NCBI RefSeq assembly: GCF_023055435.1
Contig: NW_025964001.1
Location: 44,516,001-44,580,000, forward strand
Source: Haliotis rufescens
Taxonomy: Eukaryota
Direction of reading: 5' to 3'
Length of the DNA stretch: 64,000 nt
The position numbers and the translations under genes were made by a program. The notes below the pieces were generated by a model. The model saw nothing but the letters and a program-made list of their open reading frames with translations. It was not told the origin of the DNA and searched no databases. Positions 1 through 64,000 of this stretch are shown one piece after another; positions within the stretch are counted from its first letter, which is position 1, and the number at the start of each line of letters is the position of its first letter.

Positions 1-175
1 CAATAGAGTCATGCTTTTTTGTTATTGTTATTAGCCTGCATTTAGGTTCTATAAATATCAAATACATGTTTGCTTGTAGTATTCCCATTTATACTGCATG
101 AAAACGTTACATACAGAAACGAAACGTGTTTCACATAGTACATATTTGTATAGTACATGTACAAACAACTCTTAC

Positions 176-252
176 CTATCTGATGGTCTGTTATCAGGGA
201 ACCTGGCTATGCTGCGCTTCCTAGCCACACAGCATGAGAGAGCATTCATCAT
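176..252 (-). CDS. Putative first coding exon (MMNALSCCVARKRSIARFPDNRPSD..) of an unidentified gene continuing off the left edge
   Basis: Minus-strand TATAAATA at 296-303, ATG at 252/249, an open frame and a strong AG|GTAAGA donor at 176/175. No homology recognised. Confidence 0.35.
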
Positions 253-1439
253 ATATCAAAGCATATCCCAAGTCACTGGAAAGCCCAACGGTATCTATTT
301 ATAGATGACACGTTCTCGGTAAAGGAACAGGGTACAGCACAGTGTTCAGTTCACTGCTCGTGTCGTGTTGGTGTGACATAACACCAGTGTGAAGGAGGCC
401 TGGTTGTTGTGTACATTCGATGTATGAATGTGTGTAGAATGTACGACCATAAATGTACATTTACTGTTTGTAACGCCAACACACGACTGTCAGGCTTACT
501 TTACTTGGTCATACATGTACCTAACACCATTTTATTCAGGTCACAAAGACAAAATTGAGGGTATATAAAAGGTAATATGCATGTCAATGACAAATACTCA
601 CCACAAGAGTGGACGGTTTGTATTATTATGAAAAGCGTAAAATACAAATGGTGTCTCACAGTAATCCACGTGGCTTCTGTTTACTTATTGTTTAAATTTG
701 ACTACATTGGGTTTTTTTCACTATAAACAGAATGAATATCTCCTGGTATTAATATAACAGAACATTGCCAACGTATGTACAAGTACATTGATTGGCCCAA
801 AATGTAGTACAATAGGTTTTTTTAAAAATATTTTTAACGCGTGTGAATAATCACCAAGCTAAACGTGCAAAAGAGTAAGATCACCTAGATTTATGTTATT
901 AATAAGCAGTTTCGGGTGCATAGTGTTTAGTATGGAATGGAATTTGGAATGAGACAAATGGAACATACCCATGTTTCCAATCTGATATGCTAAGACATTT
1001 TATTTTTAATTATAAAAAGCTGCCACCGAAATATGCAGATAAGCTGAGGGACGTAGGTGTCATCTCTTCCCCGCCATTGCCCACACCAGTGCTGAGGGAG
1101 AGGAGTCATATATGTACCTAGACGAGGAAACGTTTATTCAACTACAGTAATCTAAAGATTTATGGTAATCTTATGAAGCACAGCAGAGCATACCTTATTC
1201 TGGTTTATTTTGATATCTATCATGTTTATTATCATCCCCAAAAAGCAATCTATAATGTCTATCTATTGACAACCAGTCAATCAATCAACGTAGTTACATT
1301 CCACCAATGAGCGTATATATTTTCTTGAAATGGAATGTCTCGCAAAATATGCAACACAGTTTCGCACATGTGTGTTTCACAACGGTTAGTAAAAGGCCGG
1401 GCCCCTCACCATGGAGTGATCTACCTCTAGGACATCATA

Positions 1440-1603
1440 GGGCGGTGGGGTAGCCTAGTTGGTAAAGCGTTCGCTCGTCACGCCGAAAACCCGGGTTCGC
1501 TTCCCCACATGGGTACAATGTGTGACAATTTCTGGTGTCCCCGCCGTGATATTCCTGGAATATTGCAAAAATCAGCGTAAAACCAGTCTCACTTACTCAC
1601 TCA
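1440..1603 (+). mobile_element. tRNA-derived SINE, family 1
   Basis: A/B-box head, (CTCA)n tail and 13-bp TSD CTAGGACATCATA (1427-1439 and 1604-1616). Further copies at 47537-47701, 46738-46880 and 28905-29060. Confidence 0.85.
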
Positions 1604-2782
1604 CTAGGACATCATAACCCCCAATCCTAAAAACAAACTTCCGACTAAGCGCGAAGATTCCGTTATGGAACGGTGCCCTGGAACATGTGTGATGAGCCCT
1701 AAACAACCTACTTCACGTAATTAGTAACTTTCATTGTAGGATCTATAATAAGATCGAACAAAATGACTTAAATTCTGCTTGAGAATGGTTTGCCACTGGT
1801 GTGCTCATATGTATTGACATCCTCGATTATCCAGACATGTGAGTATCCATTCACGTCCATAACCTCGTTTAGGAAGTGGCTTCGTCGCCTTCGTCGCTCA
1901 TATCTCTAACTTACCACAGAATGTCTCTCGCTCTTAAGAGTACTTTGATTGGACTTATATTATGCATCGTCCAAAGCATATTGATGAAGATATCTCCTCG
2001 ACCTGTGTGTCGTGTTCGCGCGGGAGCGTAAATGTGGTTTCTACGGCCTCGGGGCCGCCTCTTCCTTGTTCGAGCTGTAAGGTGTGACAAAAAGAGGTCA
2101 CGTGGTAGATTAGAAATACATTTACAATTTCTATGTTTCTAACCTTCTAAAACGTTAAATCCTGCCTCATAAACAGAACATTTAGAAAAAGTCATACCAA
2201 GAGTGAGAAACAAGAAAACCTTTTTTTAATGCACAAAACTGTAACAATTTTACAACATATTATTCTTATTCTATTCTGTTACTTTCCCGCTACAATTGAA
2301 TGATTTACACAAGAATATGAAATAGTTATGTTAATTATACAACATATGTACAACTAAACGTACACGTAATAGAAACCTTGTTTACACTTGTAATTGTTTG
2401 TCACGATCGTCTGGGCTATTGTACAGATCCAATATTATTTAGTGCATACCCATACCGTCAGTAACAAAATGATGTCAAAAACAATTTTATCAGCTCTAAT
2501 GGTGTAGATGTGCTGAATCTACTAAAATAAAAGCGAATTAAAACTATGACAAACTGGAACGAGTTTCGTAAATACATAAAATGACAACGCATAATCCACT
2601 TTAACTCGAAATCAGAAAAGATGTGTTTTGTGCTCAAGTACAACTTCAAACACATCCTGTGAGATTCAAACCAGTACGACGACATTGTTATGTCTGATAA
2701 TCTCAAGCCAGAACTTAATTTCATTTTTGTGGCCATTGTGCCAAATATTTCGAATATGCGTTTTCAAACACAGCGCTACACA

Positions 2783-5700
2783 CTATTGCAACTGTTGAAT
2801 AAGAAAGTCGTCTGTAAATCGCAACATCTGCCTGAGGCTGAGTAGAGTAAGTCGATCTACATTTTCATCCAGTTCACTCTCCTGCTCGTAGTTCTTGACA
2901 GGGAATATGTGAGACCGAGGCAGCCCGATGAGTGCGGCAGTTTGGTCCACCAAGTCCCGTATTTGGGTGCTGTGGAACGTCAGCGACAGATTACCGTCCA
3001 CCATCCGGCACACCTTGTCGATCTTACTCAACAGCACTGTCTGTGGAATACCTGAAACGTACATTGACGCACATACATGTACTTCTTTATTACCAACTCA
3101 TGCACATTACTCTCACGAAAATCTGACACTCACATAAGACGTTTATTTTCATCAAATCGACATTGTATATGACGCACCATATAAATACGTAATTCTCAAA
3201 AGAGTTCTTACCATATCCGTTGGCAGTTTTCTTTATTTGGTCAAACGCTTCCTTTACCTCTCGCGGTAGACCATCGATCACTGAGCCATCTATCACAAAG
3301 GCTACGCAGTGAACCTTCTGCTGAAGCAGGTCCTCCTCGCTCAGGGTCTGCTGGCGTATTGGCTGCTTATTCCACAGGTTTCTCATCATTGTAGCCAGCA
3401 TGCTCTGTCGCCAAACAATGCTCATGATACACTGGGTCTTTTAAAGTTTAACACCCTCCCACAAATCACAGATTTAGGGTTTAATTCTTTCTGGATTCAA
3501 TTGACGTAAGAACCACCAAACAGAAAACAAATACAGACTACCGGGACATGATTGGGTGAAGACACATGTTTTGATGTATTTATCTTCTGTAGAATTTCAT
3601 TAGCAAGACACCAGGAACACGTTGAGTTTTTAAAGCTGCATGAAGGCCTATGGAGTATCAAAAACAAATCCAAGGACGGTATTTTCTGTTAAAGGATGTT
3701 TCTGCACGCTTACCATGTATCCCGGTGGACTTCCGCCTATGATGTGTTGGATGGCATAAACCATATTCTGTCCCATCCCTTGTTCAAATCCTCGTGTGTC
3801 CCAAAATCGGAACTTGAGAGGCCTCCGTCCAGGCCAGGTAAAGATCTTGTGTTCTTCATTCTGGAGCAACAAACAAGGGGGTGATCCTCGCCTTCGGTGT
3901 ACAATGATAAGCAATTGAAATCAACCAAGTCACTTAGCCTGACAACCCGATCCAATTTCCGTCGCCTTTTACGACAATTGTGCATGCTTTTTTTAGGGCC
4001 GATTCTAATCCGGATTCCCCAAGATGGAAGGATATAAGTGTGTGAGTATGGTGTTACGCCGCTTTTAGCAATAATCCTGCAATATCACTGATAATCACAC
4101 ATTGTACTTAGAAACGCATGCCAGAATATTACCATCGTCAGTTGAACTTGATTTCATGACATTTGAGAAACGTTTGGATCAAGATGTTGCAATTGTTACT
4201 TAACGACAAGATGGACAGGTACCAAACCTTACTGTGTGAGTGGGTATGGTATCTGTGAGCAATCAGCCAGCAATATCACGCAAATGAGACAGCAGAAATG
4301 GACTTCACACATTCTACCCATGTTCTACGTTGAATGCAAGTTTTAGAGTAATGCTGAGTGAGTGCATTATCACAATCATATTTCTTCCTTTGTACCTTTT
4401 GTGTCAGACTGTGCAATGCACTGCCCGTAGGAACAGAGCTTGTGACATATCCTCTGAAGGCTGAGGTAACACTGTTGAGGTAGCTTGACTTGCCCGCTCC
4501 TATCTGACCCACAAGGAGTATATTTGTGTACTCCAAAGCTTCAGTTGGAGGCTCGAAACCTTCTAACTCTCTTTTAATGGGCTGAAACATGCATCATGGG
4601 GAGCAATCATCTTTCTATTTGATAATAACATAGTATGTAATATCAAACATATGATAACATTTTCTTCACCTCTTTCGTTTAAGTATTTTGTCACATCAGC
4701 GAAAAAACTACACGGTTTTATTTTACAAAACATTATATATAACGGTTACACCCTTGAATATACTATGTTGACTATATACCTCCACTGCCACTTGACTGAC
4801 ATTTCGCCATGCCTTTTCAACATATTCATCATCATCTGAAATAAAAATGCAAGGAAACAATACAGCTTACTGCGACCACACCATGTCACAAAGGACATGT
4901 TAATGTCTGATACTCTGGGTCTGTAAATAATCGTATCTCGCCTAGGTAAACCACGATATTCTCCTGTGGTTACTGAATGTTGCTTACCGTCACAATTAGC
5001 ACAATACTCCAGTTATACCATGGGATGAGGTATGTAAATAATCGTATCTCGCCCATGTAAACCACGATATTCTCCTGTGGTTACTGAATGTTGCTTACCG
5101 TCACAATTAGCACAATACTCCAGTTATACCATGGGATGAGGTATGTAAATAATCGTATCTCGCCCAGGTAAACCACGATATTCTCCTGTGGTTACTGAAT
5201 GTTGCTTACCGTCACAATTAGCACAATACTCCAGTTATACCATGGGATGAGGTATGTAAATAATCGTATCTCGCCCAGGTAAACCGCGATATTCTCCTGT
5301 GGTTACTGAATGTTGCTTAACGTCACAATAAGAACAATACTCCAGTTATACCATTGGATTAGCTATGTAAATAATCGTATCTCGCCCAGGTAAACCAGTG
5401 AGTGAAAATATGAGCAACAATGCACACCATCCGTGCACAAACCTAATAGCCCAATCACCATTTCAGCTCCGACAAGTGTGATTCTTGCCACGTTTCTTGA
5501 CCCGGAATCCTACGGGTATATTGCAGAAATTACATTGGACTTTAATAAATGGATATCATGCTGTAAATATAAAACGTCGAAGCCAGTAAAAGGTAAAACA
5601 ATTGTGAAGATTGTATTATTGGATCAAATGAAAATCAGTGATGATACCAGGTGTTCGCGAGAAGAGGTAATGAACTGTTACCAGACAAAGTTCAATGCTT

Positions 5701-7021
5701 CTGTAGCTCTTAAGCAATTATGTTACAGCGTTACAACACAAGAGACTTCATTAACCGAACTGAACAATGTTTTATCTTACCTATCACAAGAAATACTTCA
5801 AACTTGACCACCGCATCATGACCGTCTATAAAGTTTTCATTTTGGCGTTTACCAATGTTGTATGCTTGACCTATAGCTGTTCGCACTGTGATGAGATCAT
5901 CAGAGACCTCCGTTGTGACAATATCCATCGCTCCGTCGACATTGCCACCGCCAAATGTTGGTCCATAATCGCTGTGGCAATAGATAGCACAGCGAGCGGT
6001 ATCAACCGGGTACTTTTTCGGTTTGAACGTGGCTCTATCGTACAGCTTAAACAGAAAGGCTCTTGGATCCCGCTTGTGTCCTGGTGGGGAGGAGGGTTGC
6101 CATGTCTGTCGTGTATATCCACCTTGAAGGTCAGACAAGACAACGTCTACCATATAAAATTAACACAGTTGTTATGCCTTAAACAAAAACAATAGCCCGC
6201 TGTTTAGTTTCCTTCCAGACGCTATAAGTTGAGCTATATGTGAATTTTAAACATTGTCTCTGTGTAGCAATTTCAGAATTAACTGTCATACATACTTAAA
6301 AAACATAAACCGGTAAAATGCTACGCAACCAATTACAATTTGGCAAATATAGATTTTCAGCTTGACACACGAACAAATATTCTTCTGTGCAGATTTCCTG
6401 TGACATAAGTATTGAATATTGCATAATTTAAAGTTAAAGTTAAAGTTATAACAAATCAGGCAAACAGAATTCGAACAAGAACACGTCAAACTCCATATCA
6501 AATTATTGATTTTGGGGTGGATTTCTGATATGACAAAAATATGTTAACGTTCCAACAAAATAAATTCCGTACATCTTGAAAAGTCATTGTCGATATATGG
6601 CTGAAACAATGTCGTGCAACGTTATAACTCGCTATTTGTTAATCTAGCATAGAAAGAAAATAAAAAAGTTTCTTAAAAATGCTTTTAACGGGAAAGCTCC
6701 TTACAGTGATGTAATGAGAACGGTGGAGTTTGTCGTATGTTAAACATAAGTCATAACGAGGCCAATTGGAAAATATTTCCCAGTTAACGCAACTTGTGTT
6801 TGTAGGCAAGAAAACTGGCCATTTAATATGTTCGTACCGAAAACACTGTTGCCGTTCGTGTAGAACACGGTAACAGTGGATTCACTTTTGTCACATCGCT
6901 TGTGGAACTCTTGGATTTGATTGTGGTACAGTGAACTATCAAACAGAATCTTGAACTTATATGTATCCCCAAGCCATTCCTTCAGCATTTCGTGACAGAG
7001 AAGGTTGAATGACATCGTCAT
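2783..7021 (-). CDS. IFI44L: IFI44/IFI44L-like protein, copy 1 (TLDc + P-loop GTPase-like), 7 coding exons, about 458 aa
   Basis: Exons 7021-6838, 6122-5781, 4835-4780, 4581-4396, 3860-3714, 3404-3212, 3051-2783, all GT-AG and phase-consistent. TLDc motifs FHKRCD, FGGYT, AFLF, YGPTFGG. GTPase motifs GQIGAGKSS, DTRG, SKID. C-terminal FPVKNYEQESELD..LRQMLRFTDD is typical of the IFI44 family. The acceptor at 3404 is the least certain boundary. Confidence 0.9.
4922..5397. repeat. 111-bp minisatellite, about 4.3 copies, in an intron of IFI44L copy 1
   Basis: TGTAAATAATCGTATCTCGCC recurs at 4922, 5033, 5144, 5255 and 5366. Confidence 0.95.
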
Positions 7022-7226
7022 GCTGCACTGGTGTCTGAAACAGCACACGTTGAATTATGATTAAGAAACCAGAAAAGACAGAAGGCGATACATGCGTGTG
7101 TGCGTGCGAGTTCCTGTGTACACGTGCGCGTGTTTGTGTGACTGGATTGAATTTAAATAAATTGTAAAATAATCTTTCTGTTCGTTATTTTGCCTTTGAT
7201 GAAGGGTGAGGTACCAATTCATCATT

Positions 7227-7503
7227 CCGTGAAGACCCGGGTTTGATCATAGGTCTTCAGTAACCCCATGCTTGCCGTAAAAGGCGACTATGCTTGCTGC
7301 AAGAGGCGACTAACGGGTGGTCAGGCTCGCTGACTTTTGATGCATGTCATCGTATCCCAATTGCATGGATCGATGCTCATAATATCAACCAATGGATTGT
7401 CTGGTCCAGACTCGATTATTTACAGGCCGCCGTCATACAGCTGGAATATTGCGGAGTGCGGCGTTAAACAGCAGCAACAACAACAACAACAAAAACAAAA
7501 ACA
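7227..7503 (+). mobile_element. SINE family 3
   Basis: Shared core ACCCATGCTTG..AAGAGGCGACT..GCTCGCTGACTT..GTCTGGTCCAGACTCG and a (CAA)n tail. Copies at 14545-14780, 27000-27240, 37180-37325 (-) and about 12790-12878 (-). Confidence 0.8.
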
Positions 7504-8901
7504 ACTTTACTTGAGGTGTGGAGGTTTCATGTATTCATGGTTTCATGTGCATACATCATGGTATCCGAACTGTGACATTGTACGTATTGTGTCGCGATAA
7601 ACTGTGCCGTTACAGCCGCAGCCACATTACTTATATTTTCTTTATAATTGTCAAACATGGCCATTTGCCATACGTTTTGTTTTTTTGTTACGCACGAAAT
7701 ATATATAATTTGGACGTTGGGTTTAATTTGGATTTAATTTTCCTGTACATAAAACATTTGAAATATCAAAGACATACTATCTGTCGAATTCATTTTTGTC
7801 TTTGGGTAACAATTATATGGAGGATATTTGTCTTTTCCTTTGTGGTGAAAATGTCAACTTTGCAGGTCACGAGATGAGATGTTATTTGAAAAACAATTAG
7901 ACACATGTTCTATTTGTTGTGTATTTTCTGGCATGATTTTCATGGCATCAGTAACGTGAGTGAAATATCAATGTTAATTTTTTAAAGATAAATATAGTAT
8001 TTTATTATCAAATACATAATAAAGTACATTACATTTTTCTTCTCTGTTGTCTCACGCTGCAATTTTCTAGCTATCAAACGGCGGCCTGTAAATAATTGAG
8101 TCTGGAACAGACAAACCAGTAATTGATATTGTGAGCAAAATATCAAAGCTATCTGGGTACGATGACAATTAACCAGGTCACCGCACCTGTCCACCCGATC
8201 CATTTTATCACCTCTATTTAACACAAATGTTTTTATGTGAAAACTATTTTTACATGAGTACTTCTTAAGGCTGATCTATTTCCCGAGTGGTATTAATGAG
8301 ACTGATGTTCCGATGATAGTAACTTAATTACATCAGAGACTCCCTGATTGCACCTGGTCTTCACTGATCCCCGAATCTCCTCCTCATCCCTTCAATATTC
8401 GCCTAGTTATACATTCAACACCTGTGATTATAATTACTTATTATTTTGTACATCTTTCAGTACGTGGATCCCGGGCATTTCCCTCACACGTATCTTCCCG
8501 GGATAAGAGTGTCCACTGGGCTGATGACAAGTCCTCGAAAACTAGACGTTGATATAGACGATTCGACTCTCTTGCCTCGGGAAGACGCCTTCCTCACCCA
8601 CCTACGATTTGATATTCTGGGATGGGGCCTGGGATTTTATCCACGAGTTAAAAAATATAATATATTAAAGCTTCAGACTGTTGAAATATTGCCTGCCTAA
8701 AAAATACATCGTTGTAAGTTTGGTTTTTTCCTTTAAAAAAATCAGGCTTATAGTTTTAAATTTAGGGGAAAAATTCTGGTTTCGAGGTTGCAGCCGTAAA
8801 ATATTTAATGTCGATACAAATGCCAGGCACCCCCAACCCTACTACCAGAATATCAAATGATCGGTCCCTTATACGTGTCATGGAACCTACGATATTTTCG
8901 T

Positions 8902-8918
8902 ACTTTCGGTTTCGTTTC
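8902..8918 (-). promoter_or_regulatory. ISRE/IRF-binding element upstream of IFI44L copy 1
   Basis: The minus strand reads GAAACGAAACCGAAAGT: three GAAA cores, including a match to the IRF-E consensus GAAA(G/C)(T/C)GAAA(G/C)(T/C). It lies about 1.9 kb upstream of the ATG. Confidence 0.5.
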
Positions 8919-10055
8919 GGTGCAGACTTCTTGTGTGCAGTGTGACCATACTTTTGTCAGGTTGTAAAAAAGGAGCTAATTGAAACAAAATATAAATAAG
9001 CATATCTGAATGTGATTATCCACCCAGTTGAAACATCACTGAAATACCCGCAATAGACAAGAGTGAAGTATAATACATCGACAGCTATTTATCTGTGAAC
9101 TACTTACATAACAGAATAATACATATGCACCAGGAAGAACATACTTAGGTTACCAAACGATCGATGTGTCAATACATGCAGAGTGACTGAAACTTGATAC
9201 AAATACGGGGAGTATCGTTACTACATTTTACACTTACCGTTATTTCACAGCGAAGAACATAACAGAGCGAGGAGAACGCAAACGATACACCTCGATCAGC
9301 TGCCAGCGACGTATCAAGGGAGACAACTCGTGTTGTTATTTCATGGCTTGCTGTCATGACGCCCCAGGTAAATAAACAAACATGGGGAAATGATTGACGG
9401 ATATGTATAACTTCGACCGATGACACGTCTTAGAGTAGCCAAATATGTTCGTCGTGTGTTCTAGTCATTTACCTAATAATGACAAAGCTTAAACAAGGAG
9501 TGCACGCCCGAAAATATGTACGAGTATTTCCTCTTCTCCGGTCGTCACGATATGGCTGAAATATTGCCGATGTGACGTAAAGCATAAAACCACTGACGTA
9601 GCCACGTGAGCTGACAGTTTCTCAAATGCCACAAAATGAAAAATCAGTCTCTCGCTTATTTGCATGACGGTAAAGTCCCGTTAGACCGGAGCCTTTCAGA
9701 TAAATAATGTAACGCTTTGTTAGAAACAGAATATATCATCAGTTACTACTTCAAGACAGACTTTGTTTTCTCAGTAACCTAAAAATGTTTATTTTTACCA
9801 CAACACACATTTTTTCAGGCCATTACTTCACAAATGGTCCACAAGAAACACCACAAACGACGAAAGTACTTATCTTATAAAGCATAAGCCATTAAAAAGC
9901 AAGTAAAAAGTGTTATTGTACACTTGAGAAACACCTTGAGAACGAGCTACTGTACAACAAGACATGCGTACATGTATTTGCCTGGATGTCCTGTCCCGCA
10001 CTAGGTATCATACACTGAGCAAATGTTGTACGTTTGAAAAAACGTATAATATGCA

Positions 10056-13000
10056 TTAAGCATCATTTTGATCGAGATAATAATAAAGGTAGTCATCAGC
10101 AAGCCGGAGCATCTGTTGGAGACTAAGCAGAGCTGGAACATCCACTCTGGCGTCAAGTTCTGTCTCCTTCTCATAGTTCTTGATTGGCAGAACACAGGAC
10201 CGGGGGAGACCCATCAGCTGGGCAACCGTGTCAACAAGATCAGACACGGTTATGTTTTTAAAGAGACCTGACAAATCTTTGTCCAGAGCAGGACACACCT
10301 TGTCCACCTTGGTCAACAGAACAACCTGGGGCACACCTGCAAGAAGTACAGAAAGGACAAAGGTGTAGAAGTGCAGGACATTATACAAACCAGTCCAAAT
10401 GGTATGTCAGTAGTGATTGTGAACTCATTACATGGCCATTGCATATATAAACATTAATGTAAGTGTAATATTACAGATCCATTAAGCATTTTACACATGC
10501 AAAGGCACTGCTTCACTACAAACCTGAACTACTCGAGTACAGTCAGTGTGATACATGTATATGCTTACATCCTTACTAACATCTAAATTAATAGAGAAAA
10601 TTCATCCTAAAGAGCACAGTGTATTAATCAATTATCATGGAAGCAGAAAGGGGTGCCGTTATGACAATAAAATGTTTATTCGATTCACTTAACTCCTTGC
10701 TATTATATTACAAATCCTGTGCATGATCCTGTGCATAGGGTACAGGTCACAAAGTGATCCAACACTGGCCCCAGGGGGGAACTGAAAGGGGCTTAGGTCC
10801 TGCCCCATACTGATTTGTTCGAATAAGCCCCTATTCACAAGGCAGCAATGGGCATCTGGTTATGGTGAGTGAGTGAGTGAGTTGGGTTTAACGCCGTTTG
10901 GGACATTATTCCAGTTTTATCACTTTCTGGTTATGAGATTGTGATGACAAAACCTTCTTGTACCTAAGATGCAACTTGTATTGTATGCTAACCCTGGTGC
11001 TGAGAACATAATTTGAGGGCACGCTGATCTGTTGACCGTGGTATTATATGTGTAGCGCCATGACCAAGCTCTAATGCCTAGGTACGGCAGATATTAAATA
11101 ACACAGTTACTTTATGTATGCTATGCCATCTGATAAACAATACCTCGAGCATTTGCAGTTTCCTGAAACTCTTTGACAACGTGTAGGATCTTGTCCGAAT
11201 ATACGTCCACAGTGGAGGCGTCGACGACAAAGACAACGCAGTGAGCTGTATCTCCGAAGGCTGGCGATTTTCTGTAACCTTCTGTGTCGGGAACCAGCTT
11301 CGTAAATGGGTTAAACTGAACACCACAAAACATACATGCAGACACAGAAGTTTCTAAAGTAACCTGACTGCTCAAATGTTTAGAATATCTTTCCATTGTT
11401 AAGGGGGTCCGATGTACGATTTAGTTGAAAGTAAATAACCCGTATGCTGACACATCTGTGACTGTTCTTCTGAGAAGGTATGAGACCACATCATTCAAGC
11501 ATGTCACATCTACAGCAATACTACTAAACATGAATTATTTGCATATACATATATTCCGAAGTAAGACTATCAATTAAACGTATTGCCAACAATTGACAGC
11601 ATCTATTGGGAAGAAGTAAATCCTGCCGGGGTACAGAGCAGGAAACAGAGGTACTGTAAATACATATACTCCAAACTGTAGTGGCTTAACACAGATGGTT
11701 GTCCGTCTACACCCCGCATGTATCCTTGTGTTATACGTTGACCCTTTTAATGTCCATATACTATTTTCAAACACAAATCTGTGGTTGATGGTTACTGTAA
11801 AGTTCCTCTGCAACAGATTTTGATCTGGTGTAAATGTGTTCATTTTTCTAGCCACACTATGGCTGAAATACTGCCGGACAAAGGACACTCTAAGACAACG
11901 CGTAATTATGCACAACCTGAAATCCATTCTCGATGTGTCCATCGAGAAATGCCACCAAGTCCTCTGGTTTCATCCCCTTGTCCTCCTCCAGGCCTCGTGT
12001 GTCGCACAGACGGAACTTCAGCGGCGTACCAGACTTCGACCTCACTTTGTAAACCCTGAACTACATGTGATACAGAAAATATACATGGACGTAAGACGGA
12101 CACCGATTGACAAACGGAAGTGTTCATCTAGTCGCTGTATAAACGATAGAATACCATTTCCAGATGAATATTGTTTAACTCTGCAGTCAGCAACGGCCAA
12201 GATTGTAATAGTACAGCCTGTTAAACAATCGAAGATGGACTTTGCAAACCAGTGATTAAGAGAATGAGCAACGGGGAGTGACAACCTATCCATGCTTCGA
12301 CTCTTACGACATGAATGCATTACTAACAGGCCAAATATACTCGGAATCATCTTGAGTATATAATATTCAAATAGCGAAGTAAAAAGCCTCCAACACAACT
12401 GACAAAAAGTTTCCCATTATAATCTTGAATGAATTCTACCGTTTGTACTGTCTTACAACAGCAGGTTTGACTTCATCTAGCTCCTTCTTGTATCTCCCTG
12501 CACACATGATTCAGGAACTACGTACCATTGAAGTCAGACTATGGGTAGCACTGCCACTCCTTGCCTGACCAGTCACGTGGCCCCTGAACAAGGAGTTGAT
12601 GGTGTTGAAATAGCTGGACTTGCCACTTCCTACTGCACCCACAAGCAAAAGATTGACATGGTCCAGTTTCGCTTCTTCAACGGGGCAGTAATTCTCCATT
12701 TGTGACATCAGCTTCTGATGAACATACAAGAGCAAAAATAACATCTTAAAACAAGATAATGCACCTTCGGCCAAGAGCTCATGATACTGATTACGGGTGA
12801 TTGTCTCAAGACACCCATAGTCGCCTGTTATGGCAAGCATGGGTTGTTCTAAATATTCTAAACCGGATCTTCACGGGTCCACTGCTGATTACGTAATCGT
12901 CCTTTGTGGTCAGTGAATAATTCCGAATGACCCCAAGTATGTATATAGATGACTATATGCCTGGCCACCCGATCCACTTTAGTTGACGCTTATGACAAGC

Positions 13001-15546
13001 TTGTGGCCAGTTCTACCCCGGTATCCCCACAGGGTAAATAATGTTCAAAGAACAAAGTGAAAACCTCCCACCTTCTTCTGGCAGAAGACAGTCATCTATT
13101 AATAATCATCATGTGCATAAGTCATTATCAGTACTGGATTGTCACTGCCAATCGGTAACCACGTGACACATTAAAGTTCAAAATGACTACTTTCAAATTC
13201 ATCATTGTGTATACGAGGTCTAAATCTTCCGATAACCTGCGGTGGAGTAGACTAGTGTGTGAAGCTCGGGTTTGATTCTCACATGGGAACAATGGATAGA
13301 ACCCGTTTCTTACACACACCCAAGTCACGCACCCAGTTACTGATACAGAATGGCAACCTGTGCCCTGTGTCACGTGATTAGCAACAATTAGACACGCGGG
13401 GGATCCCGAGTAGTGGTACATGGACATTATGTAGCAATATACAGACGCTACACACCGGTCAGCGAGATACTAACCACCAGGTCCGTGTTGCCGGTGTTTC
13501 GCCAAGGCTCATCGAACTCGACATCTGCGTCTTAAGCAAGAAAAAAAACAAGATATGAAAAACAATAGCGAATCTAAATCATGGCCTTAAGTTAACACTA
13601 TAATGGCGTATAAAGACGTAGTCTTCATTGTTTCTGTGTCTGCGACAACCTATGACGAAATTTATTAATTTCCCAATATCATGGTGTGACCGTTTCCAGT
13701 CTGTAATTCGTATTGTGTGTGTATTGTTGCCTCTATTTGCGTTTTGTTAGTAATAGATCCCCATTACATATTTCGAAATAACATCGTTCCAAATAATAAA
13801 AATGTATAATAGAGCAACAACCCATATATTAGGTCTGACATGAGGTTATTAAAGAAACGATAAAACACACACACACACACGCGCGCGCGCGCACACACAC
13901 ACACCAGTGCATAATCAAAACACTGCGTGGATATCAATAACATAGTCTAGTCAAAGCTGCTCGGCAAAAGAAAGTGTACAGACATGTTGCATGGTTGCTG
14001 AAAATGTAACAAACAGCAAATGGTTTTCGATGGTGATTTATTTGAAACGAGTATCATAGCGTTTGGATCTTAAGTTTGCAGTATTTCGGTGACTGCTTTC
14101 ACCACAGTAAAGTGTAGATGACGTTTGTAATTTTAGGGTCAAATCAAATTTTCAAGTGCATAGTTCCTTTTGCACGGCAGTTTAGGTCACCACCATCTAA
14201 ACCCGCGCTACTTGTAACCCTATGGATACAGTCTGATCATGTTATTCTACGTTAAAGAATTACTTTTTGTAACTTGACAAATCTAATTTCGGGTAAAATA
14301 TAAATCATTCCGAAGGTTTCTACATAATGCATATATGCAAGAATAAATTAAAGGTTCTCCATTTTGGATGGAAGCTAAACTCTCTCAACACATAAGAATG
14401 ACAATGATATTCACTACATGCCTAAACAACACTGACCTCTGACTGTAAAATGTGAAAGTTGTGATACGCTAGGTATGTTTTAAGGTAGAGATACGGAAGC
14501 CTTTAACTGATCATTGACTCAATCAATATTTGAATCCATGACAGACCCGTAAAGATCCGGGGTAGAATAGGTCTTCAATACCTATGCTAGCCGTACAGGC
14601 AACTTTGCTTGTCATAAGAGGCGACTATAACGGGATCAGGTGGTCAAGGCTTGCTGACTTGGTTGATGCATGTCATCGTATCCCAACTGCGAAGATCGAT
14701 GCTCATGATATCAATCACTGGATTGTCTGGTCTAGACCGCCGTCATATAGCTGAAATAGTGCGGTGCTGAACAACAAAGAAAGGAATCCTTAATGGGGGA
14801 TCATCTGATCGCATACAACACAAACAATTTACCTGACGACTGGTATAACTTGCAGCTTATTTAAAAGAAACTGAAACCAACTTTTTAGTAATTAACCGAT
14901 GGAAACCACAATACACCAGCCCCCTGATCTACATCCATCTCAACCCCCCCCCCCCCCCCCCCCCCCCGCCCTTCCCTTGATGATTCTGCTTCTGGTTCAT
15001 TAACTTCCCCTTACCTTGGACCTTGTAGACATCAATTTCCGACAGTTTGAGATTGCTTCCTGTGAAATCTGTAGCTGTGTCGCCAGCCATGTCATAGTCC
15101 GCCCCGTGTGTACCTGTTGTTTCACATGGGAAAAATCCATCAGACTTGAGAAAAGGACCTTTTTTAAGAAATTGTATGTCACTACCAAACCTTGGACCTT
15201 CACCTGAAGACTGGTATATTGCCCTTGCTTCATGTCCATCTTTAAGCCTGTATTTCTTGGGGTGAAAAGATCCATTTCTATCAAGCCTGAACAGAAATGC
15301 TCTGTCATCGTAATTCGTTCCACTGCGCCAGCTCACTGAGGTATAGCCCCCAAAGACCCCTCCAGTGGTATTACGTCCAACTGTCACAGTTGCTCCTACA
15401 TTGTCACATCTGTAGTGGAATCTCGCGCTTCCACATTCATCTGTTGCAGTGCTGTAGAGCAGTTGGAACCGTTTGTTTCCTCCAAGCCACGTGGACAATT
15501 GTTTCCGATGGCATGAAGACAAACGTGAATTCATTTCCGCACTCAT
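10056..15546 (-). CDS. IFI44L: IFI44/IFI44L-like protein, copy 2 (TLDc + P-loop GTPase-like), 6 coding exons, about 457 aa
   Basis: Exons 15546-15015, 13530-13475, 12714-12526, 12060-11917, 11315-11144, 10336-10056, phase-consistent. Motifs FHYRCDNVGATV, FGGYT, GPRFG, GAVGSGKSS, FRLCDTRGLE, FNP, HCVVFVVD, TKVDK, LPIKNYEKE. An acceptor near 15593 implies an upstream non-coding exon. Confidence 0.92.
14545..14780 (+). mobile_element. SINE family 3
   Basis: Similarity to 7227-7503. Confidence 0.75.
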
Positions 15547-15739
15547 TTTCTGTGCATGTAGCAGGATCTGTGAACCAACAACAGCTGTCAAACTGGAAAA
15601 CAAAATCAACAGTCTTTTCTTCAAAAGTACATGACACCCCACAAAGAAACACTTGTTGCAATATTACAGTTCCACACATCACAGTATGACCTCTTTTATG
15701 CATCTAACTCTACTTCTGTGTCACTTCACTGGGGGCTAC

Positions 15740-16040
15740 GTCTAGGCTCTACAGTTAAATCACCCACCCTACATGCAAGACTTAGCCCCCAGTGACTATT
15801 TCCTGTTCCGGCAAATGAAATCTGCCCTAAGTGGAAGACGCTTCCAGGATAACGAGGACATAAAGGCTGCCACAGAGGCGTGGTTAGAGGGCCATTCTGT
15901 GGATTTCTATAAAACTGGTATTAAAAGCTTGAAGGACAAATGGAATAGGTATATTTAGGTGAATGGAGATTATATTGAAAAATATAAGTGCAAAAGATAT
16001 CTTATATTAAAGTTGCAAAACTTATTGAATGCCCCTCGTA
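15740..16040 (+). mobile_element. Mariner 3' fragment with terminal inverted repeat
   Basis: HPPYMQDLAPSDYFLFRQMKSALSGRRF. Ends in CTTATTGAATGCCCCTCG followed by TA. Confidence 0.8.
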
Positions 16041-16241
16041 TGTTGACGTCCCTATCGTTGTTGGTGTCGTTTCTAGGACGATGTGGTTCTTGGTGTTCAT
16101 CTTATAGACGATGTATCCTACCACCAGAGACTTTCAGCTGTCCGTTTTCAACAGTGTCAAACAACATTTCATGCAGCTTCAAACATTCTCTGATGACTTA
16201 TCACTCATGATATAACATTGCTGTAATTCCTACTTTCACAT

Positions 16242-16592
16242 GACCGTCTTCGTGGTGTAGTGGTAGAGCGTCCGCCCGGAGAGCGGAAGGTCCGGGGTTT
16301 GATCCCCGGCCGCGTCATACCAAAAGACGTTAAAAGACGTTACTTGTTGTTACCCTGTCTGGCGCTCGGCATTAAGGGGCCAAAACAAGGACTGGTCGGC
16401 TCGGAGTCAGTATACTGTGTCTGAGTGGGATATTCATGTAAAACTGCGGCATGATATGTCAGTGAGCTAGCACTATAAATCGGCATCAGTCCGGACTAGT
16501 ACAAGCAGCCACACACAAACACGTGCATGCACGTCGCTATATAAGTGCAATAATCTTGGACGCGACGTTGAACCCCATTTCACCTCACCTCA
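16242..16592 (+). mobile_element. tRNA-derived SINE, family 2
   Basis: tRNA-like head GGTGTAGTGGTAGAGCG..GTTTGATCCCC, (CACCT)n tail and TSD CCTACTTTCAC. Copies at 48879-49297 (+) and 57425-57662 (-). Confidence 0.85.
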
Positions 16593-17194
16593 CCTACTTT
16601 CACCTAGCTTCTTGTCGGAGAGTATTTCACGCGTATCGTCAACACACCTGCACTTGGCTACAACAACACCAGGGTATTTTAGTGTCCAGATACCTTCCTC
16701 TCAAAGAAGCGACAATTCCTCTCCGCAGACTCGACCTGTATGTCTGTCTGTTTCAGCCCTTCCCTGAATCAAACTGTTTACCTTACCACACACAGCCTAA
16801 AAATTGGTTTCGTGAATATTTCTGATCACAATATGTTCAATAGTACAATGTACAGTAGATGGTATCACTTTTGATGTTAATCCTTTGAACAAAGTATTTT
16901 ACATGGACACACTGTAAAACTTTGCCGTAAAATATACGGTAACATAACGTGAAAATGCAACGGTAGGATTCTGTTATGACACTTGTACGCCGGAATGCCG
17001 TGAACGACAAATATTTTACGGCGTTTCACTGCACCAAACGAAGTTTACGCGACGCTACCGTTTGGCCCCAAGGCATTGTGGGATACTGCCATCCACGCTG
17101 CCGCCATTTCACGTTGACCTGAGAAGAATCGTTCCAGAATCTGATGTCACAAGACTCATCTGTTGGTAATTTGTACACATTCGATGTCTAGAGT

Positions 17195-19969
17195 ATGCAA
17201 ATCAAGGGTTCACATGTTTATTATTTAGGTTTTCTATTGTGTGCTTCTGTATTTTTGTTCTTGACAAATGGTATGACGTATCATTGCAAAGAATGTAATT
17301 TTGAGACTTGTATTTTACGGCAGTATGTCAGACATTATCGTTTACACAGACATGTACCAAATATTTTATTTCCCTGTTGCCAAGACCTTTGTGTAAGAAA
17401 ATTTCGCACGTACAGTGCGTTTCGGGCACACGTATTACGTGATCACAAGCTTAACACAAACATAAGTCAACCAGGGTCAATACACGGCCAGTCACATTTA
17501 CGTCTTGTGTGCAGGCAAAGCTTTTGTGAACATGAATTCTCTTCTATTGATGAGCTCTTGAAACACTTGCGACAGCATTTAGAGAGACGAGATCCCATCA
17601 TTTGTCCATTCAAATCATGCAATACCAAAATTCAAAATAAATCAACATTCTCATCTCACATAAGCAGAAAGCACAAGCATCATGCTATATCAGAGTTATC
17701 GGATTCAGTTCACAGGGCTAATATCACAAATAATAATCTAGATGATCGTCAGAATTGCATGTCTGCACAAACCGACAACAGGCCCACTGAAATTGATCAT
17801 GATGAAAATGAAAATGAGGATGCTGATTTAGATGACACCACACAAAATCAGTTCCTGAAAAATATTTCTCAGTTCTACTTAAAGCTGGAAGCAAAACACT
17901 TGCTACCCGTATCTTTGATTCAAGATATTATAACAGAATACCAAGCTCTTCATGAATTTAGCAATGACATTGTAGTGAGCCGAATCATAGAGAGGCTTAA
18001 GTCAAATGGGATTTCAGATGTCATCATTAATGACATCAGAGATGACATCAGAGCATCGGATGTCTTTTCTTCTTGCAATACAGGCCCTTTAAGATCAGCA
18101 AAGTGTAGGTCAACTTTCTACAAACAACATTTTCCATATGTACCCCCACAGGAAGTAGTTTCGGGTTTCAGTGAAGAAAGTGGGAAGGAACAAACATTTC
18201 AGTATGTCTCCATTCTCAAAACATTGTCAAGCATATATACTTACCAGAGATCACACATGGCAAACCATAATAACAGTGGCGTATCTTGTGAGCAACAGTC
18301 AGGTTTTCAGGACATTCACCAGGGCTCACTGTTTAAAGGCAATGAATTCTTTCAAACACAATTGGGCTCATTTCAGATTATTTTGTACCAGGATGCATTT
18401 GAAGTTGTAAATCCTCTGGGTTCAGCTAAAAGAAAGCACAAGCTTGTAGGAGTATATTTTACTCTCGGAAATTTCCCGTCTTTCAAGCGTTCCACAATTG
18501 ACCATATGCAATTAGTTATACTTTGTCGTGAAAAAGACCTGAAGCAATTTGGTCCAGATAAAGTTTTTGGTCCATTGGTGAAGGATTTGAAACACCTTGA
18601 AAGTGTTGGTCTAGATGTGGGAAATGATCTTTTCATTAAAGGTTCCTTATTTTGCATTCTTGGTGATAATTTGGGTTCACACATGGTTGGGGGCTTTGTG
18701 GAAAGTTTTAGTGGAAAACATGTTTGTAGATACTGCCTTGCTGAAAGATCAGAAATGCTTCATGAATCCTTTGCTATTAGAGGTGAGAAAAGAACCCAAG
18801 AAAATTATCAAGAAAGTGTCCAAATAGTGCTCAGTGAAGGTCTTAACAACCACAAAGGAATAAAGCAAAGTTCTATCTTTAATGAGTTACAGCACTTCCA
18901 TGTAGTAAGTGGACTGCCACCCTGTATAGGGCATGACCTATTTGAAGGAATTCTTGCCTATGATATGAAGTTGGTCACTGATTACTTTGTGATCACCAAA
19001 AGATGGTTTACCTACGACCAGCTAAACAAAAGACTGATTGGGTTTCCCTACACAGGCTATGATGCCCTTGACAAACCCTGTGCTGTAAACCCCACCTCAG
19101 ATAGAATGCCAGGACATGCAGTACAGAACTGGGTATTCATCAGACTGTTTTCCCTGTTTGTTGGAAAATATGTTGCTGACACAGAGGTCAGGGTTTGGGC
19201 CTTTTTCCTTTTGATTAAAAAGTTGGTAGAAATTGTCTGCACACAAAGTTTTGAAGTTTGCCAAATTGCAATTTTGAATTCTGTCATAGAGGATTATTTG
19301 CATGAAAGGAAAGAGATTTTTAATGTTCAGATGCGTCCAAAGCACCATTATTTGGTACATTATCCAGAACTGATTTTGAAGTTTGGGCCTCTGATCCGCC
19401 TCTGGACACTTCGATTTGAAAGCAAACACTCCTACTTCAAGAAATGTGCTAGGAAACTTCAGAATTATAAAAGTCTAGCAAAAACACTCTCCCAGAAACA
19501 CCAGCTTTTGCAGGCTCTATACAATTCAGGTAGTCTGTTTCCAAATGAATTTGAAGTGGAAATACTATTACCCTTTCACCCTGAAATGTATTCAGAAAAC
19601 ATCAAAGCTGTTCTGTCAGGGTGTGGCTTAACTGGTTCAAACTCTATGAAGGCCACAAAGGTTTGCATAAGAGGTATAACATACAAATTGGGAAACACAC
19701 TGGTGATCAGCCAACCAACTTCTTATGAAATGTTAGTTGGATGTATTCAAGACATATTTGTAGAAGGAAATACAGTGTATTTTTTGGTCCATGAAATTTT
19801 ATGCACATATATTGATGCTATGGATCTTTATGCGTATGAAAGTTCACTTGATCATGATTATGATGTGCAGTGTCTAACTCTCTCTCAGTTTGCAGATTGT
19901 TATACAGTGGAGATCTATTTTGAATCAGGGACGAGCTACATTTCCCTGAAGCATTCATTGTCACAGTGA
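17195..19969 (+). CDS. EnSpm/CACTA-type transposase with N-terminal C2H2 zinc fingers (924 aa ORF; the start may be M at 17273)
   Basis: Four C2H2-like fingers. Motifs LYQDAFEVVNPLGS, GDNLGSH..GGFVESF..CRYC, PPCIGHDLFEG and PKHHYLVHYP..FGPL..LWTLRFESKH are characteristic of animal EnSpm transposases. The ORF is uninterrupted and lies inside the TIRs. Confidence 0.9.
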   Translation: MQIKGSHVYYLGFLLCASVFLFLTNGMTYHCKECNFETCILRQYVRHYRLHRHVPNILFPCCQDLCVRKFRTYSAFRAHVLRDHKLNTNISQPGSIHGQSHLRLVCRQSFCEHEFSSIDELLKHLRQHLERRDPIICPFKSCNTKIQNKSTFSSHISRKHKHHAISELSDSVHRANITNNNLDDRQNCMSAQTDNRPTEIDHDENENEDADLDDTTQNQFLKNISQFYLKLEAKHLLPVSLIQDIITEYQALHEFSNDIVVSRIIERLKSNGISDVIINDIRDDIRASDVFSSCNTGPLRSAKCRSTFYKQHFPYVPPQEVVSGFSEESGKEQTFQYVSILKTLSSIYTYQRSHMANHNNSGVSCEQQSGFQDIHQGSLFKGNEFFQTQLGSFQIILYQDAFEVVNPLGSAKRKHKLVGVYFTLGNFPSFKRSTIDHMQLVILCREKDLKQFGPDKVFGPLVKDLKHLESVGLDVGNDLFIKGSLFCILGDNLGSHMVGGFVESFSGKHVCRYCLAERSEMLHESFAIRGEKRTQENYQESVQIVLSEGLNNHKGIKQSSIFNELQHFHVVSGLPPCIGHDLFEGILAYDMKLVTDYFVITKRWFTYDQLNKRLIGFPYTGYDALDKPCAVNPTSDRMPGHAVQNWVFIRLFSLFVGKYVADTEVRVWAFFLLIKKLVEIVCTQSFEVCQIAILNSVIEDYLHERKEIFNVQMRPKHHYLVHYPELILKFGPLIRLWTLRFESKHSYFKKCARKLQNYKSLAKTLSQKHQLLQALYNSGSLFPNEFEVEILLPFHPEMYSENIKAVLSGCGLTGSNSMKATKVCIRGITYKLGNTLVISQPTSYEMLVGCIQDIFVEGNTVYFLVHEILCTYIDAMDLYAYESSLDHDYDVQCLTLSQFADCYTVEIYFESGTSYISLKHSLSQ

Positions 19970-19984
19970 CTGTCAACGCTGACA

Positions 19985-22912
19985 ATGGCCAGTGGGATTT
20001 CTGAGGATGAGAAATGTCTCAAGAGACATGTACTTGATCTTATTGGTAACCTGGATGAGGACACTTTGAACAGTATTGTTGATGTTCTGAATACCTTAGG
20101 CGTCACACATGTGGATGACCTGAAGTGGGTGACACCGGATGATCTGGTAGGGAGAGTCAAACCTGTTCATGCAAGGAAGCTACTTAGCCATTCAGTGTGT
20201 GAGTAGTATTATATTTATTTCATAGCTAATGCACATTCACCCAATTTAATGTTTCGTCTTTCAGCTTCTTATGGTAAAAAGGGGGCACGGGTGGCCCAGT
20301 CATCTAAGGCGCCGCGATTCGCTGTGCAGAGTTGCGTCCCTTGGGCACGCCAGAAACCTATGATTGTGGGTTCGAATCCCGGTTCACCCCGATTATGTTT
20401 CTAGGTTTGTCAGCACCATACCCGTGCTCGTGGGTTTCAACGGGCTTTCCTCCCACATTAAGCTGACATGCCGCGATATAACTGGAATACTGTTAAAAGC
20501 GGCGTTAAACCCAACTCACTCACTCACTCTTATGGTAAAAATGGTTATTCTTGAAAGTTGTTGAAGCTGAGTACATAGTGTTACATGTCATTACAGTTTG
20601 TTGTGTTGTTGTCTGCCCTTCCACTAATAATTACATACCATGTAAGACATGGCTATTGGAAAACAAAATACAGTTCTAAGTCATTATGTATGATAAGGTC
20701 ACAAAAAAACTTTTGTGGCTGCTGTCAAAAATAGGGTAGCTGTGTAGGCAGTTTTGTTTTAATACAATTGTGGAAGGGGGTGGAGTGTATCTTAACCTGA
20801 AGCAAGTAATTTTTAATTGTATTGATTCTCCTTCAGAAATGTTATGTAAATGCTAATAAAAAAGTTAGGGTAGTCACATATATTTGGGGTAGGTCAAGTA
20901 ATTGGAATCACAACTATTTTTGCTAAGCCTTAAGGGTTATATGTTTGCATAATTCTCAGTATGATACTACTAAATTTGTCCATTTAAAAATAGTCTGTAA
21001 TTTCAGCACAACCATCAAGAAGTGTCCCCTCACCTTCATCCAGTGTGGATTCATCCATGTCATTCTCACCGAAGAGTCCGGGTCCAATATTGATACACAA
21101 CATAAACACTGATCCCAACTGGCCTGTCAAATTAGAACTCCCATTGAGAGATGTTAGTGCTGCTGTGAGAAATGATTTGGAAAGGGGGAAGAGACTACAT
21201 CCAAGTGCCAGACAGGACCTTGTCAGATTGTTTGTTGATGCAGTCAGGAAGAAGACTCAACATGCATCGAGACCCCAAATGTCTGTCATCGCCCAGAGGA
21301 TGACTGCACGGTATCCTGATAGTCTACAGGATAAACTGGATGGGTCTATAATCGGTTCGGGATATGACAGTATTCTAAATAAACTTGTCTCCAGGAACGA
21401 AAACCTAAACAGATCACTGAATGCAAGTAGGATGTGTCTTTCTCGCAAGAAGAGACCACTTGCTAGTGATTCAGGTTCCAGTGATAACTCAGATAATCCT
21501 GAAGGTGGTTGTGCTGCTGCAGCAGCTGAACGACGAGACTCTTATGGCTGCATCAACTGGATGCCAGTTCTCACAGGGGACACCGAATGCCAGGATATGG
21601 AACATCACAAGAATAATTTAAAGGCAATGTATGAGAATTCAGAAACAGATTATGAGAAGGTATCACGCTCCATGAAAGCTAGTTATGCTCTACAGCGCAA
21701 AGAGATTAATAGTGGAACTTCGATGGATGAACTGAAGGAAGAGTGGCCTTATCTGTTTGAGGTCAAGGGTCTTTTGGCTCATGCTAATGAGCTTTTGGGA
21801 ATAGACATAAGGAACGCCTTAGGAACTGCTTATAGAGACAAAGCGGTGAGAATAAATAGATTCTTCAAAACTAAATCCAGTTTCAAGTGTGAGATGATCT
21901 ACGAGGAAGCCAGAAGGCAGAGTGAGAAGGATAATGTCAAGGCTTGGTTGGTCGCAGTGATTCTGTGTGTTCTGAACCATTTTGGTGAAAAGGAAAAGGA
22001 TGTCTTCTTTGTTGTTGATGTAAGATGTATGTTTAATACTACAATTACCATCACAAATCGTTCAAACTTGATTTCAAGATGAAAAGTTTAAACTTGACTT
22101 GACATCTATTCATTGCTAATGTTTCTCTAATGTCTTCAGTTTCAGTATGAGACTATAACATTTCTGAAAAACATGCTGTTTCTTGAATATCATACAGACA
22201 GAATATTATATTTTTCACCATCTGTTGGAACAGGAAACAACAAGTGTTGGAGCAGCAGAGAAGTCCACAACAAAGGAATCACTACAGCTGATAGTTTTTG
22301 GTAAATGTTTTACTCAGTCATTCAAATGTAATATTGGGCTCTCTTGGTGCTATTTTGTTTTCTAGAACATACTTGCACAGCAGAACAGTTTTTCATACAT
22401 ACTGTAACAGTCTTGCTAAATCTTATTGAAATTTAGTAGTAACATTATAAGTTTCACTGTGAATAGTTACGGATGGTTATATAATGTATTTTAGATTATC
22501 AGACACTAACTTCAGAATACATCACTATCCAGTCAGTTTATAATAGAATAGTATTCTTCACCCACTATATCTTTTACTTTTTGTTCCAATAAACAGGTGA
22601 TTCAGTCCTTGCAGGCAAGACATACATGTTGATGTGTGACAGAATGGTCATTTCACCCATGGACAGAATCCAAAGTTTCATGGACGCCTTCTCTGCATTC
22701 TTTGCATCGTTCTATGTGTTTAATCTGGAGTATCCCCCTGGGGCTTCAACAACCATGGAGTTTATTCAGAGGTATTCCACATTCATTCAGGCTTTTTTGT
22801 ACTCAGAAGTTATGTGAGAAAGTTTGCTCAACTACAAATTGATTATGTCAGATTTTTTGTTTTGGATAACACTTTCTTAGTAAAGTACAGTTTCTTGTAA
22901 AAGAATTTAGCT

Positions 22913-22948
<36 letters not shown>

Positions 22949-23837
22949 AAAAAAGTAGAAGAATCTGTTCTTCACTAAGAAAGTGTTATCCAAAACATAG
23001 CATTAGTTATATTTGACCACTTTCTGAATGGCATTGTGTGCAGCGTTAGAAATTGGCACTAGTCCTGTAGTCCATACCAAACTGCCCAATAGTAAAGGTA
23101 TCCTAAGGAGTAGTAGAAATTGGCCCATTTTAAGGGTTTTGCTATATGTTATCATTATAAGGAGTAGTGGACAAAAACTGTTAGTTTCTAACCCTGGTGT
23201 GTTTAAAGCTTTTGGCCATAGGAGCTGTGCCAATTTACACTGGTCAGAGGGGTACACAAAGTACATGCATTGATCTAGTTGTCAGACTTTAATTTTGTGG
23301 AATAATAAGGGTGAGTGACTCTGTGTGATGGCCATTAGGTGCCTCACTAGGGCAGTGTTGGTTTGAATCCCGAATGGAACTCTTCCCCAAAAAGTACTAG
23401 AATATGTACTTTACTAAGAAAGTGTTATATTGACCACTTTCTAAATGGCATTGTGTGTTCACACAAATTGATTGATTGTTTTGAAATTCAATTTATTCTT
23501 GCCATGTTAGTCACATGTAGTACATTTAGTATTAAAATGTGAAGCTCAAGTATACAATGCACTCTGCACAAGCAAGGCACGTTTTGGTCTGTGTATAAAG
23601 ATAAATAAAGAACTCGGGACAGTACAATATTCTTTAATAAAATAATCATACATGATACACATCTCTAAGTGAATGTTTAGTTGTATTTTAATGTGATTCA
23701 GGTGTTTCATTGGCATCAACCCTGATAGAGGATCGAAAGGGAACCAAGGGAAGAGGAAGAAGACAAAGATTAACCCCAAGGTTCTCAGCTTAATCAACGC
23801 TCTTGCGGATTTTGAGTGGCTGGAATCTGACATATAG
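19985..23837 (+). CDS. EnSpm accessory protein (SAMD3-like, TnpA-equivalent), 5 exons, about 534 aa
   Basis: Exons 19985-20198, 21007-22019, 22234-22300, 22597-22771, 23702-23837 (1605 nt, phase-consistent). SAM-like N-terminus LGVTHVDDLKWVTPDDL; motifs YPDSLQD..GSGYDS, DSYGCINW, EEWPYLF, FYVFNLEYP..TMEFIQRCFIGINP. Confidence 0.85.
20281..20527 (+). mobile_element. tRNA-derived SINE in intron 1 of the EnSpm accessory gene
   Basis: B box GGTTCGAATCCC, (CTCA)n tail and 14-bp TSD TCTTATGGTAAAAA. Confidence 0.85.
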
Positions 23838-25530
23838 CCTGTTCAATATGCAGCAGAGATTTTGTTAAACTACACAGAGTGTAGGCGCAATTGATAGTCT
23901 GATTGTCTGATGGTGTCTATCTATCAGATAATAATGAACAATTTTGTTTCTTGTATGTAGTTGGTGCTGTTTGATTTTGTTTATATCAATATTGTGAACT
24001 GTTCACGGTATTCCATTGTCTTTTGAGAGTAAGACAGATAATTGAAAGTTTATTTTCTATAGAAGTTATTCATACCTTGTCAGTGTTCGTCAAGGATGTG
24101 AAGTAATAGGAGCAGTTTAAAATGTTTGATACTGTATGGTTAGAGATTGCTGATAAAGTTAAAACTTCAATGGGCTTTTTCTGAGACATTTAGCTGTCTT
24201 CATTTATAATAATCTGAAAATCCTAGTTTAGACATGCTTATTTCCTGTTCAAAATGCAGCAGATATTTTGTTAAACTTGAGGAAATATCAGTACTGCTTG
24301 TGAGTGTAGTATGCTTATTGATATTTCCACAAAGGAATTCCTTTCAGAATTGTGAGAGACAGTTTTGTTAACTGAATGTTGTGATTTAAGTGGAGAATTT
24401 CTCTGCAAACTGACATCATACTGGCTTTCAGATTGGAAATATTTGAACAGCCTGTAGGAGCAATAAATGAAAGGAACAAGTTTGTACAAAGAAGGTCCTG
24501 TTTTGTCAAACTCTTTCTGTTATTGCATGCTAGAGACTAGGTCATACTGATTGATTGTGTGTCATTTAGTAAAACATGATTCGACAATAATTGAAATTCA
24601 TATTTCCAGGTTTCTCTTTCATAGCATATAGTAGTGTTATCACGATTGTTTCTTGTTGAAAGTTTTCAAAACTTTAATCTTCTGGGATTTTTAATTTGAT
24701 GTGTTTTTTTCTGGATTAGTCTCCCTTTGTGAGTTTCTTTAAGACTTTACTTTTTTATCATTTAAGGTGACCATCATCCATGTTAGTGTAATTGGATTCT
24801 CTAGAAACACAGGACACTGGCTTAATTGGCTACTTTTCAATCTGGGTTGTGTTCAGGTTGTATTGAGCAACTGTGCAAGAGGCATTCCAAGTTTTGGAAA
24901 TGTAACTCTGGTTGTGTTTGGAGTCATTCAAATAAGATTTTTTGTTCATGTTACATGTGTCCTTCACATCCCAGTTTAGGCAAATTCAGATGGATTAGTC
25001 AGTTATATTGTGACAGACTTCATGATTATTAGTGAACAATTAAACATGTCTACTCAGATATTTCGGAATTTAAAAGAGATGGCCATATGTTACTGTTTAC
25101 ATACTTGAAGGTTCCAGAATATCAGGAAATGTCTCTTCTCATGTCAACCTACAGTTGCTATTCACACAATGTTGTGTTTTGTCATTTTCCTCCTTAAACT
25201 GACCAAAATACAAGAGGGTATATCTACTATGATGTGTACTAATCTTTACATTGTAATACGAACTGTTGTAAAAAAGAATAGTTTCACACTACAAAAAATA
25301 AAACATGAATCATCTGGTTCAAGGATTCCAGTAACACAGTTGTATCTTATTTTTTGAATAGAATGTGTTCGAAGCTGATCATAACCATACATGATGAATC
25401 TTTAGAAAATGATTGTGGCTGTCGTAACAGCTTGTAAACAAGACCATATTTGGACAAAGCGATTCTAGGATTACAGCAGTTTTAAGTCCCCTGCTATAGC
25501 TGTGGCTTAAACTACTGGAGCCTTAGAATT

Positions 25531-25800
25531 GCCAGAGTTTTACCGTATTTGTCACGGTATAAATAATTACCGCATACCGTAAAGCTACTGGCTTTGTACC
25601 GGCAGCATGGCTGCCAGAATTTTACCGTATTTTTCACGGTATAAATAATTACGGCATACCGTAAAGCTACTGGCTTTGTACCGGCAGCACGGCTGCCAGA
25701 ATTTTACCGTATTTGTCACGGTATAAATAATTACGGCATACCGTAAAGCTACTGGTTTTGTACCGGCAGCATGGCTGCCAAACTTTTACCGTAATAATGC
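25531..25800. repeat. Subterminal 82-bp tandem repeat (3 full copies plus a partial copy) of the EnSpm element
   Basis: Unit starts at 25531, 25613, 25695 and 25777. Each unit carries TACCGTA and CACGGTA motifs in both orientations. Confidence 0.9.
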
Positions 25801-26040
25801 ACGGTAAAGTTTTACAGTGCACTTCACGCCCAGATATGGATGCATTCCGTCTACTTTAGTAAACCTATATGCATAAACAATTACTTTTGACAAATCAACT
25901 GTGCAAGATTAACAATGATTAATCAATCAACGCATAATCGGTTAATCCTTTGATCAATGTTTTTTTTATAACTCAACTGATCATTCCTCCTTTGCTGCCC
26001 TGTCACGTACATATTTCACAACATGTCACACATCAGACCT

Positions 26041-26148
26041 GGGTTCACCTGCACAAAGCGATCTTAGCGCTAAGACTATTGTAAGCCTATGTTAAAGTAT
26101 GGGAGTTACGATCATCTTAGCGCTAAGATCGCTTGTGCAAGTGGGCCC
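26041..26148. mobile_element. Short palindromic MITE
   Basis: About 34-bp imperfect TIRs (GGGTTCACCTGCACAAAGCGATCTTAGCGCTAAG / CTTAGCGCTAAGATCGCTTGTGCAAGTGGGCCC). Confidence 0.65.
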
Positions 26149-26999
26149 TTGATATATAACCCAATCTTAGGTTGAATCATTGCCCTGACACTTATTGCTA
26201 TATATCGTCGAAACCCTCAGAGGCAGGGGAGAACGTAATTTAAGTTATTTTGCATAGTTTCTGTCGGGTAATCTAAGTGGTTCTACCACTAATTATACTC
26301 GTAATAAAGTTATTAACTGATCATCAAGAACATGACGACAAAATATACTAGAGTAGGTTTAAACAGAGGCCATAAACCGGTACGTGGTCTCTGGTTTATA
26401 CCATGAAATATGGGTCACAAGAAGTGAGTGGTTATGGTTGTATTATTATATGCATTTTGCCTGATAAAATAAGGGTCGTTGCTGTTGAGCATATGAACTG
26501 AATTTCATTGTTGCAAAACTAATACGTAGACGTATATGCTGTATACTAAACTGCATAATTGTACATACACATTTTAACATGCAGACGGATTTTGCAAGGT
26601 GAAAGGTCATAGTAAGCACCATCAATCAAAAGCGAGAATTCAAAGGTATTCCTTTGTTGCCTGTGAACGAGGTCCCCCAACTGCCCCTTCCCTGACCCCA
26701 AGCTCAGTTTGTTGGGTTGCGGAGGCTAATTGGCATCCGGTGATGACGCAGGCTAATTTAAACGGCGCCGGCTAGACGGCTTACAGTTGGAGCATTGTTT
26801 CCCTTTAAGACAATACACCCCTCCCCCACCCCCTTCACACCCAACACGCAGAAAGAGGTACTCACTTACTGACATACATCGCTATAACGAAATACATTAA
26901 TGAATTTCCTCACTCCCCGGCATCAACTCCCCAAGCCCCAAACCACATCTGATGCCTACGAAATAATATAATAAACATCTTATGTATTGTAAATAAGTA

Positions 27000-27240
27000 C
27001 GCGGGTTAGAATTGGTCTTCAATAACCCATGCTTGCCGTAAGAGGCGACTATGCTTGTGGTAAGAGTCGACTAACAGGATCGGGTGGTCAGGCTCGCTGA
27101 CTTGGTTTTGATGCATGTCATCGTATCCCAATTGCGTGGATCGATGCTCATGATGTCAATCACTGGATTGTCTGGTCCAGACTCGATTATTTACAGACCG
27201 CCGTCATATAGCTGGAATATTGCTGACTGTGTCTATTAAA
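27000..27240 (+). mobile_element. SINE family 3
   Basis: Similarity to 7227-7503. Confidence 0.8.
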
Positions 27241-27380
27241 TATTTTTTACCCTGTTACTTGTACTCATTTTTGTTTTTTTATTTTTTTTTAATTATATTT
27301 ATTTGTACGCAAGTTGATATTCTCACGATCTTACCAAACTGCGAAAGACATGTTTTATTGACTGCACTGTATTTTTAAAT

Positions 27381-27482
27381 TCCCGGACGTCTGATGAAAC
27401 CTCCCGGACGTTTCCGGACGTCTGATGAAACCTCCCGGACGTTTCCGGACGCCCCCGGACGTTCCCGGGCGTCCCCGGACGT
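27381..27482. repeat. GC-rich CCGGACG-based short tandem array
   Basis: About eight CCGGACG(T) cores, including two copies of CCGGACGTCTGATGAAACCTCCCGGACGTTT. Confidence 0.85.
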
Positions 27483-27512
27483 TAAATAGTAGGACCCTAG
27501 AAATGTAAATGT

Positions 27513-27527
27513 CAGTTTCGGTTTCTT
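27513..27527 (-). promoter_or_regulatory. ISRE element, candidate promoter of IFI44L copy 2
   Basis: The plus strand reads CAGTTTCGGTTTCTT, matching the ISRE consensus AGTTTCNNTTTC. A minus-strand TG|GTAAGA donor lies at 27335/27334, and a second IRF/ETS-like site (GGAAGTGAACTTTCGG) at 27891-27906. Confidence 0.45.
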
Positions 27528-28904
27528 TTTTAACAAAGTGCAATTATATTTACATTGTATACGGCGGACATTGTTTGTTCCAAATAATATTTTTTACAAC
27601 GGTAAAAATACCTCGAAATAATTGTGCAGACAAACCTGATCTTCATTCTATCAGCTGACCGATGATCTAACAATAACATACCGCCCCATGTCACAGTAAG
27701 CTGTACCTGAACGTTATCGGTGGGTTGGTCAGAGTTCTGTATAAATAAACGTTACTGTGTGTAAATGAACATGCAATGAGGATAAGGTCGATTGACAAGC
27801 AATAACATACACACGTCTTGTGCCGAGAACAAGGAGGCCAATGGACTTCAAGAGGGCAATCCGCTGTGCTGATCTCCCTCTCGTGAACAAGGAAGTGAAC
27901 TTTCGGTCTGTTATAGGAAGGAAGCTAACTCTATGCAGCAAGTGGCAATTTGTGGAAAATCGTAAAGTGCACCCGTAATTACGATCGAATCGCGTGACAA
28001 TTACTCCACGCGTTTATTGTTGTCAATGTTATCAACGGAAGCTATACATGAAGGTGATACGGTACAAATCATTATTCCACTGTTGCAAGTGTTAGGGGAA
28101 AGGGTTTTGCCTCAAAATAATAATGAAAATTGAAATGAACTTGTAAAGGAATTATATATTTCATCTGGTTTTCAATGCTCGAACAACATGAGCTTTATAT
28201 TCATAATAGTATATGTATTGTTGTAATCCAGCTCACCATCAAAGCATTTAGTCGCCTAATACGAATGGCAATTTTCAGGGCCATCCATGTATATATTGTC
28301 ATATGTATATATTTCTCATCTCCAACCTCAAACGAGTGGTCGAAATAATGTAATTACTTTTTTTATATTTTTATTTTCACTATATGGTTAAAACACGTGA
28401 TAACAGTCTTTAAAATATGTGTTGCATAAATGCATGACGTAGAACGAGTCGCTTTGCTTCGGAAACGAAATTTTGATAACCATAACTGAAGGAAGATCAA
28501 GTACACCTGCTTTTTTATGAGTGTTTTTTAATCACATCTAAAGCGGCGTGGAAAATTGAAATACGAAAACATTTTATTTTTTCTCTTCGGAATAATCATG
28601 GTAGGGGTCTTGTGGTTTTAAATTCATTTCTTGGCTCAATCTCCAATGAACCAATATATTTTTATACAAAATTACTCAGCCACAACTTTACAAACTGTAG
28701 GAATGAGTGTGGGTTAAAGAGACATAATTAAATTCATCAATATTTCTTTCAATGTTCAATGACATAAACAACAAACTCGGTATGCTTTGTTTTGTACCTC
28801 GGTTTATACAATGTATAATCAATATAGTAGTAAAAACAACCATGAACATCATACATAGAGGTATATACGTCAGTTCAAGTCATTTAAGCGTAAAAGTGGG
28901 CGGC

Positions 28905-29060
28905 TGAGTAAGTATAATTTTACGCCGCTTTTAGCAATTCTAGCAAAGTCACGTCGAGAGACACCAGCAATGGGCTTCACCATCCATATGGGGAATCGAA
29001 CCCCGGCCTTTGGCATGACGAGCGAACGCTTTAACCAGTGGCCTTCCCCAACGCCCCACT
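28905..29060 (-). mobile_element. SINE family 1, diverged copy just 3' of the lipocalin A stop codon
   Basis: Similarity to 47537-47701. Confidence 0.7.
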
Positions 29061-29147
29061 CTTTGAGAAACAGATGTAAGAGCTAAGTATTGGAGTGAAT
29101 GAGTGAGTTTAATGTTAACGCTTTGCATTACTTCAGCCATGTCGTGA

Positions 29148-32100
29148 CTATTGGAAGACTAGAAGGGGCATCATCATGGCAATAACGGTAGTCATCAGTG
29201 GAGTGTTGACAACGTTCACGGACCCGTTGGCTGCAATTAAAAATATAATATTGAAAATTTATAATGCAAACAAAACAAAACATTACCACAACATGGTATA
29301 AAGACTTTATACATGATACGTATTAACTGCGTGTATTTATTTAATAAAGTGTACAAATACTATCAAGGCAAATAGAAAACTGAATGATTATACGGCTTCT
29401 TTTTCAATGGATTACTGTTGTTTTTCGTTTAAAGCCGCGCTCAACAATATTCCCTTGCCCCTTATACACGCAGCCCAGACAGCGAATGGGACTTCTCACA
29501 GAAGGCACTGCAAAGTCAAACCCACCCAGAACTTTTCGGAGAACTGGGTACTAGGGATGCAAGTGTGACAATTCGAAAGCGAGGTCCAAAACCTTTTCCG
29601 GAATCTTGTCAATGACATTTGTGTCTAAAGGGACAGAAAATTGGTTGATCAGGGGTTTTTTTCTAAGCCTAACAAACAAATCCAACAACTGCGAAAGTGC
29701 TTTTAGTTTTACTTATGAACATAATTTTCTCTGCTTTTCAATTCACTTCTCATATCGATAGTGAAGCTTTTCAACTCCAGCCAGGAAGAAAGAAGTTTTC
29801 TGTAGCCACCCTGAAAAAGCCTATTCACTGCAGCTTTGAGGTCATCGTTATCGTCATAGTGCTTTCCACGAAGCTGTTCTTTCAGTTTAGGAAACAGGGG
29901 GAAATCACTTGGTGCCAGGTCTGGCGAGTATGGAACCCATGCTGTTGCACAGCAGCCTTTGTAGGTCGAGAGGAGTGAGGCATTGTCATGCAAAAATAGA
30001 ACTCCAACAGTCAGCATTCCTCGCAGCTTTTCTTTGATGAACTCTCTCAGGCAATAAAGCTTATCAGCATAGTAGGGACCGGTAATCATCTTTTGACTTT
30101 TTCGGTATTCAACGAGGATCAAACCCTTTGCATCCCAGAATACAGTGGTCATTACTTGCTTCACTGTTCTTGTAGACTTTGGTGCCGGAGAAGTGGCATG
30201 GTGCCATTCACTGGATTGACGTTTTGACAGCGGCATCATGGTGGTAGGCATATATTTCATCACCCGTTACTAATCTCCTTTTCTATTTGACGAAATCCTC
30301 CACCCACAACTTTTCCTTAAGATTGTAATTTAAAAACTTTGGTACTCAACGAGCAGATATCTTATTCATCTGTAGATTTTCATGAATAATAGTTTCAGTG
30401 GGTCCATTCCTTAGACATGTGCATTCCTCAAGTTCAGCAATGGTAATACGTCTATCTGACAGTATACGTTTTCTATATCCTTGATTGATGTTAGTTGAGG
30501 GTCGTCCAGACCTAGGGTCATATCAAGGCCTGTTCGCTCGACCTTAAACATAGCTGCCCAACTTGTAACAGTGGAATAGCTGGGGAAAAACGTATCCCCT
30601 CTACACTTGTGACATGCGGTCATGGATTTCTTGGGGTGTACGTTTCTCTAAGATAAAAAAACTTCATGACTGCTCGGTAAACGTTCTTTGCTATTGCTGA
30701 GTCCATTTGGACCCCTATCGCGTTGAAGTGGCTGTCATTAATATACAAACGGCCTCAACAGACCGAATATACTTGCAATGCACTACTCAAACAGTGTACT
30801 ACATTGATTAGTTTACTGTGTTATGGCCCATAGTGGAAAGTTAGTCAGAGTTAGAACCTTTTGATCAGCCCTCGTATCGTTGGTGATACATTTTAACTTA
30901 TCATCTTCTGTTATGTGATTTCTTAAGCAACCTTGTGACTCAAAGACCTCATGGTCGGGTAATGTTCTTCTTCTGTTATGGATGGGGGAACAATGTCTGA
31001 ACCCCATGACAGGTAAATGCGCGTAATGCACATGTTGACATATATGACGATAATGATGAAGAACTGACAGATCAAAGACAACAGGTCACTATGTCATTAA
31101 GAAATGACTTCAATGTTTTTGCAGACTTTGCGTAAATCCCCAATAAACGATGTTTTATTGAAATCAATTCATATAAACAGGCCATAACGACAAATATTGC
31201 CACAAAAACTGTGAGAACAAAACGAAGTCGGTGACATCAGATTATTAGCCAATCAGGAAACAGTAGTCCGCAAGTGGGCGTGGCCTTTTCGACTTCTGGG
31301 GAACAAAAACGTACAATACATTGCTTGATTAACCAATCAGATGGCATAGAATCACTTGCAATTTATTTATTGATTAATATCCTATAACATGGGCGTACCT
31401 ACCTGGTTCACAGGCTGACTGTCCGAAGTACGGGGGACAGGCTGAAAAAGTGCACGTGTTTGAAGACAGTATGTACAGGAATAAGATATAACTAATTGCA
31501 TGTTAAGAATTATTCTCACTCATTTCATTTCACTCCGCAGTGAATAACACAAATTAATGTATCGTTTTCCCAAATATATTTTACCCCAAAAAATTAATGC
31601 GAACCTGAAATCCATAAAATATAATCAACAAAGGTAGTGACTTTAATATAATTGTACAATATAGTTAACGAGAACGTGTTATTAAATCGATTATATTTTT
31701 CTTGCTCTTTGACTGAGCCGGGGTCTTACTGACGGATATTATAACGCGCGCTGCAAGTGGAACCTGTATTCAGTGATTGCAAGTTGCTTATGTTACCATT
31801 TTTCTGTGACGTCAGAAGGAATGCTGCAGGGTTTATACACAACATCTGTAGGATGGTATTGGCTCGGGACTGTAGCCGTGGAGACAAGGTCTGGCGGCGG
31901 CTCCACACAGTGGATCTGGCAGATACACACTCGCTGTTGTTCATCTTCAAGCATCCGTACATGACAGCATAGCTGCTGTAATCTGTGTCAACGACCCAGT
32001 ATGGATACTGATCTGAAATGACAACATCAGCTCAATTGGTCACACAATATCCTTCGATAAGAATAAGGTGTAGGATTAAGGTACGGTTGGACAGGTTTCG

Positions 32101-35100
32101 CCTAGACATAATCGACATTCCTCGATCATAGTACACATTCTGCCACCTAGCGTCTTGACATAACAAGATTCCTAAAACGAAAAGACTATAGTGTTGATAT
32201 TGTTATAATATCTAGCTTAAGAGAGGCATCTGTTTAGATTTCATTTTGTCTGTTTAATGAAATAGATGAGGCTCCCCATACAGTATGTTGGTGGTTGTTC
32301 TAATACAATACTAAATACATACCATCACTGTTGCCTTTCACTTTGAGGGTAAACTTCCCCGGGGTTTCTGACTGTTCCATTATGGCCTCCCTGTAGAAAC
32401 AGCCTTGCTTGTTCCTTACAAAGAGAGCTATATCTATTGAATCTCGTCTTGGTGTATACAAGAGAATATTTCCTGAAGCTACGTAGTGTATTTATTCTGG
32501 TATTCAGGTTAGAAGTAACATTGCAGTAAGATTCAGGGCAACATCTCCAGTGGTACACGACTCATACCTTCCTCTGATGAAGGCGGACACTTGCCCGTCA
32601 CTTCCCACAACGTACTCGTGTTGATAGTCTTGGAAAAGTTCAGACGGTGGAATGTAGGACTGAGCCAACCATCTCATTTCATACCAGCTCCCAGAGTACT
32701 GTCAACAGTCAGCAGGGTCAGATGTATTGTCAGTACAATCACGAAAGAACAGCATTTTGAAATATATTGCATGGGAAAATAAAGATATGAACTATTTAAA
32801 CCCTGGTCGTCCTGCGTTTTCGTAGAAACGCATCTCTTAATTGATAAAATAAATTGGATAATGTGAATGTGATGTCAACTGTTATACATATTGTCATCAA
32901 ACACTACCACCAGCCTACTGATGTTCAGGGGTAGCTGAAAATGTGGCCTGACTATGTGGAACTGAGTGAATGGACTTGGTTGCTAATTATTTGCATAATT
33001 CTTCCCAGACAAATCTTTCTTCCCGCACTGCAAACACGAAAACGTCGTTTTTTTCCGTATATGGTCATTGGACGGAAAAACGACTAAAAATTCATTAAAA
33101 TTGATTAATTGGTCAGCGTCTAGAAAGTGTCCAGAAAAGGGTCGAGTTTTTCAAGCGTAAAATGGACGGAAAAACGATGCTTTTTACTCCGCCTTGTACA
33201 ACTGTTAACGGCCAATCAGCTTCCAATCGGAAGCTTTAGGTTTCGTATTTCTGGCATGCCTTGCTCTTGTATCTGTCGCGCGCAGTGCAGCGAGATTTGC
33301 TGATAAGCTAGTTTTAGGATATGTTACATGTTAATGGAATTCAGACACGCGCCAAGAAGTCAAACCAAACAATGTTACTAAGTTTATTGTGGTAACGGCT
33401 ATGTACAGTTACCCCTATCGGATAATGGGTTGTGTTTCATTTGGTTATAACAATAACTAATTTTTAAATGTGAAGTTTACAAGATATACGACTTGGACGA
33501 GAGGTCGGTCACATGACGTTCTTCACGTGACTGTATTCTTGAAAAGGCGTAAACACTGACTACTTCCACATTCCTTGGGAAAACCCTTGGAATTCCCTGG
33601 TACGAATTCATACAGAAGCGTGGTTGCAAGCCCATTTAAGGATACCCTCGCTGCAACCCATCCCAGAGAGAAAAAACACGAAAAAAAATCCAAACTGTCG
33701 CAGTGACAATTTACAGAAATCTATGAATTTACCTTAGTATCTATTTGACACATCTTCACAATCACCTTTCAATGATCGGCCAATTGATCAGTGATGCCAA
33801 AGGCTTGAAATAGCCACAGGTTAATTAACAACTTCGAAAATATCTCCCGTCACGTTTATCGTGTCGGCCATTTTGACGTATTGTACTTGATGTAAATGTA
33901 TTACGACGCTCTGTCATTGTAATTGACTTACTGAGGTAATTCTGTAAAAGATCTTCTCATCTAATGAGGATATTGTTTGGAATATATTTCTTGTAAACAT
34001 ACTAAAACATATGTTCCTCGCTTTGGGGGAACTATTTTATTCCGGGGTGGCCCGTTAAATCTAGTAGTAGGTCAAGGCACCATGCGTGATCTGTTATTTT
34101 ATGTGTTTAAATTACGATTTGGGGCGTTAATAAAATACACTGACGCAAGTATATTCTATTTAAATCAATTGGATAATTGAATATGCTTTCTTTTACATAT
34201 TACATAACATCACTGCACAAAATATGAACAGTTGCAGTAACACACTACGGTAATCGCATTAAACATCATTTTCAACTGTACAGTATTTCAGTTATATCAT
34301 GGTGTATCAGACTGATGTGGGATAAAAATCCGAAGTGGTTCAAGTCCTCCAATGGTGAGCGTATCCTGCCACACAAGTGGCACCCGTCACAAAACATGCA
34401 TGGACAAGTCAATTGTTCACCTGAACAAAGCACGGAAACACACAATGATGCCCGTCCTCAGTTTTACCGAGCATGTAAATTATTTTGTCCGTCAAAAACA
34501 TGGACGAGTATAAACAATATGTTCATTCACGTAATACATGTCATACATTTGACAAAATGTATTGACTCGGAGCACTTTTGTTAATCACAGCGTATGCAGT
34601 TGAACTCATCACCCATCCCATTATTGATAACCCTTCTTGAAGATCTATGAAATCAGAAGCTGCAACACTCTATCTTTTAACTGGCATGTCAGACTTCTAT
34701 TTCATTACTCAGTTTTATTTGCACGGATTACTATGGAAGGGACATTGTCCCGTTGTCGCATTGTCGCATTGACGCCTTTACAAAAACAAGCAAAACGTGT
34801 CAAAATTAACAAAAGCGCGACAATTGGCCATTTGTTGCATTGTCGCGTGTTCGCATTGTCGCTCTTTGATAATCCTTTTCTTTATTTTACAAAAGGGCGA
34901 CGATGCCATAACGCGACATTTTCAAGGTCAAAATATGTCTCGTTGTCGCATTGTCGCCCCAACACAAATGTGTATAAAAGGCGTAAAGTTCAGTTATTGT
35001 TACAGTTAGGAAGTTCAATCTGATAAATGTACGTCTTGAAATGAAAACACAAGTCCGTCCGCGAGTCCATAACGTTTTATTGTGAGCTCTTCTCTAAAAG

Positions 35101-38100
35101 TGCTTAGTGTTCAACTCCCAGTTCCAAACACGTAGTACCTCCTCAATAATCCACATACCTCCAGTGCAGTGGTCTTCCGGAAGATCTTACTCTCGACCGT
35201 ATTATACAACTGACGAGTGCACGCCTGACCTGTGACCTCGTTGCAACCCTCGTGATGTGTTTGCCGAAGGGAGAGGTGTAGGAAATGTGTGCTCCAGCCC
35301 AGCGCAGAGCTCGCGACACACTGTATACTGATTTATACTGTATACAGTATATTGCAGTTGATATACTGTATACTGCATGTGATACTTATTTGCGGACATG
35401 TTACGACTTTCAAGATTCAAGATTCAATTTGCATATATTTCATATACAACAGACCGCCGTCATATATCACTGGAATACTGCTGAGAGCGGCGTTAAAACA
35501 AATTGTTTTCATAATGGAGCGCTGCATTTAAAATAGAACCGTATACATATGTACATGTAGTACCAACTCACTCTATTTGTTTCGAATATTCAGCAGAAAA
35601 TATATTATTAACCAGGTCTTTGGGAAAAGATATCAGATTTTTATAAGCAGCCACATAGGGATGATAAAGGACCCCTCGCTGATTAGGTTCTTGTTTACTT
35701 AAGAGCAGAGTTGGCCATGTTAGATGATATAACCAAAATCCAGGCGCTCCGGAGGGGGGCAAGCTGGTCTTGTTAGTGTATGGTATGAGCTGTGACGTTG
35801 ACCCAAGAGAATAATGTAAAACATGAGACCAACTCAAGTCTATAATGATTGGGAAAGTCTAGATTTCCACAGCTCTAGCCTGAAATTAAGAATTGTTCTA
35901 TGCTCCATTTTAATTGTATTATTTTCATTTTGTAGACATGGATGGACCAATCAGGAAAGAAATTGATGGAATATTAATATTACATATTACCACTGATCCA
36001 GTTAAATTCATCACACAATAATAAATTAGTATTTGACATTACGGCATTTGGTTATTAGGGCATGATCATGTACATGTTCACTGTAGTAATGTACACACCA
36101 GTCAACTTGATTATAATTTTTATCAAAGTGTAGCGCGGCATCAACGATTACTTTATGATATCCTCACTTGTCATCGATGTATTGACATCGAACAATGGAC
36201 GGGAATTCGAAATTCTTATGGATAGCTTCAATAGGGACAGCGCCGGTGTCAGTACAAATTTCCTAGTTAAAATAAGTATCTACAAAATATAACCTGAAGC
36301 AGACAAGAACAATATTGTTTTATTAATGCTTAATTTCATGGATAGAATTAAGGCAATCTAGGCTTGCCAAATCGTTCTAGACTTGAGCTGGATTCCTTTT
36401 AAATTTATTCTGTATGGTCTGGGAGACGAACGGGCGTCAGTATCGCATGGAGAACTGGGACAGCCTTAATCAGTGTAATCGGATATGTTGTGGAGTTTCG
36501 GTTTTGGGCTGTTTGCTGAATATATAGAGTTGCGAGTTATGTATACTCTGTATTCTTTCGTCATGGTAGCATATATATTTTCTATGTTGCTTTTTGAATT
36601 ATCCACAAATAATGAGAACTACAATGTAAACCTCTCTCTGGAGATATGCAATAATACTACTGAAGGGCATATCTAAAAAATGGGACTTCTCGACAAATAT
36701 TTCTTTCTTAAATACTACCCGTTACAGGTATTCTGATCATTATATCATACTTTGTACAGTTTAAAAGTCAAATAATGGCAAATTGTGTATCTTTCTACAT
36801 TTTGAATTAATTATATTTTCTGAAATAAAACCTTAGCATCAGATAGTGATATACACGAATATGATCTATACTATTATAAATGAATTATCAATTTTGTATT
36901 ATGAATTAGATAAACAGAAATATGATAGTAAAACAAATTATTTTAATCTATTCTTGTGAGTAGGTAACGAGAGATCTAGGCAACGCACTAACGTAGCCAT
37001 TTATGAAAAATGAAATATTAAAAGTTTAGGGGTTTGAACATGCACATTGAATGACAGGGAAGAAAGCAACGCAATAATTAAATTATGAATCAAATTATGT
37101 TATAAATATAACAGAATATTTAGAAAATATAAGTTTAATTTCTCATTGTTGGAAGGTGTTTAATAATTATATAGATTTTGTTTGATTGTTTGTTGTTTAA
37201 CGCCGCACTCAGCAATATACCATATTTGGGATACGATGACATGCATCAACCAAGTCAGCGAGCCAAGTCGCCTTCGTAGAGGCATGGGTTGTTGAATGCC
37301 TATTCTAACCCGGATCTTCACGGGTATTTTTTTAAATAATAAGGTACAATGAAATTCTGTATATGTCCATAATAAGTGTGTATAAGTAGATGGATAATAT
37401 GTCCATACACGCCAAGTAAATGGTATATGCATTAATTTAAATGCAAATGATTCAATGATGAGTTCTTTCACAAGTCCATATTTCAAGGCATGTATTTGAT
37501 ATTCATAATAACTCCACAAAAGCTACACAATGGCAACAAAACGGTACCAGCATCACAGATACCAATAATACATGAGATACATATAATTACTTTAAAGTTA
37601 AAACATGTATCTAAATAGAAAATTAGAAGGATACACTTCCGACATTTTTCGTACTTTGTTTTCGTTTGGAGAGAGAAGTTGTGATTGGTATCTGATGGGT
37701 GCAAACAGGTGTTCCCTTCCGCCCAGGCCTTCCGGCAATGCTATAGCCCAAAATGAAACAAGCCTTGTTCAACAGGTTCAGACTCAAATTTCTATCCCAC
37801 TTGGGCTCCTTTTAAATTTAAATATAATTTCTCGTGTCGATATGTGTCAGAAGAAATGAAATATTACAGCACTGGTAAATAGGTTATATGCGCATGTCAG
37901 CGTCGATCCTATAATATCCTTTTATGCAAAATACATATATACTGATGAATTAAGGTAGTAATACTACGCAAATGTATGTCCAGATGCATACATCAGTATC
38001 ATCTCGTGATCTTAATTCGTGCTTTGAGCCCTTTTTCTACCGGAGATTCTGGGTTGTTACATCACACCAGAAAGCCAGGTCTAAATTCAAGTCATAATTT

Positions 38101-41100
38101 CATGGTCCGTCTTGTATGTTGGAAACCAATATCGCAATATGGCTAAATATTGCTGAACGTGGTATTAACCCGATTACTCACATAATTATTCCATTTTCTA
38201 CAGTCATCTACGAACACTATCTTTAAGGAGGTATATCTGTATCATCCAAATGTCCATACATATATGTCCACATTTATATGTATAAAGCAAGTCGTCCTGC
38301 ACTCTTCCTTAAAAGATAAATGTTAAGCATTTCCTCTGTATGGATTTATATAATGTAATATCGTTTTAATGTAATGCTGATGCAGTAAACGTACCACAGA
38401 CCTAATGCTAGAATAACATCTAATTTCTGAAATGAACATATTTTACAGAAAAAAACAGTTGTTTAAACAATACTTATAAAATATAAGAACAAGGAGCCAA
38501 GAGCCAAATATTGGGATGTGTTGGACATATTTGTTTCGGGGTCTTACGACAGACAAACCTGATGCCTTTAAGTATAAAGATAAGTAAGTATAGATGTTGT
38601 ACATATTCAAATATGTTCGTGATTAACCCAAACTTGAAAAATATTGAAAGATGAGTGGTAACTATTTATGCCATTATTTCAAATTAGAATGAGAGCACAT
38701 CAGGAAAGCATGGTACTTTAATATACGTATCTTGTTAACCCAATATTCTTTTTTAAGTAAGAGCAGCATGTATATCGAGAGTATAGGTTTGGTGCGTGAC
38801 ATCACACAGTACTTTCAGAAAGTGTGCATATTCTGTTTATCGGCAATAAATAACATAAGACGATTCATACGGGTAAATACGATTTACTTCAGAACTAGTA
38901 TAGATTATTTAAGCTTAGGGGGAAATGTATGTAATTAACAGAACTTTGGCCGGGTTTGAAGGATTTGGGTCCTGGCTTGGGCTTTGTGTTGGACGTGTAG
39001 ACGGCATTTCCAGGTTTGACGTATCAATGACAAAAATGATGTCAGATGCAATTCTCTGCCTTTTCGGGTGAACAATTGGCTTGCCTTTGGATGTGTTTGT
39101 GGCGGGTGCAACTAGTGGATCGGAATGAGCTCGCGTTTTTGCGAGCATCCAATGTCATCATTTATTATGATGAATCATGAAACATGCTCCTGATGTTGTC
39201 GCAATGGTGCAGTTGGCGCTACTTTTGGCAAGGGTTTCTCATGATAATGGAAATGCTTATGTCGCTTTTGTTGACCGATAAACATGAAAAGATATAATGT
39301 TAGTGTATATGGTCATGTTATTAAGAAACAAACGACGAATGGGAGTTGTTTATTGTACGATAAACAACGACCGAGACTCATTTAATTCTATATGAGATAT
39401 CAACATTACTTACAGCCTCTTTCAGGGTGTTAAATTAGGAAAAAATACACGCTTTACAATATTTACCCGTACTTAAATAATGATGATTCCTTGAATAGAA
39501 TCCGACAGCGGCCATGCTAGATAAATCCATTTTAGGATTTGAGTTTGGTCCCGCATATTCTCACAATTTTCTCGTCAATCATCTGTACCTTTCCTCCCAA
39601 TACCGATTGTCATATCACTCTCATTTTCGGATTCTCCAGCAACATTTATTGGGAACAACTCACTAGACACATGCCTCTCAAAAATAAGGTCAAATTTACA
39701 AATTTTACTTTTCAAGTTGCGAGTGCATGTTCGAATCTCAATAAATGACGTCATGATAGAACAATGTTTTATCGTGAAATAAATATCGCTTCCTTCTTTG
39801 TTCTTTGTGATTTATCGTGTAGCTATCTTATATCATCAAATGCCAATTTCTAATAATTTTTTGCTTTATCATGACGTATCCGTGTCATGTAGCAATAACA
39901 TACACAAATATCGTTGACTTCGACGTTGAATAGTGTCATGAAATATGATTATCCTCTTGTGTGCAATATTTCTGGTTGATAAATCTAACGTATTCTTACT
40001 TTAAGAATAGCGACTATACATGATTATATATCCCTTATCAGGTCTCTGTAACATTTGCAAAATGATACAAATATAAAAATACAACTGAACCTAAATGTAA
40101 TGTTTTAATATCCTTACTTTGCTGAGTGCAGCATTTAACAACAAACAAACAAAACATAATATCTTTAAGAATTATGTTAACAATTCCGATGCTAAAAATA
40201 ATCTCACAATCTCCATACCTCTTTCTCTCTATGAAAACATAATAACTTTTTTTTTAATAATCTGAAGGAATAATAATGGCAATACTATCATAATTATCAT
40301 CATTATTTATGTTACTTATCCTCAAGTGAAGTAGTCCTCCACACTATACATTCAGTGAAGAAGCCCATGAACATATGAACTATGTAACATACATTCATGG
40401 AAATTAGATGAACAGTTGAAGTTAGCAAATGATATTATTCGGTCGAACGTCTATCAGCCATCTATTCTATTCATGAACAACATTTCACGTGGGACCAACA
40501 GAGGGAATTATGACTAACGACTTGCTAATTATTTTTTATATTCATGCCAGCTCAAACGATCTATTGGCTTGATTTATTGTTATGGTATCCACAAAATAAG
40601 TAGGATCCGATTTTTTCCGTTTTTGTTGAAATAAAACTGAATTATATTTGCTGTTTACATATCAAAGTTTGCCAAATTGTTACAAAATGTTTGCCCACAG
40701 CAAGGCTACATATCCCCAACATATTGTGCTAGGCACAGTATCACTGGACTGAGGGAGGGCGGTATTCCTCCTTGTGGGTCAACTGCTTGGCAATATAGGA
40801 CGGGAAAACTGCAGGGGGTGAGGGCAGTTAAGTTGATGGTACAGACAGATAAGAGAGATCATTTTACAAATGTGAAACCTCAGTCCACAAAGGAAGAGGC
40901 GAAAGCTGAAACTTGGTGAGGTTTACAGAACAAAGGCAGTTATTTCTAGTTTCTTACTGACTCTCGAAGATACATNNNNNNNNNNNNNNNNNNNNNNNNN
41001 NNNNNNNNNNNNNNNNNNNNNNNNNNNNNNNNNNNNNNNNNNNNNNNNNNNNNNNNNNNNNNNNNNNNNNNNNNNNNNNNNNNNNNNNNNNNNNNNNNNN

Positions 41101-43652
41101 NNNNNNNNNNNNNNNNNNNNNNNNNNNNNNNNNGTACACCATAAAAATGGCTACGTATGTAGTTGGGGTAGATATGTTGAATGCCCGGCCAGTATGACCT
41201 TTGAGTCACTACAGTTGCAGTCATTAAAATGCGTAAAACAGTATTTGAGTGAAAGAAAACACTATAAGTGAGTGAAACAAAAGACCTCAGTACAGGCACA
41301 ACCAGTCCCCCAACCCCAAGTCTGCATGTATCAATACTCATACCTGCCACATCCTCAACCACTTAACTTACTCACACAATCATCTGACAACATGTTCGCC
41401 AACCCTCGTATCACAACGCATGCACGCATGCACGCATGCACGCATGATCGCACGCACACACACACACACACACACACATCACATTCTTCTTTCCCTACCA
41501 TTATGTCTACGTCAGCCATCATGGATCCATGCGCATGCTTTCATACATAATCCATCCTCCCACCATTCCCCAACATCCATCGAACTATAACTATATCCGC
41601 CCTCATGTATCGGTATTCGTGCTTTCATACATACATACACCCTCCCTACCATTCCCCTACATCCATCGCAGTATAACTATGACTATAACCGCCTTCGTGC
41701 ATCCGCACTTATGTTCACATTGCATTGCATATGCATCGAATTACACGTCTAAAATATCGTAAATATTTTACATGTACATATTATATATCAGCAAACAGAG
41801 ATTATTATAACGCAATAGATTTCATCCGTCAAAACATCACAGAAAGAGGGGCAGCCTGGAATTTTACAATGGCATCTGAATGCACAAAGACGTTCAACTG
41901 GTCAGGAGGTGAGAGTTGCGGAAGATTACGGTAAACTTCAGTTACAGATCTCCATTACGAATAAGTATGAATAAAGATCACAGCTTGCTATGACGTGTAC
42001 TTCATGCCTGCAGAATTAGCAATGTCCTTAGCTCTAAATTGTATATCCAAATGCTTATGTAGACAAAGACCCAAATGTATATAGGCATGACCATATTAAA
42101 TTCTACGCAAATATCACCACATTTAAAAACAAAGCTAGATTGAGTCTTTGAGGGGCATTAAGAACTGATACACACTAGGAAAAATATTCATGGATGTCAA
42201 CGGAGGAACACTGCGTTTCGGAATATATACTTTCTCCTTCATCAGGTGCATATTATTAAATGCTATGAGGCAGAGAACATATATTTGTACCTGTAAGAAC
42301 AACAAAAGTAAAAAGATAGCAAAGAAGGGAACGCAACAAGGGAAGCCAACAGATGGCATGGCGCTGATTACCCCGCCTCCCGTTTGCCCATTGTCCATTT
42401 CCCATTACCAATCATTCATAAGTTAAGTTTTGGCTTTAATTTGTCCATTGATAATCAACCATCAACGTCTATTATCTCCACCCTAAAAATATGTAGTTTA
42501 CTGAGAGAGTGGTATCCAAATATAATGTGTGTTACTGTTGACCACTTTCTTAAAGGCATTGTTGGTTCAAAGCTTTCGGTCATAGAAGCCGTGCCATTTT
42601 TCTCTTGTCAGAGGAGTACACAAAGTATACGTCATCTGGACTAACATTTTTGGTTCGGTGGCTGGGTTAGATCGCCAACTTTGTGTTCTGGCGATTGGGT
42701 GCCTCACTCACAGTGTGGGTTCAAATCCAGGACGGGGCTCAACCCAAGAAAGTACGAGAATCTGTACTTTACTCAGAAAGTGTTATCCCAATTATAACAT
42801 CTGTTGTCAAGAAAACACAATAAATGTATATTCGGCTTTGGATGGGTAATGATATCACAGACATATACGGATATTGATGATGACTTGGAGGAGCTTCGTA
42901 ACGCACGTCTTCTCAATTCAGGGATTGGTAAATCCAAATATGTGTGTGCGCGTGCGTGCGTGCGTAAATGTGGGCCTGTTGGATGTTACATAAAACATTC
43001 ATCTTGAGCGGGATGGTAGTTCGAGTTGGATTAGCATGTTAACTATATGATCTTCTTTAGGCAGAGAATGCCGCGCATGAATGTATTGATGAAATTCCTA
43101 GGTACATGGGGACTTTTCGTCCCCAGGAATACCCACAGTGGAGACTTCAAGGGGGATAGGGTGTACACAATGTGCTACCTGGTAGATTGTGTGTCATCAG
43201 ACCGGACAACGTTGGTTTTTGACTGATTGTGGCGAAAACACACTTATTCATTTACTTATATCGGAAATTGAATGTTCATCTTAATTGTTATTGTTGAACA
43301 TGTAATATATTTTTAAAGAAATAAAACAGTGACATAATAACCACAACTTTATGTGAGCGCGAGTAGCTTTTTGGAATGAGATGAATAAGTCTTATAAAGT
43401 TGTAAGCTTCTTCACAACCGTGTAACTATGAATTGACTTTATTGGGTAATCAAAAAAGAGATAGGACCTAAAATAGCCAAATTTCATACGATTTCACTTG
43501 TCCACCATCTTGGATGCAAGGCGAAAACATTTCAGCGCGGTTGAAGCCACTGAGAATGCCCCCTGCAGAGTTGGACGAACATTCTGCGGTGGCGCGGCTG
43601 AGTTGACCAGAGGATATCAGCAGTATTTCCTGTCCAAGTTATTTAGGTCAGT

Positions 43653-43704
<52 letters not shown>

Positions 43705-46700
43705 TGCGTGCGTGCGTGCGCGCGTTTGCGTGCGTGTGTGTGTGCGCGTTTGCGTGCGTGCGTGTGGGGGGTGGGGGCGGGTGAGATTAGGGGAATAGAT
43801 GATAGATTTAGCAACAAGTAAGGTCATCTTGAGTTGGAGGGTATTCGCAGATGGATTAGCATATGAACTATAATTCTCTTTAAGCAGAAAATGAGGATCC
43901 ACGATGTTCGACCTGGTAGAAGTGTGTTATCAAACCTCACAGCATTGGTTTTTTGACTGACTGTAGCGTCAAAACAAACTCATTCATTAACTTGAACTGA
44001 ATGTTCATCTTAATTGTTATGGATAGTCACGGAGCCATGATCCAGAGAACAGGGTGTCATTAGATAGAATTAAACTAAGTAATAATAGGATTACAAGAAA
44101 AACGGGGTTTTACAAACAAGCCAATAAACTTCGCTCATTAACACCAGAGTAAGTCAGTACAAGATTGAAAACTGCCCCATAATTATGTATGACATGCTTG
44201 TCGGGTATTGTTACATATATATGTGAAAACAAAGTTATTAAAATGAAGAGCAAAACTGATGAAAGTTAACAATAAACGTGTATACGTGTTATATCGTCAC
44301 TGCAAAAATAATGATTGTTTGTCTTTAGTATTAACATTCAAATACGTTATATCTGTATTAGCGATATTGTCTTTGTTCCACCGGTGAGTCAGCGTTAGCC
44401 GTACTATCTCGTAGTATAATTGAATTTCTGAAGACATCACGATACAGTTTTTACGATGCATCACGTCTGCACTACCGCTTGATAACAGCCTTGTGTTTGG
44501 GAGTTTCAGTGGTTTACATCGCTGCTCTTGATATTGTTGATTAAACTTGATACTATGAACAATATAATGTTATGTGAGAGGTTGACTTTAGAACGGTAAC
44601 ATACTAATAGTATATAGGATGACATAAACAGAACAATGAGAAGTTCGTCGAGATTAGTGTATAGGCAACATTTAATAATTAAAATAATTACATTCAACAA
44701 CTCCCCTTTTAAGTCCATTTTCCTGACTTATAAGTAAATGCAAGAACAATCGGCCGGAATACAATGTATAGTTCTTGTCCACTTCCATATGACTATATAG
44801 CATACAATAAGCTATCGGGTCCCGTTTAGATCGGTTTGGGTGGCAGCCTAGATGGCCATAGAATAGTTTCATCTTGGAATCTCCCATATCACTGGGAATC
44901 CTTTTCAATTTAAATGGAGTTACTCGTTACGATTCCGAACCTTCACGTGACTGTGTTTATGAACCATTGTCAAATAGTGGTGACATTAAATCTAGGAAAC
45001 AAAATGCGAAATCGCGCATGCACAGAACGGAAAATTTGGTCAAGGCATTAAGTAATCCGCATGCGCAGAACGATTGATTTCAGTACTTCCGCTAAGCGCT
45101 TCGAGTGCAGCGTCGAACGCGGGCCTGTAATCTAACACGCGGGGACTGACCAATGAAATCTGAGAAGTAGAAATACCGGTAGACGCTGTTGCTTGATTGA
45201 CAATGTCAATCAAGAAAGGGAGGAGCTTAACGCTATCGTTCTCTCCCAGTAAATTCCGATGTCAAAAAACGACGTTATTTGGACGGAAAAACGATGGTTT
45301 GAAAACGTCCAAATAACGTCGTTTTTCTGTCGAATGACCATATACGGAAAAAAACGACGTTTTCGTGTTTGCAGTGCCGTCTGATGGTGCTAAAACAGGT
45401 GAATACGGAAGATGGTGTTCAATGTTATAAAGCCACAGTCATACACTGCGGCCATGGCGACAACAGACTTGTGTACAAGTGCATTGTCCTGGTGGAACAA
45501 CACACACACACATGTATAGTGAGTTTCCCACGAGGTTTAGCATTGGTATTCTCACGCAATTGCCTAAGCAGATTAGCATTACTTTGGCCATTACTAGTCA
45601 GACCTGTCGGGAGGTAGTCTAAAAGTAGGATTCTAACGGAATCATATTATCTTCTCAGCCGAGAGAACAAACTTAGCCTTCTTCTTCAGAGGAGGAGACG
45701 TTATATACGGTATATTTGAGTATTGTATTGTTCAGTCTCAGGCTGATAGTGGTGAAGCCACGCCACATTCATGTTTACAAATTGGTAACATAATTAGCTC
45801 AGTCTGCTTCAAAGCTTCAAATGACGCTGAAACTCTTGTCAGGCGCAGAACATTCCTCAGAACCCCCCACCCCCGCCCCCCAACACACATATCTCTTTCT
45901 CTCTCGCTCTATCGCTCATGATAGATGCCTACTGCATTATTTTGTATCAACGTTTTCCTTAGGGGTTGCAGTTTAATGTCTTCCTGATCTTAAATCACAT
46001 TAGGGGCTCTCTCTCCCCCTCTGGAACTCCGCTGCCCACCCCTTAACAGTAGCAAAGGAAGCATCATCATCATCATACGGATAGCTGTTTGAGGTAGCCC
46101 TTTCATATAGAGATACATTTATGAGAGCATGGTAGCCAATTTGTCCATTTTTTTATCAACAGAGAAGGCCTAGTCCCTTTGATGCGTGCAGACATATGCT
46201 GGATTTTGTTCAAATGCAGCCTGTAAGCATGGCGAGTATGATACGTACTATGTGCAAACTGTTAAGGGTGTAGTCTACGTCCTTTGCAGTTAGCCTAAGA
46301 ATTTTCCGGCAACCCCTCATATAAATCACAAATACTTAACGTTCCCAACAAATACATAGGCAGGTAATAAGTATCCACTGAGTGTACGATGTTATTCGTC
46401 GTGTATTTACTTTCCTTGTTTTCTGTCATGACACTGGCCGATTTTGTAAAAGATGTTATCCCAAATTTCTTTGCCATGTACCTTGGCTATGTCGAAGTCT
46501 TGTTGTATTTGAAATGTTGAAACATTGCAGTTTTGACCCTCTGTTGTCCTGTACTGCGCTGGTATATCACATTCTAGAGGATATATAAATAAACATTTAT
46601 GACTTCACGTCTACAACCTATTGATTGTGACTTAATGTGGGCCTACATTGCTTACGCTTTAATGGAAGATTACACGTTACACAATGTAAACATGTTACCT

Positions 46701-49175
46701 TTAACCAAACTATGCAGTTGCTTTTCAGATGATATGAGTGAGTGAGTTTTACGCCGCTTTAGACATATGTCAGCAATATCACGGCGGGGGACACCAGAAA
46801 TTGGCTTTACACATTGTACCCATGTACATTTTCGGCGTGACGAGAGAACGCTTTAACCACCAGGCTACCCGGCCGCCCCTCAGACGAAATGAATGTAAAT
46901 ACACATTCATTTATAAAAACATGTAAGAAAAGATACATACGTTTATACAAAATAGTATTACAAACATATGAACAATATAACACGCGTTCTGTAAACGGTA
47001 AAAGAAAAAAGAAAAGCATGACCACTTCAGTAATAGCTGATGTAAACTCACGAACCCAAGAAATTAATACCTGAACGTGATAAACTGTATCCAAATCTTA
47101 CCCTTGTCCTGTTTAGTATCCAGGAAGGAGGTCTCATTAAGGCAGGTCCTGTTGAAGAACGAAGGGGCTCGATCCATTACAATCTGAGGAATGATCTTGG
47201 TGCGACTCCAGATCCATGCCCGGGGTTGAGTACATGTGCGGGTGGAGGATACATTTGAGCAGGCGTACACAAAGGCGTACTGGGTGTAGTCTGTTTCTAA
47301 CACCCAGTAGGACATTGCATCTTTTAAATCAAAAGGAAAATACAAACATGTATTCAGATTTGCAGTGTGGTAAAACGTACTGACATTATTACTAAACACA
47401 GAAGCAATAACCGAGGTTCGGTTTAATACGCTTTTTGAAGATACTTTTGGTAATGGACCCAACACTAACATTTAGTGTCAAATTAATAACCTAATATTGA
47501 TATGTTCGTGTTAACAGGAGGTTATCACTGACTTAATGCGTGAGTGAGTATGGTTTTACGCCGCTTTTAGCAATATTCCAGCAATATCACGGCGGGGGAC
47601 ACCAGAAATGGGCTTCACACATTGTACCCATGTCGGGAATCGAACCCGGGTCTTCGGCGTGACGAGCGAACGCTTTAACCACTAGGCTACCCGACCGCCC
47701 CTATCACTGACTTAAGTCACGGTGGGTGAGTGAGTTGAATCACTGAATTTGTGTGCTGGCGATTAGGTGCCTCACTCTGTGGGTGTGGCTTCGAATGCCG
47801 GATGGGATTCATCCCAAATATAAGTACAAGAATGTGTACTTTACAAAGTAAGTGTCATCCTTACTATAAGATTTGTTAAACTTGACAATTTTATAAAAGG
47901 CATTGTGTGTTCCTATCACTGACCTGATGGGGTGTCTTGCCAGATAAACCTCCCAGGCACTGTAGTCGGGATGAGTTCCCGGTGGTAAAAGAAACACTCC
48001 CCGTCAGGCTTCGATGGATCACTGTGTAGGGGAAAGATAGTATACACAAAGCAATAAGACATGGTGGGAACAAGAACAGTAAGGTGCCAGTTTTATGCCA
48101 GAATCATCTGCTACAGGAATTGACACAACTAAGCATGGCACATTCGTTAGCAAAATGTTCCCAAACGTCAGAAAAACACAACCCCAAGTAGGAGAAGGAG
48201 AGAGAAATCTTCTAAAATAGTTAACTATTTTTATTGTGAACTGAGGAGGCAATAAACCTATACCTATACCTATATCAGTTGATTTTATCATTTGTTTGAT
48301 TTTCAATTGAAAATGTCTTAAGTTAGTGATATTATAACAAAACAATGCGCTGTACTAGCGCTCTGTCAGCACCAAAAGAATACTTTTGTATTTTATTTTA
48401 AATAATTTGTTTTAAAACTTTAAAAAAAATAAAAATAAAAACAATTGGCCTCATGTCAAGAAAAGCTGACTCGTAAGCGATGATACGGAAATACGCGAGT
48501 CTACTGATTGGTACTTTATAAACTGTTATTGGCTTGGTCTTCGATATTCCGATCAGACATGTCATGGAAAATGTTTCCAAGTTGCCATAAAATCACATTT
48601 CTAATACAATGGGTAAATGCCTGAGATCCCTCACGTAAACAAAGAAACCGTATACATCTTAGAATCTCACTCTAATCTGATACTCACCGCCCACTGATGT
48701 AGTTGGTGATATTTTTGTCATCGGTAGGAATGTAATAGTGGTAGTAGTCTGCATACCTTTCCTCTTCCGGTATGAACGATTGGGCATACCATTTATACTC
48801 GTACCATTTCCCCATATACTGCGAAGGAAACGAGGTATGTGTGAAGTAGCATTACCAGAGACATAATTCATCAGCAAAACCCACCTCCGTGGTCTTGTGG
48901 ATAGAGCGTCCGCTCGGAAGGTCCGGAGTTCGATCCCCGTCAGGGTCATACCAAAATAAGTTAAAAGATGATACTTACTGTTAACTGTCTGACGCTCGGC
49001 ATTATGGGGCTAAAACAAGGACTGGTCGGTTCGGGACTCTATACTAGGTATACTATGTCTATGTGGGGTATGTATGTAAAACTGCGGTGTGGTATCTCAG
49101 TGGGCTAGCACTATAATACTGGCATTAATCCGGACTAGTACAAGCAGCCACACACACGCACACGCACACACACGC

Positions 49176-49235
<60 letters not shown>

Positions 49236-49691
49236 CACGTCGCTATATAAGTGCTATAATCTTAGACGAAACGTTAAACCCCATTTCACCTCACCTCAAC
49301 ATTAATCACTGTTATTTTTTATTATTTTGACCATGTGCAAGCATCTGGCATAATTGCCATTGTCCAAATGCAATTGCTTCAAAAGCTATACATTTATGAG
49401 CAAACAGAAATAACGCCATCGTCACTATTACACATGTATGCATGGGATGAATATATGCTGTGCAGATACAACGGGGATGCATATTAGGAATTGTAATTAG
49501 TACATGGACAATTCAAAATTGAAATAGAACCATAACATGTCAAGAAAACTCACCCTATCTGTATCAAAGTTCGCTTGGACCTTTATATCGTCTACGATGC
49601 AATCATTGCCTTTAACAAACACAAAGACACTCGCTGAGAAAAGCGCAAGACGAATGACAGCTAACATTTTGCTGATTATGGAATCCAACAT
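29148..49691 (-). CDS. Tandem two-domain lipocalin A (ApoD/Lazarillo-like) with signal peptide and GPI-like tail, 10 exons, about 412 aa
   Basis: Exons 49691-49554, 48818-48688, 48021-47924, 47320-47102, 46573-46482, 32698-32568, 32414-32323, 32012-31797, 31441-31403, 29230-29148 (1239 nt, open). Two sets of lipocalin conserved regions: NFDTDRYMGKWYE / YWVLETDYTQYA / WIWSR and DFDIAKYSGSWYE / YWVVDTDYSSYA / VWSR. Tail ANGSVNVVNTPLMTTVIAMMMPLLVFQ. Confidence 0.88.
29580..30790 (-). mobile_element. Degenerate mariner element in the last intron of lipocalin A
   Basis: ORF 29709-30263 contains QSSEW, VMTTVFWDAKG, FLHDNA and PYSPDLAPSDF. Frameshifted N-terminal remnants extend to about 30700. Confidence 0.85.
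32930..33025 (-). mobile_element. Mariner remnant, 3' continuation on the other side of the CACTG element
   Basis: The minus strand continues KKDLSGKNYANN, resembling the mariner segment that follows YSPDLAPSD. Confidence 0.5.
37180..37325 (-). mobile_element. SINE family 3, deleted copy inside the large CACTG element
   Basis: Reverse-complement similarity to 7227-7503. Confidence 0.7.
40976..41133. other. Assembly gap (N run)
   Basis: 158 N. Confidence 1.
41792..43159 (+). CDS. Putative last three exons of an unidentified cargo gene inside the large CACTG element
   Basis: Exons 41792-41930, 42861-42927 and 43061-43159 join in one open frame: ANRDYYNAIDFIRQNITERGAAWNFTMASECTKTFNWSGGESCGRLR-HIRILMMTWRSFVTHVFSIQGL-AENAAHECIDEIPRYMGTFRPQEYPQWRLQGG*. 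AATAAA follows at about 43319. An alternative donor at 41908 would break the frame. Confidence 0.4.
42160..42450 (-). mobile_element. Penelope-like 3' end / pseudo-LTR remnant with a degenerate minimal hammerhead
   Basis: The minus strand reads MDKLKPKLNL* (GIY-YIG-type C-terminus), then GCAC-CTGATGA-AGGAG..TTCC-GAAAC-GCA-GTGT at 42249-42208. Confidence 0.5.
43657..43765. repeat. (TG)n/(TGCG)n microsatellite
   Basis: Direct inspection. Confidence 0.95.
45377..45800 (-). mobile_element. Mariner transposase remnant, 5' part, split by the CACTG element
   Basis: The minus strand encodes LFHQDNALVHKSVVAMAAVYDCGF...PYSPVLAPSD, ending at the TSD. Confidence 0.75.
46738..46880 (-). mobile_element. 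SINE family 1, internally deleted copy
   Basis: Similarity to 47537-47701. Confidence 0.75.
47537..47701 (-). mobile_element. tRNA-derived SINE, family 1 (full length)
   Basis: Near-identical to 1440-1603, with 14-bp TSD TATCACTGACTTAA. Confidence 0.85.
48879..49297 (+). mobile_element. SINE family 2 with an expanded internal (CA)n
   Basis: Similarity to 16242-16592. Confidence 0.8.
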
Positions 49692-50048
49692 GTTGAATGA
49701 CGATGTTAACTGGCCATGAAGAAGACTATATGCTCTTCATATGCTGTGTAGATATATATATAGGGTAGCACGTAGGCCGGCTTGACCGTGGCTTATATAG
49801 GACTCTCTAATCTATGAAATGAGGGTATGTACATATTGACACAAGTCCTTTTGTAGGTAGTGTCAAAACGAAATCCTCTCATACTCTTGAATGCACAATA
49901 CACATTACAGAGCAAACACAGTGTACATGTAAAAATGCATTGGGCGCCGTGCAGAGTAGGACACAAAGTTAGTTGCAAGCTTTTTGTTCGCATGATATGA
50001 AAGCAAGGTTTATTCAGACGTTTGAAAATATTGCAAAAAACGACCGAA

Positions 50049-50153
50049 GGTAGGTATGTAGGTAGGTATGTAGGTAGGTATGTAGATAGGTAGGTAGGTA
50101 GGTAGGTAGGTAGGTAGGTAGGTAGGTGGTAGGTAGGTAGGTAGGTAGGTAGG
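50049..50153. repeat. (TAGG)n microsatellite
   Basis: Direct inspection. Confidence 0.95.
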
Positions 50154-53100
50154 CATGCACGTCGCTATTTTTGTGAAATAATCATGGACGCCACCTCAAA
50201 CCCCATTCCACCTCACGCGTGCGTGCGTGCATGAATGCATGTATTCATGTATGTTTACATGTATGTAGCTAGTTATCGTTATTGTTATCGGGATATAACA
50301 ATAGGGGTGCCAATGTAGGTAGACAAAGTACTTAGAGAGCGTATTTGAAATTGCAGGTACACCAGGTAGCTGGAATTCATGTGCTTCTCAGTCTCAGACG
50401 CTGACGTCACCTTCTGCGTCATAACCCCGAGGCGCACTGTTTGCACGGCGTTGTAACTTCATTGGACGCTTCAGAACTACTATTTGCATGCTTCACTTCA
50501 TGTATTGTGTGAAAACATGTTGTATGTTATGTATTCACGCGAATAAATTGATGAAAACCTATTGGCTGAGTATACACAGTAATACGTGTTGATTAAAAGC
50601 AATTTTAGAAGTTTACTAAATGGTAGTATTGAGATATTCAACTACAAATGCCTCAATCATAGTTTGTACGTCAGCTAAATAGTAATCCTACCCCCTCTCT
50701 TTATCGTCCATTTTTTCGTTATTAATGTCTTACAAGCAGATGCTACAAACGACACAAACGCGCTGGGAAGCAACGTCAGGTGAAATGATATCATCTTATG
50801 TTTCATGCAAACCTAGGTAACTATAGCTAATCATTTGTATCAATTCATGTAATCCAAGGACACTGCATCCTATTGTGCAGACATGACCACGTAAGTACAT
50901 TGTATTACATGATATCTGTTTAAAATGTTGACTGCAAATTACAGACGACCGAGGCCTTACTGACGGCGCTTTTGTATTTGCAGATGGTGGTGGAGAGGAT
51001 AGGTAGCGTCCATCCTGACACATTGGAATGATATGAGCGTTCGTAATGATCGCAGTCACGAAAGCTAGATGTCAATGGAACTGTACAGGAGGACATACAA
51101 TTGGTATCCCACTCTCTAACCGAAGCACGTTATACTACACGTTATACATAGGTCGTAAGGTTCGCGACATTGTAAGCATCCAAGCCGGGACAAGTAGATA
51201 GTATGTGCACAATGGGGTCATTGGTCTGTGTAAGCAGAGTCTATAAGCACCTTATGAAGTGTCTGCTTGTCAGAGCGACCCCCCCCTAGATATGAACAGG
51301 TTAGTGTGTGGACATTATCACCAGAATGCATGTTACAGGGCCTCTCTATCATTGTGTTCTATTGTACTGTTTAAATATGAGTGATTACTATGAACATTGT
51401 CAGGATGTAAATGTGAAGGAAAGCGAACCAAGAAACTATAACTTACAGTCAAACACCGTTGTGTCGAACTTTGATGTGTCTAACTTACGGTTGTCTCGAA
51501 GTTAAGCATGGTCCCTGCGTTTTCTTTCTTTATTCATCAGTTTCGATATGAAACTACCTAACCTCGGCACAACGGCGTTTGACTGTATATCAATAAAGAC
51601 AATCTCAGTGGTTACATTTATAGAGCATTAGAATCATGGAATTTCCACAACATTAGGAAATCGTACATATCTTACAAATAGCCATGAATATGTACTTGTA
51701 TGGTCATATATTTATTCTACAAATTGTAGTTATGAATACGTTAAGCTTGCATACGAGTACAAACCACGTGTCCTCATCTGTAAGTGCGTTGTTATCATTT
51801 TATGCAAAACTTTATAACTTAAGCTTCAGGTATATCCAGTATCTGATACAGGGCAAATTTACTTCATCTGATTTACCCACCTGACACAGTGAAACCGCCT
51901 CATTTGTTTCACATTAATAACCTGACAATAAAGATTCAGTAACAAAAATCAAGACCGTAGGACAAGATCGGGACGGATGGCTTCAACTTTCCAAATGAAT
52001 CGAGCAAAGTTATACTCTCTCCGCGAAGAATTCAAGAAGCGTCATACGACTCTTGCTTGAAAGTTGTTTGATCAGGGTTACAACATTTCACGCTATAGTG
52101 AAGCTTTTAAAAAGCAGGACGCATAAGTGACGCATTGGAGGACGCATAAACGACAAAAATGATACCCCATTCACTGGTACAAAATGTTTCCGTGGTAGTG
52201 TTTCAGGCTGAAACCTGATTTCTTTACTGTTTGATATTAATCCAAAAACACTTGATAATGTAGTCGGAATTGTAAAACTGGGGTCTGCTTTTAGCAGAGA
52301 TTTCGTTTAGACTGTGGTAACGGATTTCTCGCTTTTATTTACACCATGTAATACGCCACTTGTATCGCGATATCGAGAACATCAGATCTTCACGGATGGC
52401 TATTGTGTTAAACCCTTATTCTACAAGTACTTGATCACTACACGTTCCTCAAGCTTGTCCATGTTTGTAAAGGTCACAGACACCTGTTATTTTACTTAAT
52501 ATCACAGGGAAACTGTGCTCAGTTGACGCACGTGTTTGTTTATGTACATCATTGTGACATCACGTAATGTTCACAACAAAACATTTCGATATTTTCGTAG
52601 ATATAAGTAAGGCGCTGAACTTATCAATCAACCTTCGTATGTTCTACGGACACACATATTCTTCACAGGCTGTACCACGTGTCGTTCTTAGAGCATAAAG
52701 GGACTGTGTTATTGTCAGTGTAATAAGGGCAAAGAGATTCATCTTCAGAAACCTCCACGTACATTGTAGCTCTGTGTCACGGAGCTGGTGGTATCCACCC
52801 TTCCTCGATATAACGCCAACAGGTCAAATAAAAACTGTCATCAACAGCTTATGTTAGCTTAAATTTTCAGATCTGCCGCAGTGACCTAACCATGAATAAT
52901 ATACTACATATAGGATACTAATTTATACTATGCGCAATGTAATCGCGTTATGGAAGAATATTATGTAAAGAAATGCAAACAAAAAACAGGATGACAGTGC
53001 GTTTCTTTATGAATAGGGTCTGGGGTGTATATCAAGTACAAGAAGATAACGACATCCATGGTTGAACTCGCAAGATGAAAATGAACAATGATGTTGAATG

Positions 53101-53479
53101 TAGTTAATTTCAATCTTAAATTTCAACCATAAACAGGTGAACACAAATTCTCCCCTTTCTCACATGAGACAAAAAGAAAAAAACGTTTTGTAGCCACAGA
53201 TTTCTTCATGGAACATGAATTATTCATATTAAATCATATCATTAACCAGTAACGATCATTCAAGAGAAGGAAAAGATATTGTAAAAATATAGTAATTTTA
53301 TCGGTTATATTTCAGCTGTATATATTCTCAAAAGGAAGTAGGGGATCATGATATATAATTTTACTGCCATGGACTGCCACTCCGTGCCTGTGGGTAAGGG
53401 GTCATTCTTGATTTTGACACTTAAGCGAAAGTTCGTTAAATCGCTCTCATTAGTACTTGTGATCAGATTGGGAATGCGT

Positions 53480-54230
53480 CGTCAACAAGTGATGAACGCC
53501 TGAGGGCTACTGGCATGCTTCAAAGCGACAGAAGGAAGCCAGAATGTCTAAAGTGTCTCAGTCTGTGATTTGCAAACATTGGAACAGGTTTCTGAGGTTA
53601 CGAACTGTTCATGATCGTCCCCCGTACAGAGCGCCCTGGTCAACAATATAAGCAACAAAATAAGCTGTAAGAAAACGAGACAAAACAGCCAACCAATTCG
53701 CTATTCACTTGCCTCAGGCCACCAGAGTTCAAGTTCTAGTTAGCTAATCTTCATGCTCCGCAACCGCGCGTTTAACCACCGTTCATACATCGACACATTC
53801 TAGCCAGACGTCAATGGTGTTACAGCGTAGAAACTGGGGGAATCACCGATGGTCTGGTGTATTGTTTTCAGATGAGTCGCACTGGGCTTTCTGGATAGGC
53901 GTGGACGTGTCTGCAGGCGTACAAAGTACGTCATGCGAACGTCAGCTTAAGACAACATGACATATATAGGGGCTGTGTCTGTAATGACATGCTGGTCCAC
54001 GCTTTCTGTCTCAAGACGATAACGGTCGTGCGCACCGTGCACGTATCGAAACTGACTACCTCTTGCAGCAAAACATCACCAGCATGCAAGGATGAAACCT
54101 GAGTCCTGACCTTTCACCCACAGAGCATGTCTGGGACATTATCCGCACACGTGTACGACAACGTCAAAGGCCATCTACGTAAGCTGATCTAGGCCAGACG
54201 CTGCAAGAGGAGTAAACAAGACTCCATGCA
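53480..54230 (+). mobile_element. Degenerate Tc1-like transposase remnant
   Basis: Fragments VFSDESH (about 53863), QDDNGRAHRAR (about 54012) and SPDLSP..EHVWD (about 54103-54137), with frameshifts. Confidence 0.7.
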
Positions 54231-57200
54231 ATTGTCGTTTTGGGGAACGTAGTTTGTACTGAGATTACAAGCCCGGACAATTGAATAACGTACGGGGAAA
54301 TGCTATACAATCAGAAAACAATCATCATACATTTAATACTGCATTACAAAGTGTGTGTTTTTATCTAAAAATGTTTACTCGCTATTATTATACATTTGGG
54401 TAACTGTTTCCGCAACTGATGGGTTTCATCCGACACCTGAGTTAATTATGTACTGCAGTCTAATCAATTTTAAAGTTTAAGGTAAAGCATGGAGGTAGAC
54501 AGGAAATGTATTTTAAAGCCACAATGAACAATATTCAAATTATATCACTGAAGATCATTGAGTCTGAATGAATGAACGCCATCTGGGTACGACGGCGCCC
54601 AGTCAGGTGACAGAGCCTGACTGGTCACCTGGTCTTTTTCGTAGTACGGTGTACGGGTTAGGATGTTCTCACTAATAATATCCAAATGGTATCTAATAAC
54701 ATCGACCATAGACTATTCCCTTTATAGACTATAAGAATAGATAACGTACAGATCCTTCAAATATGTTCATACACGGTTCAGTGGCGTTTGGGAATAAACT
54801 TGCACGTTCACACTGCATGTTTGAGATCAGTTGACTGAGGCGCATAAGTGGTAGATATCCCTATACTACTGCATATCTTCAAACACAGGAGATTCGTTTG
54901 CATCGAATCTGTTTTGCCACACGTGTAGAGTTGGCCCGAGGACCTCTCCCGTAATTCAACGCTTGACTGACCAAGCATTACCAGATTTCCCATTGTAAAC
55001 GAACGACGAATTTATATAGTTTTGCAATACTGAAAGGATACAGCTTGAGATAGAACATTTAAACAGCTCAGAGGTACATGTACATACGCATTTTGGATAA
55101 GACTTGTTTGTGTCTACACACCTGATTTGGAATTGAGTTTGATACTTTAGGGAACGATGTCCTTTAACAACTTGTTTAGGGTATGTTGTATACTGCTATT
55201 CAACGTGTTACCCCTCACAGAAGGCAATGGCTGCATTGTTGATAACCTACTCATTCAGCCCAACTTCGACCTTGATAAGGTAAGTAATATTTGATCTACA
55301 TCTTCTTTATGCGTTCCTGTTACTGCTTAGAGGCACATGCTTGTATCTTTTTATTTCTGTATATTATGCATTTAACATTTTGACACACACATGAGAAACC
55401 TCTGTACACTAATACACTGACTGTACAAATTATAAATGACGTTTGCCTTTTGCAATCAAGTTATGGTTGTCGTCACTGTGTGTTGACGTTCACTTGTGAT
55501 ATTGTAGTGGAAGTGCTAGTTAATAGGTCTTCCCAAAATAATCGCATTATGCAACACATTGTAACTCAGACATTGTCAGGTACAATAAACATTTGAATTT
55601 GATCTCGCTGAATTCGGATCACGGCGGAAGCCTGCAGATCATCACCAGCAGTCGATTAAGCCTTCGTCACTGGCATGAGGCAATTTGAACGTCACTGTCT
55701 GAATGTAAATAAATCTATGAGGCCACTGGGTGAACGAATTTAGGATTCTGTAACCAGTGACGGACAACATAGTCGACGTGTTTTTAATGAATCCGTTACC
55801 ATCAGACAGCAGAATATCGAGAAACGCCGGGTCGATGCTCGCGGTCCTTCGAATTCCCCTGAGTGGGGTAGAGGCGACAATGTGCGGATCTTTCTAATAT
55901 ATGATGGGCCTTGCATCAAAGCGTTGTGACAGTGACTCCCGGTTTTCAATGTGAAATATCCGTGTATCCAGCACAGAATAACAAGCAGAAATCTCTACGC
56001 AAATAGCAAACAGAGAAGCCAAAGAAACTATACCAGTCAGATTCTATCATATGTTTGATTTTCGATTGAATATATCTTACGTTAGCGATATAATCTTATC
56101 TTTGAAAATCAATAAGTTTTTTTTCTTCAGCACATATTTACAACATTTCAAACATGGTAGGGGTCATGTGGTTGCAAATTCAGTTATTACTTCATTTATT
56201 ACTAAGTCTTCATTGAACCAAATTACTTTTACACGAAAATTACCCAGCCACGGATTACTTTTTACAAACTGTTGCAGGGATGAGTTGAGGTTACATAGGC
56301 ATAATCAAATTTAACACCAGTTCTATCAATATGAACAATAACATAAAATTACAAAGTTGGTATATTTACTTTTCGCCCTCAGTATATGTGTCACCATTGT
56401 AAACGAAAAATATTATCCGCAGCATTCTCTCTTTCTACATGCACTCAAACGACAGATGTGACGTCATTTTGGTTTGTCATGACGTCATATTCTTCAATGA
56501 ATTTGTTCTGAGAATGCAGAGAGGGGTTCTTCAGTACTAACAAGGTTCGATAACCATCCGTGAAACTCGATATATAATGAATATTTTTTTCAATAGACTA
56601 TTACAGCGAAAAATATACTTATTTAGACGGGTTTCGGGATTTACGTTCCATATAACAGCTTTTGTCAACAAATCAGACTGCGGCAAACAAGTATTTATAT
56701 GATCACACATGCCAATCTCATCTATGTTGCAGTACGTAGGCAAATGGTATGCATATCAGTGGCATACTCCGGCATACTATTCGCCAGAAGAAAGGTTTAA
56801 TGACTATTACCACAACTACATTCAAACAACGAGTGGCAACATTACGAACTACATAAACGGACGGTAAGACATGGGAGTACAATACTTCCTTTGAAGTAAC
56901 GTTAATGTGCATGCATATTCCTTCCTCAACACCGCCTATAAGTAAATTTAGTTATAAGTATTTTGCCAAGTTACCCTTGAAACCGTTTGAACAGTATTTG
57001 CATCTATTAGGTCACGGCACGAGGGAATGCTAAATACTAAAGATAACCACTCTGTAAAATCCCCGGATAGGATGTAGGTGATATTCATGAGCCGAGAATC
57101 ACAATCTGGGTGAGTGAGTGGGTGGGTTGGTGGGTGGGTGGTCAGCTTTTGAAATCTACATTAATGTGGTATGAAACAGTATTGGCAAGCATTGATCTGA

Positions 57201-57424
57201 TGCGATACATTTTAATATTGATACCCGTTTATGTTTATGTTTTAGAGTATTGACATATGCACATTCCTAACAACTATTTCACAATCTCTTTCAGTGATCC
57301 AACAACCCCGGATGGGAAATGTTCTTTCATGAGTTACAATCTCTACCCAACCAATAGTCCTGGGAAACTCATCTACACATGGAAGAGTAAGAATCTGCAG
57401 TAGGCCCACCATGACATATTGGTC

Positions 57425-57662
57425 AGGTGAAATGGGGTTTAATATAACGTCGCGTTCAAGATTATAACGCTTATAAAGCGACGGGCGTGTGTGTCTGTTT
57501 GTACTAGTCCGGACTTATGCCGATTTTATAGTGCTAGCCCATTGAGATACCATGCCACATTTTAACTTGAATACCCCATTTAGACACAATATACTTGGAG
57601 CTGACCAGTACTTGTTTTATCCCCTTAATGCCGAGCGCCAGGCAGGGTAAACACACGTACCA
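57425..57662 (-). mobile_element. SINE family 2, 5'-truncated
   Basis: Reverse-complement similarity to 16330-16590. Confidence 0.75.
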
Positions 57663-58215
57663 TCTATTTATCGCCACACTAAACCCCATTTCACCTCACC
57701 TGCTTACTCGAGTGTGAGGAACGATTAGGCAACTGAATCATGTCAGTGAATTTATGTGTCGTGAGGTCGGACGAGGAGGAAACTTCAGTTGATAACCGGA
57801 TTTCTATGTATGCAGGCTGTTAACAGGCTTGTAGGTCTCAGAACGTAGCTTATGCTGATTTGTGTCTTTCAAAATGTTTCAGAAGATCGTTGTTACTGTT
57901 ACTCGGCGGCTCAAATATGAAATATGAAATAGGCTATTTCATTATTTACAAACCCTTTCGATGCTCCGAAACGTTTAGCATTAAGATTGTTATATATCGC
58001 TCGCATAATACGAAGGTATTTGTTGAAGAAACCGCATTATGTAAGGTGAATCCTTGATGGCGGGTCTCAGTGAAAGTTATTGGGAGGTATATGTGTCACT
58101 CGCGGGGTGTTGGAGATTTTACGAGGTGTATACCTCGTAACCAAAAGGTCGTTGGGTGTACAAGTTTGTTATTCTCATAACATCCCATACACCCTGCAGG
58201 TGACATCATCATCAT

Positions 58216-58740
58216 CATAACCTGATCTTTTGATAAATCCAACGAAATCATGTATATCATTGAATTTTCTGTCCCTTTTGACACTAATGTGATTGAGGAA
58301 TTGAGAAATTGAGGAAATCCATGGATAATATGTGGATCTCGCTTTCGAAATGTCACGCTTGCATCCCAAGTACCAAGTTGTCCGACTCCCCGTTGTTCTC
58401 GGTGCCTTAGGTATGGTACCTCCCAATCTGTTGACTGACATTGGGAGAGCATCCGGGTTTGCTACCAGGAAAACAGCCCTTCTGACAATCTGGGTAATGC
58501 AGAAGGCTGCAGTGTTGGGGAGTCTTCACATTCTCCGAAAAGTTCTGGATGGGTTTGACCAGGCAGCGCTTCCTGGGAGAAGTCCGATTCGCTGTCTGGC
58601 CTGTGTGTAGAGGGGGCAAGGGCCCTGAGCTGATAATGAGCCTAACCAGTCTGACAGTGCCAGGATCACCCAAACCTTCTTTGTTGCCTTTTTTTTTTTA
58701 ATTTGTAAATAATACTAATAATACCACTACTAATAAGAAT
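58216..58740 (+). mobile_element. 5'-truncated RLE non-LTR retrotransposon (R4/Dong-like) 3' end in intron 3 of lipocalin B
   Basis: IIEFSVPFDTNV..DLAFEMSRL..PVVLGALG..MQKAAVLGSLHILRKVL is a restriction-like endonuclease C-terminus. It is followed by a short UTR and a TAA-rich tract. Confidence 0.75.
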
Positions 58741-59298
58741 TTGTGACAAGAAGGACTAACTTTGTAACCGCCATCGGATTCTCAGCATGGATACTAATGC
58801 TTCAGAATTTGTTGGGAATGAACTTGTGCACTTTTCTTAAAGAGCGAGAATTTCCGTATTGGGTGTTGGAAACAGACTACACTCAATACGCTTTCGTCTA
58901 TGGCTGTTACAATGTCTCCGCTGACGGAACCTGCGATGAGGCCCAAGCATGGATCTGGAGCTGAACACCGACGTTTCCACAGGTTATAATGGACAAAGCT
59001 CCGTCCTTCTACAACAGAACCTGCCTTCCATCCTCTACCTTCCTGAAAACAAAACAAGAAAAGGGTAACTAGTTTTACTGGACTCACGATGGTTTGACAA
59101 TGTATAGCAACATAACATGACGTGATAGGAAACTGACAATTGGTATTTTCCCTGAATTAAAAGGTAGAATACGCGTGTGGTTGCACAACGATAAACGCAC
59201 ACGGCAGTAATTTCAAACGACCATTCATGCGACCAAATATACACACTAATATTACTGATAATAATGCACGGCTCTGTCTTAAATCCACTGAATATGTA

Positions 59299-59318
59299 TG
59301 TGTGCGTGTGTGTGAGTA

Positions 59319-59407
<89 letters not shown>

Positions 59408-59490
59408 ATGTCAGTGGGTTTAACATAAAGCCCTATATGTACACACACACACACACACTCACACACACACACTCACACACACACACACAC
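59299..59490. repeat. (TG)n followed by (CA)n microsatellites, forming an inverted pair
   Basis: TG run at 59299-59404 and CA run at 59441-59489. Confidence 0.95.
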
Positions 59491-61115
59491 TCGAAGGTAA
59501 GTAAACAGTACTACGTGTATATAAATCGTATGTAGATCATATGCCCACACACAATGCCAGCACAATGCAATGTATGTACAGTTTGGTTCTTCATAATATT
59601 TACAAAAGTATCAGATTGGTACGTAGATATTATTGACTATATATATGTTGTCAAAATACTCGTCCTTATATACATACATAAAGAAATGTATATGGATACT
59701 TTGTCTCAACATAAACACACAGTTGCTTAACGAAATACTTTAACTCTGCGCATGGTGTTTGTGGGGTAATATTATTTGTAATTCATGTTATACCCTGATA
59801 TGTTACAATTCCTGTTATAAGACACTCGCTCTGATTCCAGAATAATTATTTATGAACATAGACCCTTTACTCCCTTTTTAATATGATGTGACATGGTCTT
59901 CTTGACTCAACATGATCATTCCTTCCCTTGCTCTCGATAGAATGCAGTGCACCTGCCCAGTACAGGACTTCGCCAGAACAAAGCTGCCAGGTCTCGGATG
60001 TACCGATACAATTGGACTTCGACATGAAACTGGTTAGTGGCAAATACGTATTTTTGTTATACCTCTTTTTAAAATCTCGCAATTACTTTGGTTAATCCAT
60101 ACCACGAGACGAAACAACACATTTCAATGTAGACACCGAAATCATGTGACTGACACTGACCTCATCACATGATCAGTATTGAACTGTCACATGCCTGGGG
60201 CCTCAGTCCGGTCAGACCACCTCAGGCGTCGGGCCCTCGGGTCCTTGTGTTCGCATGTTGACCTCGTGAAGAGTCATTATTTGTAAAGTAATGATGCCTC
60301 CTACAAACATTGTAATAGTATGCCATACCCAAACGCTGTTCTGCTTCATTGCAATACTTTCTCTGAAACACACACCACATAGTACCATAACTACATGGAA
60401 GTAATCTGAATATCACGATGACCATGACTCACACTGTGACCTTTGTGTCTTGCAGTTTAATGGTACCTGGTATGAGATGCAGTGGCTGGCACAGATGTTC
60501 TTCCCTGCATCTGAGTTGTTCCAGGATTACCAGCACGAGTACATCATCCAAGAAGACGGATCGCTGAAGGGGTACATCAAAGGCAGGTGAGAACAACGCA
60601 GTTTGGAATAAATAAAGTTATATTTAGGCTCCAAAATACCCCACTTTGCTCAGTTAATAATTTGTTTAAATATACAGATTATTTAATATTTACAACTATT
60701 ACAAAAAAATCATAAAAATACTTCGGGTGCAGTCGAAAATGGGTATCAATTGTTGTTATTATGTCTATGTTATCATGGCTTATGAAAAATGTCTCTTAAA
60801 TCAAAATTGTATAAAAGTCACAACATCCATAAATATAAATCAGTATTGGCGTCATCAAAATGAAGGATGTTTCAAATTAGGAGAGATCTTTGGTCCTGTA
60901 AAATGTTTGTGGTACATATTCGAATTGTTCATTCCCAGGACCGATAAGGGGTGTTTCTACAGACAAGTATCGCTCACGTCATCTGAAACTCCTGGGAAAC
61001 TACATTTCAACCTCACAGAAGGAGGTTCAGGTACGAAACACACAAAAATATTTCAGATACAAGTTTATCAGCATGTGTATGTTATTTACCCAGGCCTGAA
61101 TTAAAGACGTTTCTT

Positions 61116-61316
61116 NNNNNNNNNNNNNNNNNNNNNNNNNNNNNNNNNNNNNNNNNNNNNNNNNNNNNNNNNNNNNNNNNNNNNNNNNNNNNNNNNNNNN
61201 NNNNNNNNNNNNNNNNNNNNNNNNNNNNNNNNNNNNNNNNNNNNNNNNNNNNNNNNNNNNNNNNNNNNNNNNNNNNNNNNNNNNNNNNNNNNNNNNNNNN
61301 NNNNNNNNNNNNNNNN
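61116..61316. other. Assembly gap (N run)
   Basis: 201 N. Confidence 1.
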
Positions 61317-61319
61317 AAC

Positions 61320-61560
61320 AGTTTCCTACTGCATATAAATTATCCTACTGCATTAAAATGTTATTTACTTGATTGTTTGTAATGGATGCAATGAAAAGTA
61401 TATCGGAAATAAATTAAAAAGAAGAATGAAACTTCACCGTTCACAAATAAAGCAGCCACACAACCGCAGGATTCCACTCAGTGAACATTTAGATACATGT
61501 GGAAGCGGCAACTTGATAGTTTACCCGCTTTATAAGCTAAATATTGTTAATGAACCTTAA
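61320..61560 (+). mobile_element. Penelope-like element GIY-YIG endonuclease fragment
   Basis: FYLIVCNGCNEKYIG..LKRRMKLHRSQI..PLSEHLDTC. It abuts an assembly gap. Confidence 0.75.
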
Positions 61561-64000
61561 TTCTACCATAAATTTGGATTTTACTCGATTCTGATTGGTC
61601 AATCAGAGGCTATTAAATCACAATAAACCCCCTCTGATTGAAACAGCTGGTTTGACGGCCGCATCACCGCGGAAGCTAATATTCATAGAATAGCTCTATT
61701 TTCAGTCATTGTCGGTAGGCATATTTAAATAACTATATCTACAATTACAGGTTACAAAATGCACAGATGCAGTTACTACAATATTCAAATGATGTGTGGC
61801 AATACATTTCGTGCAGAAAAACACGACAGAAATCAACAAAGGGAATGTATTTACGTTTTGGAGACAACAGAGAGCTTGAGATTTTGGCGCTTTTCTATAT
61901 ACGACTGTGACGTCATATCTTTTGCGTCACAATGAGCGATATGACGTCATAATGGTACGCGCGATGTAGAGCGGATGCCTTGCAAAACTTGCTTTGTTTT
62001 CTTTAGGGATGCCCACCTCATGTTAGCTTACCAAGTTGCCGTGCTTATATGCTTTCAATGCCTGTCATATGTTCGAGTGAAGTATTACGGTGTAAACAAA
62101 CTGCTTGAGTATATACAGCACCATATTTTGTTCGGTGATTCCGTAATTCAGATCGATAACCCACTCAAAACACTGAAAACAACCCATGCCGCTTCACTCA
62201 GTGTATTTGCTAACACCAAAGAGTTCGCGTTTTATTTAGTCATGGTAGAACCGCGCTAAATTTAACATTTGAAACCTCACGCTGCGCGTTCGGTTCCAAA
62301 TTCAATTTAGCGGGGGTAAATCTACAGGTAACCTAGCTCTACATTGAAAACACAGTAGGTTTATCTCCTAATTATTTACAAAAGTGCAACATTTCATTCA
62401 TAAATAGGCGCCAAAGTTAAATGTAAAGGCGTAAGTTATTTGTCCATTGTCTCCTTGGTATTATGACGTCATAGTTCTCCTAAATGTTATGACGTCACGT
62501 AACTATATGTTACAAATTCATGTCCGTTATTCAGTTATGGCCTGATGAGACTCATATATATTATTTGCCCAGCTTACTATCCATACTGGATCGTCGATAC
62601 CGACTACGACAACTACGCTGTCATGTACGGCTGTCTGAACGTGAGCACAAGCGGAAACTGCACAGCTGCTAGATCCACTGTATGGAGTCGCCGCGAGTCT
62701 CTGGCTCCACGTTTCCAGTACCGCGCCAACACCATCGTCCAGAATCTGTGTGTGAACCCTGCAGCGTTCTTACTGACGTCACAAAAGAACGGTAAATGTG
62801 CCATTAATGTTTCTCAGTGGCATTAACCACTTTATTTATCCTGTCACAAGTCGAAACATATTTTTAAAATGAAACGTTAATGGGCTTGTTTTTCATCTTA
62901 TGCAACATATGTATCATGTAGGTGTCCATTTTAATATGGACATGGTCGTCGCGAAGTGTATAATGATTGTCGTTTCTTCCAACAGCCTGCGCATCATGTT
63001 ACAAGCAGCCATGTGGAACAGGTAAGCTGTGTTACTACTTCTAACCTCAATGAATGTGAGGGGATTATTGTGAAATATAACGTATTAATTAAGCAGGCCC
63101 CTGTAATGTCTTTGCTCGAACAAAATCGCCGCCAAAGGTTTTCTCAATCACGCACTTATGCTAGATGTTCGATTTTTTTTTATGTGCCTACTATATACGC
63201 CTGAGGAATCGTTCTGGCGTACCATTAGGTGCTATTGAAGGTCAAAGTACCTAAGTATGAACAAGGCGTAAAATAAACCTCGCTTTCTCATAGTGACTAT
63301 TTGTGTTTTAATTATCTCACATAAGCTTATGGCGAGATTCGTATCAGGTCATTTGTGGTCATATTATGAAACGTGGCTCAAATTTCAGAAAACTTCGGTT
63401 TAATTAAGGAAAACCAATTTTCGGATCAGATAAGATACGCCCTAAAGTCAAACCCTATCATATATTATGGTTATGTAAAATGCCAATGTCACTTGAGGGT
63501 CAAATAGTGTCAGTATTGTATGGAGACATATATTTGTAGCGACACATACAACTGCAATTAGAAATGTTTCGCAACATCGTGATTGAAAGGATTACTCAAA
63601 AGTTCACTCAAAAGTGGACGTTCAAACAAGCAATTCTTCACAGTATTTAAAGTATTATATTATAATCTGAATTTGACGAAGTGTAATGTACATGATGCAG
63701 TGTGACAAACTTGAGGAGTCCTTGATAAACCAATAGGCTTCCATATAGTTAGTCTTTAAACATATATGAGATAGTTTTACGCTATTTGTGCGACGATAAC
63801 ATTCTGCCTATCGATGGCAGAAAATGTATAAGCGGGTTCTTGTAAGATCCGTCATGGAGACGAGCCTTGTTATACTTGTTTGTCATTGCCAGAAAGCACT
63901 GTTGTTTATTTACCTATCATTTGTTGCAGAAACTGGTGGAGGAGCTACATACACCGCCGACAGCCAGCTGTTGATATTTGCAGTAACTGTTTTGTTGTCC

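What the first reader, a model, noticed from the sequence alone, without database searches (positions are those of the whole stretch)
33026..45376. 12.35-kb cargo-carrying CACTG transposon (Pack-CACTA-like) hidden in a lipocalin intron
Seen: 44-bp perfect TIRs beginning CACTG, a 3-bp CCG TSD, subterminal GGACGGAAAAACGA repeats, no transposase-like ORF, and exon-like segments with canonical splice sites on both strands. Known: CACT(A/G) termini with a 3-bp TSD define CACTA elements, and gene-capturing non-autonomous CACTAs are described mainly in plants. Inference: this is an animal gene-shuttling element. Perfect TIRs and an intact TSD around decayed, SINE-laden contents suggest an old cargo package that moved comparatively recently.
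Basis: partly seen in the sequence, partly recalled or inferred. Interest (0 to 1): 0.85.

Follow-up and report, generated by a model that had tools for sequence, protein, structure and literature searches.

The report
Ordinary non-autonomous CACTA-like transposon copy
The 12.35-kb insertion is real, but it is one young copy of a roughly 400-copy, non-coding "cut-and-paste" transposon family of this abalone genome, and I found no sign that it carries captured host genes.

Summary
There are perfect 44-bp inverted ends starting CACTG, a CCG duplication on both sides, subterminal GGACGGAAAAACGA motifs and no transposase.

The interpretation does not hold. The same 44-mer occurs 812 times in this genome, 462 of them perfect. 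Perfect ends pair up 10.7-13.7 kb apart. Three other full copies are homologous to the window copy along its interior. One sibling is about 99.6% identical over 11.7 kb and has a different 3-bp duplication (TAG). So the "cargo" is the family's own interior, and it is not old or decayed.

No open frame of 48 aa or more has a credible Pfam hit, and none shows coding constraint between subfamilies. Contigs from public runs show no splicing.

The assembly gap hides nothing large. Two uninterrupted copies have only 136 and about 190 bp between its flanks.

The ends and the 3-bp duplications fit the CACTA/EnSpm (CMC) kind. The genome holds active Tnp2-type transposases. One of them, a 917-aa ORF in a 25.8-kb element with about 28 copies, lies next to a nested fragment of this family. 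No element with this family's ends on both sides encodes a transposase, so the partner is unidentified.

Other first-stage notes (s1-816388, s1-811282) seem to describe further copies on other DNA; I did not check them.

The parts
33023..33025 (.). Left copy of the 3-bp target-site duplication (CCG)
   Evidence: Four full copies each have their own matching 3-bp duplication: CCG, TTA, ATT and TAG.
33026..33069 (+). Left terminal inverted repeat, 44 bp, starts CACTG
   Evidence: The same 44-mer occurs 812 times in the genome at up to 3 mismatches and 462 times perfectly; the control pattern gives 0.
33070..33177 (+). Left subterminal region with two perfect GGACGGAAAAACGA motifs (33070-33083 and 33164-33177). 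These are presumed protein-binding sites.
   Evidence: The binding role is inferred by analogy with CACTA subterminal repeats.
33178..40975 (+). Left interior of the family, non-coding. The full left stretch 33026-40975 is 99.7-100% identical to sibling C112 and 80-97% to copy c1. Relative to most copies, 36 bp are missing at element position 194.
   Evidence: No coding signal.
40976..41133 (.). Assembly gap (158 N), left unfilled. Its flanks are collinear in other copies, 136 and about 190 bp apart.
41134..45332 (+). Right arm of the family, non-coding. It is 95-99% identical to other copies. The same arm with its TIR also sits nested inside the 25.8-kb Tnp2-bearing element B. It contains motif copies at 45281-45294 (+) and 45319-45332 (-, 2 mismatches), an old internal duplication (about 42999-43291 versus 43824-44020), and simple repeats at 41416-41483 and 43653-43766.
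45333..45376 (-). Right terminal inverted repeat, 44 bp, a perfect complement of the left one
45377..45379 (.). Right copy of the 3-bp target-site duplication (CCG)
32507..32701 (-). Context: the lipocalin exon with the GxW motif of the neighbouring minus-strand gene, 324 bp from the insertion
47067..47471 (-). Context: the last recognisable exon (TDY motif) of the second, upstream lipocalin gene on the minus strand

Best explanation
The element is one recent insertion of a large (median about 12.2 kb), non-coding, non-autonomous DNA transposon family. The family has about 390 copies in this abalone genome.

Its build is that of the CACTA/EnSpm branch of the CMC superfamily: CACTG termini, 44-60-bp inverted ends, short subterminal motif repeats and a 3-bp target duplication.

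It moves by cut-and-paste using a DDE transposase supplied in trans. That enzyme would recognise the conserved ends and the subterminal motifs, excise the whole 12 kb and reinsert it with a 3-bp staggered cut. The target shows a mild T-N-A / AT-rich preference.

Shown here: the ends, the duplications, the family, its youth and the lack of coding capacity.

Inferred: the superfamily, and supply of the enzyme in trans.

The supplying element was not identified. The genome has several intact Tnp2-type (Transposase_21) ORFs. One of them, 917 aa long, sits in a 25.8-kb element (B) with about 28 copies, immediately next to a nested fragment of this family.
For: Ends and TSD in the window.

Copy number and size:
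- 812 termini, 462 of them perfect, control 0.
- 30 perfect pairs lie 10,696-13,671 bp apart, median 12.16 kb.

Interior shared with other copies:
- Interior homology to copies c1 and c2.
- At least 40 genomic matches at 96-100% for each of two interior probes.
- All 30 sampled left ends and all 12 'unpaired' ends are family sequence, two of the latter being the arm nested in B.
- The sibling at C112 is 12,113 bp with TSD TAG and 41 mismatches in 11,752 aligned bases.

Target sites: matching 3-bp duplications in 4 of 4 full copies. Of 44 flanks, TTA occurs 11 times, TAA 5, TCA 5, and the rest are mixed.

No coding capacity:
- Pfam on 82 ORF pieces gives nothing better than E 0.03.
- The synonymous/non-synonymous scan over 163 + 98 frames has a smallest p of 0.019, not significant after multiple testing.
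- tblastn with two CMC-type transposases of this genome is negative.

Tnp2 transposases with CACTG-type ends and a 3-bp TSD exist in the same genome.
Against: - No transposase-bearing element with this family's TIRs at both ends was found, so the superfamily call rests on structure alone.
- The only physical link to a transposase is a family arm nested inside element B. B has different termini and different subterminal motifs. In the tree that arm sits inside the family's diversity, so it looks like a passenger insertion.
- The T-N-A bias of the duplications recalls PIF/Harbinger.
- Only 54 of the 812 termini were inspected: 42 single ends plus both ends of six full elements (the window copy, c1, c2, the sibling and the two B copies).
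- Very short exons, under about 25 codons, would escape my coding tests.
Confidence: 0.85

Rival explanations
1. Pack-CACTA-like gene shuttle. The interior consists of captured host gene fragments or genes that the element carries around.
For: - The interior is large (12 kb) and lacks a transposase.
- Captures that happened at the birth of the family and have since decayed cannot be excluded, because the top-40 limit of the genome search hides any single parental locus behind hundreds of family copies.
Against: - The interior is shared by the whole family and is 96-100% identical between copies, so nothing is specific to this copy.
- No credible Pfam domain in any stretch of 48 aa or more.
- No coding constraint.
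- Contigs of four public runs lie collinear with the DNA, with no GT..AG joints in the two runs guessed to be RNA.
Confidence: 0.06
2. Autonomous element with a cryptic transposase gene that is split into many short exons or is too divergent to recognise.
For: - Pfam also misses the clearly transposase-like 924-aa ORF at 17195-19966, so a Pfam blank is weak evidence.
- About 390 young copies with perfect ends need an active enzyme, and none with matching ends was found.
Against: - No frame shows an excess of synonymous change between subfamilies 6-16% apart.
- tblastn with both CMC-type transposases of this genome finds nothing in four copies.
- There is no ORF over 130 aa in the window copy, and the other copies differ in where their ORFs lie.
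Confidence: 0.04
3. Non-autonomous PIF/Harbinger-type element, the other superfamily with 3-bp duplications, mobilised by a Harbinger transposase plus a Myb-like partner.
For: The 3-bp duplications are biased towards T at the first position and A at the third. TTA plus TAA make up 16 of 44.
Against: - Most duplications are not TWA. Examples are CCG, TAG, CGA, TGT, CCA and TCA.
- The termini read CACTG, and there are subterminal motif repeats as in CACTA elements.
- No DDE_Tnp_4 or Myb relic lies inside.
- A Tnp2 element of the same genome shows the same CACTG + 3-bp pattern.
Confidence: 0.05

Closest known systems
Non-autonomous CACTA / En-Spm elements (the dSpm/I type in maize; EnSpm-N entries in animal repeat libraries), CMC superfamily
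   Same: - CACT(A/G) termini, inverted ends, subterminal short repeats and a 3-bp target duplication.
- No transposase of its own, and many near-identical copies.
- Tnp2-type transposases are present elsewhere in the same genome.
   Different: - It is much larger than typical deletion derivatives: 12 kb of non-coding DNA.
- Its interior shows no detectable relic of a transposase gene.
- The TIR is 44-60 bp, against the 13-28 bp I recall as usual.
- No autonomous element with the same ends was found.
Pack-CACTA / Pack-MULE gene-capturing transposons of plants (from my own knowledge of the literature)
   Same: A non-autonomous TIR element with a long interior that does not derive from a transposase.
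   Different: The defining feature is recognisable host gene fragments with parental loci, and none was found here. The interior is one conserved family sequence, whereas Pack elements carry differing cargos.
Animal CACTA-superfamily elements such as SmTRC1 of Schistosoma (PMC1636069)
   Same: Animal hosts, and a Tnp2-family transposase lineage that this genome also has.
   Different: SmTRC1-type elements make 2-bp duplications. This family makes 3-bp duplications and carries no transposase.
Element B of this genome (25.8 kb, about 28 copies, 917-aa Tnp2 ORF)
   Same: - A CAC-type terminus and a 3-bp duplication (CTA/CTA in one copy).
- Recent activity.
- It contains 4.3 kb that are 95-96% identical to this family's right arm, including the terminal repeat.
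   Different: - Its own ends (CACAAGACC... / CACTGGACAAAA...) and its subterminal motifs (CATTCCAA type) differ.
- The shared arm is internal to B, and in the tree it sits inside the family's diversity. It therefore looks like a nested family fragment and not a common origin.

Membership tests
CACTA/EnSpm (CMC superfamily) | Termini read 5'-CACT(A/G)...(T/C)AGTG-3' | tested here: met
   CACTG at 33026 and CAGTG at 45376. The same holds at all 54 termini of other copies that I inspected.
CACTA/EnSpm (CMC superfamily) | 3-bp target-site duplication | tested here: met
   CCG/CCG here; TTA, ATT and TAG in three other full copies.
CACTA/EnSpm (CMC superfamily) | Repeated short motifs in the subterminal regions, in both orientations | tested here: met
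   GGACGGAAAAACGA twice at the left end and twice at the right end, one of them inverted. There are five hits in the window, one of them unrelated, against 0.36 expected. The array is modest: four sites.
CACTA/EnSpm (CMC superfamily) | Encodes a Tnp2/Transposase_21 DDE transposase, or shares its ends with an element that does | tested here: not met
   - None inside.
- No other family shares the first 16 nt of the terminus.
- Three other Tnp2 loci have no family TIR within 10 kb upstream.
- The one linked Tnp2 ORF lies in element B, which has different ends.
- Only a sample of the termini was inspected, so the partner may still exist.
Pack-type gene-capturing transposon | The interior is made of host gene fragments (exons and introns) with an identifiable parental locus | tested here: not met
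   No credible Pfam match in 82 stretches, no coding constraint and no splice joints in the laid contigs. The search for a parental locus was limited by the top-40 listing.
Pack-type gene-capturing transposon | Different copies carry different cargos between the same ends | tested here: not met
   All copies examined share one collinear interior, with two subfamilies of the right arm.
PIF/Harbinger | Duplication is TWA (TAA or TTA) | tested here: not met
   Only 16 of 44 flanks are TTA or TAA. The window copy has CCG.
MITE pair / assembly artefact | Each end belongs to its own short element, or the halves are wrongly joined across the gap | tested here: not met
   There are only two TIR copies in the window. 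Uninterrupted copies of 12,113 and 10,696 bp are collinear with both halves across the gap.

The most novel reading that the evidence does not exclude
The 12-kb family and the 25.8-kb element B form one system. In this reading the 917-aa Tnp2 transposase of B is the enzyme that moves the 12-kb family.

The family arm that sits directly upstream of that ORF has its terminal repeat, CCAAT/NRF1-like promoter motifs near the end, and a 3' splice site just before the ATG. It would serve as the gene's promoter, first exon and intron. B would then be an autonomous giant element that has co-opted the end of its own parasite, or the reverse.

A further possibility is that 12 kb of conserved non-coding interior is kept because it is needed in cis or makes a non-coding RNA.
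Probability: 0.15. Interest if true: 0.5.

Novelty: new member of a known kind. Interest (0 to 1): 0.25.

Why it matters
Mainly as a correction. Several first-stage notes in this genome describe "cargo-laden CACTG transposons". These are most likely copies of one abundant non-coding family and should not be counted as gene-capture events.

For abalone genomics the family matters for three reasons:
- It makes up about 0.35% of the genome (about 390 copies of 12 kb).
- It is very young. More than half of the ends are perfect, and one sibling pair differs by 0.35%.
- It inserts next to genes, here 324 bp from a lipocalin exon. It is therefore a likely source of structural polymorphism and of assembly breaks.

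The unidentified transposase source and the family fragment nested beside a Tnp2 gene in a 25.8-kb element are modest open questions for transposon specialists.

Tried and rejected
- Pfam on all stop-free stretches of 48 aa or more in the element gave nothing credible. This is weak on its own, because Pfam also misses the 924-aa transposase-like ORF next door.
- tblastn of that ORF, its 345-aa neighbour and the 917-aa Tnp2 ORF against four family copies gave nothing.
- The codon-position scan between diverged copies gave no significant frame.
- Rfam and tRNA scans found nothing inside the element.
- Search for an empty allele: the left flank is unique in the assembly. The contigs laid over the right junction did not bridge it, so presence/absence polymorphism stays untested.
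- RNA evidence: no listed run is on record as RNA. The two runs guessed to be RNA cover the element evenly, do not cover the unique flank and show no splice joints, so they may be DNA.
- Hunt for a partner sharing the terminus: only one hit, a family copy with a deletion.
- All 12 'unpaired' perfect ends were family sequence; two of them (L039, L046) turned out to be the arm nested in B.
- Three other Tnp2 loci and the relatives of the 924-aa ORF show no link to the family's ends.
- The first exon of the neighbouring lipocalin gene was not found by comparison with its paralogue.
- Literature search for abalone CACTA/EnSpm families found nothing specific.
Full report
**Observation.**
- The element runs from 33026 to 45376 (12,351 bp).
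- Its first and last 44 bases are perfect reverse complements starting CACTG. Complementarity continues to 60 nt at 97%.
- CCG lies immediately outside both ends.
- The terminal 22-mer occurs nowhere else in the window, with 0 expected by chance, so these are not two separate small elements.
- GGACGGAAAAACGA occurs twice near the left end and twice near the right end, once inverted with two mismatches. With one unrelated hit at 52140 that makes five hits in the window against 0.36 expected.
- There is no long open frame.

**The gap.** 40976-41133 is 158 N. I did not fill it.
- I used other copies only for the distance between the sequences that flank it. In the sibling copy at C112, which has no N, the flanks are collinear and 136 bp apart. 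In copy c2 they are about 190 bp apart.
- The two halves therefore belong to one element, and the gap cannot hide a gene.
- The window's own sequence has simple repeats right beside the gap (41416-41483). That is a common cause of assembly breaks (inference).
- I make no use of those letters for the gap.

**It is a family copy, not a unique package.**
- The genome is 1.33 Gb.
- The 44-mer occurs 404 + 408 times at up to three mismatches and 236 + 226 times perfectly. The reversed control gives 0.
- Among the first 100 perfect ends, 30 form convergent pairs 10,696-13,671 bp apart, median 12.16 kb. The window copy has a typical length.
- Two full copies fetched at random are homologous to the window copy through nearly all of its interior at 80-97% identity: c1 with TSD TTA and c2 with TSD ATT.
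- Interior probes 37900-39400 and 41790-43330 each give 40 or more genomic matches at 96-100%.
- All 30 sampled left ends and all 12 perfect ends that lacked a visible partner are family sequence; two of the latter (L039, L046) proved to be the arm nested in element B.
- The closest sibling (C112, 12,113 bp, TSD TAG) differs by 41 mismatches in 11,752 aligned bases, about 0.35%.
- The interior is therefore neither specific to this copy nor old and decayed. The whole element is young.
- Subtracting the roughly 28 nested ends described below, (812 - 28) / 2 gives about 390 copies, or about 4.7 Mb.
- Runs labelled with five different organism codes hold 37-59% of the sampled words of the right arm. 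Near-identical copies therefore occur beyond the sequenced individual.

**Content of the interior.**
- None of 82 stop-free stretches of 48 aa or more has a credible Pfam match; the best E is 0.03.
- Pfam also misses the transposase-like 924-aa ORF at 17195-19966, so I added two independent tests.
- First, tblastn with that ORF and with the genome's 917-aa Tnp2 ORF finds nothing in four family copies.
- Second, I scanned all frames of 25 codons or more for an excess of synonymous differences between the window copy and copies 6-16% diverged. The smallest p is 0.019 among 261 tests, which is not significant.
- Contigs of four public runs lie collinear on 41134-45376. The only joints come from the large DNA-type runs and look like indel variants between copies. 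The two runs guessed to be RNA show none, and they do not cover the unique flank, so they may be DNA.
- I therefore see no evidence of exons.
- Only two short stretches match other dispersed repeats in the window, so "SINE-laden" is an overstatement.

**Who moves it?**
- Transposase_21 (Tnp2, the CACTA transposase family) hits 49 places in the genome. About 25 of them are one intact 917-aa ORF with Transposase_21 at 46 bits, a weak DUF4218 match and a C2H2 finger.
- Three of these hits lay 5.3 kb from "unpaired" family ends, which led to element B.
- B is 25,797 bp long. About 28 copies are roughly 99% identical, with different flanks.
- B has imperfect ends, CACAAGACC... and CACTGGACAAAA.... 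Both ends carry CATTCCAA-type subterminal motifs. One copy has a CTA/CTA duplication.
- Inside B, directly upstream of the ORF, lies the family's right arm: the terminal repeat plus 4.3 kb, 95-96% identical to the window copy. It ends at the point that corresponds to the window's gap.
- In a tree of 13 right arms, B's arm falls inside the window copy's own subfamily. That clade has 100/100 support and B's arm is sister to an ordinary family copy (midpoint root). So B most likely picked up a family copy that was later truncated, and B is not the family's ancestor.
- B's ends and motifs differ from the family's, so B is not an obvious partner.
- No other family shares the first 16 nt of the terminus.
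- Three other Tnp2 loci have no family end within 10 kb upstream.
- The relatives of the 924-aa ORF are few and unlinked to the family's ends.
- The partner remains unidentified.

**Classification.**
- CACTG ends, a 3-bp duplication (four of four copies) and subterminal repeats are the structural hallmarks of CACTA/EnSpm (CMC) elements. That is my own knowledge of the family. Animal members have been known since 2006 (PMC1636069, though those make 2-bp duplications).
- The fourth hallmark, a Tnp2 transposase inside or in an element with the same ends, was tested and not met. I therefore say that it works like, and is built like, a non-autonomous CACTA element. Membership stays probable, not proven.
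- The duplications are biased to T-N-A: of 44, TTA occurs 11 times, TAA 5 and TCA 5. Most are not TWA, which argues against PIF/Harbinger.
- The defining features of Pack-type elements are host gene fragments and differing cargos, and neither is met.

**Genomic context.**
- Two tandem lipocalin genes lie on the minus strand. Their exons are at 32507-32701 and 31729-32031, and at 48687-48851 and 47067-47471.
- The element sits between them, 324 bp upstream of the GxW exon of the first gene. It is inserted into an old mariner-like relic.
- Whether this is that gene's first intron or its promoter region depends on an exon I could not find.

**Mechanism.**
- Shown: conserved ends, a 3-bp staggered-cut footprint at independent sites, and recent amplification of an intact 12-kb unit.
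- Inferred: a DDE transposase made elsewhere binds the ends and subterminal motifs, excises the element and reinserts it.
- The perfect conservation of the ends is notable: 57% of the 44-mers are perfect, while the two right-arm subfamilies differ by 8-16%. This fits selection for transposition competence in several master lineages (inference).

**Verdict.** This is a real, well-described insertion, but an ordinary one: a new member of a known kind. Other first-stage notes in this genome (s1-816388, s1-811282) appear to describe further copies on other DNA; I did not check them.

Noticed in passing
L058+L056+L039+L052+L053 (C1:57418322-57444118); second copy in L054-L059, L064, L066 (C35): Giant CACTA-like element B. 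It is 25,797 bp long with about 28 copies at about 99% identity. It has imperfect TIRs, a 3-bp TSD (CTA/CTA in one copy, AAT/ATT in the other) and a single intact 917-aa Tnp2 ORF 1.37 kb from its right end. A 4.3-kb fragment of the 12-kb family is nested just upstream of that ORF. The left 17 kb has no long ORF.
   Followed up: partly
window 16910-22082: An intact 924-aa ORF (17195-19966, +) has no Pfam hit but is distantly similar to the 917-aa Tnp2 ORF (20% identity over 397 aa, E 4e-7). A possible element start, CACTGTAAAAC, lies at 16910, and a 345-aa ORF lies at 21045-22082. There is only one near-identical second copy in the genome (C68:16189131). I did not find the right end of this element.
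   Followed up: partly
window 31729-32701 and 47067-48851, minus strand: Two tandem lipocalin genes, with GxW and TDY exons recognisable in each. Their first exons were not located.
   Followed up: partly
window 45377-46000 (-) and 29712-30263 (-): Mariner-type transposase relics. The 12-kb element is inserted into the first one (..FHQDNALVH..). The second matches Pfam Transposase_1 (E 8e-16).
   Followed up: no
window 14932-15642 (-): A 237-aa ORF with a TLDc domain (Pfam E 1e-13).
   Followed up: no
window 46734-46933, 47625-47696 (-), 16240-16320: tRNA-derived SINE-like repeats. The first has enormous depth in all four public runs, with loose ends that read like a tRNA T-arm. The second reaches the Rfam tRNA threshold (30.1 bits).
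   Followed up: no
G000:C2:24366765, 24373584, 24380989: Three perfect family TIRs in the same orientation, 6.8-7.4 kb apart. This may be a tandem or rearranged array of partial copies.
   Followed up: no
window 42999-43291 vs 43824-44020: An old internal duplication (80-96% identity, offset 730-825 bp) inside the family's right arm. It is also visible in other copies and in B's nested arm.
   Followed up: no
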